This document shows positions 1-64,000 of a DNA stretch of 64,000 nucleotides, piece by piece. Below the pieces are notes generated by a model. The model was not told where the DNA came from. It worked only from the letters and a program-made list of their open reading frames with translations, and searched no databases. A program made the translations under genes and the position numbers. The stretch covers positions 30,500-94,499 of IMG/VR virus record IMGVR_UViG_3300025137_005870. One strand, written 5' to 3'. The stretch's first letter is position 1; each line of letters opens with the position of its first letter. The DNA is from a virus (Duplodnaviria; Caudoviricetes).

Positions 1-1490
1 CCTGTTGATAACTTAATACCCATATTCCACACAGCATATAATCCCGGATCTTTCTCTAGCTTTTTGTATGTAATATTATTTGGGTATTTCTTTATGTATT
101 CTTCTATAACAGTCTCTTCGTTGCCCGGAGAATTTGCATTAATCAAAATAAGTTCACATTTATCTTCAAATATGGTTTGGTTTGTTATATCTTCTAGAAA
201 CAATTTTATAAAATCATCCCCATCATAAACTGAAGTTATAATAGAAATCTTAGGCAGGTCATCTATAGAGATTAGGTGTGCTGGATCGGGGCTGTGGATC
301 AGATTTGATAGATTCCTGTGTTGTTTGGACCATCCAAATTCTTTCTTAACCCATTTTTGCAAATATTTAGCTTTTTGTAACCATTTATCATAATTTTTTC
401 TAACTTGTCTAAGACGTATTTTGTAAGAACCCTCCGTAGGATAACACCATACAGTGTCTTTTTCTAAAACGCCGGGCCACACAGCACTTTCATGAATTGG
501 TCCCAGTGTGTAATCCACGTTAGCAAAATAAGGTTTTAATTTGTTTTTCTTAGATTTTGTTTGTGCTGGTGCATATAGAAAATCGGTCTGTCCGGACCAA
601 GCTGGAGCGATGATTGGTAGTCCACTGTATGCAGCTTCAAAAAGTGGTAACCCAAATCCTTCTCCGTGTGTTAGTGAAACTAGACATTTTACTTTTGGGT
701 GTTTATACAGCGAATGTATTTCTGATTCGGACATATCACCATGTAGGAGATAAACTTTGCATTTTCTTTCTTCAATCTCTGGTATTGATTGAGATACTAC
801 CTCTTCAATATATTCCCTATCTACAACAGAGTTATTTTTTAAACTAGTTTTTAAAATAAGTCCTACTTCTTGATCATGGTTCTCTTCAACAAACCATCTA
901 ATGAGGTTTGCCATATTTTTTCTCGGACCCCACTGTGAGATAGCCAAATAGTTAAAATCATGCTCAAGATTTAGAGAGATCTCAGCAGCCTCATGGTCTT
1001 TTACGGGATATCCAGCAATGTCAACTGGTGTCTCACATCGTAAATGTACAGGGGCACCTGTCTCACTATTGTGCCCTTGGTACTCAGTCATAACAAAACC
1101 ATTCTTTGCATGCTCAGAAATGGTGATAATCCTATCCATCTCATTACATTTTTGTAACCAAACAGATGAAACTTTATTTGTTTCAATGCCGGCTGTAACA
1201 CCAATATTAATTGAGGCAATTTTTTGCCATTCATTGGGTATGGTAACTTGAACAGATATATCATATGGTAAATTTTGTTGCAGGTGGCGTGCGCCGGCAA
1301 ATACTTTAGAATCAATCCATTCTCTTTCCTCATTATCAATAGCTAACCAACCTGTCTCTCCCCATCCAGTTGGTAAGATATGAATATCTAGTTCTGACTC
1401 CTGTAGCCGAAGGGCGCGCAGAACAAAGCGAGTGTGCTCGCCGTATCCTGATTGTGAAAGCGCCGGGCCTCTAACTAATACTTTTTTCAC
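1..1490 (-). CDS. Glycosyltransferase, GT4-like domain fused to GT2-like domain (runs off the left edge)
   Basis: Absent from the ORF track, consistent with no stop inside the window. GTG at 1490 gives MKKVLVRGPALSQSGYGEH, then HGEGFGLPLFEAAYSGLPII (GT-B) and in-frame LPKISIITSVYDGDDFI...GLYAVWNMGI (GT-A). Confidence 0.8.
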   Translation of the reverse strand, partial: MKKVLVRGPALSQSGYGEHTRFVLRALRLQESELDIHILPTGWGETGWLAIDNEEREWIDSKVFAGARHLQQNLPYDISVQVTIPNEWQKIASINIGVTAGIETNKVSSVWLQKCNEMDRIITISEHAKNGFVMTEYQGHNSETGAPVHLRCETPVDIAGYPVKDHEAAEISLNLEHDFNYLAISQWGPRKNMANLIRWFVEENHDQEVGLILKTSLKNNSVVDREYIEEVVSQSIPEIEERKCKVYLLHGDMSESEIHSLYKHPKVKCLVSLTHGEGFGLPLFEAAYSGLPIIAPAWSGQTDFLYAPAQTKSKKNKLKPYFANVDYTLGPIHESAVWPGVLEKDTVWCYPTEGSYKIRLRQVRKNYDKWLQKAKYLQKWVKKEFGWSKQHRNLSNLIHSPDPAHLISIDDLPKISIITSVYDGDDFIKLFLEDITNQTIFEDKCELILINANSPGNEETVIEEYIKKYPNNITYKKLEKDPGLYAVWNMGIKLST

Positions 1491-2755
1491 GATACCTCCT
1501 TGAGTTCCCAAGACTTGTAACCTTTTCTGGTTTCCCAAGAACCTAATCTGTTTGTAATGTCATCAATAAGGTTTAACCACTTTTCTTGAAAACCTTTGTA
1601 ATCATAATTCATCCTTACATGCTGGATTCCTTTTTGCCCCATCGCTTCTCTCTCTTCTTTAGACATATTGTAGAAAGTTCTAAGAGAATCAATAAAATCT
1701 TTCTCACTTATTCTATCTTCATAAATGTATGGGACCGTCTGGGATCCAATCAGAGCCTTGGCTGATGGCTCAATCCCGATACCAAACCATTCATTACCAT
1801 CAGTTACTTGTTCTTGGAGGCCTCCTGTCATATTAACAATAATAGGTGTTCCACAGGACAGTGATTCAAGAGTGGCCAAACCAAAACCTTCGGCGTCCGA
1901 AATATTAATCGTGCAATCTGCCATATTATACATCATTGAAAGACCTTCTGCTGGCATTTTATTAGTAGATAATACTACGCGGCCGTCTGTTATATTCATA
2001 TCTTCGATCATCTGGCGGAGATCTTGTCCGTTGGGGTCTTTTGGATCTGTATGCATTATTAGACAAACATTTTCTGGGCCCACTTCTTCTGCAAATTTAT
2101 TAAACCAGTGTAAGAGAGTGCCTGAGTGCTTACGACGTGCATTTCTATTGTTCCAAAAAAATACTGTGCGGCCTGCATGATCTGGGAAAGTTTCTTTGAT
2201 AAAACTGTCTACCTGATCTTGTTCGATTTTATAAAATATTTTATCATTTACAGCATGAGGAATATAATGATTCTCCACTTCAGGGGCTACTTTATTTACT
2301 ATATCGTGGGTTACTTTTGAGATAGACGCTACCACATCTGTAGAACGATACCATTTAGCATTGAACTTAGGCGGCGGATAGTTGTCCCATACATGATAAT
2401 AAACCATCGGTATAAGAGGTCGTACTTCATTTTCAATCTGCCACAGCCAGCCATAAAATCTTGGATCTGTCATAAACCAAAGTACATCTGGTTTCTCAGT
2501 CCACAAAATCGATCGAATACTTTCCGCTGATCCATATCCATCTACTGGGTACACAACCCAATCTTTTTCGCCCCATCTCTCATCTGAAATGAACTGTGGT
2601 TCATAACTTGGATGTTTAATCGCGCCTCCAAAACAAATAAAACGATATTTACCAGTTAAAATTAGTGTTTCAATAAAATTTTTAGTTTGGGTACCAACAC
2701 CAGATGGTGCCATAGGGTGATCTGCTAGGACTAGGATTGTCTTTTTCTTATTCAT
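1487..2755 (-). CDS. GT4-family glycosyltransferase
   Basis: AEGFGLATLESLSCGTPII motif; NRNARRK. Confidence 0.9.
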   Translation of the reverse strand: MNKKKTILVLADHPMAPSGVGTQTKNFIETLILTGKYRFICFGGAIKHPSYEPQFISDERWGEKDWVVYPVDGYGSAESIRSILWTEKPDVLWFMTDPRFYGWLWQIENEVRPLIPMVYYHVWDNYPPPKFNAKWYRSTDVVASISKVTHDIVNKVAPEVENHYIPHAVNDKIFYKIEQDQVDSFIKETFPDHAGRTVFFWNNRNARRKHSGTLLHWFNKFAEEVGPENVCLIMHTDPKDPNGQDLRQMIEDMNITDGRVVLSTNKMPAEGLSMMYNMADCTINISDAEGFGLATLESLSCGTPIIVNMTGGLQEQVTDGNEWFGIGIEPSAKALIGSQTVPYIYEDRISEKDFIDSLRTFYNMSKEEREAMGQKGIQHVRMNYDYKGFQEKWLNLIDDITNRLGSWETRKGYKSWELKEVS

Positions 2756-2762
2756 TTAAACC

Positions 2763-3527
2763 TCATCTGCAATGTTCTGTTTTATAGAAATCGCAGTATT
2801 TACAAGATAATCTATTCTTAATAGAAATCTTTCTCTTTATATTAATAACCGCTTTTTCGAGGAATGTCAAGGCATTTTTTACTTTTATTTGCCCGCTTGT
2901 AACTCGAAAAATCTCTGTGTTGTTCTTTTTGGCTGTTCTCTTGAGCAAACCAAAATGTGTCTCGATCTTGTCGATCGGGATGTTATGTTTCTTACCCCAG
3001 AAAACTTTGTATAGGGTTAACTGGTAGTTGATGATCTTATCAGCCTTCTTTCTGGCGTCCCAGCCCCACCCACAAGTCTTCCAGTCAAGGATATGATACT
3101 TACCATCCTTAGTCTTGACAACGAGGTCTATGAAGCCTTTAAACTTCAAATCGTGCCCTTCAATGTCTTCATAAAGCATTTCTTCTGTGGAGATAACCTC
3201 ACAGTCCTCAAAGTAGTTATCTAGTTCCTCACGAAACGACGAAACGATGGGCGCGTACTGGCCCATCATTTGCTCTCGTAGGGTCTTGTCGATCTCCACT
3301 TCTTTCTTTTCTAATGAAACGATTTCTTTTTCGAACTCTTCCAGAAAGTGTTTCTCTCTGTCTAGATCTTCATTTAGAAGCCCGTGTTCACAAACACTGT
3401 GGATCGCGGTCCCAAAAGCAGTGTGTAGGTTGCCTTTGAAGCCTGCGATTCTTTCAACGTATTGAAGTCGGTGTTTGTGTGGGCATTCGTTCCAAGTTTT
3501 TATCTCTGAATAAGAGACATGCGCCAT
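2763..3527 (-). CDS. PD-(D/E)XK nuclease, RecB/Cas4-like with 1+3 Cys
   Basis: SYSEIKTWNECP, GTAIH, GFIDLV...ILDWKT, QLTLY, CKYC...C. Confidence 0.85.
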   Translation of the reverse strand: MAHVSYSEIKTWNECPHKHRLQYVERIAGFKGNLHTAFGTAIHSVCEHGLLNEDLDREKHFLEEFEKEIVSLEKKEVEIDKTLREQMMGQYAPIVSSFREELDNYFEDCEVISTEEMLYEDIEGHDLKFKGFIDLVVKTKDGKYHILDWKTCGWGWDARKKADKIINYQLTLYKVFWGKKHNIPIDKIETHFGLLKRTAKKNNTEIFRVTSGQIKVKNALTFLEKAVINIKRKISIKNRLSCKYCDFYKTEHCR

Positions 3528-3854
3528 TTATTCCTCAGTCGAGACCTTTTTAGCACGCCGTCGTTGCGTAGTCTTTGGTTTCTCTTCTTTTAATATAACC
3601 TGTTTTTTAGGTTTGTCAACTGATTTCTTTTCAAAAATCCAAGTCCCGGATAACAATGACAAATTCCAGTTTTTTAACGTTGGATTTTGTATGCAGTTAC
3701 CAAAAGATTTTTTGTGACTTTTTAAAATCTCAATTGCGTCTGCTAGGACAAATTTTCTTTTCCTGATGTTCTCTCGATCATTTTTTTCATATAATTCGAT
3801 ATAAACTTCAAAAGTGTCTTTATTTTCTCTAACTTCTGTATTTTTAATGCTCAT
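3528..3854 (-). CDS. Hypothetical protein
   Basis: Packed ORF with GAAGGAG SD and an upstream CTATTTATT motif. Confidence 0.6.
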   Translation of the reverse strand: MSIKNTEVRENKDTFEVYIELYEKNDRENIRKRKFVLADAIEILKSHKKSFGNCIQNPTLKNWNLSLLSGTWIFEKKSVDKPKKQVILKEEKPKTTQRRRAKKVSTEE

Positions 3855-4536
3855 CTGTGATCACTCCTTCTATTTTAATAAATAGTTGCGGACTAACTCT
3901 CTTTAATATTTCTCTGTCACCTAAATAATAGTTTTCAACGCCAGAGGCCCAATATTCTCTCAAACTCGTTATTGAATAAGGGCTATAAAACAACCCATTA
4001 GTTAAAGTTCTTAATTTGGGGTAACCTATATCTTGATACAAAAACATATCAAAATCTAGATCATACTCTGTATTTGAGAAATCATGTAAGATTTCTGTGT
4101 CTTGTGCAAGTAGAAGATCTTTTAGGCGCCGTCTTTTACCAAGAAACTCAGTATGAAGAGATCCATCCGCATAAATGTAGTGCCCCTCTGCTACTTCTAG
4201 AGAGTGGGCCATTTCGTGCAAAATGTTTTCTAACAAATCTCTACTATTTATGATTTTATTACTAATATATATCGCGCCATCTTTGTACAATGCTTCTAAG
4301 TCTCTTATCTCTAAAAAATCAAAAGTACCAACAATTATAGTATCCACTTCTTCAAATAAATGAGGCGGTATATTTTGTTCTAAATAATTTATTGCATCTT
4401 GAGTATCAACATCACCAACAAATGGTTCCTGCACATATAATAGTTTCCCAAACAGACGATATTCTTTTCGTAAAACCTTTTGGTCCAGTAAAGATCTTTT
4501 TATTATATCTTCAATATTGAGTCTATTTTTATCCAT
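3844..4536 (-). CDS. Zincin-like metalloprotein (HExxH)
   Basis: ILHEMAHSLE ... LREYWA. Confidence 0.6.
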   Translation of the reverse strand: MDKNRLNIEDIIKRSLLDQKVLRKEYRLFGKLLYVQEPFVGDVDTQDAINYLEQNIPPHLFEEVDTIIVGTFDFLEIRDLEALYKDGAIYISNKIINSRDLLENILHEMAHSLEVAEGHYIYADGSLHTEFLGKRRRLKDLLLAQDTEILHDFSNTEYDLDFDMFLYQDIGYPKLRTLTNGLFYSPYSITSLREYWASGVENYYLGDREILKRVSPQLFIKIEGVITDEH

Positions 4537-4855
4537 TTTCTTCAGATTTGACCATTTCTTGGCCGGCTTCTAAATCTGCAAAAGCCTGACGATATCCTCT
4601 AATAAAGTTTTCTTCCGCTAAGGCCATTACAAACTCTGGAAATTCTTCCGCCATTAGATCTACTATCATTTCAACAGTAATATTGCCATCCCACTCATAT
4701 TCCTTGCCTGTATCTATCTTAAAACGAATCATTTCTTGTTCGAATTTCTGGCCAACATAATCAACAAGCCAAACCTTCATTGGAGAATCAGGGGTAACGT
4801 TTTTGAATATTTCACTTTCTTTAGCAATTTCACTTTCTCTATCAGCAACTTGCAT
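4529..4855 (-). CDS. Hypothetical protein
   Basis: AAGGAG SD; sigma70-like promoter immediately upstream. Confidence 0.7.
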   Translation of the reverse strand: MQVADRESEIAKESEIFKNVTPDSPMKVWLVDYVGQKFEQEMIRFKIDTGKEYEWDGNITVEMIVDLMAEEFPEFVMALAEENFIRGYRQAFADLEAGQEMVKSEENG

Positions 4856-4876
4856 AATAATCTCCTTTCATATTAT

Positions 4877-4905
4877 ATTATAACCACATTATGGTCTCAT
4901 GTCAA
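4877..4905 (-). promoter_or_regulatory. sigma70-like promoter
   Basis: TTGACA-17nt-TATAAT on the minus strand. Confidence 0.75.
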
Positions 4906-4913
4906 GGATAAAT

Positions 4914-6269
4914 TTATAAAACCTTTGCTGCCAACGTTGCAACCTTAGATCTTTCACCTTTTCTCAGTGTAATGTGGCCTGTAATTTCGTGCGCTTTCAT
5001 CTTTTCGACGGCGTGAGTCAAGCCAGAAGACATCTCATTAATGTAGATGTTATCTATCTGCTCTACGTCGCCCGTGAGGACGATCTTTGTCCCTTCCCCT
5101 ACTCGGGTTAGGATAGTCTTGATCTCGTGCGCTGTGAGGTTCTGAGCCTCATCTATGACGATGAATGCGTTGGCAATAGAACGACCACGGATATATGTGA
5201 GTGCTTCAATCTCAATCAGACCTCGTTGCATATAATCTTCAAGTGTCGTTTGATCATCACCTGTCAAAAACTTCAAGTTATCCTGAACTGGTGCTAGCCA
5301 AGGGGCCATTTTTTCTTCAAGAGAACCGGGCAAGAAGCCAATGTCTTTACCCATAGGCATAACTGGGCGGGATACAACCAGCTTTTTGTATGGAGTGCGA
5401 CAGTATGAATCGTCTTTTAACTTATCTTTGATGTTAAGATTTGAAACAACCTGCTCCAACCCAGCGGCGATCGCCATAAGGGTTTTACCCGAGCCGGCTT
5501 TGCCTACGAGGGATACCACCTCGATGCTGGGATCCATTAAAAGGTCCAGTGCAAAGGTTTGTTCCTTGTTTCGCGCTTTGACACCCCAAAGACCGTCTTT
5601 AAAGTTTAAAACTTCCTCTAATGGGCTCATATAATCAGAAAAACGGCATAAAGCAGTCTTTTTTTCGTTTGAACTGGACACCAGCATAACAAACTCATTG
5701 GGGCAGATACCCCTATGTTCCTCTGGATCTAGGTAAACCGGGTCATTTTGATAGAAGAAATCAACCTCTTGGTCGTCTACTAAGCAAGACCGGAAGCCAG
5801 TAAAGAGGTCAGATTCTTTCTTAATGACCTCATTTTCCCTATAATCCTCACTTAAAAGACCTATTGCATCGCAAATGACACGCATATTGATGTCTCGACT
5901 GACAACAATAGTTTTTCTGGCGCCGTTGTTCTGGTCTTCCCCAATAGCAGTTGAAATAATCTCGTGATCAGGCACAGATTTATCTAAATCGTTAGGTAAA
6001 GCGGTCAAATTATGGCTGACCACTCTAAGAATACCTTTTCCTTTGCCTAGTCGGACACCTTTTTGCAAGGATCCTTTTGCTCTCAATTCATCAAAGGACC
6101 GAATTATTTTTCTTGCATTAATACCAACACTGTCTTGTCGTTTTTTGTGTTTATCAATCTCTTCAAGAACTTTCAATGGTATTACAATGTCATTGTTAGC
6201 AAAATTATTTATACAGTCCGCATCCGTCAAACAAGCACTTGTATCAAGCACATAAGTTTTTTTTGCCAT
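4914..6269 (-). CDS. phoH: PIN-domain PhoH-family ATPase (PhoH2/YlaK-like)
   Basis: N-terminal PIN YVLDTS; Walker A GKAGSGKT; GFLPG; YIRGRS; IDEAQN; GDVEQID. Confidence 0.92.
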   Translation of the reverse strand: MAKKTYVLDTSACLTDADCINNFANNDIVIPLKVLEEIDKHKKRQDSVGINARKIIRSFDELRAKGSLQKGVRLGKGKGILRVVSHNLTALPNDLDKSVPDHEIISTAIGEDQNNGARKTIVVSRDINMRVICDAIGLLSEDYRENEVIKKESDLFTGFRSCLVDDQEVDFFYQNDPVYLDPEEHRGICPNEFVMLVSSSNEKKTALCRFSDYMSPLEEVLNFKDGLWGVKARNKEQTFALDLLMDPSIEVVSLVGKAGSGKTLMAIAAGLEQVVSNLNIKDKLKDDSYCRTPYKKLVVSRPVMPMGKDIGFLPGSLEEKMAPWLAPVQDNLKFLTGDDQTTLEDYMQRGLIEIEALTYIRGRSIANAFIVIDEAQNLTAHEIKTILTRVGEGTKIVLTGDVEQIDNIYINEMSSGLTHAVEKMKAHEITGHITLRKGERSKVATLAAKVL

Positions 6270-6323
6270 ATTGCTTTGCCTCTTTTAGAACCCTTATGGG
6301 GTCATTAGTAAGTAGTCTGAAAC

Positions 6324-6355
6324 AAAAGAACCCGCCTCAATCGAGACGGGTTCTT
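6324..6355 (-). terminator. Rho-independent terminator
   Basis: AAGAACCCGTCTC...GAGGCGGGTTCTT stem followed by TTGTTT on the minus strand. Confidence 0.7.
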
Positions 6356-6438
6356 GGGATAAATTGAGACACCTATGAGTTACTAACCTTTCTCTCAGTT
6401 TTCACTACCCCGTGCCTCCCTGCGGGTTGGGGGGGACC

Positions 6439-6897
6439 TTAGTAGGCTACTTGGTTACGCCATTTTTCTAAATCTTTAGCTCTTTTTTTTTGTGTTGCGC
6501 TTATGACCATAGAGGAACTGCTTTGGATTTTACCGCCGCCAATGCCCCAGATCATTTCAATACCATTCTCCCTACAAAATCTAGCCTCTGGTGTGTTGAC
6601 ATTCTCTCTGTCGCCACCGTTAGCAAAAATGTCAGGCCTCAACTCATCCAAGGAGGCCACAACTGTTCTATCTTCATCTTTTGCCATTACGACGTGATCC
6701 ACAAAGTCGTAGGCACCAATAAGTTCGGCTCGCTCTTCCCAAGGCATAAAAACATAACCTTTCTTGCGAAGTAGCCAATCATCTGAATTCACAATAACAA
6801 GCAGCTTTCCGTGTTGTGCTGCGTCCTGCATCATACGGAGGTGTCCAACGTGGACAGGATCAAATCCTCCCGATACAGCGATTACTTTCTCACCCAT
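6439..6897 (-). CDS. HxGH-family cytidylyl/adenylyltransferase
   Basis: SGGFDPVHVGH, VNSDDWLLRKKG, QSSS; likely start MGEK at 6897. Confidence 0.88.
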   Translation of the reverse strand: MGEKVIAVSGGFDPVHVGHLRMMQDAAQHGKLLVIVNSDDWLLRKKGYVFMPWEERAELIGAYDFVDHVVMAKDEDRTVVASLDELRPDIFANGGDRENVNTPEARFCRENGIEMIWGIGGGKIQSSSSMVISATQKKRAKDLEKWRNQVAY

Positions 6898-7063
6898 AAA
6901 TCCTCTCTTGTAGACACTCTTGAATCTGTAACACTCTTCCCGCATCTGGTGAACCCAGTGCAGTCTCAAATATATAGTAACTAGTAATGGTCGCTACAAT
7001 AGCGCCGAAAACTACTCCCGTTGCAAATCCTATGTATCCTGCTCCTAACTTTTTAACATTCAT
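6890..7063 (-). CDS. Small membrane protein
   Basis: Gly-rich TM helix; GAGGGG SD; upstream TTGACA...TATACT. Confidence 0.55.
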   Translation of the reverse strand: MNVKKLGAGYIGFATGVVFGAIVATITSYYIFETALGSPDAGRVLQIQECLQERIYG

Positions 7064-7137
7064 AGCCGAAGTTCCCCCTCGACTATAACTAGTATAACAA
7101 ACCACCGTGTGCTTGTCAAATAATTTTTATCAAAATG

Positions 7138-7452
7138 TTAGATTTTTTCTGCTTTGCAACCTTTTGGTAGGTAAGACTTAGGTTTTTTCTTGTATTCTTT
7201 AAGTGGTGGCTGCACCCATTTGGAGTACGGACAAAATATTTTATGATCGCTTTTATCTTGTAAGAACATCTCTAAACCAACAATGTCGTTTTTGAGGTCT
7301 TTAGAGGCCTTCTCACAATCCGTAGGCTTTTGAGGGGCCGGTTCCTCTTCCGTGTCAACAGAATGGCTCACAAACACATCAGAAGGCCCGTAAGAGGCAA
7401 CACTAGTTGGGGCGAGCAAAAGAAAAAATAAGATCGGTCCTCGAACCATCAT
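7138..7452 (-). CDS. Secreted hypothetical protein
   Basis: Signal-peptide-like N-terminus; ATGA overlap with the upstream gene. Confidence 0.55.
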   Translation of the reverse strand: MMVRGPILFFLLLAPTSVASYGPSDVFVSHSVDTEEEPAPQKPTDCEKASKDLKNDIVGLEMFLQDKSDHKIFCPYSKWVQPPLKEYKKKPKSYLPKGCKAEKI

Positions 7453-7721
7453 ATCTTAGACACCAGTGTTTCGATACGACCAAGAGTTTGTTTCATATAC
7501 TCAATATCTTTTTCAATTGAAATAATTGCCTTAGAGTTTGTGTCAGCCTCTGACAATTTCTTTTCTATTACAACCACCATGTTCTCAGCATCGCCAAGAT
7601 CATTTTGTAGTTGAGCAAGCGCAACATTTGTATTCCAAACCCAGCCAGCAAGTGGCATTATAATCACACCTAAGACAACTGTGAACACCTTCCACATCTT
7701 TTCGCCTAAGTTTACGGCCAT
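7449..7721 (-). CDS. TM plus coiled-coil protein
   Basis: One TM helix then heptad pattern; GGAGG SD. Confidence 0.65.
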   Translation of the reverse strand: MAVNLGEKMWKVFTVVLGVIIMPLAGWVWNTNVALAQLQNDLGDAENMVVVIEKKLSEADTNSKAIISIEKDIEYMKQTLGRIETLVSKI

Positions 7722-7753
7722 AATAAAGCCCTCCGTCTTCCATTAATAAGTAG

Positions 7754-7981
7754 TTAGCAAAGTTCTAAATTGTCTACTGTTTCCATACATCTGTATCGTT
7801 TTCCTTTTATTAAAAACTGCACTGCAATGTATCCCTCAATGACCAGAGGGCCACCGGGGAACTGTGTGAACTTTGGGTCTCCTATGGTGTACCAGCCATT
7901 TGATAAGACTGTTCCGCACCTTTTGGAGCCCTTGCATTTGACTCGCTGCCCTCGTTTAAAAGGACATTTCTTTTTTTTCAT
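7754..7981 (-). CDS. Small SH3/KOW-like protein
   Basis: FKRGQRV...G...V.F...LEL pattern. Confidence 0.5.
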   Translation of the reverse strand: MKKKKCPFKRGQRVKCKGSKRCGTVLSNGWYTIGDPKFTQFPGGPLVIEGYIAVQFLIKGKRYRCMETVDNLELC

Positions 7982-7984
7982 TTA

Positions 7985-8857
7985 TTAGCTTGAAAATCCT
8001 GAGTTTGTCCCTGCAAATACATTGTCAGTCATAAAGCCAGATGTTGTAGTTCTTGATAAACCGCCGCCAGTATTAATTCTGTTGTTGTCAAGAGCATACT
8101 CAATGTGGAGTATTGGAGCGTTTGCGGTATCGTTTTTTATTTTGACGGACGAGATGCTGGAGGATCGCGGTCGTGTCATAAAGTTGCTCTTTTCCAAAGA
8201 TAATGGGTGGAGGCCAACCATACCATAAACTCCTTTATTACGCATTGTTATTTCTAACTGCTGTAACATTGGGGCGGATAACTTAAACTCGTATCTTCCG
8301 TCAGCAGGGCTTAGGCCGGAGGTCATTCGCTGGGGGTTAGTAAGAAATTGGGTTGCAATTTTGCCAGAGGGATCTGAGTCCCTAGGATCTTGTTTCTGAT
8401 TATGACCTAAAATATTTCTTATGTGCAGAGCGTTTGACGCTGGTTTGAAATCACCGTTTCTATCTATCTCAAACTCCACATTCGGAATACACCCAAAATA
8501 ATAGAGGGCAAGCTGAGGAGTATTGAAGCCATAAAAGTCAGCCGAGAATGTGGCACTAAGAACTCTTTTTACATTATTGACTGGTTTCTCTGCACGTCCA
8601 GATATGTCGGCGCGACCCGTATTATTCAACCGAAAATCAAAACCTATAAAAGGCAAAGATAAGGAAGCTTCTCGGTCTAGGGTGAGACTGAAAGCAGTAA
8701 AACTAGTTCCTGTACCAATGCCAGTGGGATTAACATCACCGGCACCATCCCATATAGCTCCGGCGTCCGCTTGTCTGCCCTCGCCGTATGCTGCACGGCG
8801 CATTACCTCTACTGAATAGGTTAGCCCGTCTGATTTAATGTTTTGTATTCTTGCCAT
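7985..8857 (-). CDS. Putative virion structural protein
   Basis: G/S/T/N-rich, beta-rich composition; P-x-L-x-I-E-Y end motif; strong SD. Confidence 0.55.
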   Translation of the reverse strand: MARIQNIKSDGLTYSVEVMRRAAYGEGRQADAGAIWDGAGDVNPTGIGTGTSFTAFSLTLDREASLSLPFIGFDFRLNNTGRADISGRAEKPVNNVKRVLSATFSADFYGFNTPQLALYYFGCIPNVEFEIDRNGDFKPASNALHIRNILGHNQKQDPRDSDPSGKIATQFLTNPQRMTSGLSPADGRYEFKLSAPMLQQLEITMRNKGVYGMVGLHPLSLEKSNFMTRPRSSSISSVKIKNDTANAPILHIEYALDNNRINTGGGLSRTTTSGFMTDNVFAGTNSGFSS

Positions 8858-8914
8858 AAGAAAACCCTCCTACGCTGTAAATAGTACCAAATACAACATA
8901 GGAGGGCAAAAAAA

Positions 8915-9227
8915 TGGAGACGGTGGGAATTGAACCCACGTCCGAAATAATTTCCAATTCAAGTCATCCACAGGCTTGGGAGATTTTTCAAAATCAACAA
9001 AACTTTTCTGATCTTACTGTGACCAGAGACAGGTTCTTGTTTGATTTTTACAACTGATCTGTTGTTTTGATTAGATTGGATAGAAGGCTCTAATCAGCCT
9101 CCCGATTAAGCAGCTTGTGCTAAAACGAAATTGTTGTTATTGGCAACTAATTGTTTTTGATTTTTTAAGTCATCACGACTGCCTGCACTATCCTCTTTTA
9201 TCACTCCGTCGAATCCTGAACGTCCCC
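8915..9227 (-). ncRNA. ssrA: tmRNA; tag peptide ANNNNFVLAQAA* at 9106-9144
   Basis: 5' GGGGACG pairs with 3' CGTCTCC-A and contains G3:U70; GATTCGAC; T-arm GTGGGTTCAATTCCCAC; internal tag ending AA-stop. Confidence 0.95.
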
Positions 9228-9234
9228 GTAATTC

Positions 9235-9372
9235 TTACAGCACTTGAAATGTTTGTTCAACGTATGTTGTTAGCGATGAAGCACCAATATAAAATACACT
9301 GATTAGTATTGTAAAAAACACACCGTATTCTATAGTCGTAGCTCCGCTCTCGTCCTTTGCGAACGTAAACAT
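9235..9372 (-). CDS. Flp/Fap (Tad, type IVc) pilin-like protein, 45 aa
   Basis: Below the ORF-track cutoff. MFTFAKDESG|ATTIEYGVFFTILISVFYIGASSLTTYVEQTFQVL; AAGGAG SD. Confidence 0.8.
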   Translation of the reverse strand: MFTFAKDESGATTIEYGVFFTILISVFYIGASSLTTYVEQTFQVL

Positions 9373-9424
9373 AATGACTCTCCTTTTTTTACACCCCCCA
9401 TTGGGTGTCACTTAAATAGTTCTA

Positions 9425-9778
9425 TCAATCCTCAAAGTATGAAACTGGTTTATATTTGTTTTTTAGTTTCTGAAATCTATCTTGCCTTAACCCTAGAAAC
9501 CTCATAGCCTCTACTTGTGTCCTCGTAGCAGAATAAGCATACTTTAATATAGCATCTCTTACTATCTCTGTCAAGTTATTCCATAAAGGAAATCCATAAA
9601 GCCTGCCGTTAACAGGTTTTGTAGATAATTCTAATTTCAGACCAATGACTTCTTCAAGGGAAAGATTGCCTAACATCGTCTCAAACTCATCATTTGATCT
9701 TTTTTCTTGACGTAGCTTCTTAGATAGGCTATAATATGTATTACGGCCTTTCCTTAGTTTCTTTCTTTTCCAAGACAT
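9425..9778 (-). CDS. Basic protein with Fis-like C-terminal HTH
   Basis: ILKYAYSATRTQVEAMRFLGL resembles the Fis HTH. Confidence 0.5.
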   Translation of the reverse strand: MSWKRKKLRKGRNTYYSLSKKLRQEKRSNDEFETMLGNLSLEEVIGLKLELSTKPVNGRLYGFPLWNNLTEIVRDAILKYAYSATRTQVEAMRFLGLRQDRFQKLKNKYKPVSYFED

Positions 9779-9827
9779 TATATATTAACTATATTATTAT
9801 ATTATATTATTATATATATTAAATTTA

Positions 9828-10646
9828 TTATAAATCAGTTATTTCTAAAGTTAAACCTTCTTCATTATCTAACTCTGGACCTATCTCTTGATCACCACCT
9901 GCTTTCTCTTTCTCATATTCAGGTGTTGTAGGTTCTGGTAGATTAGTTGTAAGAAACTCTTCGAAGTTATCTTTCCAAAGAAGAATGTTAGTTTTTAAAT
10001 AATCATGATAAAGTTCTCTATCCTCATCATTAGCCAGTTCACCAAAATCATTAACGATGGTTCCTTGGATTTGTTTAAACGTTCCAAGGGAAGCATTTCT
10101 TCCAGTAGCATCATTTTCAGAATCTTTTAAACCACGAGTCAACAATTCTTCGTCATCATCAATCTCAATAGCTTCCTCCTCTTCTTCCTCTTCAGGAGTA
10201 GGTAGAATGTCTACACCAAGATCTAAAGGCTCTTCTCTTTCATCGCCAACGTCAATCTCAATGTCTTCTTCTAACTCCATATCAGGAGCAGCTTCAGGAG
10301 CATCGATGTTAGTTTCAATGGGAGCTAAGAGGTTGTCAATACCGTTTACAAGGTGTGCAATGTAAGATTTTCTTTGCTCAGGATCAGTTGTTAGAGAAAG
10401 ATAAGCATCACGGATTTGAGGAATAATCTTTTTCAAAGTCTGACGTAGTTTGTTGATACCAGTCTTTTCGTGTGGAATCTGATCATTCACGGCAGTCTTT
10501 TCTTGTAGGAGCCGACTAACAACATCACGAAGAACTTGCTCTTCGTTTAGTTCTTTTTCCTCACGCTTGGTGTGGATCTTTGTGATAATCTTGCGGATGT
10601 TCTCGCGAAGAAGATCTTCCTCTATTAAATCGTTTCTGTTTTTCAT
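9828..10646 (-). CDS. Acidic hypothetical protein (putative virion/prohead)
   Basis: EEDLLRENIRKII and EEQVLRDVVSRLL amphipathic repeats; poly-E. Confidence 0.7.
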   Translation of the reverse strand: MKNRNDLIEEDLLRENIRKIITKIHTKREEKELNEEQVLRDVVSRLLQEKTAVNDQIPHEKTGINKLRQTLKKIIPQIRDAYLSLTTDPEQRKSYIAHLVNGIDNLLAPIETNIDAPEAAPDMELEEDIEIDVGDEREEPLDLGVDILPTPEEEEEEEAIEIDDDEELLTRGLKDSENDATGRNASLGTFKQIQGTIVNDFGELANDEDRELYHDYLKTNILLWKDNFEEFLTTNLPEPTTPEYEKEKAGGDQEIGPELDNEEGLTLEITDL

Positions 10647-12895
10647 GATAAGGCTCCCTTACCTAATAAATAGTTTAAAACCTCTTCAACGGCCTCATCT
10701 TCTGGGTCCTCTTCTCGGATAATGGACCTCTTATTTTTATTGCCGACCGCATAACCCTCCACACTTCCACCAGCCATCGTTGAGATTTCATCAACTTTTT
10801 TATTTAGCATTCCTTTTGGTGGAGGAGAAACATCAACCGACTTAACCATTGGTCTTTTACTTATTCGGATCAATGCCCTCTTCATAGCATCATCACCAAC
10901 TTTATGGACGGTCATAACCTTTCCGCTGCTATAAGTTACATTTAGAGTATAAGTTGTGTCTTTAGCTTCGTCTATAGCTTCTGGTTCGCGCTGAACACCA
11001 AGTACATCCAGAACATCATCAGGATCAACACCTTGTGGAATAAATCTTTCTAAACCTGCGCCGTCGTCCAATGCTGCTCTAAAATCTCTTGCACTTAAAG
11101 CCTCTGGTGGGGCGACGAATGCACAAGATAGAGGATCGGAAATGGTGACGCCTTCTCTTGCATACTTTTCAAAGTTTGCCTTGAAACGATCTTCGTCCCC
11201 GCCTTTGGTACTACAACCGGGAATGACTGTATCACCGGGTTGAGCAAGCTCTGGCTTATCATCGCTGTTTTCTACAAACTGATAGGTTGCCGAGACGGGA
11301 GAGTTGACAGGAGAACGAACCACCGTAACCTTGTCTTCTAATCCAGCATCTCTAAGATAGATGTTCCAGATCTTTTTAGAAACATCAAAACTTATGTCTT
11401 TACCACTTGGAGTTTTTCTTGCGAGTGGGGAAATCATAACAACAACACGATCTGCTAAGTCAGCGTAGTGTTGAACCATTTGCATATGACCTTTATGTGG
11501 GGGCTTAAAAGCGCCCGGCACAACAGCAACGGTACGACCACCTTCTTGCTCATCTAACTTTTGGAGGGGAGGCACATTGCCACGGCCATATTTGAACAAA
11601 CCAAGGATCTGGTTAACAGGAGCAAAGTTTCCAGTAAACTTATAAGTCACATCGTCGTAATCAAAAACAAACCCTTCGGCAGCAGTTGAAACATTATCGA
11701 CATCCTTCAGTTTGCTCATCTGTTTCGTTAGGATCTCAATGGCCTCATTAGAATCGCTTCCCTCAATCGCTCTGATGGCCTTCTCAACCTCTGCACGCAA
11801 TCGGACAACCTCCGCATCGTTATCAAGAATGAACGCGCTGTAGACCCCTTTAAGCATCTCTACTGAGAAGTCGTGAACAATCTCTTCGATAGGTGCGATT
11901 GCTTGGAACTTTAGCAAGGAAGCATTTTGTACCATATTACGAACACCTGCAATCTTATCTTCGTCTTCTTTAGGGATAGTTGCCACAACATTACGGATGT
12001 TAGAACCTTTTTCCTTAAAGATGCGCTTCATCATAACAATCTTGGTTTCATCTGAAAGGCCCGGAACCTGAGCGTCAATCATTTCTGCGATACGAGACAC
12101 AAGATACTCGCCAACAGTTTGATTGTCGGAGATGCCGGCATCAGTTAAAGCAGAATCTAGACGATCATAAGCATCGTTTAAAGCTACATCATCACTCAAA
12201 GCCTCAAGATTTCTGATGGCGTTCATTTGTACCTTGAACTTGCCCTCTTCCCGCTCACCCTGAACCACATCAAGGGCGTCGGAAAGCTTCTGTGCGTTAT
12301 TTGTAACGTCTCTATCGGTTGCACTACCAGTCTCTCTGTTATACTCTCTGTGCCCAACTCTGTGAATGGTCAGTGTGGGTAGATCGTAGTTGATAAGATT
12401 GGCTGCGCGAGGATCTTGAACTTCTGCATTATAATAAATGTTGACATTGGGACCAAAGATTTCTACGCGTTCTTCTTGAGACATTTTATTAACAGCCTCT
12501 TCAAAGGCTGCAAATGCGTCGTTAAACGCATCTTCTAATGCTCCTCGTCCACCGAACTTTTGAGCAAGTGCGGCAGCATCCAAGCCACCATCTTTGATGT
12601 TTCCTTTATTACGAGCAGCACGGGCTGTGTTTGTATTAACATCAAAAGATAGTTGGAGGTTCTGACCATCCGTCTTTTCGGTACCTTCAATTTGACCGTC
12701 AGACGCCGCTGCCATAATCTCCTTCATCTTACGAAAGGTAAGATTCGGATTATCATAGAGGTGGTTCATATGTCCTGCGACACCACCCTCAAGAAGTAAG
12801 GAGGCCATTTTGATCTCCTTAAAGAATTGCTTTTTTGATTGCTTTACGAACCGCTTCGCGGATTGTCTCTTCGTCAACCTTATCTTCTTTGGCAT
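10643..12895 (-). CDS. Multidomain phage protein with C-terminal HxGH nucleotidyltransferase
   Basis: GHMNHLYD...TEKTDGQN...AEGFV N-domain (ligase-like KxDG); PGAFKPPHKGH. True start may be 12808. Confidence 0.75.
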   Translation of the reverse strand: MPKKIRLTKRQSAKRFVKQSKKQFFKEIKMASLLLEGGVAGHMNHLYDNPNLTFRKMKEIMAAASDGQIEGTEKTDGQNLQLSFDVNTNTARAARNKGNIKDGGLDAAALAQKFGGRGALEDAFNDAFAAFEEAVNKMSQEERVEIFGPNVNIYYNAEVQDPRAANLINYDLPTLTIHRVGHREYNRETGSATDRDVTNNAQKLSDALDVVQGEREEGKFKVQMNAIRNLEALSDDVALNDAYDRLDSALTDAGISDNQTVGEYLVSRIAEMIDAQVPGLSDETKIVMMKRIFKEKGSNIRNVVATIPKEDEDKIAGVRNMVQNASLLKFQAIAPIEEIVHDFSVEMLKGVYSAFILDNDAEVVRLRAEVEKAIRAIEGSDSNEAIEILTKQMSKLKDVDNVSTAAEGFVFDYDDVTYKFTGNFAPVNQILGLFKYGRGNVPPLQKLDEQEGGRTVAVVPGAFKPPHKGHMQMVQHYADLADRVVVMISPLARKTPSGKDISFDVSKKIWNIYLRDAGLEDKVTVVRSPVNSPVSATYQFVENSDDKPELAQPGDTVIPGCSTKGGDEDRFKANFEKYAREGVTISDPLSCAFVAPPEALSARDFRAALDDGAGLERFIPQGVDPDDVLDVLGVQREPEAIDEAKDTTYTLNVTYSSGKVMTVHKVGDDAMKRALIRISKRPMVKSVDVSPPPKGMLNKKVDEISTMAGGSVEGYAVGNKNKRSIIREEDPEDEAVEEVLNYLLGKGALS

Positions 12896-13721
12896 CTTCA
12901 GCAGCCTTCTTCATAGGCTCCTCTTTGTCACCATCTTTATCAAGGTCCAAGAAATCTGGCTTTGCACCTTCTTCCAACTCTTCTTCCATAGTGGGGCACC
13001 CACAGGGATTAGGCATACAAGCAGAACATCCACCGTGTCCTTCATCCATTACTTCATCTTCACGTCGTCCGCCACAGTGTGCTTCGTCCAACTCACCCTC
13101 TTCTAGGGCAGTAACTGCTGGTTTGGTCTCCGCAGCAGCCTCATCAGCCTCTGCTGCCTCTTCTTTCGCTGAATCATCGACCATATCACCCTCATTTAGG
13201 GCTTTATAACCAAAGTTTTCCATTAAACGGCCAAAAATAGCCTTATTTTTCCAATCATTGTGGTTCATTTTTATATCTCCAGTCCTGTAATAAATAGACT
13301 CTTTTAGTTGTTTTCGGTGTTTTTCCTCCCAATCACGGAAGGTCATGTTACCTTTTTCATAGGCTTCTCTTTCCATTTCCTGCATATGCTTGTCATATTG
13401 GAAGTAATCTTCTCCCATTTGGGGCTTTTTATCAAAATCACCACGACAATTCTGTGCGTGATGAACTAATTCGTGTGATAATGACCTTAAAACATCTTTT
13501 GGATGCCGATTATCAGTATAAATTGATATAGAATCGTTATTTGGGTCGTAAAAAGCAGTTTTTCCAAGTGTTTTTTGTGCATTTTCAAGATCTGAGACGA
13601 AATTTATTGCAACTGGGCGATCATACCCCATATTTTGACGAGCAAAGGGCAAAAAGCTCTTTAAAAACGGTTTTATTTGACCGTAATTAAGATCAGAGGT
13701 ATTGGAAATGGAATATTTCAT
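12819..13721 (-). CDS. HExxH domain plus acidic C-terminal domain
   Basis: LSHELVHH...EREAY; acidic half with DFLDLDKDGDKEEPM. Confidence 0.7.
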   Translation of the reverse strand: MKYSISNTSDLNYGQIKPFLKSFLPFARQNMGYDRPVAINFVSDLENAQKTLGKTAFYDPNNDSISIYTDNRHPKDVLRSLSHELVHHAQNCRGDFDKKPQMGEDYFQYDKHMQEMEREAYEKGNMTFRDWEEKHRKQLKESIYYRTGDIKMNHNDWKNKAIFGRLMENFGYKALNEGDMVDDSAKEEAAEADEAAAETKPAVTALEEGELDEAHCGGRREDEVMDEGHGGCSACMPNPCGCPTMEEELEEGAKPDFLDLDKDGDKEEPMKKAAEDAKEDKVDEETIREAVRKAIKKAIL

Positions 13722-13749
13722 AAAAAGCTGCCCTTATCGCACGAAATAA

Positions 13750-13992
13750 TTAGTTTTCTACTTTATTAACATCAGTTTTATGTATCTTTTTTAAATTTAA
13801 ACACAAGACATCAAATTTTTTGCCTTTTGAAAACTCAAAAACGGCCGCAAACACAACTTTACGACCGCCCATCTCTTTGTTATACAAGTTTTCAATAACA
13901 CCAGACCTTATTGTTCTATTATCCGTCCACATAACAAGGTCACCAACATTAAACTTGGATTTTTTACCAAAAGTTGTGCTCTCAACCTTCAT
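13750..13992 (-). CDS. Small SH3/KOW-like protein
   Basis: FNVGDLV motif. Confidence 0.6.
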   Translation of the reverse strand: MKVESTTFGKKSKFNVGDLVMWTDNRTIRSGVIENLYNKEMGGRKVVFAAVFEFSKGKKFDVLCLNLKKIHKTDVNKVEN

Positions 13993-14281
13993 CTTTCCTC
14001 TTTAATCTTGCGTCAAGAACATCTTCGACATAAGAAATCTTAGCATAAAGGTCATCAAAGACTTTTTCTTTCATATTAACCAGATCTATTCTTTTTAATC
14101 CGTCATTTTGCCGAATTTCTTTGGCCATCTGATCCATATTTGCCAAAATAGCATTCACTTCTGTCGTAAAAACGTGAGTCTGATACCTGTTTAAAACTTG
14201 GCTGGGATTAAAATCGCTTGGAACCAAATCATTCATCTCTTGTAGGATTATTTCTTTGAGTTCTGACTTAGTAACTTTCAT
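13982..14281 (-). CDS. Hypothetical protein with MKxTKxxLKEII leader
   Basis: MKVTKSELKEIILQEM at 14281 with GAGG SD. Confidence 0.7.
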   Translation of the reverse strand: MKVTKSELKEIILQEMNDLVPSDFNPSQVLNRYQTHVFTTEVNAILANMDQMAKEIRQNDGLKRIDLVNMKEKVFDDLYAKISYVEDVLDARLKRKDEG

Positions 14282-14328
14282 TTTATGGACCTCAGACATA
14301 TTTCGTCTATAATAAATAGTCTGCTCGT

Positions 14329-15609
14329 CTATAAAGGGCACTCTCCAAGGTAGTCATACATTACTTGAAACATTTCATCACCAACTACAAGACTTCTATC
14401 TTCCAAGATAACGGAGTTTGAACCAATATCGTAATACCAGCCCTTCTTTAAAGGTATCCCATCAAGAAAAACCTCAACAGTTCCGGGCACAGCTACTTGT
14501 GTAAGAGGATATTGGGCGGCAATAATGTAGTTTGAGTTTGCAATCGTGTTAAGATTGTCTCCCCAAGGGCTACAAATGTCCAGATACATACCACCAGTAA
14601 GATTACTTTGGTCTATATATCTATCACCCATACCCATTCCACAGCCAAAACCAAGACTTACGACGGAATGAAAGAAAAATAGTTCTTCTTCTTTGATACT
14701 CAGGAAGAAATCGTAGTATTCTAGCTCGGTAAGCGGACTAAAATCGTCCTCATCGGACACAACCACAACAGAAAGGGCTGCATCTTCGCGAGGATGGATC
14801 ATTCCTCTGATGGGGTCTAGGGCTTGCTTGGCCATTTCCTGCCCCATCTCAAACGCACTACCACTGTTACCACGAGAGACAGCATCTGAGAACTCTTTAG
14901 CGGGGTCTGTGGTGTCAGGAGTGATAGGATCTGAGACTGGTGTGGGATCATCGGTCGTGATAACCGAGATTTCAAAATCAACGCCGGCAGTCATAAGATC
15001 ATCAATAAAGTTTTCGGCATTATCAGCCATACCAGTCTGCTCATCAATCATAGAACAGGAGTTGTCGATAACAAAAAGAATATCTGCTTTATTTATTTCT
15101 TCTTGCTCAAAAACATCAATCTTATTTCCAGTGGCTACACCAACGCCTTGATGTGTTATCATCTGTTCTCGTTTGCCGAGGGCATTAGAATAAATAAACA
15201 TACGCCCAGTGTCTGGAATAAGGTCTACTTCGTTATACTCAAAAGTTAAGACCAGTGTATCACCCGGCTCCAGATGGATAGGAAACTTATGGTTGCCTAC
15301 CAACTCTAGCTCTGGTGTGTGAGCATAGTCTAAGTTATCTATGATCAGCGGCTCTGTGCCGATACTGGTGATAACCACATCGTACTCATACTCACAATTT
15401 ACATCAACCTCACCAAAATCATAGTCATACGGCTCAATGTGTATCGCAGCGTATGTTTCTTCTGGCGGGGTTGGTATATCCATCTTGACCGGCGGTATGG
15501 TTTGCTGCTCTACTGCCGTGTCTCCGATCGGATCTATTATATTGTTGTTCTTAATGCCATACTCAGGTGAGCAGGCTAGCAAGAAAAGAAGTCCCCAAAA
15601 TCTCTTCAT
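14329..15609 (-). CDS. Lipoprotein with Ig-like (ASH-type) and vWA domains
   Basis: Lipobox LLAC; DFGEV...P; DILFVIDNSCSM MIDAS; VVVSDEDD. Confidence 0.8.
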   Translation of the reverse strand: MKRFWGLLFLLACSPEYGIKNNNIIDPIGDTAVEQQTIPPVKMDIPTPPEETYAAIHIEPYDYDFGEVDVNCEYEYDVVITSIGTEPLIIDNLDYAHTPELELVGNHKFPIHLEPGDTLVLTFEYNEVDLIPDTGRMFIYSNALGKREQMITHQGVGVATGNKIDVFEQEEINKADILFVIDNSCSMIDEQTGMADNAENFIDDLMTAGVDFEISVITTDDPTPVSDPITPDTTDPAKEFSDAVSRGNSGSAFEMGQEMAKQALDPIRGMIHPREDAALSVVVVSDEDDFSPLTELEYYDFFLSIKEEELFFFHSVVSLGFGCGMGMGDRYIDQSNLTGGMYLDICSPWGDNLNTIANSNYIIAAQYPLTQVAVPGTVEVFLDGIPLKKGWYYDIGSNSVILEDRSLVVGDEMFQVMYDYLGECPL

Positions 15610-15671
15610 TCATATTCACCCCCTATAGTATATAGAGGTAAATGCGCTAAAGAAGATAATCTATGAAGATT

Positions 15672-16688
15672 TTAGTCTTTTGAAGTGTTCGGGGGATTAA
15701 CAGTTGTGGAGATTGGCTTGCCATCATCGCTAAACTGGCGACCACGAAGAGAGAGAGGCCCTTTCATTCCAAGCAAGAAAGGAACTTGATCTACGAACAC
15801 ACCATCTTTTACAAATCTTGTTCTTTGGGCCGTAATATCTTCAAACGTGTTTAAAGTAAAGTCTTTTTCTATTCTTTCTTTGGTAGCCGGCTCATCTTTA
15901 ATAGCACCAACTGTGAGAGTAAGTTTTGGTATTACATTATTTACTCCTCTACTACTAAAAGTGGCGTTTGGTATGGCAATCTCATAAGAACTGGCGGCGC
16001 CGGCTGACGGAGAACCAGTGGATGGATCTACATTAAGGAGATCATAAGTATAATCTATAACACAAAAATAAAAATGATCACACGTTGCAATATCTAGTCT
16101 TGCTTGTCGATTTAAAGTAAACGTAACAATGTCTTCGGTGGTGCTGGTGCTGAACAACGATACATTTTTTAGATCACTGTAGGGCACATAAGACGAAGCC
16201 CAAGATGCACCAGAAGACCAGCCCGCGATTCCTGATTCTCCAAAGAAAGTCACATTACCAGCACCAGAGGAAAAACTAGTCGCCGCGCCTTTTCGTATGG
16301 GTGAAGTGGTACTCCCAACATCTCTTTGCCTTAACTTGTGCCCCTTTATGCCTACAAGAGTAAATTTATGGTCTGTAGCAAGGTTGACTGGGTTTGAGCC
16401 GATACCTGTTTTATTCGCCACCATAAGGGAAATTTCTGCACTTGCTGGTGGAATTGTGATACCACTAGTATCAAAACCAAGCCACATACGCTTGACGTTC
16501 CAAGCATTGCCGCGACTTGTATTGAACGAAACGCCCATTTCTATAAAATCATTACCAACACTTGGGCTTCTATTACTCAATGTATCGGCAGTTGTAGCAT
16601 CTCTTTCGGTAGTCCAGTTGGTGGTACCGCCAGAGTTGAGATCAAATCCATCACCCAAGTTTATAGTTATAATTTCTGCTCTACTCAT
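15672..16688 (-). CDS. Putative virion structural protein
   Basis: S/T/G-rich; R-x-W-L-x-FDTS; PKLTLT; C-terminal QVPF...GPLSLRGR. Confidence 0.6.
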   Translation of the reverse strand: MSRAEIITINLGDGFDLNSGGTTNWTTERDATTADTLSNRSPSVGNDFIEMGVSFNTSRGNAWNVKRMWLGFDTSGITIPPASAEISLMVANKTGIGSNPVNLATDHKFTLVGIKGHKLRQRDVGSTTSPIRKGAATSFSSGAGNVTFFGESGIAGWSSGASWASSYVPYSDLKNVSLFSTSTTEDIVTFTLNRQARLDIATCDHFYFCVIDYTYDLLNVDPSTGSPSAGAASSYEIAIPNATFSSRGVNNVIPKLTLTVGAIKDEPATKERIEKDFTLNTFEDITAQRTRFVKDGVFVDQVPFLLGMKGPLSLRGRQFSDDGKPISTTVNPPNTSKD

Positions 16689-17331
16689 TTCTTAACACCT
16701 TTGGAATATAGTAAAAGCCTTCATTATAATAATCATTCTCTGGTGGATCTATTTCTACTTTTTCAAATGTAATAGAAAAGTCCGGATGATTCATAAAGCC
16801 ACAAGAACTTCCTTCAAATCTTGCTGAGTTAAAATGACTTATACGGGTGCTTGATTTACAGTGAGGTTTTATCATTTCGGGTAGCTTGTTCCACTCTGAC
16901 CAAAATCCGTATGGATCAAAAAACACACCATCAAACTTTTTATGGGTTGTGCGAACTGTACCTTCCATCAAAGTCGGCAAAACTTTAATCCAGTCGCCCT
17001 CAATAATGGTGACGCCCTGCTTATCCGCTGCCCACTCTCGTGCTTTTGTGGCTATCTGCGGGTGAAGTTCAATAATGGTATGAGTCTTTGTCCCAGCATC
17101 TTGTATAAAACCTGCACTAATACCCATCCCAAAGCCTATCTCAAGAATGTCGCCGCCTCGCTCGCAAACAAAGTCAGCACTCTTTTTCATTATTTCAGTT
17201 TCCCATTCGTGCATAATAACCAGTTCTTGTTTTATTTCAGACCTAGTTTTTGCAAGGCCTTCGAACTTATCACCAATATAAGTTATTTTATCGGGGTAAA
17301 AATTAATATCTGTCTTTAAAAAGTCTTTCAC
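16681..17331 (-). CDS. Class I SAM methyltransferase, GAMT/Rmt2-like
   Basis: IMHEWETEIM, ILEIGFGMGI, HTIIELHP, GDW, FDGVFFD. Confidence 0.8.
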   Translation of the reverse strand: MKDFLKTDINFYPDKITYIGDKFEGLAKTRSEIKQELVIMHEWETEIMKKSADFVCERGGDILEIGFGMGISAGFIQDAGTKTHTIIELHPQIATKAREWAADKQGVTIIEGDWIKVLPTLMEGTVRTTHKKFDGVFFDPYGFWSEWNKLPEMIKPHCKSSTRISHFNSARFEGSSCGFMNHPDFSITFEKVEIDPPENDYYNEGFYYIPKVLRNE

Positions 17332-19073
17332 TTTTTGCCTCCTCTTTTTCCGGCTGCGACGTTAAATGGTAAACTTGATCTAGCCCGACCTCGAAGGGTT
17401 AGGGGGCCGTTAACTGACATTCTAAATGGCGACTGTTCTGTTCTGCGGTCTCTTTGATCGCCTTTGTCGGCAGAATCAATGGTATCATCGGTTTGGACGA
17501 TGGGTTGGCCGACACCATTAGAACCACCATCAAACAGTTGATTAAAACCCGGCGCCGGAGCCCGAACAGGGCCTAATCTATAGATTATTACAGATGTACC
17601 ATCTTGTATATCAGCCGAAGTTGAGGTAACATTAAATGTTAGATAGTCGCCTTTCTTACAAGGAATAATTCCCATTAATAAGTTAGTTATTGGATCATAT
17701 GCGTTCTTTGCATAGAATAGTGATGTAAGACCATTGGTATTTATCGCACCTTGACCTGAGCCTCCGCTTGGTCCTCCTTCATCATTTTGTTGGACGAAGT
17801 GGGTTATTGAACTGTTATTAGTCACAGTATCAACTCCTAAATTAGACATAACAAAATAGTCTCCGTCTTCACTAATTGTGAATCTTCCGTCCGACTTTGT
17901 ATAGGTAATTCCTCTATTTCCTCCTATTGTCGCGTCAACAACACCTGCTGCTCCATCTGCGACTGCTTTATTGCTAGCATCGTTTGGATCTGTAAAAGAA
18001 AAGGAACTATAATTATCCTCATCAAAAATATTGGCATCCCCGGTGCCCAATGCACTAGAATCGCTACGAATAACTACATTAAGAAATGAATTTGGCAAAG
18101 AACCAGAGTTTGAGATATCAAACATAGAATAAGAAGTTCCCTTCTCAAAAGTAAACCCTGTTGAGTCACTGCTTACCATCCCACGCGTCGGCTGGGCTGG
18201 TAGATTTGCCGGGATCGCCTTCATTATTTGTTGTGTATGGCTCAGTGGAGTAACAGCAGCCGTGGCTCCCGCTAACATTAAATCCATAAAACCGTGAGCA
18301 GATGTGGAGTTATCTAATGTTAATCGGTTTTCAATGGCGGCAGTTGTTCCTGCTGTGTCAAACAACAAACTTTGCAGATTAATAAACATTCTTTCTCTAG
18401 AGGGCGTAAACTTTCCGCCGTCTGCATTGAATGTAACACCACTAACAGTTGTAGAAACAGCGCCAGCACTTCCATAGTTATCATCATCAAAAGTTTTTAA
18501 GTTGTTAGAGCTTGCTATCTCATCATAAGCTGTAGTAATCACTGCTGAAGCAAAATCACCAGATACCCTTAATAACAAAAGAGTGGTACCAGCCTTACAT
18601 CTTGCAGTTAAGGTAGATTGAGATTCATAGGATGTTGTTATGATATCTCCAGCGGCTAAAGTTGTGATTAGATGACACACACATTGCTCAGGGTCTTGAC
18701 CAGAATACAGTCTCATTGCATCGGAAGTAAAGATTGCGCTCCCATTCTTAAAAATTTTATAAATTATTGTCCCATTGGAAGAAGTAATATCTGTTAGGGG
18801 TGCAAAATAAATAAAATAATTTCCTGCGTCTTGTACTGTAACAGTTCCCGCACCAGCATCATAATCTATATCGGGTGTGGCAACGCCCACGATTGTATCG
18901 GTAACATTATCTTCATCAAAAGGGTTAATTTCGTTTGCACTTGTTGTGGAGACTGCCAATATCGGGTAGTGAAGACTAATATAAGATCCAAAATCTGTAC
19001 CGGTATCAGTTTTAAGCCAATCTCTTACCTCTGCGTTAGGTAATCTACCAAATGCTTTTTGAATAACAGCCAT
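17328..19073 (-). CDS. Putative virion surface protein with C1q/BclA-like repeats
   Basis: GTVTVQDAGNYFIY, GKFTP, GRFTISEDGDYFV; C-terminal QSPF...GPLTLRGR. Confidence 0.6.
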   Translation of the reverse strand: MAVIQKAFGRLPNAEVRDWLKTDTGTDFGSYISLHYPILAVSTTSANEINPFDEDNVTDTIVGVATPDIDYDAGAGTVTVQDAGNYFIYFAPLTDITSSNGTIIYKIFKNGSAIFTSDAMRLYSGQDPEQCVCHLITTLAAGDIITTSYESQSTLTARCKAGTTLLLLRVSGDFASAVITTAYDEIASSNNLKTFDDDNYGSAGAVSTTVSGVTFNADGGKFTPSRERMFINLQSLLFDTAGTTAAIENRLTLDNSTSAHGFMDLMLAGATAAVTPLSHTQQIMKAIPANLPAQPTRGMVSSDSTGFTFEKGTSYSMFDISNSGSLPNSFLNVVIRSDSSALGTGDANIFDEDNYSSFSFTDPNDASNKAVADGAAGVVDATIGGNRGITYTKSDGRFTISEDGDYFVMSNLGVDTVTNNSSITHFVQQNDEGGPSGGSGQGAINTNGLTSLFYAKNAYDPITNLLMGIIPCKKGDYLTFNVTSTSADIQDGTSVIIYRLGPVRAPAPGFNQLFDGGSNGVGQPIVQTDDTIDSADKGDQRDRRTEQSPFRMSVNGPLTLRGRARSSLPFNVAAGKRGGKK

Positions 19074-19097
19074 CGTTTCCTCTCACAATAAATAGTT

Positions 19098-21608
19098 TTA
19101 CTTAAGAAACTTTCGCCAGTTGTCAAACACTCGTTGTTCAACAGACTTCTTGGATTCGCTAATCATTTTCTTTTTAACTTTTCGATGGGCTCTGGATTCA
19201 AACTGAACCTCTCGCTCGTTTGGTATGTTGATGTTCTTTTCAGTATCTTTCATCGGCTGAAAGGCTATGCCCTGTTTGGACATCTTTTTAAGAACATCAA
19301 CCACAAGTGCGTTCATATCATCCTCATCATCCCAGAACTCAATAAGGCTTTTAAAGATCTCAACCTGTATATCAGGTGATTCCTCTGAAATAAAATAAGA
19401 GATTTTAAAATCTATTGAAAGGGGGCTGTCGTTATAAAAATACTTTTCAATAGGAACATAGTATCGTTTATCACCCGGAATATCTTCTTGTTTAAAGATA
19501 GGATCATGCATCGCCATTCTCAGCCTGATCCAGAAATCTCTGGTTCGGATAAGCCTGTTGACTTCCTCTAAATCCAGACCCTCAAAGTCGGTAAGCATTC
19601 TGTAGCTTGCTGAGATTAAGTATTCTTCGCCTCGCATAGCATCATAGACATCACCTTCTGTCTCGGTGTCCCACTCGTAAGTATCAAAGTTTTTACTCTC
19701 TATATCTTGACCGAGTTCTAAGATCGCGCCGCCTTCCATCAAGCCTTCTCTTTTAAGGATTGGTTCAATAATCGCTGTTTGGAATCCTTCACCCCTATCA
19801 TCAATAGAATCTAAAGCCTCCAGCATTTCGCCAAACATATACGCGCTATGAATGTATGGTGAATCAACATTGGAAAGACCGTCTATGGTAACAGCAAGAA
19901 ATAAATTTAAACCATCATTGCCACCACCTTCACCAGCACCTCTAAAATTATTGCGATAAGCATCAGGGTTGATCCATTCAACTCCCATATCTTTCATTTC
20001 GTTAGCGATCGCCTCAGCAATTGGGCCTGACTCATTATATTTTGGGTATCTCGCCAACTCATTCGCCGGGAAGTGAAACTTCATACTTACTGATGGTGCT
20101 ACATAAAGACTTTCACCATCTTCTTCAACATCAGTATCTCCAATAACAAAATAGTTCATTGGATTGTCTCGTAGTAAAGTATTGACTTCTTCTTGGAAAG
20201 TAGCTAGTGCTGGGTTAACAAGATTGCTTACAACATCATTTTCTGTTTGTTCATTCTTCCTAATATCGCCAACATAGTAGTTTCGGTCATACGGTTTATT
20301 AAGCAGAGACATCAAAAGGCCAGTAATATTATTGTCCTCGTAGGATCCTCCAAACTTTACAAACTTTTCAAGATCAACAGGTTTGCTCCCCGCCTTACTT
20401 GTTGGGATGTTTGCGATTTGTTCTTTTTGTGTTTCTTGTGACCATTTCTTAATGGTAGCATAAAAGTCTGGAAACCTCAAACCTTTGACAGCACTTTCTG
20501 GCACGGCCAACTGTGTGCCACCGGCTCCCGAGCCACGGCCGGCCTCCCTTGCTTCGTCATAGTCCTCGTAGTAGCGCAGTTGTCGCAGACGGGTGCGCGC
20601 AAGAGGCTCTATCTCACCAGATGCAAAATAACGCTTATCATCTGAAAATAACTCATCATCCTGAAACCCCGGTAGATCTTCCACTTCATCAAGGTTATTG
20701 GTTCCAAATGCGTCCAACAAATCTTCCTTAGAAACTACATAAGCAACTGCTCCGTGACCTCTGGCCTCTGCGACAGCACACTTGAAAAAGGCCGAACCGG
20801 AGTCAGATTCCCGAGACCCGGGTGAGTGACAAGAGTTAATGTCGTCAAAGTCAGACATACGAAAGATATCAATAGGATCGCGAGTAATCACAACAGCATA
20901 TTTATCATCGTCAATGCTATTAAGATTTTGTTTAATGTAGCCAGCGTTGGTCTTCCAATACTCAGCCATAGCCTCTAATCTGCTGATGTTTCTCTTTAAA
21001 GTGCTAACCAAATCCCAGTTATTACCGAAAAAAGCATGAATCTGGCTTTCAAGCCGATAATAGTTTGCTGCTTCTTTCTCATCCAACCCTCGATTAATAT
21101 CCTTGCCTGTTATGTCTCTCGGTGAAACTGCTCTATCGCCCTGACGCCTATCAAGTTCTGGTTGGCTAAGGATTTTTCGCTCAAGGTCTTGAAGTTTTTT
21201 AGTGTCGTCTATAAGCTTGGCGAGGAATTTACCAACCTTCATTTGTATCTTTTTCTTCTTTGGGGGTTTGCGTTCATTGCGACCCAAGAAATCTATGGAT
21301 TTGCCGTCACGAAATTCAATCTCACCAGACAGGATGCCCAGATCCCAATCTACTTTATAGTTGGCATCTTCAAAGAACTTAACAAACTTACCGAGATCAG
21401 ATTCATAATCTTTCGTAATGAAAGGTATCAAGACGCGATTTTTTCCCTTGAAGATGTGATTAAAGGCCTTATCTTCCGGCCCTAACTCTCCAATGGCATC
21501 GGTGATGTTATCAAATTCTTCTTCAGTAACCTCACGGAGAAGCTTATCGTCAGTTGTTACAAACTTGCCCTCAGCAAGAAACTTACGCCAGTTGTTATGA
21601 AAACTCAT
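19098..21608 (-). CDS. Large hypothetical protein, paralog of 48267..51032
   Basis: 836 aa; NWRKFL at both ends; ITRDPIDIFRMSDF...SCHS. Confidence 0.8.
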   Translation of the reverse strand: MSFHNNWRKFLAEGKFVTTDDKLLREVTEEEFDNITDAIGELGPEDKAFNHIFKGKNRVLIPFITKDYESDLGKFVKFFEDANYKVDWDLGILSGEIEFRDGKSIDFLGRNERKPPKKKKIQMKVGKFLAKLIDDTKKLQDLERKILSQPELDRRQGDRAVSPRDITGKDINRGLDEKEAANYYRLESQIHAFFGNNWDLVSTLKRNISRLEAMAEYWKTNAGYIKQNLNSIDDDKYAVVITRDPIDIFRMSDFDDINSCHSPGSRESDSGSAFFKCAVAEARGHGAVAYVVSKEDLLDAFGTNNLDEVEDLPGFQDDELFSDDKRYFASGEIEPLARTRLRQLRYYEDYDEAREAGRGSGAGGTQLAVPESAVKGLRFPDFYATIKKWSQETQKEQIANIPTSKAGSKPVDLEKFVKFGGSYEDNNITGLLMSLLNKPYDRNYYVGDIRKNEQTENDVVSNLVNPALATFQEEVNTLLRDNPMNYFVIGDTDVEEDGESLYVAPSVSMKFHFPANELARYPKYNESGPIAEAIANEMKDMGVEWINPDAYRNNFRGAGEGGGNDGLNLFLAVTIDGLSNVDSPYIHSAYMFGEMLEALDSIDDRGEGFQTAIIEPILKREGLMEGGAILELGQDIESKNFDTYEWDTETEGDVYDAMRGEEYLISASYRMLTDFEGLDLEEVNRLIRTRDFWIRLRMAMHDPIFKQEDIPGDKRYYVPIEKYFYNDSPLSIDFKISYFISEESPDIQVEIFKSLIEFWDDEDDMNALVVDVLKKMSKQGIAFQPMKDTEKNINIPNEREVQFESRAHRKVKKKMISESKKSVEQRVFDNWRKFLK

Positions 21609-21937
21609 TTGTATTTCTCCGCGAGCCCTTCAGATAATAATAACTCGTTTATATTTTCTTGTCCAATCAATATTGTCCCAAGGCACCGTCCATACTTGCC
21701 AACGCCGTGAGACTGAAGCACAAACACACCATCAGCAGCCTCTAGGAGGTCTGTGAGGCGAGCTTTGGTTGCGAAGCCTTGTGCTTTCTCATCCAAATCC
21801 CTTGTGCGTGTCTCAGGGGCATCTATGCCCAAAAGACGAATACGCTTGTGAACCCAAGTATCAAAGCCCAAATCAATCATAGCATCAACCGTATCACCAT
21901 CGACAACACGGTCGAGCGTTGCATTATACTCATACAT
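21605..21937 (-). CDS. Thermonuclease (SNase-like)
   Basis: RVVDGDT, RIRLLGIDAPE, GKYGRCLG. Confidence 0.88.
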   Translation of the reverse strand: MYEYNATLDRVVDGDTVDAMIDLGFDTWVHKRIRLLGIDAPETRTRDLDEKAQGFATKARLTDLLEAADGVFVLQSHGVGKYGRCLGTILIGQENINELLLSEGLAEKYK

Positions 21938-21959
21938 ACTATAAATAGTTTAAGAACTG

Positions 21960-22577
21960 CTAAATCTTTAAACTGATCTTAACATATGTTGCGTGATTTA
22001 GAATTAAAACGTCTTTAAAGTTCTGCTGAAGCAAATAAGACAAACCAAGCTTCAATGAATTTGTAGTTTTATGAGACATTCCCAAAGAATTTCTGTTCCT
22101 TGGAACGTCATCGTGGGTAAAAAACACCTCATCATTGATAAAAAAGAAGAATTTTTTAACCTTTAATCCAAATTCTAGCTTATTTCGGTATCTCATACTC
22201 GTATCGTAGATCTCATAGGTTCTCAACTCAACCCTAAACCGATTTGAGAGGGTTAGATTACCAAAAGAATCTTTGTAACCAACATTAAAATGGGGTCTGT
22301 GCTCCACAAACCACCCATCTCTTGTCTCAAAAACCTCACGAAAGTTGAGAGAAAAAGAAATATTGTCTAAACTGTTGTTATAAACGCCAAAATCCGAATG
22401 GCTATAATAGATTCCGTCTGAATCCCGCAGTCTAATCTCTTGTTCTGCTGCAAAGCTTAAGTGTTTGCCATGCAAAGGTGCGGCTACTTTGTTAGTATTC
22501 CAAGCCTCTGCCGTGTTTTCCACGGCAAAAGCATTGGTTGAGAACAAAATACCGAGGAGACAGAGTAGTTGTCTCAT
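21960..22577 (-). CDS. Outer-membrane beta-barrel protein (DUF2490-like)
   Basis: Signal peptide; EHRP, NRFRVELR, RYRNKL, DEVFF, RNR alternating strands. Confidence 0.7.
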   Translation of the reverse strand: MRQLLCLLGILFSTNAFAVENTAEAWNTNKVAAPLHGKHLSFAAEQEIRLRDSDGIYYSHSDFGVYNNSLDNISFSLNFREVFETRDGWFVEHRPHFNVGYKDSFGNLTLSNRFRVELRTYEIYDTSMRYRNKLEFGLKVKKFFFFINDEVFFTHDDVPRNRNSLGMSHKTTNSLKLGLSYLLQQNFKDVLILNHATYVKISLKI

Positions 22578-23521
22578 CCCGCTGCTACTACAGCAAAGAC
22601 TAACACCATACTAAGTCCTAATCCAACCATCATTCTCATAAAATCGCTGATAAGCATCGGGAAAACTTCCTTGATGCCATCTTTACTGGCGAATGAACGA
22701 TAAACTGCAAGCTCACGACCACATAATAGACCAACAAATACCCAAGTTGTGGACATTGGAAGGTTATTATATTCCTTAAAGAACCATAAAATGATTGCAT
22801 AAACAAAATCAATGATGGTTGCAGACCTTGAAAAGCGTGTTCCACTCTTGGAAGACACGATTTCTTGTATTTTTCCACCCTTTCGATAGAACAAATGAGC
22901 AAGTCCAGCCACTAGAATAAGCATAAACCCTGCAAACATCTCAAATGTAAGTCCATTTCCCCGTGGAAGATAGACAGCAACGTTAGCAATGTCGTGACTA
23001 AGCCACTGATGCCACAGAAAACCGGTTGCAAGCCACTGGCTAACCCGCCAAAACTTCTTATCTTTCTCTGCAACAGGCTTTTTCTCGTCTAAAATGTAGC
23101 TTAAACCTGTCCAAAGAGCATAAGCAACAATAGCAGCAAGGCCATAACCCACCGCAGACTTAACAATAATCTTTTCTAGAACAAATGTGCTTGAAAAAAC
23201 ACTAAGTGTCAGCAATGTTGTGCTGACAGGAACACCAAATCTGGTTAATCCTAACAATAGAATGGGTGCCAAGCCGTGATACCACTGAAAAGTCTCTGGT
23301 AGGGGTATGGAATCCAGCCTACCGTAAGCAATGTCACCTGATCCCCACGCCCATCCAAGTGTGAGAACCATAATAGAGGCCATATAAAGCCAAGGTTTCC
23401 ACCACGGCGTGTCTTTATTCGACGCAATAAACGTCCCGAGGGTTTGAGCACTATCATTTGCGATTACAGAATACGCTGCTAACACAAAACCCACTAACCC
23501 AATGGCTAATGAAATCGTCAT
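22574..23521 (-). CDS. Multi-pass membrane transporter, PiT/PHO4-like
   Basis: About 9-10 TM helices; ANDSAQT and HDIANV, PVSTT and PMSTT internal duplication typical of PiT. Confidence 0.7.
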   Translation of the reverse strand: MTISLAIGLVGFVLAAYSVIANDSAQTLGTFIASNKDTPWWKPWLYMASIMVLTLGWAWGSGDIAYGRLDSIPLPETFQWYHGLAPILLLGLTRFGVPVSTTLLTLSVFSSTFVLEKIIVKSAVGYGLAAIVAYALWTGLSYILDEKKPVAEKDKKFWRVSQWLATGFLWHQWLSHDIANVAVYLPRGNGLTFEMFAGFMLILVAGLAHLFYRKGGKIQEIVSSKSGTRFSRSATIIDFVYAIILWFFKEYNNLPMSTTWVFVGLLCGRELAVYRSFASKDGIKEVFPMLISDFMRMMVGLGLSMVLVFAVVAAG

Positions 23522-23624
23522 CTTCTTTCTCCTTGTAAATTAGAGGCTGATTTCCTGTGATCGTCTCCGTTAGATCGTTCTAAATGCCTCTATACTTTAA
23601 ATACTTTCTTATGACACCAATAAA

Positions 23625-23643
23625 TGTGACAGGTTTGTGACAG
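23625..23643 (-). promoter_or_regulatory. Pho box (PhoB site)
   Basis: CTGTCACAAACCTGTCACA: two CTGTCA half-sites 11 bp apart, upstream of the transporter. Confidence 0.7.
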
Positions 23644-23646
23644 ATT

Positions 23647-23952
23647 CTAAAGTTTGCTCTCCAATCTCATCTTAAGCATATTATTTTCACGCTTAACATA
23701 AGATAGTTCAACCTTCATAGCAGAGACCTCAGTCCTCAGAATGGTTACAGCCTTCATACAAACATCTTTTTCGGTCTCTAACTTGTCAACTCGGCTGATT
23801 AAATCATCACGATAAGCCAAACGCTCCATTTTTGCTTCTTTTCGTTGCTCTGCCCGAGATTTTAACACAGATTCATAGAACTTCCACCCTCCGGCGGACA
23901 ATAATCCAGTTATAAGGCAGGTAATAATGGCTGTGATCGTCGCACTATCCAT
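23647..23952 (-). CDS. TM plus coiled-coil protein
   Basis: N-terminal TM helix, heptad C-terminus. Confidence 0.65.
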   Translation of the reverse strand: MDSATITAIITCLITGLLSAGGWKFYESVLKSRAEQRKEAKMERLAYRDDLISRVDKLETEKDVCMKAVTILRTEVSAMKVELSYVKRENNMLKMRLESKL

Positions 23953-24367
23953 TAATTTTCCGATGAACGGCCTCTTTTTTCATTTTTGTGTAAATCCAAG
24001 TCCATAAAACAAAATAAATAAACGTAATCGTTAGATTTTTCACAATAACTAGTTCAAATTCAAGGTCTGGGGTCAGATAAAGGTCAGTTAAAAACCTAAC
24101 AGTTGAGAAAATGTGCAGCATAAGGTAGGTAAGCACAAACCTCGCACATACTTCCACCCGATTAAGGGAAGAAAGAATGCCGAGGCTAATAAAAAGATAA
24201 ACCCAATACAAATAATAGGTATCTGGCTGACCAACACTTTCCCAGAAAGCAAGATCAGTCCAGAGGACTTGATTATTAAAGAGATCTGAGATAGACCAGA
24301 ACAACAGCAGCGGTTGGTGATCGTGGTAGATCAAGATCTCTTTGTATTTGTGTATTAAGTGTTTCAC
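23945..24367 (-). CDS. Membrane protein
   Basis: 3-4 hydrophobic segments; GAGGTG SD. Confidence 0.6.
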   Translation of the reverse strand: MKHLIHKYKEILIYHDHQPLLLFWSISDLFNNQVLWTDLAFWESVGQPDTYYLYWVYLFISLGILSSLNRVEVCARFVLTYLMLHIFSTVRFLTDLYLTPDLEFELVIVKNLTITFIYFVLWTWIYTKMKKEAVHRKING

Positions 24368-24392
24368 CTCGCATTAAATAGTATGCAAAAGG

Positions 24393-24647
24393 TTAAACAT
24401 TTATTAGTATTAGGTCTTCCTCAAAATGTTCAGAACGCATAAGGTTTCCATCACGAAGGATAAACACTACTTCATACCGGTATTCTTCCACAGCCCCGGC
24501 CTGAGATTCAATAGAGTCAATGCTTACAATAAACCCCATATAGGAAGGATACATAGGAGCACCCTGCACACCAATGAAAGGTCTACGCTGAACCATTGAT
24601 CCGATCTTGGCCTTAGATAAAGAGAACGGCCAAGGATCATCCATCAA
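24393..24647 (-). CDS. Small SH3-like hypothetical protein
   Basis: KIGSMV...GFIV...YEV.F...EEDLILI. Confidence 0.5.
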   Translation of the reverse strand: MMDDPWPFSLSKAKIGSMVQRRPFIGVQGAPMYPSYMGFIVSIDSIESQAGAVEEYRYEVVFILRDGNLMRSEHFEEDLILINV

Positions 24648-24916
24648 TCCCCCTTCAAACGAAGCAAACGATCTTCCGCATATTTTTCTTTCATTGCGTT
24701 CAATCCTGAATCAATCTTGTCGAGAGCTTTCTCCAGCATTCGGGTATGCCCCGCAAGTGCATTCACAATATTCTCCTGATGGTAAGCCAAAACTTCTTTT
24801 GCAGCCTTTTCGTCTTCCTTTGCTTCTTTCCTTTGTTGATGATTCATCCAAAGAAGAGATGCCGTCCACAGACCCAGTGGTCCGTACTGTGCCAGACCGT
24901 CGATTATTGATTCCAT
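24644..24916 (-). CDS. Holin-like (BhlA/UviB-type) small membrane protein
   Basis: LAQYGPLGLWTASLLW followed by a charged coiled coil. Confidence 0.5.
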   Translation of the reverse strand: MESIIDGLAQYGPLGLWTASLLWMNHQQRKEAKEDEKAAKEVLAYHQENIVNALAGHTRMLEKALDKIDSGLNAMKEKYAEDRLLRLKGD

Positions 24917-25011
24917 CCATGATACCCTCCAATGCTATAAGTAGTAAACCACGGAGACTAAAAGTACATTTTTGTTTTTGTATATTTCATCTCTAGTTAC
25001 TGTATGAGGGG

Positions 25012-25260
25012 GTGTACGAGATGAAGAATCCAAATTACTTTATGTATTGTACAACAAAGGGTCCAGTACCTAAGAAACTAAGATCTAATGAATGTGGTAT
25101 AGGAAGGACTAGTTTATCTCCCGGCATACACGACGCAGCTTGGGGAACAATGTATGTCGTTCCTTATGAGTATGTATGGAAAGGGAAGCATAGACACTTT
25201 GGTGAGATGGACGACCCGGAGTTGTTAAGTGAGATTATCCTAAGCTACTTCGGTCACTAA
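25012..25260 (+). CDS. Possible lone plus-strand gene
   Basis: Fills an intergenic gap; GAGGGGG upstream of ATG 25021. Confidence 0.4.
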   Translation: MYEMKNPNYFMYCTTKGPVPKKLRSNECGIGRTSLSPGIHDAAWGTMYVVPYEYVWKGKHRHFGEMDDPELLSEIILSYFGH

Positions 25261-25851
25261 AAGTCGGGATTTTTTTTCCGTATTTTTTTCAACAACCAAC
25301 CTTCGTAAGTCCGAAGCTAAATCGCCATCATCCAACCTAATACAGTTTCTCTCTATATAAGACCAAGAGATCTTAGGATCGTTCAATCCCATACCACGCT
25401 TACGAAAGGTATGGTCTAGCTTGTTAAGTTGAGTATCATCCATATGCTCTGAAAGGATGTTATAAGCTTTTTGCCAAGATTCCAACCCACCATAAGTCTT
25501 TGTGCCTTCATTAATCTTTCTACGTTGCTGATTAAACCATTCCCTTAGCGTATCCTTATCTCCAAGGTAATGTTCTATTAGAGAAGTCTTACCCTTATCA
25601 TCCTTTCTATAAAGAGAGAATACCCACCATACCTTTTCCCATTCATCAATCTTATCTAAAGTAACGTTACGCGCGGTGCTTACCTGCCGTCGTTTCTCTT
25701 CACTGGTTTTAAACTCAATGAAGTGCTCCTCTTCCCCATCTTCTAATATAGCATCGGGTATATACTTGTTAGATCTTCCCTGTAGTGGCGTAAGGTTAAA
25801 TAGCTCAACCTGCATATTCTCTCTTTCATCATCTTGAGTAGTGCGTACCAT
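25240..25851 (-). CDS. PD-(D/E)XK endonuclease-like protein
   Basis: IPDAIL...FIEFKTS; own sigma70-like promoter at ~25865-25899. Confidence 0.6.
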   Translation of the reverse strand: MVRTTQDDERENMQVELFNLTPLQGRSNKYIPDAILEDGEEEHFIEFKTSEEKRRQVSTARNVTLDKIDEWEKVWWVFSLYRKDDKGKTSLIEHYLGDKDTLREWFNQQRRKINEGTKTYGGLESWQKAYNILSEHMDDTQLNKLDHTFRKRGMGLNDPKISWSYIERNCIRLDDGDLASDLRRLVVEKNTEKKSRLLVTEVA

Positions 25852-25899
25852 AGCTCCCCCTTATACTATAATATAACACGACAGGCCGTAAAAGTCAAG

Positions 25900-26635
25900 T
25901 TCATATTCTGGGATTTTTCTGTGTGGGGAGCGAATGTACTATGCCCGCGATGAGCGGGTCGCCCATATGGTACTTACAACCCGGTATATGGGGGGGAGGG
26001 GGAGGGGGGTACTAGCCGATAACGTAGGTTTAACCTTGTGGATTATTTTATTTAGTTCATTATGAAGCAGTCCCTTATAACCCTTATGCAACCTTAGCTA
26101 TCCTTTGCTATCCCTTTTCGTTTAATAAAAGTTATACACAACCTAATACAACCCTTAGAACCTTAGCTTCCCTTTAGCGATTTATGAACCATTCTCTATT
26201 GTCTGACTGGGGATAGTGCTGTTAGATCCTGCGTTACCGTGGGCTCTATTATCGTGAGTGCCTCATTCCTTCCCAGCCATAGATGTGGGCTGTAGGCTTA
26301 TGTAGGGTTGTGGATAACTTAGGGTTGCGTGAAAAAACGCGACGAGTGCGTGTGCCCTAAGTACAACCCCCTCCAACCATATACAACCAACCCCTACCCT
26401 TATACTACCCTTACCTTACCCTATATTAAACAACGTAGCATATTTTAGACAAAGAAAAAGGGCTTAGATAGGGAGCTTTACGCTACATCCTACCTAAACC
26501 CTACTTGGTCTAGTTCATACTTTAGTTTAGTTCTATACTACTTTATACATTACTGACTATTATGCGGTCAGGTTCTGTCCACCTTATCCCACTTTAAACC
26601 ATTCCTTTCCACTTTGTCTCACTAGTCCCCTAATG
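25900..26635. other. Non-coding island with G-tract and phased CCCTTA-like repeats
   Basis: No ORF of 60 aa or more; G7AG5AG6 at 25990-26009; 10-bp periodic units at 26071-26120. Confidence 0.7.
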
Positions 26636-26638
26636 GAG

Positions 26639-26935
26639 TTAATCATCGTCTGGATACATTTGGATATATCCGCTTAGTATGTCATACCCTATACCAAGCA
26701 TTATATCTCTTTCTTCTACCCACTGAGGATTAACTCTTCTGTTCTTCTCTCCCCTAGTCCATTCTGGACCTTCAAGCCACCTTATAAGATACACGTCATT
26801 CCATGCTCCCTTATACTTTTTTACCTTTTGAACAATACCTTTTATTGGCTCTCGCATAATCCTGCTCTTATGCTGGATAAGCGTGCCTTTGATTATTATT
26901 CTATTGATGTTGCCTTTTAGTCTCGTACTACTCAT
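26639..26935 (-). CDS. Small SH3-like protein
   Basis: IKGTLI...GIV...YLIRW; GAGGT SD. Confidence 0.55.
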   Translation of the reverse strand: MSSTRLKGNINRIIIKGTLIQHKSRIMREPIKGIVQKVKKYKGAWNDVYLIRWLEGPEWTRGEKNRRVNPQWVEERDIMLGIGYDILSGYIQMYPDDD

Positions 26936-26948
26936 ACCTTACCTCAAC

Positions 26949-27191
26949 CTAAAAGGGAACTGGATGAATCTGGGGGTTATAGCTTTCTAATATCCTATTG
27001 CCGAGATCCATTGCATAGCCTCTAGTGTTTCCATCTTTACACCATTCGTCTCCGAAAAACAGAATATGATACCAAGAGTCATCTACCTCTTCTTGTGTTA
27101 CCACTGAAAGAATAGATTTACCCTCGACTCTCATTATCATCCCTATCTTGTTTAGACGTCGGTCATAAACTAAATCACCTGCATTAAACAT
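26949..27191 (-). CDS. Small SH3/KOW-like protein
   Basis: MFNAGDLV...GMI...YHILF. Confidence 0.65.
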   Translation of the reverse strand: MFNAGDLVYDRRLNKIGMIMRVEGKSILSVVTQEEVDDSWYHILFFGDEWCKDGNTRGYAMDLGNRILESYNPQIHPVPF

Positions 27192-27459
27192 CGTGATAAT
27201 ACTTTGCGTTGGCTGCTATTCGTTTATCTCTCTTCGATGGAATATCTCTCTTCCATACTCCGTTCTCGGCTTTCACCTCATAAAGCTCACAATCAATTTC
27301 CTTGGTTTCCCTACCGTCTGACCATAGGACCGTAACATCCGAAGAAGTTAGGGTGCCGTCGTTAACGAGGGCCGTGATTGTTCCTACTTGATACTGGACT
27401 TTGGGGTCCGTCATCCAAGCACGACGCACTTGTGTGCCTATATAATACTCACCTAACAT
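27184..27459 (-). CDS. Small SH3/KOW-like protein
   Basis: IGTQV...GTI...VLWSDG...LYEV. Confidence 0.65.
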   Translation of the reverse strand: MLGEYYIGTQVRRAWMTDPKVQYQVGTITALVNDGTLTSSDVTVLWSDGRETKEIDCELYEVKAENGVWKRDIPSKRDKRIAANAKYYHDV

Positions 27460-27506
27460 TGTTTTATACCTCTTGTGAAAAAAAATCTGGCGCGAAAAAC
27501 CTAACC

Positions 27507-27707
27507 TTAAACCTGCCCTTCGACGCGCTTCACCTTATACATCGCCAAGGGGCCGCGCGCGACCGAGAGGTCTGGATGCCCCGGCCAAGATACCCATTGA
27601 ACGCTAACTTCGGAGCCGTCCTGTCCTAATACAATACCAAGAGTGTTATCATACTTAAAGTATCTAACCATCTCACCCTTTTTGTATTTCTCTGGTTTAA
27701 AGTCCAT
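27507..27707 (-). CDS. Small SH3/KOW-like protein
   Basis: KKGEMV...GIV...VQW. Confidence 0.6.
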   Translation of the reverse strand: MDFKPEKYKKGEMVRYFKYDNTLGIVLGQDGSEVSVQWVSWPGHPDLSVARGPLAMYKVKRVEGQV

Positions 27708-27933
27708 TACCCTTTACCTTCTCTAACGTGGGTGCAAACTGTGATTCAACGACTGGACCCTCATCCCCATAAGGGTGTTTGAACCACAATACTTTCCAAT
27801 AGCTTAACTTGTGTCTCTCTGCATAGTTTAACTCTAGCTGAGAACAATTGTTAATCAACTTTAACTCTTGAAGCAAGAAGCCTCTGAAGTCCAAAACGTC
27901 GCTTCTTCTTACTAAATCGCCGACCTTTAACAT
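27697..27933 (-). CDS. Small SH3/KOW-like protein
   Basis: MLKVGDLV...WKVLWF...LEKV. Confidence 0.65.
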   Translation of the reverse strand: MLKVGDLVRRSDVLDFRGFLLQELKLINNCSQLELNYAERHKLSYWKVLWFKHPYGDEGPVVESQFAPTLEKVKGNGL

Positions 27934-28062
27934 AGGGTCACCTTACCCAATCGTTGTCAAGCGCCCAATGGAATAACATAATGGGGCCTGACCAAAGCAC
28001 AAAGTTTAAGCCAGCACCCAAAGCAACACATTCAAACATATTTAAATCCATAATCATTTCTC

Positions 28063-29412
28063 CTAAGTTGTGATTTCAAGCACTTTTTCGTGAGTCTTGA
28101 AGTAAGGTTGCGTAGCACCATAGTTATCAGTCATCCACATACGACGACACTTGCTTGGGATAGGCTTTTCAGCGCACATATCCGTGAGCACAATGTGACC
28201 ATCAAACTTGTTATCATTGACATACTGCGAAGGGGCATTAAAGCAGGTTCCACCTGACATAACACGCTCCCACTTCTTCTTCTCACCCTTCTTCCAAGTA
28301 TATACTAGATCTTCATCAACACGAGTATCAAAGGGGACAACCACGAACTCGGCATACTTTGAAAGTTGCTCTAACTCTGCAAAGAACGCTTTGAGCATAG
28401 TATCTGATACACTACCAGATTGGTCAATAGAGATAGCAACGCGAGCAACACGCTCGGCTCGCTTGCCTGCGTGAATGTAGGGGAAACGCTTATTAATACG
28501 CTTCACAGTGGACCGACGATTAGCCTTCTGACTGGCTTTGACGAAGGAGCGCAAAACCTTTTTCCAATCTACCTTTGTAGCGATTGAATCAACGATTTGC
28601 TTACGCATACTAGCGGATACTGAACCCCAGCCCTTAGCACCAGCCTCTTGAACTGCGTCTTTGACCATTTGCTTTAGACGCTCTTCAGCGATTTGCTGGC
28701 TTGTAGCAGCATCTTCACCAGTGGCCTCACCCCAACCACTATGGTCATCGAGAGGGTCGGCGTCACCCATACCACCACCAGAACCAGAGCCTGAGCCGCC
28801 GCTATCGTCCTGCTCTTCGTCTTCTCCGCCTTCACCTTGACCTTGACCCTCACCGTCTTCACCGTCGCCAGAAGAGTCCTTAGAGCCCTCGCTATCGTCC
28901 TCGGATGCTTGCTCGTCATCTTGAAGAATCTTGTAATAAGCATCAGCCGAAAGACCAGTTTCAAGCTCGGTAAACGGTCCACGTCCGGGGATACAGCCGT
29001 TAGTAGGGATTTCATCGGCGATATGAGTGTTGATAGCTAGGTCCGTCGCGATATTCCACAACTTGCTCATACCTTCCTCGGGCATACGGGTAGTCACATG
29101 ACCATAAATCAAGTGATAGAACTCGTGCATCAAGATACCACGAACCCAACGATAAGGATTCTCTCGGTTCTCCTTGACTTCTCCACACTCCTCGATGATA
29201 CGCTCCATAAAATCAGGATTATAAAGCATCTCAAAGCGCCCGTCCTGTGTGATGTGAACACCAGCAGTGGGAACGGAGGTTGTAGCACGCTTATCGATGC
29301 GTCGCGAAAGAGCAGCAAAGAAGGGCTCATTCTGAAGGAGCCGGTGCGTGTGAGTATTAAGGTTGAAACTAGAATCTGAGACTGTCATTGCGTACTCCCG
29401 TGCGGGGTTCAT
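28063..29412 (-). CDS. DUF2201-like metallopeptidase plus vWA domain protein
   Basis: VPTAGV, LMHEFYH, WNIATDLAIN, acidic Gly linker, IDQSGSV, GGGT-like SGGTCF, LTD. Confidence 0.88.
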   Translation of the reverse strand: MNPAREYAMTVSDSSFNLNTHTHRLLQNEPFFAALSRRIDKRATTSVPTAGVHITQDGRFEMLYNPDFMERIIEECGEVKENRENPYRWVRGILMHEFYHLIYGHVTTRMPEEGMSKLWNIATDLAINTHIADEIPTNGCIPGRGPFTELETGLSADAYYKILQDDEQASEDDSEGSKDSSGDGEDGEGQGQGEGGEDEEQDDSGGSGSGSGGGMGDADPLDDHSGWGEATGEDAATSQQIAEERLKQMVKDAVQEAGAKGWGSVSASMRKQIVDSIATKVDWKKVLRSFVKASQKANRRSTVKRINKRFPYIHAGKRAERVARVAISIDQSGSVSDTMLKAFFAELEQLSKYAEFVVVPFDTRVDEDLVYTWKKGEKKKWERVMSGGTCFNAPSQYVNDNKFDGHIVLTDMCAEKPIPSKCRRMWMTDNYGATQPYFKTHEKVLEITT

Positions 29413-29418
29413 CCCCGA

Positions 29419-29486
29419 CCTTACATATACATTATACTACAATTTTGAGAGAAAGTAAAGGATTTTGATGTCAAGAGGATGTCAAG
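29419..29486 (-). repeat. 68-bp promoter repeat, copy 1
   Basis: CTTGACA-N4-CTTGACA-N8-CTTTACT-N17-TATAAT-GTATATGTAAGG. Confidence 0.85.
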
Positions 29487-29495
29487 AGAGAAAAC

Positions 29496-29702
29496 CTAGA
29501 TTCCAACTTGCATATCAGGGCCTTCCATAAGTTCTTTTAGGTTGGCTAGTTCCTGCTCTCGCTGGGCGAGGCGCAAACGTAGGCGTTTGATTAATCCTGT
29601 TTTAAGCTCCTCTTCTAAGAAGATCTCACGCAAACCTCTTATGATAGCTTTAACCTCTTCTTTCGTAAGACTTACTGGAAACCTAGCATTAACCTCGGTC
29701 AT
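29496..29702 (-). CDS. Hypothetical protein
   Basis: MTEVNARF start with GGAG SD. Confidence 0.55.
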   Translation of the reverse strand: MTEVNARFPVSLTKEEVKAIIRGLREIFLEEELKTGLIKRLRLRLAQREQELANLKELMEGPDMQVGI

Positions 29703-30069
29703 GGCGATCTCCATCTGGATTATCGTATGGGTCCACATGAACCTCGGACGGGAACTGTAGCGCGTTGTCACGATTGGGAGGCTCGTCGAAAGTATCGGGT
29801 TGAAGGTCAATATCCGTCTCTGGATAATAATCATCAATACCCATCTCGTCTAGCTCCGTCCAAGCGGTGATAGTCTTATAATATGCCGCTCCAAGGCGGA
29901 TAATCTCGTCACTGAAGATATTGATGTATCTAGCAGGGTCAGAACCGATGTCCATTAACACAGGTACAAGCCCGTTTTCTGTGGCCATCTCACTGATAAG
30001 TGTGCTCTGAAACAAGATAGACAAGTCTTCAGCGGCGTTTTCAAGTTGTGATTTAATTTCGTTTGTCAT
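29689..30069 (-). CDS. Acidic hypothetical protein
   Basis: GAGGT SD; packed ORF. Confidence 0.65.
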   Translation of the reverse strand: MTNEIKSQLENAAEDLSILFQSTLISEMATENGLVPVLMDIGSDPARYINIFSDEIIRLGAAYYKTITAWTELDEMGIDDYYPETDIDLQPDTFDEPPNRDNALQFPSEVHVDPYDNPDGDRHDRG

Positions 30070-30194
30070 TTAATACCTCAGCTTACTGAAAAGATAGCTA
30101 GAAAGTGTGCAATAATAAGGGTGCTGATAAACAGCGAATCCCAATGTTGATCAATAGTGTTCCACATAGTGTAGTTTCTCCTTGGTTAATAAAG

Positions 30195-30270
30195 TGGTGG
30201 GTTGTGTGGGATTCGAACCCACGACCATCGGATTAAAAGTCCGGTGCTCTACCAACTGAGCTAACAACCC
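30195..30270 (-). tRNA. tRNA-Lys(UUU)
   Basis: GGGTTGTTAGCTCAG...CT TTT AA...GTTCGAATC...ACCA. Confidence 0.95.
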
Positions 30271-30282
30271 GAAAGTGTAGGT

Positions 30283-31356
30283 TTACCCTACGATCTCGAC
30301 GATGAAGTCAAGAACCTTCTGGCCATTCGATGCGGTTGCACCGTGCAGCGCGATAACATTGGAGTTATCTGCACTTGCGCCAATCGTTGCGAACAACTTC
30401 ATAGCAACTTCAGAAGGCAAAGTAACGAACCAGTCTGCGAGGTTCTGGATTTGCTCGATTGGAAGCGGACTACGGAGCACTTCACTTGCTTCCATCTTCT
30501 CAACGAGAGCAAGGTGGTCGTTGATACCGAAATCCTTGGTTGAAGCTACCTTACCGTGGACCAGAATGTCCTCGACGGTTACGATGCGCTCGTAGTTCTC
30601 AACAAAGTCACGGAACGAAACAGCAGCTTCGAAGCCGATAAAGGCGGCAGCGAGATTGTAGAGAGGAGCAAGGTTTTGCTTAGGCTCTACGAGAAGGTTA
30701 GCGTTGCCAACGGTATCGTTGAAACGAACCCAAGACCGGCGAGAAGGATAAACCTTGTTCGGCTCGTAACCACCAGCATCTGGCTTGTGCTCTAGGTGAG
30801 CGTGGTTCTGGTTAACAAAGTCCCAAACCATAGGGTCAACCTTGCCATTCGCCCAAGTCAACCAGTCGCTGACGGTAGGCTCTACATCAAACACGGTCCA
30901 ACGGTCAAGCTCGGCAGGGTCCATCTCACCAACTTGGTAGGAAGAAGCTCCACTATGCTCGCCACCGTTGACAGCAGCGAAGATGCGAGTCTGTGGGTGC
31001 AGATGCCAACCGTTCAACTTGCGAGAATCGGTAAGTTCAAAGATACCTTGACGAACCTCCATAGTCGCACGGTCAACCTCATCAAGGAAGAGCACCACAC
31101 CGTTGTCACAAGCCTCTTTGAGCCAATCGGGAGCGTTCCAGCGGGTAGACTCCCCATCGATGGAAGGAAGGCCCATAAGGTCGCCCTCGGTCATTTGAGA
31201 CGCGCGGCGTTCGACGACGGGAAGGTTGCGCTCGGCTGCAAACTGATAGACAACCTCGGATTTGCCGATGCCGTGACGCCCGCGAATAAGCACGGGGAAA
31301 CCTGCATCAATGACGTGAGCAACAACAGAGTTAAAAGTAGTGAAATCGATAGCCAT
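30283..31356 (-). CDS. MoxR-like AAA+ ATPase
   Basis: GRHGIGKS, GDLMGLP, LFLDEVDR, AAVN, MDPAELDRW, PSRRSW. Confidence 0.9.
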   Translation of the reverse strand: MAIDFTTFNSVVAHVIDAGFPVLIRGRHGIGKSEVVYQFAAERNLPVVERRASQMTEGDLMGLPSIDGESTRWNAPDWLKEACDNGVVLFLDEVDRATMEVRQGIFELTDSRKLNGWHLHPQTRIFAAVNGGEHSGASSYQVGEMDPAELDRWTVFDVEPTVSDWLTWANGKVDPMVWDFVNQNHAHLEHKPDAGGYEPNKVYPSRRSWVRFNDTVGNANLLVEPKQNLAPLYNLAAAFIGFEAAVSFRDFVENYERIVTVEDILVHGKVASTKDFGINDHLALVEKMEASEVLRSPLPIEQIQNLADWFVTLPSEVAMKLFATIGASADNSNVIALHGATASNGQKVLDFIVEIVG

Positions 31357-31406
31357 TGTGTGAATCTCCAGATTCAAGAGTTGAGTTCGGTGGGGACCAT
31401 CCCCGA

Positions 31407-31474
31407 CCTTACATATATATTATACTAAAATTTGAGGCAAAAGTAAAGGGTTTTTGTGTCAAGAGGATGTCAAG
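31407..31474 (-). repeat. 68-bp promoter repeat, copy 2
   Basis: Same layout as copy 1. Confidence 0.85.
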
Positions 31475-31497
31475 ACGAGAAAGGGAGGTTAAAGCTC

Positions 31498-32214
31498 CTA
31501 GATCGTCGTCTCAATAGTTGAAACATCTAGCTCGTCTCGAAGATCTCCGTGCCAGTCGCGGGGAATCTTGTGTCCACCCCACTCCTTATCGCGGAAAGTG
31601 TCCTTCAAACCTAGCTTACCGTCGTGATACTCGGGTGGCAGGATAGCGAAGATAGACGATTCGTCAGCTTTAACCTCAACTTTGTAGTTTTGGCCATAAT
31701 CTTTGCCGCGAATATCCATTGATAGAGCGAAATCGCTGCTCCAACGGTCCTTATTGGCGTTACCCAGCCGTTCCAGAGGTAGAACGTGGAATACGCGGGC
31801 ATCCTTTTTGTGCATACTGACCTTGGACCAATCCACGGACATCACGAGGTAAAGGGTCTTTGAACCTCCCCAATTCTCGGCAGAGAGCAAAGCGCCGGGT
31901 CCAAGCCCATTTTCAAGGACTGCCTTGAGGTAGTTAGAGCGATACTCTTTGTTGCGGATGCGGTAACGCTCCATCTGTGCCTTCATTTTGGAGCATCCAG
32001 CCCGAGAATGGCCAGCCTCTCCACAGTAGGAGCAAGAGCGGTTCTTGGCGGCTGTGGCTTTACGCTGCTTCTTCCTGTCGTATGCTTCGACGGTGCCGGT
32101 CATAATGCCTAGCTCGCGATACTCTTCGATTTTAGCCTTATACTCTGGACAACTAGACTTGTTGTGACCTGTGCCGTAGCAGTATGAACATCGGACTGTG
32201 CGCTTATAACTCAT
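31498..32214 (-). CDS. Protein with two CCHC zinc knuckles
   Basis: CSYCYGTGHNKSSC and CSYCGEAGHSRAGC. Confidence 0.8.
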   Translation of the reverse strand: MSYKRTVRCSYCYGTGHNKSSCPEYKAKIEEYRELGIMTGTVEAYDRKKQRKATAAKNRSCSYCGEAGHSRAGCSKMKAQMERYRIRNKEYRSNYLKAVLENGLGPGALLSAENWGGSKTLYLVMSVDWSKVSMHKKDARVFHVLPLERLGNANKDRWSSDFALSMDIRGKDYGQNYKVEVKADESSIFAILPPEYHDGKLGLKDTFRDKEWGGHKIPRDWHGDLRDELDVSTIETTI

Positions 32215-32231
32215 GTATGTATTCCTCTCCT

Positions 32232-32299
32232 GATTACATATACATTATACTAAATTTTGGGGCTGAAGTCAATCGATTAAATGTCAAAGAGATGTCAAG
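32232..32299 (-). repeat. 68-bp promoter repeat, copy 3
   Basis: TTGACA x2, then TTGACT-N17-TATAAT. Confidence 0.85.
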
Positions 32300-32406
32300 A
32301 GCCATATTACAGCTAGAGCCAGCATATTCGAGAACAGAGCAAACGACCAATAAAACGTCATCAGGCCGTTCCTCTTCTTTCGGTGGTGCGTTAGCCTACT
32401 ATTCAT

Positions 32407-33225
32407 CTATCGCTTCCCCTTCTTAATCCATCGTTCTTCGACGTGAAGCGGCGATGTCTCCCCGAAGAAAAGCACAGAATAAACCTTACTTCCACGAGCA
32501 GGGCTGGTAACCGGCTTTGCTCCTACCTTTAGGACGGTTGCCAGTTTGCCCGTTCGGGTCTTGTTCTCTCCAAGAGCGGACCAAGTAACATAAAGAAGGT
32601 TAGATGGAGCGGTGGCCCGCAAAGATACCATAGAACCTACACTATAGCGAGGCTCTGCCAAGGTTGCGGCGATAACCTTGCCTGCAAACTTGTTTTCCAC
32701 CATCTTCTTATAAGCCCGCTCGGAAGGGATGAATGTGTTGTCCTCCAAAGCCTTGGTTGCAAGGTCTTTAAAGTAAGGAGGGTTAGCAAGGTAATACCGT
32801 GCTGCAATCTCCATCATCTCCCGCATCTCGGAAGTAAAGCTCGAAGCCCAACTTTCGCGCTGCTCCTGTGCTTTGTCGCTGTGTCGGTCTGCGACCTTCA
32901 CCAAAATCTCCTTTTGACGGGGAGAAAGCTCCTTACCGATAGCCATTTGATGTTTGATGCTGGTTACAAAGTTCACACCCCAAGGGTCTTGTGCAGCCTC
33001 TGCGCGAGAAATCAAGCTATCAAGGCGACTTTGCTTGTCTGCGTCGATTGCGGGAGCAGAAGCAAGTTGTTCTTGCATAATGTCCAAAGCCTGCCTTTGA
33101 CCTGCACTTAGGGTCTTTTTGTTGGTGAATTGCTCTTGAAGCGACTCGATGAAAGAGCGGCTTGAACCTTGCAAACGAGTGTCTGCGAGGATAGAGTCAA
33201 AGATTGGTTGGATACGTCTGGCCAT
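32407..33225 (-). CDS. Hypothetical protein with duplicated helical motif and C-terminal SH3-like domain
   Basis: FIESLQEQ...LSAGQ and FVTSIKHQ...LSPRQ; YSVGSMV...YSVLF. Confidence 0.75.
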   Translation of the reverse strand: MARRIQPIFDSILADTRLQGSSRSFIESLQEQFTNKKTLSAGQRQALDIMQEQLASAPAIDADKQSRLDSLISRAEAAQDPWGVNFVTSIKHQMAIGKELSPRQKEILVKVADRHSDKAQEQRESWASSFTSEMREMMEIAARYYLANPPYFKDLATKALEDNTFIPSERAYKKMVENKFAGKVIAATLAEPRYSVGSMVSLRATAPSNLLYVTWSALGENKTRTGKLATVLKVGAKPVTSPARGSKVYSVLFFGETSPLHVEERWIKKGKR

Positions 33226-33238
33226 GTTGTTCTCTCCT

Positions 33239-33306
33239 GATTACATATACATTATACTAAATTTTGAGGCTAAAGTCAAGCCTTTGTTTGTCAAGTAGAT
33301 GTCAAG
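33239..33306 (-). repeat. 68-bp promoter repeat, copy 4
   Basis: TTGACA x2, then TTGACT-N17-TATAAT. Confidence 0.85.
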
Positions 33307-33311
33307 ACTGA

Positions 33312-33557
33312 TTAACTAGGTTGTTCCACAAGAACTAGATCTCTCACGTCATACATCTGTTTCTTCCCTATCTTTGAGCCAGTGAGCCAAATCACTGATG
33401 CTTTCTTGATTATTCGTCCTTGTCCATAATCCATACTTCCAACCTGTGCTATCGCTGCCAGTGCTGACCTGTCGCCTTTGTAGCAAACTGTGTCTCCTCT
33501 CTCTATTTCCCGCTTATAACCGGGGTTATCTTCGTTCGACGGGTATGTATACCTCAT
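33312..33557 (-). CDS. SH3/KOW-like array member 10
   Basis: IERGDTV...VIW...DLVLV. Confidence 0.65.
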   Translation of the reverse strand: MRYTYPSNEDNPGYKREIERGDTVCYKGDRSALAAIAQVGSMDYGQGRIIKKASVIWLTGSKIGKKQMYDVRDLVLVEQPS

Positions 33558-33741
33558 TTATCATCTCCACATCTTCTTTGTATCTAAACCAAGGTTTGCC
33601 CATTGTTTTGAGCCACTGTATCCTCACAAATTCTTGATTCCATTGGTCTGCGCCCTCTTCCACTATGACGCCTACCCCCAGACCTTTTGCGTCACCCTCG
33701 GCAGCTTCGGGCTTTAACCTTACTAAATCACCGACTTTCAT
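33526..33741 (-). CDS. SH3/KOW-like array member 9
   Basis: MKVGDLV...GVIV...IQW...EMINE. Confidence 0.75.
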   Translation of the reverse strand: MKVGDLVRLKPEAAEGDAKGLGVGVIVEEGADQWNQEFVRIQWLKTMGKPWFRYKEDVEMINEVYIPVERR

Positions 33742-33920
33742 TTTCCACTCACTGAAATAAGATTGCTTGTATACACGAGGTCGTAGCCTTCTGCCGATTG
33801 TGTTGGTTCCAAATACCTAATGCGGACCTCGCCTTTATATGAGGGAACATAGGTAACAATCGCTAGCTTACCCTTGCTTTTACAGTGTGGTGCTATTCTT
33901 ACTAAATCACCGACTTTCAT
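33738..33920 (-). CDS. SH3/KOW-like array member 8
   Basis: MKVGDLV. Confidence 0.75.
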   Translation of the reverse strand: MKVGDLVRIAPHCKSKGKLAIVTYVPSYKGEVRIRYLEPTQSAEGYDLVYTSNLISVSGK

Positions 33921-34116
33921 TTAGGGCCTCCAGATAACAATCCCATTCCTTTGTGTGCTTGCCATCGGCCCATAGAACTTCGTAAATGCGTTTCTTAGGG
34001 TGAGGCTGCGCCTCTCTGTCACTTAACCCTACCACGATGCCGGACGCCGCATAGCGGCTCTCAGAGGTCTTAAACGCGGTTGGAGAACTAAACTTTACTA
34101 AATCACCGACTTTCAC
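33907..34116 (-). CDS. SH3/KOW-like array member 7
   Basis: GTG-KVGDLV...LEALNESR*. Confidence 0.75.
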   Translation of the reverse strand: MKVGDLVKFSSPTAFKTSESRYAASGIVVGLSDREAQPHPKKRIYEVLWADGKHTKEWDCYLEALNESR

Positions 34117-34273
34117 TGATTACCTCAAAGTGGCTTTTGCCTGCGTTCATCTTGTAGCCTGTTTTTAGGCTCTGAACATAGATTGATGAGTCATCCTTGT
34201 GGGTGATAAGCACCATCCAAAGGTTGTTTTCACTGTCTTGGTTTTGTAGTCTCACCAAATCACCTTTCTTCAT
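34103..34273 (-). CDS. SH3/KOW-like array member 6 (56 aa, not in track)
   Basis: MKKGDLVRLQ...YVQSLKTG...HFEVISESR*. Confidence 0.75.
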   Translation of the reverse strand: MKKGDLVRLQNQDSENNLWMVLITHKDDSSIYVQSLKTGYKMNAGKSHFEVISESR

Positions 34274-34451
34274 TGATTACCTCTAAGTTTCCCGCCATTA
34301 CAATGTCTTCTTGTCTCAGTGGCCCAAACCATCGGACTTTCCAGTAGTTTGGACCGATAGGGCTGGCAAAGTGTGGTGATGGACCAAGAACAAAACCTTT
34401 TCTAACTCGCTTGAATCGTTCCTTCAAAGCTACAATATCACCGGCTTTCAT
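34260..34451 (-). CDS. SH3/KOW-like array member 5
   Basis: MKAGDIV...WKVRW...LEVINEER*. Confidence 0.75.
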   Translation of the reverse strand: MKAGDIVALKERFKRVRKGFVLGPSPHFASPIGPNYWKVRWFGPLRQEDIVMAGNLEVINEER

Positions 34452-34599
34452 TGATTACCTCCAACAAGTCTATGCTGCAAGCATCTGGTTCCCCAGTATC
34501 TACCCAGACAATCCGAGCACTGTGCTCGCCATCAAATCCAGTTATAATAGCCTTCCACGCGGATGTGCCCTTTCTTTGCACCAAATCACCGACTCCCAC
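34438..34599 (-). CDS. SH3/KOW-like array member 4 (53 aa, not in track)
   Basis: GTG-GVGDLVQRKG...IVWVDTG...LEVINESR*. Confidence 0.75.
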   Translation of the reverse strand: MGVGDLVQRKGTSAWKAIITGFDGEHSARIVWVDTGEPDACSIDLLEVINESR

Positions 34600-34771
34600 T
34601 GATAACCTCCAAATAACGGGCTGAATGGTTCATTCTAACACCATCCATCCAAGTAACTTCTACTTCTTTGTTATCTCCGATTTCTTCGGGATCAACGCAG
34701 GTTACCAGCCCCACGTCTGCCACGCCTGTATCTGGCCATGATGCCGCTTTTACTAAATCACCGACTTCCAC
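34586..34771 (-). CDS. SH3/KOW-like array member 3
   Basis: GTG-EVGDLV...VTWMDG...LEVISGSR*. Confidence 0.75.
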   Translation of the reverse strand: MEVGDLVKAASWPDTGVADVGLVTCVDPEEIGDNKEVEVTWMDGVRMNHSARYLEVISGSR

Positions 34772-34946
34772 TGATAACCTCAAATCTGTTCTTTGAAAGT
34801 CGGCGTCTCTTGCCGCTTTTCAGGCTCTGAACCATAACGCGGGTCATACCTGTGTCGCTATGGACAACAATGAATAAATCGCCTTGATGCTTTCGCATCA
34901 TCCTCGTAGTTGCCTGCTTCAACCTCAACAAATCACCGGCCTTCAT
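34758..34946 (-). CDS. SH3/KOW-like array member 2
   Basis: MKAGDLL...VQSLKSG...FEVISGSR*. Confidence 0.75.
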   Translation of the reverse strand: MKAGDLLRLKQATTRMMRKHQGDLFIVVHSDTGMTRVMVQSLKSGKRRRLSKNRFEVISGSR

Positions 34947-35166
34947 TTACAACCTCCAACTCATCTACTGGAAGCCAACCAAGCCAGTCGCCGGATTGAG
35001 ATGTGAGCATAACCCAGTTAACACCTCGGTTTCCAGCGAACGATGCAGCCTGTGGTGCTCGCCCAACCGTGAAACCTTCATCGCCGCGTTCGCGGATACG
35101 GTTCTTTGTTCGCTGACTTGCGCCTTGTGCTGCTTTAAGTTTAACAACTTCACCAACCTTAAACAT
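34933..35166 (-). CDS. SH3/KOW-like array member 1
   Basis: MFKVGEVV...LEVVNEGR*. Confidence 0.75.
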   Translation of the reverse strand: MFKVGEVVKLKAAQGASQRTKNRIRERGDEGFTVGRAPQAASFAGNRGVNWVMLTSQSGDWLGWLPVDELEVVNEGR

Positions 35167-35341
35167 TGCTTTCCCCTTCTTCTGTGATAGTTACCTTTGG
35201 ACCGTGGTTTTCTGCCACGACCTGTGCGAACGTCTTTTCTCCAGATAGAACCGAGTGAATCGCGTCCTCGATTTCTTTCTGTGTCATATTCGTGATGTCA
35301 AGCTCATTGTGCATCTCGATGTCCAAGTTCTTCATCTTCAT
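35159..35341 (-). CDS. Small hypothetical protein heading the array operon
   Basis: GAGGGAG SD before MKMKNL. Confidence 0.6.
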   Translation of the reverse strand: MKMKNLDIEMHNELDITNMTQKEIEDAIHSVLSGEKTFAQVVAENHGPKVTITEEGESNV

Positions 35342-35356
35342 CTGTCTCTCCCTCAA

Positions 35357-35424
35357 CCTTACATACATATTATACTAAATTTTGAGCCAGAAGTCAAGGC
35401 TTTTAATGTCAAGCAAATGTCAAG
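35357..35424 (-). repeat. 68-bp promoter repeat, copy 5
   Basis: CTTGACATTTGCTTGACATTAAAAGCCTTGACTTCTGGCTCAAAATTTAGTATAATATGTATGTAAGG. Confidence 0.9.
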
Positions 35425-35432
35425 ACTGATAA

Positions 35433-35861
35433 TCAAGGTCTGGGGCGGTCAATGGCTCGGCTGGTCATCTTACTAAGGTAGTTCTCGAAGTCACTATCCA
35501 TGCTCATGTCCCAATCGTCAGCTTCAAAGTCGTCTTCTTCGTAATCATCGTCATAAGCCTCTGTCGCGCTCTGTGAGGGCTCGGGTGGTTGTGGGGTTGC
35601 CATCACACTTACAGGCTCCTCGGGCTCCGCGTAAGGCTCAAAAAGAGCGCGTGAGGCAGCCCAATCAACAAGGTGATCCCCATCGGCTATCTCTTGGGGG
35701 CTAAATTGTTCTTGTGCTATCTTTTCAATTAGTTCGGGACTCGCTAGGACTGCGATAACCTTCCCGTGTTTAGTAACGCCAACGGCGTGTAGATCTTTGA
35801 TGATAGAGGTAAATTCACCCCGAAGTTTGCTAGCGGTAATCGTTTTCATTATTTTCTCCAT
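35433..35861 (-). CDS. Phd/YefM antitoxin-like domain with acidic tail
   Basis: KTITASKLRGEFTSII...VTKHGKVIAVLAS. Confidence 0.65.
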   Translation of the reverse strand: MEKIMKTITASKLRGEFTSIIKDLHAVGVTKHGKVIAVLASPELIEKIAQEQFSPQEIADGDHLVDWAASRALFEPYAEPEEPVSVMATPQPPEPSQSATEAYDDDYEEDDFEADDWDMSMDSDFENYLSKMTSRAIDRPRP

Positions 35862-35876
35862 TGTGTAGTTTTAAGG

Positions 35877-35962
35877 TGGTAGCTGAGGCGGGACTCGAAC
35901 CCGCAATCTCTATGAGCGCAAGATTTTAAGTCTTGTGTGTATACCAATTCCACCACTCAGCC
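35877..35962 (-). tRNA. tRNA-Leu(UAA)
   Basis: CAAGA CT TAA AA TCTTG; long variable arm; encoded CCA. Confidence 0.93.
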
Positions 35963-35967
35963 ATAGT

Positions 35968-36303
35968 TTAGTTTCCAAAAGCAATTTTGGTGTGTTTACA
36001 TTTGCCCCGATACTTATGCGCGGGACAGCTACAAGATAGTTTACCTGTCTCTGTGTGTTTGCGAACTGTGTAGGTATTCCCTTTAGAACCCTCAACCTTG
36101 ACCTCTTCATAGGATGGTGTTGGTCTTTTGTAGAGCAACCACTTAGGAAGGTCTTCTCTTGTAGCTTCAAGGGGGACTTCCACCCAAGTGTTGCCTGCGA
36201 TAGCCCAGCGTTTACCACTGGGCATCGTGCTAAGAACAGGATTTTGTTTTACTTCAAGAGGGAAGTTAATCCACGGGTATCGTTCGATAGGGTCTAGCGT
36301 CAA
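35968..36303 (-). CDS. SWIM zinc-finger protein
   Basis: GSKGNTYTV...CSCPAHKYRGKCKH. Confidence 0.8.
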   Translation of the reverse strand: MTLDPIERYPWINFPLEVKQNPVLSTMPSGKRWAIAGNTWVEVPLEATREDLPKWLLYKRPTPSYEEVKVEGSKGNTYTVRKHTETGKLSCSCPAHKYRGKCKHTKIAFGN

Positions 36304-36312
36304 TTCAATCTC

Positions 36313-36534
36313 CTAACTGCAACAAGCAGGGTGTGTCCAGTTCTCATACTGCCAATCGCTGATTTTATCGTCTTTGCAGAGATAATCCGTCCAGTTGTTC
36401 CAAGCCTCGGAACGCGCACACTCATCGATACGGCCATCCTTCTCGTGATGCTCTTGAATAATAGGTAGAACCTCATTTTCAAACTCCTCACAAGCCTCTT
36501 TCCAAGTCATTACGCTATCCAAATTCTTCGCCAT
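36313..36534 (-). CDS. Hypothetical protein
   Basis: GAGGAGG SD before MAKNL. Confidence 0.7.
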   Translation of the reverse strand: MAKNLDSVMTWKEACEEFENEVLPIIQEHHEKDGRIDECARSEAWNNWTDYLCKDDKISDWQYENWTHPACCS

Positions 36535-36549
36535 GTATGTCCTCCTCGA

Positions 36550-36617
36550 CCTTACATACATATTATACTAAATTTTGAGCCAGAAGTCAACACCTTTAGT
36601 GTCAAGGAAATGTCAAG
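36550..36617 (-). repeat. 68-bp promoter repeat, copy 6
   Basis: Same consensus. Confidence 0.9.
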
Positions 36618-36981
36618 ACCCCATATCGTAGTTTATACCTGTCCAACTGAACGTAGAATTTGCTGTCTCTTCCCAAATGTAGCCCCTAACTGCGCTTTTC
36701 GTCTCTGTCTGGGGGCGCTTACCGGCGTTCATCAGGATAGCGCCGTCTTTACGGCGAACAAAACCAAAGATGCTCGGTCGCGGGGCTGTGCCAAGCCAAG
36801 CGTTTTTATCTTTTGGGGTCGCTGTAGCGATGATTTTCCAGTATTTAGGCCCCTTTTTGGTCGTAACTGTCCAGTTATCACCATAAGTGCGCGCGTTTTC
36901 GTGTTCTTCAAGGCATTGCTGGATAGAGCCGATGAAACGCTCTAAATACCATTCTAGTTCTTCTTGTGTGCGCTCTTCCAT
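36613..36981 (-). CDS. Conserved phage hypothetical protein
   Basis: GPKYWKI...FGFV...DGAIL...VRG. Confidence 0.7.
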   Translation of the reverse strand: MEERTQEELEWYLERFIGSIQQCLEEHENARTYGDNWTVTTKKGPKYWKIIATATPKDKNAWLGTAPRPSIFGFVRRKDGAILMNAGKRPQTETKSAVRGYIWEETANSTFSWTGINYDMGS

Positions 36982-36983
36982 TA

Positions 36984-37418
36984 TCACATTCCGTATGCGA
37001 TTGTTGGCTTAAAACCAATGATTTCTTCGATGTTATCAGCCACAAGCTCAATCTGATATGGACCACTATCAAAATGTTCCTCTGGCGAGTCAAGATACAG
37101 GTCCAACCACTCATTTAGGTTCTTGACTTTTGAAGATCCCGGTCCTGCTGCCTGACCCAAAGCCCAAGCGATAAGTGTATCTGCGCCTAGAACCTCAACA
37201 ATCTCTTCATTAGAATAACTGTCAATGTAATCTTCCCAATGATCACGGGCGTGTTGTCCAGCATCTTCCTCGCTTTTGAAGACGTAGATCTCTGTCCAGT
37301 TTCCTGATTCATCTTTTAGAGAGATGACGGCGTGGTCATCAAAACTCGTAACATCACTTTCACCGATGGTGAAAAACTTCTTCTTCATAATTTCTGAATC
37401 TAATTTAATAAATGACAT
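36984..37418 (-). CDS. Acidic hypothetical protein
   Basis: GAGG SD before MSFIKL. Confidence 0.7.
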   Translation of the reverse strand: MSFIKLDSEIMKKKFFTIGESDVTSFDDHAVISLKDESGNWTEIYVFKSEEDAGQHARDHWEDYIDSYSNEEIVEVLGADTLIAWALGQAAGPGSSKVKNLNEWLDLYLDSPEEHFDSGPYQIELVADNIEEIIGFKPTIAYGM

Positions 37419-37598
37419 TTTGTCCTCTGGAGATAAAGTAGGTATGGGTTCCGGTTTCCGCATGTCTTTGGCGCGGGACCACCACCCTAGCCAACCTTCA
37501 ACTGGTTTGTCCCCCGTAAGGGGGAACAGCGTTCGTTGTTGGCGTTGAACGCTAGTAATAATCCTTAGTTCTTTTTATAAGAACCCATACCCACTAAA

Positions 37599-37772
37599 TC
37601 AAACTTTTGTTTCTACTGTTTTCAGTTCTGCTTCTTGAGAAATCAGGGTTGAACCACGGTTATTACCCTTGATCCACATCACGCGCCAGCAGTTAGAAAC
37701 GGCTGGACGGTTGACGATGACGCCGACAGAACCTTTAGAATTGCGATTTTGAACATAACTACCAATGTGCAT
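37599..37772 (-). CDS. Small SH3/KOW-like protein
   Basis: MHIGSYV...GVIV...WRVMW...ELKTV; GAGG SD. Confidence 0.65.
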   Translation of the reverse strand: MHIGSYVQNRNSKGSVGVIVNRPAVSNCWRVMWIKGNNRGSTLISQEAELKTVETKV

Positions 37773-37803
37773 AGATGCCTCTTTGTTTGTGGGACGATGC
37801 CCG

Positions 37804-37871
37804 ATTTGTATATACATTATACTAGATTTTGAGTCTGAAGTCAAGACTTTAAATGTCAAGGGAATGTCAAG
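37804..37871 (-). repeat. 68-bp promoter repeat, copy 7
   Basis: Same consensus. Confidence 0.9.
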
Positions 37872-38874
37872 AGGCTTTTTTGCGCTTTGAAAGACGACTA
37901 TCGATGTGCTTACGAAGGTCGCCTTTCTGGATTCTCTTGTAAGACCCCTTTGAAACCGCAATAAAAGTATTTGGGTTATCCTTTTGGTGCTCCATAATCT
38001 CATGAACCAAACCAGCAGTCATTCGATATTGGTTCTTAAACTTACTCTTACAATCTTCTTGAATCTTTTTACCAAATCGTTCGGGTAACTTACTACCCAC
38101 AGCCTCAATAAAAAATTCTTCAAACTCAGAGCCACAGGCACCATTAGGGCGCAACGCGGGGTATGCCGAGAACAGAATACAGAGGCTCCTAAGCATTTCG
38201 CCAGAAATTGGCTTATCTTCTTTTCTAGGGTTCTTACACTTCATAACAAGTTCCTTAGCCTCACGAACCATATCTACTTCCTCGGATGCGTCCACAGCCG
38301 CCTTGAGACTGTTAAATTTCACCGGCACGCCACAGTCATCACCAACAAAACCACCGTCTTCATGGCTACAATACACATACATTCCAGAATTGTTTAGGAT
38401 GTTTGCATAATCTTGAACCTTTTCGTCGCCAGCATAAACACTGTGAACAAAAGTTTGCTCGGATGTAATGGCAGTCTTACAAGTTTTATTTGTTTGAACA
38501 AATAATCTGTGAATATCTGCCTTTGTATCTACATCAATAACTTGCATGGGCATTGTTTCAACATCCGGGTATGTCATTTTGAAAAGGTGCCTAGAGTGGT
38601 CGCCATCGAAAACAAACACCTTGCCAGTGTCAGCGCATCGGCCTGCGCGAGGCGGTTGCCACATATCACCGTCAAAGCCTCCACGAACCTTTAGGTTTTT
38701 TCGCAGATTCTTTATCTCTGTATCACGATTGATCAGAGAAGGTGTGTTAACTGACAAATCCTCTATTCTTGCGGCATATTCACTGGCTGTCTTTGGAGCA
38801 TGGTTTATAACTTTTGTGCTGATATCTCCATAGCTGTCTTGCGCGATACCTTTGTTTGTAATCAAATTACTCAT
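37867..38874 (-). CDS. ParB/DGQHR-like domain protein
   Basis: PP...VFVFDGDHSRHL...LFVQTN. Confidence 0.55.
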   Translation of the reverse strand: MSNLITNKGIAQDSYGDISTKVINHAPKTASEYAARIEDLSVNTPSLINRDTEIKNLRKNLKVRGGFDGDMWQPPRAGRCADTGKVFVFDGDHSRHLFKMTYPDVETMPMQVIDVDTKADIHRLFVQTNKTCKTAITSEQTFVHSVYAGDEKVQDYANILNNSGMYVYCSHEDGGFVGDDCGVPVKFNSLKAAVDASEEVDMVREAKELVMKCKNPRKEDKPISGEMLRSLCILFSAYPALRPNGACGSEFEEFFIEAVGSKLPERFGKKIQEDCKSKFKNQYRMTAGLVHEIMEHQKDNPNTFIAVSKGSYKRIQKGDLRKHIDSRLSKRKKAS

Positions 38875-38919
38875 TTCAATCTCTCTTCTCTGGGTTGTGT
38901 GGTTGAGGCTCTTCCTCAA

Positions 38920-38987
38920 CCTTACATACATATTATACTAAATTTTGAGTCTGAAGTCAAGACTTTTAATGTCAAGGAAATGTCAAG
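38920..38987 (-). repeat. 68-bp promoter repeat, copy 8
   Basis: Same consensus. Confidence 0.9.
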
Positions 38988-39498
38988 AGCGGTTATCAAA
39001 GTATGAAGCAACCATATCAGACGCTTGCTTGAACAAAATAATATTACCCTCGGTCATAACGTCCAGTAGTGCAGCCTTCTCTTTCATAAAAACCTTCGCA
39101 AAGTTAGGATCATCCTTGATAATGCTCTTGCCATTGCTGATGAGGTCTGCCAGTTTGACAGTCTTGGCATCGGGTGATGCTTCGGCTGTGTGTTGGCGAT
39201 CAAGCTCCTTTCTCAACGCTCGGTTACCATCTTCTGGCTTGCTTACGTCGGTCAAGTCGCTGACCAGTGCGGCCACACGAGGGCCGAACTCATCTTTGAT
39301 TTCCTTGATAGATACTGGAGTATCCTCTACCACGTCGTGCAACAACGCAGCAGCCTGCATCTCGGGATCATCGATAACCTGCTTTACAAGCTCCATAACC
39401 TCGATTGGGTGGACGATGTAAGGTTCACCAGTATACTTACGGACCTGACCTTTGTGGGCCTCCGTCGCGAACTCCAATGCTTTCTTTACTACCGTCAT
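38983..39498 (-). CDS. HD-domain hydrolase, RelA/SpoT-HD (Mesh1/SAH)-like
   Basis: AHKGQVRKYTGEPYIVHP, AALLHDVVED, VKLADLISN. Confidence 0.88.
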   Translation of the reverse strand: MTVVKKALEFATEAHKGQVRKYTGEPYIVHPIEVMELVKQVIDDPEMQAAALLHDVVEDTPVSIKEIKDEFGPRVAALVSDLTDVSKPEDGNRALRKELDRQHTAEASPDAKTVKLADLISNGKSIIKDDPNFAKVFMKEKAALLDVMTEGNIILFKQASDMVASYFDNRS

Positions 39499-39519
39499 AT
39501 AATCCCCCAGTTTAAAAAA

Positions 39520-39596
39520 TGGTACGCCCTGTAGGATTCGAACCTACGACCCTCGGCTTAGAAGGCCGATGCTCTATCCAACTGAGCTAAGGGCGC
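39520..39596 (-). tRNA. tRNA-Arg(UCU)
   Basis: TCGGC CT TCT AA GCCGA; encoded CCA. Confidence 0.95.
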
Positions 39597-39799
39597 TCAT
39601 TGTTAGCTTAGAAGCCGTTAAGACGGAATACGAAGTTGATCACCCATTGGATCGCCCACGCACCGACACCTAAACAAAGGATCCAGTAAGCCACGCCAAG
39701 GCAGGCTCCAAGCGGGTTTTGGAGTGCTGAAGTGATTCCGGTTTTAACACTATCTACTATTTGCATTTTTACCTCGCTGGTTTAAGGGACTGCCGCCCC

Positions 39800-39866
39800 A
39801 TTTGTTTATACATTATACACCCAAACGCGGGCGAAGTCAACAAGTAAGATGTCACGAAATGTCACG
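39800..39866 (-). repeat. Degenerate promoter repeat, copy 9
   Basis: GTGACA-N5-GTGACA...TTGACT-N17-TATAAT. Confidence 0.65.
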
Positions 39867-39890
39867 GAGAACATTATCCTAGTTAAAAAG

Positions 39891-39964
39891 TGGGCTCTCT
39901 CGGACTCGAACCGAGGACCATCCGGGTATGAGCCGGGTGCTCTGACCAACTGAGCTAAGAGCCC
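39891..39964 (-). tRNA. tRNA with CAU anticodon (elongator Met or Ile2)
   Basis: GGGCTCT/AGAGCCC-A stem; CT CAT AC loop. Confidence 0.88.
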
Positions 39965-39977
39965 TTGAGAACTGAAG

Positions 39978-40050
39978 TAGGGCTGGGTGGATTTGAACCA
40001 CCGGCCAATCGCATATAAGGCGACTGCTCTAACCTCTGAGCTACAGCCCC
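39978..40050 (-). tRNA. tRNA-Ile(UAU)
   Basis: GGGGCTG/CAGCCCT-A; GTCGC CT TAT AT GCGAT. Confidence 0.85.
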
Positions 40051-40058
40051 ATAAAATG

Positions 40059-40132
40059 CGCCCCTTGCTGGATTCGAACCAACGACACGCGGATTAACAG
40101 TCCGCTGCTCTAACCAACTGAGCTAAAGGGGC
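40059..40132 (-). tRNA. tRNA-Asn(GUU)
   Basis: GCGGA CT GTT AA TCCGC; discriminator G. Confidence 0.93.
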
Positions 40133-40139
40133 TTAAAAA

Positions 40140-41141
40140 CTATCTTCCAATCATTAATATTTCACGGGCTTTGGTAGCCTCGTATTCACCGCCTTCATTC
40201 TTCTTTTTCCTGCCGACAGTGTATGTAACATCAAAATATACGAGCTTGTTTGTACCTTTTCTGGTGGTAAAGAAGTTATCGCCCAAGTCCCGATTTGATA
40301 AAAGGCAGTATGAACCTTTACTCTTGCTGTCTTCAAAGAATTTGATAACCGTTTCTTGGAAATCATCATCTTTCTTGGTGTTGTAGTCTGCGAACCCTCC
40401 TCGATAAGGCGGGTCCAAATAGACAAACGAATCATTACAGGCATGTTCTAAGGTTTCTTTAAAGTCTCCATCCAAAATGGTCGCGTTCTGTAGTGCGACG
40501 TTCCAAGATAACACGTTGTCCTTATCATAAATCGATTCTTTGTGCCTCATGAGGCCACATGGTGTGTTGAATAGGTCAGTGCCTGCCTTGGCTTGCCAAA
40601 CGCCGTTAAAGGCCGTTTTCATAAGGAAATAGAGGTATGCTGCTCTCTTGGTTGCGCTCCAGTTATGGAGATTCTCTTGGTACAAAGCACGAGTCTTAAA
40701 GAAGAAAGTTCTTCGCGAGGGACGGATTTGATATATCTTGTCCCAATCGTAAGTATTCCCTTTTAACTTGTATTTCTTTTCTAAATCTTTATCAGGCGCG
40801 CCGCCTTCAAGACCTAACCATTCTGTTTTCTTCTTGCCGTCAGTTACAGTAACTTGCTTGTAAGTCGGCGGGAGAAGTGCAATATACTGAGATTCTAGGT
40901 CGTCAAGAATGTCACAAAAATCTTGTAAGTCACCCTTGATAGCTCGATAAATCTCCATAATGTATGGATTTATATCATTAATCACAAATTTAGCACTTGG
41001 ATTTTTGGCGTATGCCCATGTAAATACGGCTCCACCACCAAAAAAGGGCTCGATGTATGTATCAAAACTCTCCGGTAGATGTTTAGCAAAAGTATCGAGC
41101 AACTTGGTTTTACCACCAGCCCACATAAACAATGGCTTCAT
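40140..41141 (-). CDS. D12-class N6-adenine DNA methyltransferase (Dam-like)
   Basis: WAGGK, YIEPFFGGGAV, INDIN, YLDPPY. Confidence 0.92.
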   Translation of the reverse strand: MKPLFMWAGGKTKLLDTFAKHLPESFDTYIEPFFGGGAVFTWAYAKNPSAKFVINDINPYIMEIYRAIKGDLQDFCDILDDLESQYIALLPPTYKQVTVTDGKKKTEWLGLEGGAPDKDLEKKYKLKGNTYDWDKIYQIRPSRRTFFFKTRALYQENLHNWSATKRAAYLYFLMKTAFNGVWQAKAGTDLFNTPCGLMRHKESIYDKDNVLSWNVALQNATILDGDFKETLEHACNDSFVYLDPPYRGGFADYNTKKDDDFQETVIKFFEDSKSKGSYCLLSNRDLGDNFFTTRKGTNKLVYFDVTYTVGRKKKNEGGEYEATKAREILMIGR

Positions 41142-41626
41142 TAAATAATCTCCATGATCTGTTCAGCTACATCTTTGATGTTTGTAAAGTCTGGCTCTAT
41201 GATTGCATATGGAACACCATACAAATCAACTTTCAATTTATTCTGATAGTCTTCCCTCTGAAAAGTATCTCCCGAAAAGGCTAGGAAGATTGGATACTTT
41301 GGTGTGTTCGGGTGCATCTCTCTGACCGTCTTTACGACGCCCTCCGTGATCATCTTGTAAACCCTCTCATGGGCGTTACCACCGTTGTTCCCTGTTTTCT
41401 TTTCAATAAATACGAACCGGCTTGTTTCGTTGTTAGTAACTTTAGCATCAAGTATTATGCCTTTGCCATTGGGATAAATTTTCACCTTTGGAGGCTTTAG
41501 TTGGACGGTGTAATGGTCAGGTAGGCTTTTCGCCAGATGTCTGACGAACTCGTTTTCACCAGTGTCTCCTGTGACCCTTGCTCCCATCTGCCAGTTTCCG
41601 CGATTAGATAAATGATTTGCGCTCAT
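41141..41626 (-). CDS. Putative type II restriction endonuclease (MunI/EcoRI-like motif)
   Basis: ILD...FIEKKT...GNAHER; translationally coupled to the MTase. Confidence 0.6.
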   Translation of the reverse strand: MSANHLSNRGNWQMGARVTGDTGENEFVRHLAKSLPDHYTVQLKPPKVKIYPNGKGIILDAKVTNNETSRFVFIEKKTGNNGGNAHERVYKMITEGVVKTVREMHPNTPKYPIFLAFSGDTFQREDYQNKLKVDLYGVPYAIIEPDFTNIKDVAEQIMEII

Positions 41627-41627
41627 A

Positions 41628-41837
41628 CTACCTTCCTACCCATCGGGCATCGCCGACGGTCATAACGGGCTGGTAGGCCCCTTTATTAAATGATGGTGCT
41701 GAGCAACGGGAACGATGGTCGGCCACTCGATGGGCACGACGATCTCCACATTCCAAACACAGATGATAACCTAATTCTAGGCGACGAGCAGGATACTCTT
41801 CACCACACAATTTACATTCAGCCAATGCAACCCCCAC
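41628..41837 (-). CDS. DksA/TraR-like C4 zinc-finger protein
   Basis: CKLCGEEYPARRLELGYHLCLEC; upstream sigma70-like promoter. Confidence 0.6.
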   Translation of the reverse strand: MGVALAECKLCGEEYPARRLELGYHLCLECGDRRAHRVADHRSRCSAPSFNKGAYQPVMTVGDARWVGR

Positions 41838-41896
41838 GCTACATATACATTATAGCACGTCCCCGTGCCGAAGTCAAGCAGAAAATATAAAAAACT

Positions 41897-42082
41897 TTAA
41901 GCGTCTGCTGGTTCTGAACCGAGCCACCAGAGAACAACGTGTTCAAAGCCTAGTTCTAAGTCTTTTTTAAGCATCGCATCGTCGATCACTTTCTTGATTT
42001 CTACTGCCTGCTTCATCTCTTCTTTCGTAATATCCAAGTCGCCAAGTTCCAAAACCATATCTTTCAAGCTCCGTTTGCTCAT
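41897..42082 (-). CDS. Hypothetical protein
   Basis: AGGA SD; upstream TTGACA...TATAAT. Confidence 0.55.
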   Translation of the reverse strand: MSKRSLKDMVLELGDLDITKEEMKQAVEIKKVIDDAMLKKDLELGFEHVVLWWLGSEPADA

Positions 42083-42175
42083 GTGAGTATCTTATTAAGG
42101 TGTGTAGCTCTCCCACACATATATATTATAACCGCTTGGGGGGTCTGTGTCAAGGGTCTTGACACATTTTTTACA

Positions 42176-43114
42176 TTATCGCACTGACATGAGTTCATCG
42201 TAGGCTTTGGCCTTTAGATCTGAAAGTCTCTTTAACTCCTCGCTCCTGCGAAGCACCTTGAAAGCTAGGTTTTCAACAGAAAACTGTCCTGCTCCCTCTA
42301 GCCCAGCCTTTCGCATATTCCGTATCTTTGTCTTCAATCGGTCGATTGCGTCCAATACTTTATCTTCTTCGCCGTCTTTCATCATTCGCTCAATATCATC
42401 GATGCGATCTGACATATCCTGTGCCTTCTTCTCTATATTTGCATAGTCGATACTGGCTGCTTCGGGCTTTGGTTCGGTCAACCACTCGTCATTCTCAACC
42501 GAGTAAACCCCAGTTGAAAGGTGGGGTTCGTTAGTATCTTGGAAATAGATTTCTACCTCGTAGTCATCCATATAAATGTCGTGAGTGTTGTTCCAGTTCG
42601 TTTGTAGATTTCTAAAAAACTGACTTACAAGCTCTTGATTGTCATCCACCTTAGTGAAGTCTAACAGGATGTGGAGGTCCACGTCCGAGAACTTTGACCA
42701 GTTGTAGTTAGCCAAAGAGCCGGTTAAAGTTATATCTTCAACATCTATATCAAATGGAAGATCAATAATAAAGTCTTTTACAATCTTTAAAAGTGCTTCT
42801 CTAACCTCGGGCTTTAACTTGTCGCCCTCCCAAACATTAGGTTCCAAGGTATCATTTACCTCGAAAGAACGGAGAGCGTCAGCACTGATCTTCTCCTGTA
42901 GTCCTTCAAACCTTAGCTTTGACGTACCGGCTCGTTGGACCTTCCCCGTAAACGGTGGTCCACTCTTCTTATTCTTAATACCGCCCATCGTTGAGTAAAT
43001 GTCATTTCTTCGGCGCTGGGCTTTGTATCGCTTTTGTGCTGCGGATTTAAATGGAGTTTGTTCCATCGCTTCCGTCAGGCGCTTGAAGTTCTTCCATTTA
43101 CTTGAAAAGGACAT
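42176..43114 (-). CDS. Pol-beta-like nucleotidyltransferase with N-terminal leader
   Basis: LTGSLANYNWSKFSDVDLH (GS-x-DxD), YEVEIY. Confidence 0.85.
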   Translation of the reverse strand: MSFSSKWKNFKRLTEAMEQTPFKSAAQKRYKAQRRRNDIYSTMGGIKNKKSGPPFTGKVQRAGTSKLRFEGLQEKISADALRSFEVNDTLEPNVWEGDKLKPEVREALLKIVKDFIIDLPFDIDVEDITLTGSLANYNWSKFSDVDLHILLDFTKVDDNQELVSQFFRNLQTNWNNTHDIYMDDYEVEIYFQDTNEPHLSTGVYSVENDEWLTEPKPEAASIDYANIEKKAQDMSDRIDDIERMMKDGEEDKVLDAIDRLKTKIRNMRKAGLEGAGQFSVENLAFKVLRRSEELKRLSDLKAKAYDELMSVR

Positions 43115-43336
43115 TTAGTTCCCCATTTTATCAATAGCAGAGACTAAAGCCTTTGCATCGTTAAAGTCAATGTCATCCTCACCAATGCCTTCGGCTCTGG
43201 CTTCTTCCTGCCAGTATTCCAAGCAGCCTTCAGCGTTAGGATTGCGTCTGCAATATTCCTCTTGGAAGTTACCTTCTCGCAACTTCTGGATCTCTTCTTT
43301 GATGATTTCTTTCAATCTGTTCTTTGTAATTCTCAT
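43115..43336 (-). CDS. Small protein with MRITKNRLKEIIKEEI leader
   Basis: Leader motif; AGGAG SD; CTATTTATT upstream. Confidence 0.7.
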   Translation of the reverse strand: MRITKNRLKEIIKEEIQKLREGNFQEEYCRRNPNAEGCLEYWQEEARAEGIGEDDIDFNDAKALVSAIDKMGN

Positions 43337-43367
43337 TGTAAAAGCTCCTCTTTACACAATAAATAGT

Positions 43368-43703
43368 CTAAAACTCTTCTTGTCGTCCATCTGCCCAAGT
43401 AATAATCGTCTTGTTATCTGGGTGTGGACTGACGTGTACTTTCTTGAAATCACTTAGGCTTTCAAAGATCGCGATAGAACCCCTTGGAACCGGCGTTAGC
43501 CAGTGTAGTACCACCTGACCAGTTGCATACTGAACACCCTCAATCACAACTCCCGTGCCTGAGATCCCCGATTCGTCACCTTGGCGGCAAACTGTGAAAG
43601 TCTCAATACCGCGAGGGGCAAACTTTGTCGGTGGCTTCGGCTTTAGTTCCTCGGCATCAGTTGCAACTCTATCTTCTTCTGGCTGGTTTAGATTATCTTC
43701 CAT
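43368..43703 (-). CDS. Conserved phage hypothetical protein
   Basis: DESGISGTGVVIEGV...G.VV..W. Confidence 0.7.
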   Translation of the reverse strand: MEDNLNQPEEDRVATDAEELKPKPPTKFAPRGIETFTVCRQGDESGISGTGVVIEGVQYATGQVVLHWLTPVPRGSIAIFESLSDFKKVHVSPHPDNKTIITWADGRQEEF

Positions 43704-43714
43704 AGTTTAAATCC

Positions 43715-43930
43715 TTATGCGTCTCCGACAGGTTCCATCTTTGAGAGCATTTCTATAACTTGCTGCTCTTCCATTACTACTTTGGCTGCTTTGTCGGATT
43801 CGTGTATTTCATCTAACATAAACCAAAGCGATTCGTTCTCATCCTTATAAATCTCAATCTCTTTTAAAAGATGTTCGATTATAACAATAAGTTCTGCTTT
43901 GGTTTTGTTCTTCAAGGGTTGTTCTCCCAT
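43715..43930 (-). CDS. Coiled-coil hypothetical protein
   Basis: KTKAELI...ENESLW. Confidence 0.55.
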   Translation of the reverse strand: MGEQPLKNKTKAELIVIIEHLLKEIEIYKDENESLWFMLDEIHESDKAAKVVMEEQQVIEMLSKMEPVGDA

Positions 43931-43957
43931 ACACTAAATAGTATAACACGATGGTTT

Positions 43958-44677
43958 TCATTCGTCAAGTGATTCGAGATTAAAATCTAATAGATCTGTC
44001 ATCAACTTCCAGATAGGCACGATGTGAACGACATCTTCTATCGCGGTTGGTGTTCCAATCACATCGGTGCCCACTCCCACAGCAGTTAGGACACCAATCA
44101 AGCGACCCCATTCATCAAAGACACCTGATCCTGATGCTCCGCGCCAAGCATAGGAGTGCATATAATAATTTCCCTCACGGTTAATCGCAGAGATATAACC
44201 TTTGATTGTATACATAGCATCATCGTTGGGGTAGCCCGAATAAAGTGTGTTCTGGCCTACTTTTATGCTAGCCGGTTTGATTGGTCTGAACTTAACCGGC
44301 TTTAGGCTTGAGTGATTAGAAGGTAGCAGGACTGCGAGATCATTGTGAGCATCGTAATAAACGACCTGTGCCATAGTGGACTCTCCTAACGATTCCACAC
44401 CAACCAGCCACGGAGGGCCGCTTATGACGTGTGCGGCTGTCACAACGATAGTGTGGCCCTTGTATTTAAATGCTGTGCCTGTGCCAATTGAAATGTTGTC
44501 ATCGGGCCCGATCGATAAAATACGCACCGTTGCGTTTCTTGACTTGGCTATTAAACTCGTTGTTGTCTTTACAACCTGCAATGTTGGCGCATCTTCTGTT
44601 GTGTTACAAACCTCGATTGAAGGCTGCGTACACGACAGCGCCAAGAAAGACATTATCCCCCACAATATGTATCTCAT
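43958..44677 (-). CDS. Trypsin-like serine protease, lipoprotein
   Basis: Lipobox LALSC; TAAHV, DLAVL, GASGSG. Confidence 0.85.
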   Translation of the reverse strand: MRYILWGIMSFLALSCTQPSIEVCNTTEDAPTLQVVKTTTSLIAKSRNATVRILSIGPDDNISIGTGTAFKYKGHTIVVTAAHVISGPPWLVGVESLGESTMAQVVYYDAHNDLAVLLPSNHSSLKPVKFRPIKPASIKVGQNTLYSGYPNDDAMYTIKGYISAINREGNYYMHSYAWRGASGSGVFDEWGRLIGVLTAVGVGTDVIGTPTAIEDVVHIVPIWKLMTDLLDFNLESLDE

Positions 44678-44762
44678 AAAATTACCCCCCTATAAGTATA
44701 TAGGAGGTTTTTGCTTAAAAGGTACTATGTATCAGGTTTTAGCGGGTTTTGAAATAGGAGTT

Positions 44763-45005
44763 CTACTTTTTAAGTGTCTTTTTAACAGCTTTGAGAAGTT
44801 GAGCTATTAACTCTTCAATTTCCTCTGTTGTCCCGCCTGAGCCAGCAAGAAGTTCATCTACGTCGGTAACAAATCCGTCTTCGAACATAGAGAACTTGTA
44901 TAAATCTTCTTTAGATAGTTTTGGCTCTGGGCGAGCGCGGTCGGGAGGAAACTGAAGAACATTCCCTTCTAATAACTTTCGCCAGTTTTCAATCAGTAGT
45001 TTCAT
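44763..45005 (-). CDS. Small protein with MKLLIENWRK leader
   Basis: Leader motif. Confidence 0.7.
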   Translation of the reverse strand: MKLLIENWRKLLEGNVLQFPPDRARPEPKLSKEDLYKFSMFEDGFVTDVDELLAGSGGTTEEIEELIAQLLKAVKKTLKK

Positions 45006-45183
45006 TTCGTTTTACCAATGCGATGATGTCATCTAACTTAGATGATACACCTGTTTCAAAAAGAGGAGGGATAATAGAATGAATAAGGCACTTGGTCCCG
45101 GCTGTGAGCAGCAGAAAACTGATACCCATGGCGTGTTTCATGTGCTCGACATAAGTTTCGTTGTTCTCTTTAAGATGCTTCAT
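44989..45183 (-). CDS. Small conserved hypothetical protein
   Basis: HLKENNETYVEH...LIHSIIP.LF. Confidence 0.65.
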   Translation of the reverse strand: MKHLKENNETYVEHMKHAMGISFLLLTAGTKCLIHSIIPPLFETGVSSKLDDIIALVKRNETTD

Positions 45184-45613
45184 TTTTACTTTGCCATTCA
45201 AAAGAGATTTTGTCTTCGTCGATAGGTCCGCCAGCAGCCCAAGTATAGCAGGATCGGGCTGAATGGCATTTGAAATGGTGCATCCAACAGTAGCCTAAAT
45301 AACCTTCTTCATCCTCAATAGGTTGTGAGGTAGGGCCGGGCATACATTCCTTCATACGCGGAGAAATGTCAAAAGCGGTGCAGTTAGAACATTTAGATTT
45401 CTTTGCAACCTCTGGCTTTGTATTCCAGTGTTCGGCTGCTCTAACCCAATACTCTTCATCAGCAAGGTTCAAGGGGCCATACTGGATGTGTTCTGCTTGA
45501 ATAGCGGCGTTACGGTTCTTTGTATTCAGTTCAAGGTCTTGAGTTGGCTTAGGGCAAACCATCTCTTTAACCTCGTTTATAAATCGTTTCCAGTTTTCAA
45601 GCAGTAGTTTCAT
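45170..45613 (-). CDS. Cys-rich protein with MKLLLENWKRF leader
   Basis: CSNCTAF...GYC...C...CYTW; start at 45613. Confidence 0.7.
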   Translation of the reverse strand: MKLLLENWKRFINEVKEMVCPKPTQDLELNTKNRNAAIQAEHIQYGPLNLADEEYWVRAAEHWNTKPEVAKKSKCSNCTAFDISPRMKECMPGPTSQPIEDEEGYLGYCWMHHFKCHSARSCYTWAAGGPIDEDKISFEWQSKNEAS

Positions 45614-45614
45614 T

Positions 45615-46571
45615 TTACCAAGCCTTACACGACCAATAGCGGGCTTTCCACTTTGGTCCGGGGTTATCACAGTTATGTCGTGCTCTAAACGACTTTCTAC
45701 GGGCTGGAATGTTCTTCTTGATCTTCATATTTTTGTCGCCGAAGTTAACTTTCACAACATTGCCCTTCGCGTTCTTCACATAAACCTTAGACTTTTTGAC
45801 ATCGCCTCTCGTTGGTTTGTTAAGAGTAACCTTTCTTCCTTGATACTCTGCTTCTTCAAGTGTTTCGCCCTCGGCTAGATACTCATAATAAACATTCTCA
45901 AGTTCTTCGTTGATGATTTCCATCAGTCTTTGTCTGTCCATACCCAAGCCTTCGTTTTTCTTTGCTTTCTTACCCCAAGACTTGCCCTTACCCTTCTCTT
46001 TGCAAGCTCCGGGTGTAGGACGACAGGCTGGGTATTTGGATCGCTTCTCGCCCTTCTCACGGCCACAGGCTTTATAGCCTCCATCACCGTCTGGTGCGTT
46101 GCAGTCAACCCAACCGCCCTTCTTGCCTTTGGCTCCCTTGCGACCAAACCAATCACTAAGACTGGATTCCTTACTGGATTCCGTTCCTGCTTTCTTTTTC
46201 TTCTCGTCCATCACAGACTGAAGCTCTTGCATAACAATGTCTTTGATTTCGTTTTTATTCATTCTCTTAGTTTTCCTCTTGGAAGCCTCTTTTCTTTCCT
46301 TGGCATAATCAAAAGACTTTTTCAATCGCGCTTTGACCTTTGGGTCTTTTGCATTTTGGTAGGCGGCTCTTGCTCGCTGGTGAATCAAGTTAATGATTTG
46401 TGACTGTCGTTTGTGTGATTTGGATTTAAATGATGCTTTTGATAGTGTATCCTTGATGTCTTGGACAGTTTTAAACTTTACTGATACTGTGTCTTTCGGG
46501 TTTTCATCAGTATATAGTCTTCTGCTAGAGCCTTTTGGCTTTTTACCTGTTCCTTTCTTTGGGTCACTCAT
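45615..46571 (-). CDS. Multimodule basic phage protein
   Basis: RRLYTDENPKDT; LSDWF...WVDC...YPACRP; AEYQGRKVTLNKP...ARYWSC; internal leader-like motifs. Confidence 0.8.
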   Translation of the reverse strand: MSDPKKGTGKKPKGSSRRLYTDENPKDTVSVKFKTVQDIKDTLSKASFKSKSHKRQSQIINLIHQRARAAYQNAKDPKVKARLKKSFDYAKERKEASKRKTKRMNKNEIKDIVMQELQSVMDEKKKKAGTESSKESSLSDWFGRKGAKGKKGGWVDCNAPDGDGGYKACGREKGEKRSKYPACRPTPGACKEKGKGKSWGKKAKKNEGLGMDRQRLMEIINEELENVYYEYLAEGETLEEAEYQGRKVTLNKPTRGDVKKSKVYVKNAKGNVVKVNFGDKNMKIKKNIPARRKSFRARHNCDNPGPKWKARYWSCKAW

Positions 46572-46610
46572 TCTTGTTTTCCTCCATTGTCTTCAACATT
46601 AGAGGTTCCA

Positions 46611-47627
46611 TTACTTTTTTTCGATGTCTACCTCGGCATCATCGTCAAGAATGTAATCACCATTCTTGTGCAAACCAACGTCAACCATATCATCTAAGAT
46701 AACTTTAACCTCAGCTTCATCAGCATCCACTGCCTTCACGATAGCATCCAGCCCAGCAGCACCACCCTCATCCTTCAATACTTTGCGGATTTGGGGTTCT
46801 ATGGCCTTCACATCCTCTTCTTTGAGGTCTTTCCAGATCTTACCTCTGCGACACTGGACGACAGCCCCAGAAGCGTAAGCAGAAGGCCACACATCATACT
46901 TGCTTTTTGCGATTCTGGTGCAGCGATCGTCTTTTTCAAGGATGACATTCATCATTTCTTCTCTTACCATCTTCTCAATGCTTTCATTAACTTCGTCAAA
47001 GTCGGCGGTAATTATATTAACAAAGCCGGGATACATCATACCGATAATACCTTCTTCTATCATCTCTTCAACAACCTGCATAGCAGTTTGTTCTGATGTA
47101 TCATACTCATCGGCGATGAATACCATTAAATCGTTTTTACCTATCTTTTGGGTTACTCGGCCCTGCGCAAGATCGGGAAACTTCTTAGCCAACATTCGCG
47201 CAACCTCTTCGGGATCTGGACGAAAGCCTGCTTGTTCCAAGTCGTCAAGGTCTGGGTTGATCCTGTCTTCTAAGGATTCTCCAAGCTCTTCCTCCATCAT
47301 GCTCTGGCGAAATGCTTCAGCTTCTTCCTCAGCAGCCAGATCCTCGGGCGACAAGGAAGCACGCCAACGGCGATCATAATCTTTTCGTTCTCTCTCTTCT
47401 TTCTCTCTCCTCTCCATGTCCCGCTGCGCCTGTGTTTTTTCCTTAGCGTCAATTGCTCGTTTGTGGATATCGACCGACGATGCCCCCGGACCCTTCTGCC
47501 GCTTCTTCTGCATCTTCCGCAGGAGATATAGCGGTAGGAAATTGGATTCTTCTAATTTATCTTCTGATAGAACAGCTTCAAGCTCTTCCTTGATGATTTC
47601 TTTAAGTTGTGACTTTGTGATTTTCAT
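46611..47627 (-). CDS. Multimodule protein with MKITKSQLKEIIKEEL leader
   Basis: Leader; KYDVWPSAYASGAVVQCR. Confidence 0.8.
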   Translation of the reverse strand: MKITKSQLKEIIKEELEAVLSEDKLEESNFLPLYLLRKMQKKRQKGPGASSVDIHKRAIDAKEKTQAQRDMERREKEERERKDYDRRWRASLSPEDLAAEEEAEAFRQSMMEEELGESLEDRINPDLDDLEQAGFRPDPEEVARMLAKKFPDLAQGRVTQKIGKNDLMVFIADEYDTSEQTAMQVVEEMIEEGIIGMMYPGFVNIITADFDEVNESIEKMVREEMMNVILEKDDRCTRIAKSKYDVWPSAYASGAVVQCRRGKIWKDLKEEDVKAIEPQIRKVLKDEGGAAGLDAIVKAVDADEAEVKVILDDMVDVGLHKNGDYILDDDAEVDIEKK

Positions 47628-47851
47628 CTTTTACGCTCCACTGATAAGATTATATCGCCATCATCTGTAGTCCATTCAAAGATGTCAAGGTCTTGGCCGA
47701 TTCCATCGAGTTGGATCCTCAGCTTGCCGTCGCGGGATGCGTCCATCATAAGATCTTGCAACTGACCAACAGTAAACTGGTGTGCGCCTTCTTCCAAGGT
47801 TGAGAGTTCTTCTTTGATTATTTCTTTAAGTTGTGTTCTTGTGATTTTCAT
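47624..47851 (-). CDS. Small protein with MKITRTQLKEIIKEEL leader
   Basis: Leader motif. Confidence 0.7.
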   Translation of the reverse strand: MKITRTQLKEIIKEELSTLEEGAHQFTVGQLQDLMMDASRDGKLRIQLDGIGQDLDIFEWTTDDGDIILSVERKR

Positions 47852-48270
47852 TTTATTGCTATCCTTCCAATGGCGAGACTGTATTTGTCTCCAATGTTAT
47901 AATTAGTTATGTTTTCTGGTTTAATCCATTCATAGTCGCTATGTTCTTGACTCAAGCTTATCTTTCCTTCCCAATCATAGGCAGCATAGAAAATTACTTT
48001 ATCGTCTGTATAAATCTTTGTTGCTTTGTCTAGGTCTAAACTTGTTTCTTCCCAGACTTCTCGGTCTAATGCATCGTCTAGTGCTTCGTCCTTTTCGACG
48101 TGGCCACCGGGCAAGTCCCATTCCCACGGTGATTCCTTACTGATAACTTTCTTTGAACGACGGAGGATCAATACTTTGTCATCGTCTCTGACCATTACAA
48201 CCTTGACGACCCTTTGCATGTCCTGACCCTCCATTAAGAATTTATTAAACCTCTCAATAAGTAGTCTCAT
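47848..48270 (-). CDS. NUDIX hydrolase with N-terminal leader
   Basis: WDLPGGHVEKDEALDDALDREVWEETSL. Confidence 0.9.
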   Translation of the reverse strand: MRLLIERFNKFLMEGQDMQRVVKVVMVRDDDKVLILRRSKKVISKESPWEWDLPGGHVEKDEALDDALDREVWEETSLDLDKATKIYTDDKVIFYAAYDWEGKISLSQEHSDYEWIKPENITNYNIGDKYSLAIGRIAIK

Positions 48271-51032
48271 TTATCCAATCTTTTCAACGACCCACTTACA
48301 ATGTCAATAACACGGACGCCGGGAACCAGTTTGGATGAGTTGATTTCTGGCACTAAAACCTGTCTTACGAATGTTTCGGGGCGTGTTGAATCAGAGTCTG
48401 GGTGAAACTTAATCCTTGCCTCAATAACTTGTCTTGCTCGGCCTTGACTTAAATCATCGTGGCCAACAACGGTCACACCTTCAATAGCACGGATACGATT
48501 TAGTTTTTGTTCAATACCGCCACCAGTATCACGATCAACTTGGATCTTTAAGTTAACTTGGTACAGCCTTGTTTCAAATGCTTCTTGCTCCATAATCAAA
48601 GACTGGGCGATCTCACGGAGTTCTGATTTCTCTCTTGCGGCGGCTGCTCGTTGCACTGCGTCTGCTGACCGATCATAAAGCCGGTCTATTGCCCTCTCAG
48701 CCGCTTGGTATAAAACATCAATGTGTTTGTCGAGGTAATCCAAGAACGCTTCGGTGTGCTCAAAAACAGCACTCTCAATGGTTCGAGGAGACAGTTTAAA
48801 CCTGATGTTAAATCCTACTCTAAACTCCTCACCAGACGCACCTGCGATCTCCCTAGACGGAATAATCTGCGTAGCAAATCCAGTGTCGAATGAATAAGGC
48901 ATCAGCCTCCGCATATCCATCGGCTTTCGCTTAAATTCTGTGTCAAAGGGAAGGGGAACCTGCTGGTTTGCTGCCTTGAAGCCTTCGTTCGCAAGTTTCT
49001 TAAACTCCCTACGCAGTGAGGCCGAAAGGTTATCGGCATTAAGTTCCATACCTCGGGTGAATGTGGTATAAACATTTCTACCTTGTGAATCGCTTGCTGG
49101 TCGCGGTTCCAACTCATAGAACCCCGGTTTGGCCGGAACAAGCATTAGTTTTTCCCGTGGGATGTTTAACGCGATGTCGATGCCATCGCCGGGGTCGTTC
49201 TCGTCATACATCACGGCAAGGTTCTTAAACTCTTTCCCGGCTTTGAAATCGTCTCCATAATACTTCTCAACGGCTTTTTCAAACTTACCCGGTGGCAGAT
49301 ACTCTTCTGCGATCAAGGCGCGTCTAACGATGCCGTAGGCGCTATTGTAGTTAACATCAAAGTCTTGTTTAAACTCATCAACAGAGCTATCAAAATCATC
49401 AACGCCCGGTGTTCCAGTGCGTTCAACCCCAAAAGTGACATCAAGCATTACTCTAATCCTTGCGCCTTTGGTGCTGTCAGGGATGTCTGTTTCTTCGGCT
49501 CTGATGTTATAGTCGCTGTTGAAATAGATACCGTAGTCGTAAAGGGCTGTATGGATAAGTTCTTCAAACTCACGCTGTGCGCCGTAATCACTGGATTCCT
49601 CGGGGACCATAGTCCTGCCTTCTTTATCCTCCCAGTCATCGCCAAACTCAAAGCTAAACTCTACGCTGCCGCCACCTTGGACATAAAACGGCATTTCATC
49701 CCAGCCTTCTTCAACATCGCCATAGATGCTAACAAGCCCTTTGCCTTGCCCGGTGCGGTCTGTATTGGCAACGCGGACGATCTCTTCTACTCGCTCGGCG
49801 GCATTTTCCATTTCGCTTTCTACATCGCCGATAGCCTCGCCATAATAATCTTCGTGGTCGTAGGCTACTCTTTCGTAATCGTCAATCAAAGACTCGTAGA
49901 ATGGTGTATCTTCAAATAGCGCAAGAACAAGGTCACCTATCTGGCCACCTCCTTGCTCTTGGTCTGCGTATTCACCACCGACGCGGATCCATTCGCTAGG
50001 ACTCAAGAAACCTTCTTTAAAGTTACCTTCTTCGTCTGCCCACATATCTTTTTGTTTCTCGCGCATCCAACGGCGAACAGAAGGTAGAAAGTCGGGAACG
50101 GCGATACCATACACGCGGTCTTCAACCACGCCAAACTCTTCGTCGGTTTCCCTATTAAACATTTTATAAATACGGACTCGCGAGATAGGCTCGGGGCCTT
50201 CAAGGTCAATAGCATTGTCACCAAAGATTTCTTCGGCGTTCAACCTATTCTTTAAATCATACTCATCAACTTCTTGACCTCGCACAAGATAAGCAACCAT
50301 ACCGTGGCCACGCGACTCGTCAACAGCGCAGTTGAAATGCGAGGAACCTTCGGAGTGGCAAGAGCGAGTGGTGCTAAAGTCTGACATACGGGCAACATCG
50401 ATAGGATGCCGGGAAATAATAATGTGGTTTGGTGTTCTGGTGAGGCCGTCGAAGTCGTTAAGATACGGCTTCAAAAAGAACTTTCTAACATTCTCCATTT
50501 CGCGGAGGTCGTTTTGGTTTTCTTTCCACCACGCTTTATCTTCGTCGCTACCCATTCTTTGGATTAACTTACCCAAAGATACTTTCTTGGTGCTTGTTAC
50601 TTTCTCGCCTGCTCTTGGGCCTTTCGGGATAACCTTTTCTTCTTCCTTTTTCATTTCAAGGACAGGAAGAACCATCGGAACATCGTATTCTCTGCCGTCT
50701 TCGTCCCGGTTCTTTTGGATGACCGTCTTGGTTGTAAAGGCTGGCTCCCAACCTTGATCTACGAGACGCTTGAACAGTTCCGTGCCGCCTCGTTGGATTG
50801 TGTTGCCCATCGGGAACATAACACGCATTGGTCCTGACTTGCCCAAGCGATCAAAATTGGGCACATCTCTAAAGAGTTCCTTAAAAGAATACTTTGGGGT
50901 ATGTCGGTCTGGCGTGCCGTCTGCGATATACTTCCTGACTATCTTTCGGGCGTTCTTTGATAGTTCGGTAACTTGTTGTTCCTCTTCAAGCACGCTTTGC
51001 TTGAACCTAGAAACCATTGAGTGAAAGTCCAT
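48267..51032 (-). CDS. Large hypothetical protein, paralog of 19098..21608
   Basis: 921 aa; ISRHPIDVARMSDF...SCHS...CAVDESRGHG. Confidence 0.8.
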   Translation of the reverse strand: MDFHSMVSRFKQSVLEEEQQVTELSKNARKIVRKYIADGTPDRHTPKYSFKELFRDVPNFDRLGKSGPMRVMFPMGNTIQRGGTELFKRLVDQGWEPAFTTKTVIQKNRDEDGREYDVPMVLPVLEMKKEEEKVIPKGPRAGEKVTSTKKVSLGKLIQRMGSDEDKAWWKENQNDLREMENVRKFFLKPYLNDFDGLTRTPNHIIISRHPIDVARMSDFSTTRSCHSEGSSHFNCAVDESRGHGMVAYLVRGQEVDEYDLKNRLNAEEIFGDNAIDLEGPEPISRVRIYKMFNRETDEEFGVVEDRVYGIAVPDFLPSVRRWMREKQKDMWADEEGNFKEGFLSPSEWIRVGGEYADQEQGGGQIGDLVLALFEDTPFYESLIDDYERVAYDHEDYYGEAIGDVESEMENAAERVEEIVRVANTDRTGQGKGLVSIYGDVEEGWDEMPFYVQGGGSVEFSFEFGDDWEDKEGRTMVPEESSDYGAQREFEELIHTALYDYGIYFNSDYNIRAEETDIPDSTKGARIRVMLDVTFGVERTGTPGVDDFDSSVDEFKQDFDVNYNSAYGIVRRALIAEEYLPPGKFEKAVEKYYGDDFKAGKEFKNLAVMYDENDPGDGIDIALNIPREKLMLVPAKPGFYELEPRPASDSQGRNVYTTFTRGMELNADNLSASLRREFKKLANEGFKAANQQVPLPFDTEFKRKPMDMRRLMPYSFDTGFATQIIPSREIAGASGEEFRVGFNIRFKLSPRTIESAVFEHTEAFLDYLDKHIDVLYQAAERAIDRLYDRSADAVQRAAAAREKSELREIAQSLIMEQEAFETRLYQVNLKIQVDRDTGGGIEQKLNRIRAIEGVTVVGHDDLSQGRARQVIEARIKFHPDSDSTRPETFVRQVLVPEINSSKLVPGVRVIDIVSGSLKRLDK

Positions 51033-51120
51033 TTGTAGTTCTCCGTACTATTAAATAGTTTGCGACAAAAAGAAAGACACCCCCGTTTGAGAGTGCCTTG
51101 GAAAAAAATGGCGCGAGACT

Positions 51121-51474
51121 TTATTCTTTAACTCTGTTATAATCGTCTTCGAGCCGAACCACGTCGTCTATCTCTGGGGTGCTGACCTCGATTAAAGTTA
51201 CATCCACGTTTGACGGGGCCTCGAACCGATGAACCACGCCGGGTGTAATCCTGTATGATTGTCCCATCCTGAGTTCAATGATCTCTTGCTTTTCTTTGTC
51301 GCCAACGTGAAGTAGGAGACGACCTCTGAGAACATAAACGGTTTCATCTTTCTGTTCGTGATACTGTAAAGAAAGTTTATGCCCTTGCTCTACAAAAAGT
51401 ATCTTTCCTAAATACTTTTCTGTAATCGCCCAGCGTTCTTCGTGACCCCAAGGCTTATCTACTATTGTATTCAC
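51121..51474 (-). CDS. Cupin, mannose-6-phosphate-isomerase C-domain-like
   Basis: KPWG, LSLQYHEQKDE, PGVVHRF, EVSTPEIDDVVRLED. Confidence 0.85.
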   Translation of the reverse strand: MNTIVDKPWGHEERWAITEKYLGKILFVEQGHKLSLQYHEQKDETVYVLRGRLLLHVGDKEKQEIIELRMGQSYRITPGVVHRFEAPSNVDVTLIEVSTPEIDDVVRLEDDYNRVKE

Positions 51475-51475
51475 T

Positions 51476-51823
51476 CTACCTCCAAAGTTGTACCCCAAGG
51501 ATACAACACGCTAAAAAGAAACACGTTATTGTTTTCCAAGTAAAAGGTGTCTCGTTCATAAAATACCAAGTTAAAAGTGGGAACGGCACCCAAGAGGCGC
51601 AGAACGCCAAGAATCTGGGCATCCACAACTCTCCGCTTTCACCCGCTGCCATTACCCAACCAAACAAAAACATAAAGCCAGCGGGCAATCCAAATATTAA
51701 AACCGCAAGGTACTCCTTACCTTTCCACCAATCAAACACCATATGGCTATTTAACTGAAACCACGATAGTGTATGACCAGCCATAAAAAGTGCGATGGCT
51801 TTCCAATAAATTATATTCATCAT
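51476..51823 (-). CDS. Four-TM small membrane protein
   Basis: Four hydrophobic helices. Confidence 0.65.
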   Translation of the reverse strand: MMNIIYWKAIALFMAGHTLSWFQLNSHMVFDWWKGKEYLAVLIFGLPAGFMFLFGWVMAAGESGELWMPRFLAFCASWVPFPLLTWYFMNETPFTWKTITCFFLACCILGVQLWR

Positions 51824-51836
51824 TTGTCCCCCCGGA

Positions 51837-52289
51837 CTAAGGTTTTCCAATGTCTGCCCCATAAGTAGTGGGGTCATTTGCCCACTTCACATATTCAAAC
51901 AAATGTTTCTTATAAAAGTTATGATACAATCTTCTGTCCAGCTTTACACCTAGTCGTATTGCTAGTTTCTCGCCTTCGTCCCACGCTGCAACTTCTTCAC
52001 GGAGAACATCAACTCTGCGTGAAATAGTTTTACTTTTATCTTGTTGGCCATAGGGATATAATGTTTCATATCTTTCTCTGGAACGAATGATAACATGGCC
52101 TGCTTCATGTAAAATAGTATAAAGTTGCAACCGTTTGCGCTGATTTGTGTTCACAGAGACGCAAGCGTGACCGTTTGGCTTCCAATAAGCATTAGCCTCA
52201 TCATCACCAAAGATCACGTCCACACCGTACTCTTCTATTAAATATATCTCAACAGCATCTATATCTTGCTGGAAGACTTGATCATCCAA
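51837..52289 (-). CDS. HExxH metallopeptidase-like protein (ImmA/IrrE-like)
   Basis: ILHEAGH...EVAAW. Confidence 0.65.
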   Translation of the reverse strand: MDDQVFQQDIDAVEIYLIEEYGVDVIFGDDEANAYWKPNGHACVSVNTNQRKRLQLYTILHEAGHVIIRSRERYETLYPYGQQDKSKTISRRVDVLREEVAAWDEGEKLAIRLGVKLDRRLYHNFYKKHLFEYVKWANDPTTYGADIGKP

Positions 52290-52292
52290 AGT

Positions 52293-52589
52293 CTACCCCT
52301 TCAGAAGTTCTTTCTCGTAAAGTCCTAGTTTCTTGCCGACAAGGGCTGCTTCGCCAACGACGATAATGTCGATGCCGGTTTGTCCTCGGTCCATAAAAAC
52401 CTTGGTAAAAGACTGGCGCTCGTCCATGCCTTCTGGCAGTAAGCCTTCTTTCAACACGGTGTTCATGCGGGTATCAGGACGAATAGCAACAACATGCTTT
52501 GGGTTAATATAAATTTCTCTTAGTGTATACTTTGAAGTTCCACGCATAGCGGAAGATACTTCATTGAATACTTCAATTAGTTGTACCAT
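52293..52589 (-). CDS. Hypothetical protein (FlbD-like INP motif)
   Basis: EIYINPKHVVAI; GGAGG SD. Confidence 0.55.
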   Translation of the reverse strand: MVQLIEVFNEVSSAMRGTSKYTLREIYINPKHVVAIRPDTRMNTVLKEGLLPEGMDERQSFTKVFMDRGQTGIDIIVVGEAALVGKKLGLYEKELLKG

Positions 52590-52926
52590 TTGTATCCTCC
52601 TGTGGTTGTAGCATACTCGTCATGTCTTGCAACCTTTCGCTCATATCATTCAGTTTTTCCAAGTCCATATCTTGCCGTATTGGTGGATTTATAGTAGAAA
52701 CATACCCACCAAGTATAGCCTGACAATCTGCTAACCTCTGATCTATTTGATACATAGACTGCCGCGTTGCGTCTATAATGCTAGCTGCTACCTCTACTTG
52801 GCCCTTATCCAGAAAAGTAGAGGTTGTGTTTAGTTCGTAGGTCCAATCCATAGAAGTAGGTAACAATCTCTTCGCTTCATTAAGCACGTTATTCAACTCT
52901 GTAACATACTGTACTTTAACTTCCAT
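52573..52926 (-). CDS. Hypothetical protein
   Basis: Packed ORF downstream of groEL. Confidence 0.65.
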   Translation of the reverse strand: MEVKVQYVTELNNVLNEAKRLLPTSMDWTYELNTTSTFLDKGQVEVAASIIDATRQSMYQIDQRLADCQAILGGYVSTINPPIRQDMDLEKLNDMSERLQDMTSMLQPQEDTNGTTN

Positions 52927-54469
52927 CTTCAGCCTCAATAATAGCGTGATCGGTAGTGATCAAAGTTCCTGCTGCTGATGCTGCGTTCTGTAAGGCTGTG
53001 ATTGTAACCTTAACTGGGTCAATAATGCCAGAACCAATCATGTTAGTCATCTTAGCAGCCTTGAAGTCCCAACCTCGGTCACCCTTTGCTCTCTGAACCA
53101 TGGCCAAGATTACATCAGGACTTTCACCAGCGTTCTTTGCCATCTGGCGTAGTGGTTCTGCGACTGCCTTATAGACAATCTTTCCATAGCCCTTTGTGTG
53201 TTTTCTACCACGGACAAGAGCAACGCCGCCACCCGGAACAATACCTTCCAACTGTGCTGCTCGCACTGCTTCAAGTGCATCTTCAATACGATGCTTCTTC
53301 TCAATCATCTCAATCTCTGTTGCAGCACCAACTTTAATAACTGCAACACCAGATGCAAGTCTTGTAATCCGTTCTTGGATACGCTCACACTCACGAAGAC
53401 TTTCAGTTTGTTCAAGTTCTACTTTAAGATTATCAATCTGGGTATCGACATCTTCATAGTTTCCTTTACCACCGACGATCGTGGTCCAGCCTTTTAGAAC
53501 ATCAATCTTCTTACAAGTTCCAAGATGTTCCAGCTTCACGTCTTTAAGTTTAAGACCTGCGGACTTAGTTGTGTATGCTGCTCCTGTAGAGAGACATAAG
53601 TCTTTAAGGATGTTCCTGCGCTCCTCACCATAACGAGGAGCCTTGATTGCTGCGATCTTCATAGTACCACGCATCATATTCATAATGAGTGCTGCGTGTG
53701 CTTGCCCTTCGATGTCAGAGGCGACGATAATCAACGGTCTCCCTTCTCTTGCGACTGTTTCAAGAACTGGTAGAATGTCTTCCACTTTATCAATCTTACA
53801 GTCTGCGACAAGAATAAGAGGATCTTCGTACACAACTGCTCCACGGCGTTCGTCATTGATAAACGCTGTCGCCGTATAACCAGAATCAAAACGAAAGCCC
53901 TCGGTCAGATCAAGACTTGTCTCTAGGGAACGGGCTTCCTCTACGGAGATAGAGCCGTCCTTGCCAACACAGTCAACTGCTTTTGCAACCAGCTTTCCAA
54001 TAGCTTCATCATTGTTCGCGGAGATGGTTGCAATATGTGCAATGTCTTCTTCGCTTTGGATAGGTCTGGCCATATCTTTTAGGTTCTGTACATACTCTTC
54101 AACGGTTGCGTCAATCTGTCGCTTCACGTCAATAGGTGATGCACCAGCCACAATGTGGCGCTGTGCGCCGTGCAGGATAGCTCTAGCGAGCACTGTAGCG
54201 GTTGTAGTACCATCACCAGCAACCGAGTTGGTCTGCCGTGAGGCTTGCTTAATGATCTGTGCTCCGACGTCCTCAAAGGGATCGTCAAGGTCCACAAACT
54301 CTGCGACTGTTACGCCGTCTTTTGTGATAATAGGTCGCTTTCCTGCTTGTTTAATGATTACATTACGCCCCCGGGGGCCAAGCGTTGAAGCAACGTTATC
54401 AGCAAGTTTATCAACACCAGCGATGATCTTCTGACTTAACGAAGACCCCGCGTCATAACTCTTAGACAA
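52916..54469 (-). CDS. groEL: Chaperonin GroEL
   Basis: TLGPRGRNV, ITKDGVTVA, GDGTTTATVLA, ISAN, GIVPGGG, IIDPVKV. Confidence 0.97.
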   Translation of the reverse strand: MSKSYDAGSSLSQKIIAGVDKLADNVASTLGPRGRNVIIKQAGKRPIITKDGVTVAEFVDLDDPFEDVGAQIIKQASRQTNSVAGDGTTTATVLARAILHGAQRHIVAGASPIDVKRQIDATVEEYVQNLKDMARPIQSEEDIAHIATISANNDEAIGKLVAKAVDCVGKDGSISVEEARSLETSLDLTEGFRFDSGYTATAFINDERRGAVVYEDPLILVADCKIDKVEDILPVLETVAREGRPLIIVASDIEGQAHAALIMNMMRGTMKIAAIKAPRYGEERRNILKDLCLSTGAAYTTKSAGLKLKDVKLEHLGTCKKIDVLKGWTTIVGGKGNYEDVDTQIDNLKVELEQTESLRECERIQERITRLASGVAVIKVGAATEIEMIEKKHRIEDALEAVRAAQLEGIVPGGGVALVRGRKHTKGYGKIVYKAVAEPLRQMAKNAGESPDVILAMVQRAKGDRGWDFKAAKMTNMIGSGIIDPVKVTITALQNAASAAGTLITTDHAIIEAEDGS

Positions 54470-54535
54470 TACACACCTCTCTGTTGTCTTTATAATATAA
54501 CCACCCTACACTTGCTTGTCAAGCAGTTATTTGAT

Positions 54536-56218
54536 TTATTCTGTGTCCGCTAGGTCGGCTGTCTTGGTTTCAATGGTTTCAGCAGCACTAATCGCTGTTG
54601 TGGCTTTTGTATTATCTTGTAGACCACCAGCAAAGTAACCTTGGATGTTTGTAGTCAGAAGTTTAAGGTTTTCAAAAATCTCAAAGATGTTTTGATTTAA
54701 CATGGCACCAATCTTGTTAAGCACTTGCTGGACGTTGGAAGCTCCGATCTCCAACTGGCCGATGCCAACTTGGGACTGGCCGCTTGGGAACAAGTCTCCT
54801 GCTTGATCTCCTGCGAGTTTGGCAACATTAAGAACCATACCCTGTGCCAAGTTAAAGTGTCCGTTAGAAACGTAACCATAAGATATTTCCAACGCCTTAA
54901 TCTTAACATCGGGAGATGCATTATTGTAAAAAGCGCGTGAGCGTTCAACGAGTTCTTTCTCATCCAAATCATCGTAGAAATACATTTCGTTTAGAGTGGT
55001 CTGTCGTCTTTTGGATTGTTCATCACGCTTATAACGATTAAGCAACGCATTGCTAGATTGAGAAATAGCCTTATAAATAGCAGTTTGTTTAACTTCAGCA
55101 TTATTTAGGTCGCTATCTTTGAGCGCAGAGGCTCTTAGAGCCTGTATAACAGGGGCTACCTTCATACCATCCTTACCGCGTATTTTCTTGCCACCGAACA
55201 ACTCGTCGTTCTTAGCAAAATCCATTGATTGTTTCAGATCTTCAAGATTAATCGTCGCGAGTTCTTCATTGTCAGAAACGATACCAGATAAGATTTCAAA
55301 GAACTGGTTCTCCATTTCTTCTGCGCTGGGCATACTTGCGCCTTTCTCGGGCACTCCCTCAACGCTTTGGCCATTTGATTCAATGAAGATCTTTGGAAGA
55401 AGGATGTTTTTACGAGAATCCTTACTTGAGTTAGCGATGATGTTATAAACATTACTGAGGTTGAAGTTGAAACGATACCAGTTTAAGGTGCCTTCTTGTT
55501 CCCCTGCTTCACCGGAAAGATTCTTTGTAACAACGATGTATTGCATTGTGTTTTTAAATTCAGGTTTTCTTAAATCTCGGGACAAGTCAGTAAAAGAACC
55601 ACCAACTTCAAGACCACCCTCTCTATAAAGTTTCAAACTGATAGGTACGCCGTTCTCGTCGGTCAAGTCAGCAATCGTGCCTTCGCCGGTTGGAACCTGC
55701 TTACCGCCTAACAGAACACCCAAGAAAGATTCAAAAGAGAAGCCTGCGGAGGATGCGTTAAACTGGGTTAGGATCTGGGTTAATGTTTTAAAGAATACAA
55801 GATAAGATAAAGCCTTTCCAATGTTCTCTTTCATATTGCCTGTTTCCAGACTACGAATCATTTCGTCATCCATCTTATAAAAGTTAGATAGATCTGCGAT
55901 CTTAACAGTAAGATCGGCGCCGGGTGCAATACCAGATAAGAACTGGGCTAACTGGCTACGCTGTTCAGAAGGCACTTCCACGCCTTCTCTAGTTTCCATT
56001 GCGGACCAGCCGATCTCTGAGACAGGAATGTCAGGAATAGAGTTAAAAGTCAGGGTTTGAGTTCCCATTCTTTCGGTCAGTAAGTAATCATCTGGGGCTG
56101 GCATCTCTGCCAAAACTTCCCCAATAGACTCCATCAAAAGGTTCAAAGATAGTTTTTCTTCTTCGTTTCCTTTCTTATTAAAATGGTTCTCAATCAATAA
56201 ATCCCAGTTGGTGCTCAT
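54536..56218 (-). CDS. Large protein with restriction-endonuclease-like core and leader
   Basis: WDLLIENHF leader; AGFSFESFLGVLLGG...IAD...ISLKL. Confidence 0.65.
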   Translation of the reverse strand: MSTNWDLLIENHFNKKGNEEEKLSLNLLMESIGEVLAEMPAPDDYLLTERMGTQTLTFNSIPDIPVSEIGWSAMETREGVEVPSEQRSQLAQFLSGIAPGADLTVKIADLSNFYKMDDEMIRSLETGNMKENIGKALSYLVFFKTLTQILTQFNASSAGFSFESFLGVLLGGKQVPTGEGTIADLTDENGVPISLKLYREGGLEVGGSFTDLSRDLRKPEFKNTMQYIVVTKNLSGEAGEQEGTLNWYRFNFNLSNVYNIIANSSKDSRKNILLPKIFIESNGQSVEGVPEKGASMPSAEEMENQFFEILSGIVSDNEELATINLEDLKQSMDFAKNDELFGGKKIRGKDGMKVAPVIQALRASALKDSDLNNAEVKQTAIYKAISQSSNALLNRYKRDEQSKRRQTTLNEMYFYDDLDEKELVERSRAFYNNASPDVKIKALEISYGYVSNGHFNLAQGMVLNVAKLAGDQAGDLFPSGQSQVGIGQLEIGASNVQQVLNKIGAMLNQNIFEIFENLKLLTTNIQGYFAGGLQDNTKATTAISAAETIETKTADLADTE

Positions 56219-56251
56219 TATAAAGGCTCCTATAATACAATAAATAGTATT

Positions 56252-56800
56252 TTATGCAGGTAAAGTTAAGACGCCGACAGAAAAACCTTTAAGTCCTGCG
56301 TTGCCTTCCCAAGTTCCGACGTTGGTGCGGTATCCTTTTTTGATACTGCTTTGAATAATAGTTACTTTGCCTTCTTCATTTTCATCGGCATAAGCAAGGT
56401 AAGTATGACCATATGAACCATTCACAACTTCATCATCTTCCATAAGATCTTCATCGTTAAGACCCAACTTGCCCCATCTCTGGACAACGTGCCAATGACC
56501 GGGGGTTAGTGGGGGCGCGAAGTCTTCAACGTCTGCACAGTAAGCGATGGTTCCGCCTAGCTTTTCTTGAATCGCTATAAGTGCGCTCCACGGCTCAGTC
56601 CACTCATAAACGTTTGCTTGCTTCCACCATTCGGTGTCTTGGCCTGCGTAGCGAGAAACTGAGGTTTCCCTTACACCATCTGCTACATCGAGACACCACA
56701 TTGCACAAAGGGTGCAACAAGGTAGGTTTTCATTGTGAGCGATCTTGGTTAGTGGAGCGCGCGCGTCCAACACAATCCAACCTTTATCTTTTAAGTTCAT
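56252..56800 (-). CDS. Hypothetical protein, possible Cys/His amidase fold
   Basis: CCTLC...GHTY...IIQSS; GGAG SD before MNLK. Confidence 0.5.
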   Translation of the reverse strand: MNLKDKGWIVLDARAPLTKIAHNENLPCCTLCAMWCLDVADGVRETSVSRYAGQDTEWWKQANVYEWTEPWSALIAIQEKLGGTIAYCADVEDFAPPLTPGHWHVVQRWGKLGLNDEDLMEDDEVVNGSYGHTYLAYADENEEGKVTIIQSSIKKGYRTNVGTWEGNAGLKGFSVGVLTLPA

Positions 56801-56810
56801 ACTTAATCTC

Positions 56811-57482
56811 CTATACAATGATGTCAGCAAAGCCGTGTTTAACGGCTTCTTCTGCTGTTAAGTAAATATTAACTTTCTTTTTGAGGAGAGCGCGTAGTTT
56901 GCGTTCTGTAAGATTAGTTTCGTCACAAATAGCTTTGATGTAAGATTCTTGAATAGCCTTGACTTCTTTCATCTCGTTGTCCAATTGATGCATTGGGCCT
57001 ACTGAGCCTCCGATAACAGAGTGGATCATAACACGACAGTGCTTACCAATCCTACGTTTGCCTTTGGTTCCTGCGGCGAGGATGAGAGTACCGGCTGACA
57101 TAACTTTGCCTAGGCCGAATGTCTCAATCTCAACTTCCTCTTTGATGTATCGCATTGCGTCATAGATTGCGAACATGTCATCTGCATTGCCACCGTTTGT
57201 GGATACAACAATCTCAATCGGTTGAATAACCTCTTTTAGTTCTTCACACTTAGGGTCTTCTGGGTTGACCAGTTCTTGTGTTTTTGCTGAGTGTTTGAGA
57301 AACCAAAGGGCAGAAAGAATGTCTCTGCTTATCTCCTCGCTGATGTCACCGATAAGTGTCATAGTGCGTAGTTCTGGTTCTTGTGCGCCAGCCCCTAACA
57401 TCAAAATCTTAGAGAGTGCGTCGTCTGAACTTTCTTTTTCAGTCTCAGGCTTTTCTTCTTCTAGCTTCTTAACCCTACTCAT
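56811..57482 (-). CDS. clpP: ClpP-like protease subunit
   Basis: STNGG, AIYDAM, GKVMSAGTLILAAGTKGKR, RVMIH, YLTAEEAVKHGFAD. Confidence 0.9.
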   Translation of the reverse strand: MSRVKKLEEEKPETEKESSDDALSKILMLGAGAQEPELRTMTLIGDISEEISRDILSALWFLKHSAKTQELVNPEDPKCEELKEVIQPIEIVVSTNGGNADDMFAIYDAMRYIKEEVEIETFGLGKVMSAGTLILAAGTKGKRRIGKHCRVMIHSVIGGSVGPMHQLDNEMKEVKAIQESYIKAICDETNLTERKLRALLKKKVNIYLTAEEAVKHGFADIIV

Positions 57483-57868
57483 TACTTTTGTCCTTTCTTA
57501 TAAATTTTATTTAACATACTCATACCTGTCTTCCAATCTACATAGCGTGCCATTTTACGATACTTCTCTGGATAGGCTGCGAGCAGGTTGCTTACTGCTG
57601 CATTTTTCCAAGCAGTAAAGTTATAATCGTCAACATTCTTTGTTAACTTTATGGTATGATCTGGAACTTCCATCTCTTCCATAACACGGTATTTAATACT
57701 TTGCATGTACGCAACCGATTCTGCTACGGTTGCTAACATTACAAGAGCGTTCTTTTCGGCTTCCCTAACATAAAGACCTGTCTGCCCTAACTCCATAAAA
57801 GAAGATAACACGCGATAGACTAACACGCCACTAAAAAAACCAATAAAAAATAATAACCAATCCATCAA
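57482..57868 (-). CDS. Membrane-anchored hypothetical protein
   Basis: N-terminal TM helix. Confidence 0.65.
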   Translation of the reverse strand: MMDWLLFFIGFFSGVLVYRVLSSFMELGQTGLYVREAEKNALVMLATVAESVAYMQSIKYRVMEEMEVPDHTIKLTKNVDDYNFTAWKNAAVSNLLAAYPEKYRKMARYVDWKTGMSMLNKIYKKGQK

Positions 57869-57880
57869 CGCCTCAAAATA

Positions 57881-57912
57881 AAGGCCACGGTAAGATAACT
57901 CACCGTGGCCTT
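57881..57912 (-). terminator. Rho-independent terminator
   Basis: AAGGCCACGGT/ACCGTGGCCTT stem followed by TATTTT. Confidence 0.75.
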
Positions 57913-57933
57913 CAATCTACTACAGTTTTAAAA

Positions 57934-58581
57934 TCACTTCTTGCTCGCGAGTCTTTCCATGATACGGCTAGTGATTGTCTCAGCCAGTTGATCGCGCTTC
58001 TTAGCAGCAGCGATTCTCTTGGTTACTCTGCGAACCGTTTCTTCAATCATTTCTTCTTCGTCGAGGACATCTTCTGCGGCATCATCTGCCATATCCATCT
58101 CGGCGTCGTCCATAGCCATTTCAGCGTCGTCCATTGGGGCGTCTGCCATGTCATCCATAGGAGGAGCGTCGTCAGCAGCGGTCACCTCAACACCAGTAAC
58201 TCTCGAAATGGTGTCGGCGAGTGCGTCAACGAGAGCCTCAACGGAAGCCTCGGAGGTATCTTCCATTTCTGCTTCGTCGTCCATGTCCATGTCCATATCA
58301 GCTTCTTCAGCGTCCATATCCATATCAGCTTCATCTTCAGCGTGCATATCTTCGGCGTGCATATCCTCTTCGTGAGCCGCTTCCATAGGAAGGCCTCGAC
58401 CTTCATCGTGTGCTGCCTCTTCCATCTTGTCTTCACGGCCTTCATCGTGACGGCCCTCATCAAGTTCCTCTTCTTCTTTGGCATACATCTCGTTAACAAA
58501 GCCACTGGCCAAGCCGCCGATGTTTGCGTATTTCATAAACTGTCGCACTGTGGCTTCGTTTAAAAGTGTTTTCTTGCTCAT
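57934..58581 (-). CDS. Very acidic, repetitive scaffold-like protein
   Basis: LLNEATVRQFMK leader; HDEGR, EDMHA and MDDA repeats. Confidence 0.7.
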   Translation of the reverse strand: MSKKTLLNEATVRQFMKYANIGGLASGFVNEMYAKEEEELDEGRHDEGREDKMEEAAHDEGRGLPMEAAHEEDMHAEDMHAEDEADMDMDAEEADMDMDMDDEAEMEDTSEASVEALVDALADTISRVTGVEVTAADDAPPMDDMADAPMDDAEMAMDDAEMDMADDAAEDVLDEEEMIEETVRRVTKRIAAAKKRDQLAETITSRIMERLASKK

Positions 58582-58643
58582 AATAAAAAAATCTCCTGTA
58601 GTAGATTGTATAATAAATAGTAACTAACTTTTAGAAAAGCACC

Positions 58644-58985
58644 TTAAAGATCTGGGTTTTGCTTTTCAAGAATATCAAAAATGTTCTCTATCTCTTCATC
58701 ACCGAGAGCCAACTTGTTCGATTGCTCTTTTCCAGTATTAATTAGTTCTCTTTCTTCTTTTATACTCTTTTTGGTTCGGTTACCTATGTTTTTTGATGCT
58801 TTTAACTTATCAACATAAGATAATACGTCTCCATCCTGCATTAAATAGCCAGTTACAATGCCTCGAAAGAACTGGGCTTGGGATACCCCGTCGTGCTGCA
58901 AGCGAATCTTTAACTCTGCAAATCGTTTATCCGAGTCGTAGAATACAACCTTCTTGTTCATCGTACCGTACTTGGGCTCACTCAT
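58644..58985 (-). CDS. Hypothetical protein
   Basis: Coupled to the upstream IMPDH-like gene (TAATG). Confidence 0.65.
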   Translation of the reverse strand: MSEPKYGTMNKKVVFYDSDKRFAELKIRLQHDGVSQAQFFRGIVTGYLMQDGDVLSYVDKLKASKNIGNRTKKSIKEERELINTGKEQSNKLALGDEEIENIFDILEKQNPDL

Positions 58986-59995
58986 TAGATTCTCTTAATG
59001 TGTGTGGAACTTTCTACCTGTCCCGATTGTGTTTGCTGCACAAAGGTCGCTCTGGACTGAAGCGATAAAACACTATCAGCACCAGAATAAGAGATGCCGC
59101 TTGTAATACCGGTTCGTAGTTCATCCAAAACATCTGCTACTGGTCCTTTAAGTGGCACTGTGTGCGACACACCTTCAATGGATGAAACTCTATTACGCCA
59201 GCTTCTTTGCGCTTCTTTGCTTGCCATACCTCGGTAGATCTTTTCTCTACCGTCTTTAGTATTAATAACTTGGCCCGGTGTCTCATCTGTTCCTGCCAGA
59301 AGCGAGCCTAACATTACAAAGTCTGCTCCTGCTGCTAGTGCTTTTACAATGTCACCACTGGTTCGGATGCCTCCGTCAGCGATAAGTGTTACATCTCTAT
59401 CTGACTCGGCACAATCCATAACCGACTGAAGGGTTGGCATGCCGTGGCCTGTCTGGATCCGTGTGGAGCAAATAGAGCCTCCACCAATGCCTACGCGGAT
59501 AGAGTCAGCACCCCAGTCTGCTAGGTCATTGAACGCTTCTAGTGTCGCGACGTTACCAGCCATGATGTGAACTTCGTCACCAAATGTGTTTTTCAATACT
59601 TGAAGTGTGTATCTTACCTTTGCGTGATGTCCGTGTGCTACATCAATACAAAGAAAATTAACTCCAGCCTCAACAAGTGCTTTGGCGCGTTGAACAGAAG
59701 TGTCACCTACTCCGATCGCGGCGCCAATTTGATGACCAGACATACGGACCTCTGCAACCATACTCGCCTGCTCCACAACCGTGTTGTAGCGATGAATAAC
59801 ACCGACGCCACCCTCTTTGTGCATAGCACAGGCCATCCTATCCTCCGTCACAGTATCCATTGGACTAGAGATAATAGGTAATCTGAGTGGATGCAATCCT
59901 TTTAACTTCTGCTGAATCTTAATGTCCTTGCGGGTAAAGATCTCTGAGTATTGAGGCACAAGCAGCACATCATCAAAACTAAGGGCTGTCTTCAT
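58985..59995 (-). CDS. guaB: IMP dehydrogenase/GMP reductase (CBS-less)
   Basis: [43 protein letters not shown]. Confidence 0.9.
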
Positions 59996-60263
59996 TACGT
60001 TCCTCTACTCTTTTCATGAAATCCTCTGTAATCTGGATTGCCTTGTCCCAGCACTCTGGACAGTAAAGATTGACTTTTTCTTCTTCCTGCCTTACCACGA
60101 CCTGCCAAGACATAACCATTTCTTTGTCTTTTTTATTAAATGGCTTTTGGCAGGTTAGGCACTCGTCCTCTAACTTACCAAACAGCATGATTTTTTCCTG
60201 CATCTCTCCGGTGCCATCTTTCTTGGATTGCTTTACAGCAGACCGTCTTTGTTCTCTATTCAT
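59979..60263 (-). CDS. Zinc-ribbon hypothetical protein
   Basis: MNREQRR; CLTC...CPEC. Confidence 0.7.
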   Translation of the reverse strand: MNREQRRSAVKQSKKDGTGEMQEKIMLFGKLEDECLTCQKPFNKKDKEMVMSWQVVVRQEEEKVNLYCPECWDKAIQITEDFMKRVEERNEDSP

Positions 60264-60699
60264 CTTCTTCCTCCAAGGGTCGAGTGATTGGTTGTGATGA
60301 TGTGGCTGTGATAAGGGTAGGTAGGCCGGGGACAAAGTTAGTTAGTGGGGGGTAATTCACTTCTACTTTGCAATCCATCCAAATAACATCTGATGCTGTT
60401 AAATCAGATTCTGAAATAACAATAAAGCAGTCTCCTGCCAAGCAATCAAATCTACTATTTCTGGATACAGTCTCGCTGATGTAATCAGCAGCGCGGGTGT
60501 AGGGATCGGTAAAGATATTAATACCTGTTGCCGCTCCACCTCTACACCCCGCTGTAAGAGCCGATGTAACCCTGCCTGTCTCTACTGAATACCAAAGAAG
60601 CTCAATGCCTCCAAAGATAAGAAGTAAGAAGATCGGCAAGATTAGCGCGAACTCTACAGCGTAACTGCCCCGTCTACCATAAGATGTCATCCTCATCAT
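60256..60699 (-). CDS. TadE-like pseudopilin
   Basis: RRG|SYAVEFALILPIFLLLIFGGIEL...A..GCR.G; VEVNY.P. Confidence 0.82.
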   Translation of the reverse strand: MMRMTSYGRRGSYAVEFALILPIFLLLIFGGIELLWYSVETGRVTSALTAGCRGGAATGINIFTDPYTRAADYISETVSRNSRFDCLAGDCFIVISESDLTASDVIWMDCKVEVNYPPLTNFVPGLPTLITATSSQPITRPLEEEDE

Positions 60700-61154
60700 C
60701 GCCCTGTGCTACCAAGCGCGCCAGCCCCACGATCAGAAATAGTAATAGGAGCCCATTCATACAGGTTGTCATTCTTAGTCTCCAAGAACCTTACAGGCAC
60801 AACGGGGATTACTACTGCTTGTGCGATCTTGTCGCCGGAGCTAATCGATTGTGGTTTTGAACCGATGTTATGAAGATTCACGAAGACTTCTCCATTATAC
60901 CCAGAGTCAACCACACAGGCTCCAACCATAAGTTGCTTCTTGGCTGCATTTCCGCTACGGTTCATAATCTGAATCATGTAGCCGTGTGGGACACCAAATT
61001 TTAGACCTGTTGGCAAGATGGCGCTCTGGCCTGCTGCTAGGACTTGAGTCCCACCATTCACAGGGTTGAACCGAAGGTCTAGGCCAGCATCCGAGGGGTT
61101 AGCTCGGACTGGCTTATGCTCGCAATGCGGCAGCGAATGATATTCGAGGATCAA
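60696..61154 (-). CDS. dut: Trimeric dUTPase
   Basis: DAGLDL, RSG, VVDSGYNGEV, KIAQ, RGAGALGSTG. Confidence 0.95.
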   Translation of the reverse strand: MILEYHSLPHCEHKPVRANPSDAGLDLRFNPVNGGTQVLAAGQSAILPTGLKFGVPHGYMIQIMNRSGNAAKKQLMVGACVVDSGYNGEVFVNLHNIGSKPQSISSGDKIAQAVVIPVVPVRFLETKNDNLYEWAPITISDRGAGALGSTGR

Positions 61155-61432
61155 CTTCCACCTCGGGCGGCGTTGGACAGCGAATCAAACACAGACACAA
61201 ACTGGTCGATGTCTACATCGTTCTTCATCATCCGATAAGCCTTTACAGTCATTGAGATTTCGTCTCCTGTTAGCCAACCTTGGTCCTTGAAGTCTTTACG
61301 AAGCTCACGCTTCTGTTCAGCATAAGGCTCAATAGCATCTTCAATAGCCTTCAGGCTCTTGATATATTCAATCATCTTCTCCGTCTTTTCATCACGGACT
61401 TGTTCTACAATAGCGGTATCATTACCAAACAT
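61151..61432 (-). CDS. Putative dsDNA-binding protein (T4 DsbA/GapR-like)
   Basis: Helical hairpin pattern IEDAI...RELRKDFK; GGAGG SD. Confidence 0.45.
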   Translation of the reverse strand: MFGNDTAIVEQVRDEKTEKMIEYIKSLKAIEDAIEPYAEQKRELRKDFKDQGWLTGDEISMTVKAYRMMKNDVDIDQFVSVFDSLSNAARGGS

Positions 61433-61450
61433 ACTAACCTCCACAGTTAT

Positions 61451-61756
61451 TTATTTTGTTAAGTTCTTGAGTTGTTGTAGGGATTGCACACCTGTTGTTC
61501 GTGCCTTGGCAATCCCATCTTCAAAGTAGATAAAGCAAGGGATCCCTCGCACATCATACTTTGTGGCGATCTCTCGTTCTTGGTCCACGTTAATCTTAAC
61601 AAGTGGAACATCTGAGATCTGTTGGAATGCATCTAGTGTGCCACCCTCTCGGCTCATCACCTTGCACGGGCCACACCAATCTGCATAAAAATCTACTAGC
61701 ACTTTTCCTTCAGCGGGAATCATTCCTCTCTCCTCTTTACTTATATAATATAACAC
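61451..61756 (-). CDS. trxA: Thioredoxin
   Basis: VDFYADWCGPCK, VRGIP. Confidence 0.92.
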   Translation of the reverse strand: MLYYISKEERGMIPAEGKVLVDFYADWCGPCKVMSREGGTLDAFQQISDVPLVKINVDQEREIATKYDVRGIPCFIYFEDGIAKARTTGVQSLQQLKNLTK

Positions 61757-61790
61757 CGATTGGTGCCAACGTCAAGCATAAAAATAAAAT

Positions 61791-62822
61791 TTATGCGACT
61801 GCTTTGTTTTTATTATAGGCTGTGCTGCTAAAACCGTGCGGTGAACCTGAGAAATAGATTTCCACGTTGGGCAGTTGGTCAACAATATAATCTTTAAAAT
61901 CTTTCTCTGATGTAAACGATACAGTAACATTGTCATTACGCAGGGTCCATTGACCAAGTTCTCTAAGGATGTCCATCTTGTTAATGACCAAAGACTGAAC
62001 GCCGTTAATATTTACTGCTCGCTTCAATCGGTTAATGTCCATCCAGTTGCATTGCCTTGGGCGTCCCGTAGTTGCACCATACTCTGAGCCTAGATCCCTA
62101 AGCGTAGAGAAAACTTCTTCTTTAGGTTCAAACTCTTTTGTCCCAACATAAGTCTCGTATGCCTTTGCGACACCCCAAACCCTGTCTAATGCTTGTGGTG
62201 GGATACCGTTTAGAAGTGCGCCTGCTGTAGTACAATGACTGGATGTAACATATGGGTAGTCTCCCCAATCAATGTCCAGTTCAAAACCTTGTGCTCCTTC
62301 AAACAGTGCGTGAATGTCTTGTTTGCGTTCGTGAAACTCTTCATAAAAGTCAATAGCGTAAGGATACAAAATGTCAAACTGTTGAACCCTGTATCCTTTG
62401 CGGTAATACTTATCGCGATAGGTTGGGCCATTGCCTGTTTTTGTTGTGCCAATCTCTTCATCTTTTAAATCTTCTTTGACGTGCGAATCCATAGTGATGT
62501 GCGCGTTATCTGCTATGTAAACAAGGCCATCTGTTTTTATGCCGTTGTTATTCAAGTATCGGATCTCTTGAAAAAACTTACTAATGTTTACCACACAGCC
62601 CGGACCAATAATAGACTTAATACCAAAGAACACACCTGCTGGAATGTAGTGGGTCACAAACTTCTTACCATTATGGTAGATAGTGTGGCCTGCATTACCA
62701 CCGCCGTTATAACGAACGCAGTGTGTATACTTTCCTGATTTGAGAAGGTGGTGGGTAATCTTACCTTTGCCTTCGTCTCCTGATTGTAACCCAACGATTA
62801 CATCTACTTTAAACTGACTCAT
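61791..62822 (-). CDS. purA: Adenylosuccinate synthetase (short form)
   Basis: GDEGKGK, GGGNAGHT, GTTKTGNGP, EGAQG, YPYVTSS, GATTGRPR, NKMD. Confidence 0.95.
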   Translation of the reverse strand: MSQFKVDVIVGLQSGDEGKGKITHHLLKSGKYTHCVRYNGGGNAGHTIYHNGKKFVTHYIPAGVFFGIKSIIGPGCVVNISKFFQEIRYLNNNGIKTDGLVYIADNAHITMDSHVKEDLKDEEIGTTKTGNGPTYRDKYYRKGYRVQQFDILYPYAIDFYEEFHERKQDIHALFEGAQGFELDIDWGDYPYVTSSHCTTAGALLNGIPPQALDRVWGVAKAYETYVGTKEFEPKEEVFSTLRDLGSEYGATTGRPRQCNWMDINRLKRAVNINGVQSLVINKMDILRELGQWTLRNDNVTVSFTSEKDFKDYIVDQLPNVEIYFSGSPHGFSSTAYNKNKAVA

Positions 62823-62829
62823 CTTATCC

Positions 62830-63762
62830 TCACGCTGCTTTGCGGTTTAGAAGTTCTCGCAGGGCAAAGACACCCAACTCTTTGTGTTTACACTCACACA
62901 TAACGTGTAGGGTGTGACCATAGAAGTTCGGAGCAGCCCAGTATGAATCTGAGTGTGCTTGTGGGCGAATCTTCGGGTCGTTGTGCTCTTCAGCACGGGA
63001 CTGTGAATAGTGAACGACGGGTGTGACACCATCCGGCCAAGTGCTCATCGCTAGTTCCAGTGCTTCCTGCTCGGTCTGTCCACCGGTGCAGAACTTGTAG
63101 TGGTGGTAGTCAAACACGATAGGAATGCCAATCTCTGAGTGGATGTAATCAAACAGATGTTTGGTTGACCACATAGAGCCTTTGTCATCGTTCTCGACGG
63201 TCACGCGCTTCTGGGTGTTGGCATCGAGGCGCTTGAAGTTCTCACACCAACGCTTGGCTGTGCCTTCGAAGTCACCGCCGTATGTGCCGCCAACATGGAT
63301 GTTGATCTTAGCCCACGGTGTAGCGGGTAGGCCCATCAGGTCAAACACCTCTGAGTGCGTGTTTAGTTCCTTAATGGTTTTCTCAACAACATCTGGTCGC
63401 GGTGAACCAAGGACATTGAACGGGCCGGGATGGGTTGTAATACGCATACCGTGTTGTTTGGCAAAGTCGCCGCACTTCTTGAGCACTACTTTGATTTCCT
63501 CATAATCTGGCATCTCTTCCAAGCGATACTCGGATGACCACGGAAAGATGTCCGAAGACAGACGAAAGAATGAGAAGCCGTTGGCTAAGTTCCATTCCAA
63601 GATCTTGTATAGATCTTTACTGTTGAGTAGACCCAGTTCAGAAGCGTAAGCAATACCCTTCTGCTTGAATGTCCTCTTAATCATATTTCTGTTAGTGGTG
63701 ATCCTCTTTGACTTGGGCAAGCCAGATAGAGACATATTGATGCAAGCGTAACCTAGATTCAT
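62830..63762 (-). CDS. uvsE: UV-damage endonuclease UvsE/UVDE
   Basis: LGYACIN, FRLSSDIFP, THPG, IHVGG, ENDD, FDYHH, HSD. Confidence 0.93.
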   Translation of the reverse strand: MNLGYACINMSLSGLPKSKRITTNRNMIKRTFKQKGIAYASELGLLNSKDLYKILEWNLANGFSFFRLSSDIFPWSSEYRLEEMPDYEEIKVVLKKCGDFAKQHGMRITTHPGPFNVLGSPRPDVVEKTIKELNTHSEVFDLMGLPATPWAKINIHVGGTYGGDFEGTAKRWCENFKRLDANTQKRVTVENDDKGSMWSTKHLFDYIHSEIGIPIVFDYHHYKFCTGGQTEQEALELAMSTWPDGVTPVVHYSQSRAEEHNDPKIRPQAHSDSYWAAPNFYGHTLHVMCECKHKELGVFALRELLNRKAA

Positions 63763-63805
63763 TCTTTCCCCCTTTTGTATATTTATTATAACACACTTCG
63801 GCGCA

Positions 63806-64000
63806 CTATGCAAGCGCCTTCCACGTTTTATATGCTCTGCCTCGGGTAGAAAATCCCCATTCCATACTATAATTGGGACGAATCATGTAAGGTTTATTTA
63901 GCTGAATATTATCTCCGCCGTTGACATCGACACCCCAGCAACGGATGCGAAGGTTCGAAGAGTTGGAGTCTGTCGCTTCAACGATCAAATAATCTTTACC
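63806..64000 (-). CDS. C-terminal fragment of a larger gene, possibly a DnaE-type polymerase OB-fold
   Basis: Frame open to the right edge (GKDYLIVEATD...IRCW); identity is only a guess. Confidence 0.35.
   Translation of the reverse strand, partial: GKDYLIVEATDSNSSNLRIRCWGVDVNGGDNIQLNKPYMIRPNYSMEWGFSTRGRAYKTWKALA

Follow-up and report, generated by a model that had tools for sequence, protein, structure and literature searches.

The minus strand of positions 33312-35166 of the window (the whole stretch of 64,000 nucleotides that was analysed) carries ten consecutive genes for proteins of 53-81 amino acids (aa), which form a single operon flanked by two copies of a near-consensus sigma70 promoter. 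The source is an uncultured large marine phage, represented by a 94.5-kb record with an estimated completeness of 52%. An earlier note, made from the sequence alone, had described the locus as an array of small-protein genes delimited by a repeat; the listing of open reading frames on the minus strand bears out the ten genes, and the inventory is amended here in that the operon also includes a non-family first gene and that members 1 and 10 are divergent. The features are as follows, with bit scores given against an external profile of the family.

35359-35439: 81-nt repeat copy (repeat family D3) enclosing the array promoter
35369..35397, minus strand: sigma70-like promoter of the array operon (TTGACT, 17 nt, TATAAT; 11/12 hexamer matches)
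35159..35368, minus strand: first gene of the operon, non-family; open reading frame of 69 aa, probable start ATG 35341
34933..35166, minus strand: member 10, 77 aa; divergent family member, 16.9 bits
34924..34959, minus strand: junction repeat 10/9
34758..34946, minus strand: member 9, 62 aa; 53.1 bits
34749..34784, minus strand: junction repeat 9/8; crossover partner of a 172-nt skip
34586..34771, minus strand: member 8, 61 aa from GTG 34771, the likely start (reading frame as listed 34586-34783, 65 aa); 70.2 bits; missing in population variants
34577..34612, minus strand: junction repeat 8/7; the other crossover partner of the 172-nt skip
34438..34599, minus strand: member 7, 53 aa, GTG start; minimal barrel, modelled; 54.8 bits
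34429..34464, minus strand: junction repeat 7/6
34260..34451, minus strand: member 6, 63 aa; 44.5 bits; ortholog in the near relative L107 86% identical
34251..34286, minus strand: junction repeat 6/5; homology to L107 stops here
34103..34273, minus strand: member 5, 56 aa; 59.1 bits
34094..34129, minus strand: junction repeat 5/4; copy nearest the consensus
33907..34116, minus strand: member 4, 69 aa, GTG start; 55.7 bits; replaced in population variants
33898..33933, minus strand: junction repeat 4/3
33738..33920, minus strand: member 3, 60 aa, ending SGK-stop; 40.7 bits; absent from the relatives L107 and L108
33719..33754, minus strand: half junction 3/2; only the start half conserved
33526..33741, minus strand: member 2, 71 aa; 56.5 bits; many orthologs at ~70% identity
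33312..33557, minus strand: member 1, 81 aa; barrel with a 20-residue N-terminal extension; 14.0 bits; divergent
33251..33279, minus strand: next copy of the array promoter, the downstream edge of the operon; drives a 272-aa gene
33241-33321: 81-nt repeat copy enclosing the downstream-edge promoter

Promoter prediction places strong minus-strand promoters only at 35397-35369 and 33279-33251, and no minus-strand terminator was predicted between these two operon edges. Neither a promoter nor a terminator was predicted at any of the eight junctions between the genes, the promoter repeat being present only at the two edges, and thus, as far as prediction goes, the array consists of promoterless cassettes behind a single upstream promoter, as in integrons. 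The start of the first gene was placed at ATG 35341 because ATG 35368 abuts the -10 box; this gene shares 8 nt with the start of member 10, has no match in Pfam and scores 0.1 bits against the family profile. The operon is probably expressed early; all sequencing runs that contain the locus are of DNA, none being an RNA run.

All ten members belong to one unnamed ('MKVGDLV') family of SH3/KOW-like five-strand barrels. A profile built from 103 sequences from outside the window matches each of the ten, eight with 40-70 bits and the divergent members 10 and 1 with the lower scores given above, whereas the neighbouring non-members, taken as controls, score 0.1 and 1.8 bits. At E<=1e-3, the family comprises 333 representative proteins (clusters at 50% identity) among 1.84 billion, most of them 49-85 aa long and all confined to marine viral and metagenome DNA; a protein atlas search returned only unnamed viral clusters. 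Scans of the ten members against Pfam and PHROG gave nothing significant: six of the ten have no Pfam hit at E<=1 and none reaches a curated cut-off, the best hit among the other four being PH_PLEKHM2 (E 0.03, 14.7 bits against a cut-off of 22), and among the KOW, Tudor, SH3 and DUF3104 families only DUF3104 is hit, by member 5 (E 0.053, 13.6 bits against a cut-off of 27). The beta pattern previously noticed by eye (G-x-I/V ... V-x-W) is real, as indicated by the corresponding columns of a 112-sequence family alignment (G17 71%, V19 64%, V30 69%, W32 69%). Member 1 has 18 database orthologs with 76-90% identity, and member 2, used as a query in viral contigs, retrieved only distant loci. Comparison of the array with 50,697 phage records by blastn, and of member 4 by tblastn, gave no match, so that no cultured relative was found among them; the GroEL of this phage is at most 45% identical to any among the phage records searched. 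In four ortholog comparisons, dN/dS is 0.06-0.40, and the orthologous cassettes are thus under purifying selection, as expected of real genes.

Structural modelling of two of the ten members supports the common fold suggested before, to the extent that predicted models can. The model of member 7 (pLDDT 91.9) has five strands, with the N-E-S-R tail predicted at low confidence, and that of member 1 (pLDDT 80.8) has the same strand order, so both predicted models are closed barrels of five antiparallel strands and ~50-60 residues and fall in one fold class. The best match of member 7 in a VIA search is a KOW domain (Z 8.5, rmsd 1.7 over 50 residues), and its structural match list, for which Foldseek was also run, consists of KOW, Tudor, SH3, PWWP and R67-DHFR barrels; member 1 best matches eIF5A/EF-P barrels, though weakly (E 0.025). 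The VIA matches to SH3-like barrels have Z of 6.3-8.5 and rmsd of 1.3-3.2 over 44-53 residues, where Z below 8 may mean merely a common arrangement, and sharing this fold is uninformative on function. The array members resemble the known SH3-like small barrels (KOW of Spt5/NusG, Tudor, PWWP, R67 DHFR, eL14) in the five-strand barrel and the short 3-10 turn before the last strand but differ from them in being stand-alone proteins of 53-81 aa without sequence membership in any Pfam family.

Adjacent members are joined by a 36-nt direct repeat present in eight copies, spaced 148-196 nt apart and 67-100% identical to the reference copy. All eight had been recognized earlier, including the copy near 33719 that matches in its start half only; there, 33719-33741 repeats 33898-33920 letter for letter over 23 positions. 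A junction pattern of 27 nt, allowing three mismatches at most, has 4 matches in the window vs 0.00 expected (100 shuffles), and the repeat is therefore not due to chance. The junction is coding in two frames. In the first, it encodes the end of the upstream protein (L-E-V-I-N/S-E-S-R-stop), and in the second, it supplies the Shine-Dalgarno (SD) sequence GGAGGT and the start of the downstream protein (M-K-V-G-D-L-V); this dual role, proposed in the earlier note, is confirmed by reading the two frames. The coordinates of the reading frames likewise give the expected overlap of start and stop of exactly 14 nt at seven junctions (10/9, 9/8, 8/7, 7/6, 6/5, 5/4 and 4/3), and the overlap is 4 nt (ATGA) at junction 3/2 and 32 nt at junction 2/1. 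All positions in the 14-nt overlap code in both frames, the SD sequence sits in the L-E-V codons, and a short inverted repeat (ATCA ... TGAT) surrounds the start codon. Across the family, 108 of 191 adjacent gene pairs overlap by exactly 14 nt.

Conservation of synonymous sites in the junction goes beyond dual coding, in that the codon bias persists where no upstream gene overlaps. Specifically, among genes without an overlapping upstream reading frame, V3 is GTC in 39 of 66, vs 18% in gene bodies (p 1e-13), and G4 is GGT in 47 of 91, vs 30% (p 2e-5), a bias that may in part be ordinary start-region preference. The junction consensus is the same across 70 lineages. Junctions are 67.2% similar within and 65.9% similar between lineages, a difference of about two permutation standard deviations that some permutations exceed; the permutation test thus gives no sign of within-genome homogenization, and concerted evolution of the junctions is not claimed on a gap of just 1.3 points.

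Phages related to this one differ by gain, loss and reordering of entire genes at the junction overlap, which supports the earlier proposal that crossover at this site would add, delete or shuffle whole genes; the order and content of the cassettes vary among relatives, and neither is fixed. One case within the population is a joint from 34582 to 34755 that skips 172 nt and removes member 8, found in contigs from three studies (X6, X9 and X10), with 185, 85 and 146 letters, respectively, at the sides of the joint and few mismatches; 12 letters fit both sides and lie inside the junction copies starting at 34577 and 34749. In contigs from three runs (X7, X9 and X10), a joint from 33920 to 34143 with 27 other letters between replaces member 4. 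Several other joints were not counted. Those from 33921 to 34580 and from 34126 to 34431 or 34579 are short-sided and involve other cassettes that share only the junction, so they were not taken as deletions; those that go back (34126 to 34093, 34615 to 33898 and 34511 to 33880) have short sides (22-43 letters) in junction-sharing cassettes and were not taken as duplications or circles; and the promoter repeat accounts for the joint from 33279 to 32400. Depth differences, uncovered bins and word shares were left out of the evidence.

A metagenome scan recovered at least two close loci. In L107, homology to the window breaks off at 34257 and is picked up again at 33741, where member 2 begins, and the cassette orders in two near relatives are 7-6-X-2-Y-1 and 7-W-5'-X-V-4'-2, vs 7-6-5-4-3-2-1 in the window. 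Among L107, L108 and L109, cassette content differs and order partly differs, with homology breaking at junctions. Neighbouring cassettes of the window and L107 show 92, 86, 87 and 58% amino-acid identity. L107 also carries a 10-codon remnant that joins a cassette's start to its end, an internal deletion rather than a junction crossover.

Family-wide, 101 of the 180 breakpoints of insertions, deletions and replacements (116 related loci, 45 unique events) fall within 25 nt of the junction motif, whereas 1000 null draws average 28.1 (sd 4.8) and never exceed 43; the observed count is to be read with the caveat that alignment ends are pulled toward the junction because it is the sole part common to all cassettes. 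The other 79 breakpoints lie more than 25 nt from the motif, for example in a 223-nt indel between L031 and L052 and a 331-nt insertion between L053 and L086. Clean indels of one cassette, with 20-40 letters in common at the junction, separate L010 from L011, L055 from L057, L053 from L086 and L036 from L093; pairs of IMG/VR contigs match at 99-100% over 5-11 kb yet have single cassettes that distinguish them; and L055 and L070 share cassette-sized blocks that are 80-99% identical in a different order. The direct neighbour is the same in 15 of 17 comparisons of cassettes shared by two loci, which are mostly near-identical contigs. Breakpoint position alone is no proof of where the DNA is cut because selection would purge gene-breaking events.

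On this evidence, we consider it likely that the junction provides portable homology and that general homologous recombination between junctions shuffles whole cassettes in an early operon. Under this mechanism, one sigma70-type promoter would drive the small leader gene and the ten paralogous barrel genes. The junction of ~33 nt encodes the last strand (L-E-V-I) of the upstream barrel in codons that form the SD sequence, followed by the next start codon, with the 14-nt overlap read as M-K-V-G-D downstream and as (N/S)-E-S-R-stop upstream in the other frame. Every cassette has the same junction in the same register, so the junction would act as a short portable homology, the shared tract in the clean cases being 12-40 identical letters. 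Recombination between two junctions, within a genome or between co-infecting relatives, could then remove, insert, duplicate or reorder cassettes, and both reading frames and translational coupling would survive each exchange. The expected outcome is a birth-and-death pool of very many distinct cassettes, each under purifying selection. The recombination is probably homologous and independent of a dedicated enzyme; RecA, RecT and ERF recombinases were not found in the 94.5-kb record, which is about half of the genome, so this result says little. The proteins may be small binders in which a constant scaffold carries variable loops directed at host or defence targets.

The array could also be a set of ordinary tandem paralogs whose junction is maintained by selection on both peptide ends, the SD sequence and translational coupling. 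Variation would then come from occasional unequal crossing-over and from random deletions, of which selection keeps those that leave genes intact, and the junction would have no diversifying role. The same physical events occur under this reading and under the shuffling mechanism; the two differ only on whether recombination is what maintains the junction. The complete dual coding of the 14-nt overlap, with the SD sequence inside the L-E-V codons, and the purifying selection on orthologs are all accommodated by ordinary paralogs, and a consensus shared by 70 lineages with hardly any extra similarity within genomes fits selection better than gene conversion; some indels, moreover, lie off the junction, and the remnant in L107 is an internal deletion. 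However, the preference for GTC and GGT extends to genes that have no overlapping upstream reading frame, the clean indels have their 12-40 identical letters exactly at the junction, single-cassette blocks with 80-99% identity are reordered between otherwise unrelated arrays, and neighbouring cassettes have diverged unequally between the window and L107 (from 92% down to 58% identity). Taken together, these observations make the ordinary-paralog reading rather unlikely, if still to be reckoned with.

The mosaicism could, in principle, be produced by metagenome assemblers joining different phages at the junction repeat. All comparison sequences are metagenome contigs, and many cassettes in a sample share the junction: numerous unrelated community contigs align to the junction 5/4 copy only, with a depth peak and with loose ends at 34095 and 34126, where loose-end agreement is 0.54-0.63. 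The usual words of assemblers are longer than 14 letters. The two junction copies that meet in the 172-nt skip agree exactly over no more than 14 consecutive letters, fewer than in the 31-letter words of the Logan contig index. This joint was recovered in contigs from three studies, flanked by 85-185 letters with few mismatches, and single cassettes distinguish IMG/VR pairs that are virtually identical over 5-11 kb; an assembly artefact is therefore very improbable. We assign an equally slight chance to an integron-like, site-specific system in which a dedicated recombinase would recognize the junction and move cassettes as circles, as might be suggested by the repeat-cassette-repeat layout behind one promoter and by the inverted repeat around the start codon. 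No match to the tyrosine recombinase family PF00589 was found in the 94.5-kb record (~52% of the genome), whereas all 14 control genomes have one. Folded as single-stranded DNA, six junctions give -1 to -7 kcal/mol with z of -1.69, 0.42, -3.57, -0.39, 0.43 and 0.83, only one of the six being below -2, so that no consistent attC-like hairpin was found among them. In addition, the crossover points vary within the junction, with tracts of 12-40 letters, which fits homology-driven exchange.

The likeness to CRISPR and integrons drawn in the earlier note accordingly holds for the layout and fails for the integrase, within the record searched, and for the consistent hairpin. As in integron arrays, one promoter precedes promoterless cassettes split by a recurring site, and content and order vary among relatives. 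In the phage array, however, no IntI-type integrase (in the half of the genome available) and no attC-like folded site was found, and the array is therefore not an integron. Moreover, the site is inside the coding sequence and the cassettes form one protein family, unlike the unrelated genes of integron cassettes, and the exchange appears to be homology-driven. Compared with a CRISPR array, the 'spacers' are open reading frames of one protein family under purifying selection, and the repeat copies are only 67-100% identical and lie in coding sequence.

The closest known mechanism is the modular shuffling mediated by promoter-early stem-loops (PeSLs) in hyperplastic regions of T4-type phages (Arbiol et al. 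2010, PMC2839356; Comeau et al. 2014, PMC4122927). According to these reports, the PeSL is a non-coding element with a promoter and a terminator stem-loop, each cassette is its own transcription unit, the cargo genes are mutually unrelated, and mini-circles have been demonstrated by inverse PCR (PMC2839356, PMC4122927). Judged against PeSLs as so described, the likenesses are that the repeats are short and conserved and lie on either side of small early genes that are non-essential and of unknown function, that homologous recombination between repeats deletes, inserts or replaces whole genes in close relatives, with crossovers mapping inside the repeat, and that the array operon, too, sits between two repeated sigma70 promoter elements. 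In the array, as with PeSLs, indels and replacements between close relatives end inside the repeats. By contrast, the array repeat codes in two frames and holds the SD sequence, start and stop, with no promoter or terminator stem-loop at any of the eight junctions, and the array cassettes are paralogs of one fold that are predicted to be co-transcribed and translationally coupled.

Poxvirus and African swine fever virus (ASFV) multigene families are tandem paralog arrays, or gene 'accordions', and the conserved leaders of T-even internal-protein genes would be shuffling sites, a point that our literature search did not confirm and that is left out of the comparison. For T4, the recombination-driven amplification of a counter-defence gene is a viral example of such an 'accordion' (PMC9391042). 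Accordions resemble the present array in that recombination between short repeats alters the copy number and content of tandem accessory genes, and in that the genes are thought to counter host defences; the difference is that accordions amplify one or a few genes and then collapse, whereas the array draws on hundreds of old, diverged cassettes with one conserved junction.

The accessory regions of phages are the main reservoir of unknown genes, and their turnover has been described in detail for few systems. No earlier description of arrays of the present kind was found in the openly accessible literature searched. In the present array, the recombining boundary is itself coding and carries a stop, a ribosome-binding site and a start, so that every exchange is predicted to give an expressed, coupled gene. 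Random recombination mostly disrupts genes, and such a coding junction would be a simple way round that problem. More tentatively, and with less than even confidence, we suggest that the junction is a selected, enzyme-independent 'docking site' of a pan-phage, integrase-free pool of hundreds of anti-defence or takeover binders in a large clade of marine phages; a cassette moved between co-infecting genomes would land in frame with its ribosome-binding site and coupling ready. The family, with a fixed barrel and two hypervariable loops, resembles a naturally occurring library of small binding proteins. Should anti-defence or takeover activity be established for the members, these arrays would be a rich and easily mined source of such proteins, and the junction would provide a handle for retrieving their genes from metagenomes. 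The 397 family genes form 314 clusters at 70% identity.

Comparison of the array with related viral and metagenomic sequences supports the view, put forward in the earlier note, that crossover at the junctions adds, removes and shuffles whole genes. The support comes, for this locus, from a one-cassette skip and from the relatives and, for the family as a whole, from the distribution of breakpoints. The array consists of ten consecutive ORFs of 53-81 aa on the minus strand (33312-35166; members 10 to 1 in the direction of transcription), in agreement with the gene count reported previously, and contains eight copies of a 36-nt direct repeat, the junction, at a spacing of 148-196 nt. The start of one gene and the stop of its neighbor overlap by exactly 14 nt at seven junctions, as had been claimed and as the ORF coordinates confirm, by 4 nt at one and by 32 nt at one. 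Translation of both frames matches the dual reading of the junction proposed earlier: one frame encodes the protein end, L-E-V-I-(N/S)-E-S-R-stop, and the other supplies GGAGGT, an ATG or GTG start, and M-K-V-G-D-L-V. With up to three mismatches allowed, a 27-nt junction pattern has four matches in the window against 0.00 expected.

Parts of the array were found in 19 runs from 13 studies, and variants were mapped on contigs from four runs of four studies. In three of the contig sources (X6, X9 and X10), position 34582 is joined to 34755, a skip of 172 nt, that is, one junction-to-junction period, which removes member 8; the sides of the joint are 185, 85 and 146 letters long, with few mismatches, and 12 letters fit either side. 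The crossover lies within the V-G-D-L codons, so that the stop of member 9 and the frame of member 7 are both retained. The longest exact run common to the two junction copies involved is 14 letters, too short for assembler chimeras to be the cause of the skip. At a second joint, present in X7, X9 and X10, 33920 is connected to 34143 with 27 other letters inserted, which would delete member 4 and provide member 5 with a new end that overlaps member 3 by 4 nt. Short-sided joints are numerous, and the loose ends at 34095 and 34126 have low agreement; together they show only that, in the community, the consensus junction adjoins many different cassettes.

For the family, events were collected by all-against-all blastn of the loci as pairs of collinear matches flanking an indel or replacement of 60-3000 nt. 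The 45 unique events yield 180 breakpoints, 101 of which fall within 25 nt of a junction motif, compared to a mean of 28.1 (sd 4.8, maximum 43) when positions no more than 500 nt from each breakpoint were drawn at random 1000 times. The breakpoints of indels and replacements thus concentrate at the junction, as anticipated, although the remaining 79 of the 180 breakpoints lie away from junction motifs, for example, those of a 223-nt indel (L031/L052) and of a 331-nt insertion (L053/L086). Several pairs of loci differ by a single cassette:

Pairs of contigs with a single-cassette difference (97-100% identity on either side of the indel)
L010/L011: indel of 176 nt, 20 shared letters at the junction
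L055/L057: indel of 175 nt, 40 shared letters at the junction
L053/L086: indel of 196 nt, 25 shared letters at the junction
L036/L093: indel of 184 nt, 31 shared letters at the junction

In addition, seven cassette-sized blocks, 80-99% identical, are common to L055 and L070; their order differs between the two loci, and one block is duplicated.

The earlier note held that fixed gene order and content across relatives would speak against shuffling; the near relatives L107, L108 and L109 all differ from the window.

Array order in the direction of transcription
Window: 10-9-8-7-6-5-4-3-2-1
L107: 7-6-X-2-Y-1-Z
L108: (7)-W-5'-X-V-4'-2

The orthologs of member 2 are 87% identical in L107 and 96% identical in L108. 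Homology between L107 and the window stops at 34257, 17 nt into member 5, and restarts with the first base of member 2, 33741. In three variants, the left neighbor of member 7 is a different gene each time, and the first three codons of member 7 follow the neighbor while the remainder is constant. The cassettes common to the window and L107 show 92, 86, 87 and 58% amino-acid identity, and these unequal values point to mixed ancestry. In the more distant L109, member 6 and a member 2-like gene lie upstream of a copy of the promoter, and members 10 and 5, a second member 5-like copy, and members 4 and 1 lie downstream, a layout that amounts to relocation plus tandem duplication. Decay through internal deletion occurs too, as indicated by a 10-codon remnant ORF in L107 (573-610) in which a cassette start runs directly into the final codons of cassette 4'.

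All bases of the overlap are read in two frames, so high conservation is expected there. Nevertheless, codon bias persists in the 114 family genes that have no overlapping upstream ORF: GTC encodes V3 in 39 of 66 cases compared to 18% in gene bodies (p 1e-13), GGT encodes G4 in 47 of 91 compared to 30% in gene bodies (p 2e-5), and AAA encodes K2 in 66 of 84 compared to 54%. Immediately beyond the overlap, GAT is used for D5 in 78% (against 58%) and TTR for L6 in 77% (against 35%). Some of this 5' bias may be ordinary start-region bias; the GTC preference at V3 is not. Because the GTC and GGT bias outlasts the overlap, dual coding alone does not account for the conservation, and the non-overlapped genes hold a junction half-site for which there is no present coding need. 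Such half-sites would fit cassettes that have moved and, equally, a half-site that is maintained for itself. Junction identity is 67.2% within lineages and 65.9% between them, a difference of about 2 sd, which speaks against homogenization of junctions within genomes.

A family profile built from 103 homologs, with the window members excluded, gives 40-70 bits for eight members, 16.9 for member 10 and 14.0 for member 1, as against 0.1 for the leader gene and 1.8 for the 272-aa neighbor, used as non-member controls; in the 94.5-kb record, the family is confined to the array. No named family was found for the members in Pfam or PHROGs, and the best Pfam family of the barrel fold class is DUF3104 (E 0.053). 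Models of two of the ten members agree with the SH3/KOW-like pattern noted previously, both being predicted to belong to that barrel fold class. Member 7 (112-sequence alignment, pLDDT 91.9) is confidently modeled as a five-strand barrel. Its best structural match is a KOW domain (VIA Z of 8.5, with an rmsd of 1.7 over 50 residues), and its neighbors also include Tudor, PWWP and SH3 domains, R67 DHFR and ribosomal eL14 and, in a viral library, small uncharacterized proteins. Member 1, the most divergent, shows the same strand order after a 20-residue extension (pLDDT 80.8), with weak best matches to eIF5A/EF-P, CarD and chromo barrels. The conserved positions (G4, D5, L6, V7, G17, V19, V30, W32, G36 and L-E-V-I) form the barrel core and ends, and nearly every insertion lies in one of two loops, one after residue 13 and the other after residue 25 (member 7 numbering). 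Because the final N-E-S-R is modeled with low confidence and is missing from genes with a 4-nt overlap (member 3; 4' of L108), this tail seems to be a by-product of the overlap rather than a functional part of the barrel. Values of dN/dS for the window versus L107 or L108 are 0.40, 0.23, 0.20 and 0.06 (members 7, 6, 2 and 2), and member 1 has 18 database orthologs with 76-90% identity; judging from these comparisons, the cassettes are real genes. We infer that an early operon expresses the members as small binders of the scaffold-and-loop type.

An 81-nt repeat, 83% identical between its two copies (33241-33321 and 35359-35439), contains a near-consensus sigma70 promoter (TTGACT, 17 nt, TATAAT; 11 of 12 matches). 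This is the sole strong coding-strand promoter predicted within 33000-35700, which bears out the single strong promoter proposed for the array. Since promoters are located at the edges and no coding-strand terminator is predicted between the two copies, the array reads as one operon, the predicted unit being the promoter, a small non-family gene and the ten family genes, ending at the next promoter. The genes adjoining the array are:

35433-35861, minus strand, 142-aa protein whose N-terminus weakly resembles Phd/YefM antitoxins (E 1.9e-4, below the cut-off)
35159-35368, minus strand, first, non-family gene of the operon (probable start 35341)
32407-33225, minus strand, 272-aa protein encoded immediately downstream of the array, no family known

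Homologs of the 272-aa gene (30-37% identity) are present in 29 array-bearing loci, so the arrays occupy a conserved genome neighborhood; the C-terminus of its product has only a faint barrel likeness (1.8 bits). The 142-aa protein has a very acidic tail, and 159 nt inside its gene (35625 to 35785) are swapped for 72 other letters in two runs. About ten copies of the same promoter type, with conserved spacer letters, partition the accessory region at 29430-42153 (minus strand; 13 pattern matches against 0.5 expected) into small operons.

The array is, in general kind, a case of modular shuffling at conserved boundary sequences, and the closest described mechanism is that mediated by promoter-early stem-loops (PeSLs) in T4-type phages. 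According to two reports, repeated promoter-terminator cassettes flank small early ORFans in these phages, and recombination between the repeats leads to deletion, insertion and replacement of ORFans, with formation of mini-circles (PMC2839356; PMC4122927). The PeSL, however, is a promoter-terminator repeat with small early ORFans as cargo, whereas the repeat described here is a dual-coding junction for translational coupling and its cargo is one protein family. By analogy, the recurrent promoters at 29430-42153 could serve as PeSL-like module boundaries. The array is no integron: a search of the 94.5-kb record, which is an estimated 52% complete, gave no tyrosine recombinase, folding revealed no consistent single-strand hairpin at the junctions, and the site is coding. 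CRISPR is ruled out as well because the "spacers" are genes. No description of the family or the junction was found in the literature searched, with subscription journals outside its coverage.

The window (bases 30500-94499) comes from a 94.5-kb IMG/VR virus record with a completeness estimate of 52%, and all its long ORFs are on the minus strand. Besides a Dam methylase gene, it carries:

4914-6269, minus strand, PhoH (auxiliary gene)
8915-9227, minus strand, tmRNA (ARAGORN; tag peptide ANNNNFVLAQAA)
30195-30270, 35877-35962 and 39520-40132, minus strand, six tRNA genes (Lys-ttt, Leu-taa, Arg-tct, Met-cat, Ile-tat, Asn-gtt)
52916-54469, minus strand, GroEL-like chaperonin (auxiliary gene)
58985-59995, minus strand, GMP reductase/IMPDH family (auxiliary gene)
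61791-62822, minus strand, adenylosuccinate synthetase (auxiliary gene)
62830-63813, minus strand, UvdE endonuclease (auxiliary gene)

The GroEL, PhoH, Dam and metabolic genes, together with the tRNAs and tmRNA, therefore indicate a large phage that is uncultured; blastn of the array against 50,697 phage records, tblastn of member 4 and comparison of GroEL all failed to reveal a cultured relative. The tRNA-Leu gene is located immediately upstream of the array operon and accounts for depth values of 130-430 across 35806-36067 in the compared runs.

In IMG/VR, exact matches to the degenerate junction pattern are present in 98 contig stretches, and many of these contigs have lengths of 150-200 kb. 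When 1.84 billion representative proteins were searched with the profile, 333 were detected (E<=1e-3), mostly of 49-85 aa, and a second search detected 201 proteins from marine sources, all "hypothetical" or unnamed. Gene calling in 116 sources, the window plus 115 loci, yielded 397 family genes, which form 314 clusters at 70% identity; among the 191 adjacent pairs, the overlap is exactly 14 nt in 108 and 4 nt in 9, and 100 of the 116 sources contain runs of at least three regularly spaced junction motifs. The longest array, in L070 (a 4194-nt piece from a viral contig of 63.8 kb), has at least 20 regularly spaced junction motifs in 3.2 kb and extends to the edge of that piece. A few long proteins (P0001, 2380 aa; P0010, 538 aa; P0022, P0025 and P0098) match the family profile in 3-12 stretches, and one of them has a CHAP domain; these tandem barrels may be fused forms of the family or look-alikes at the level of the fold only.
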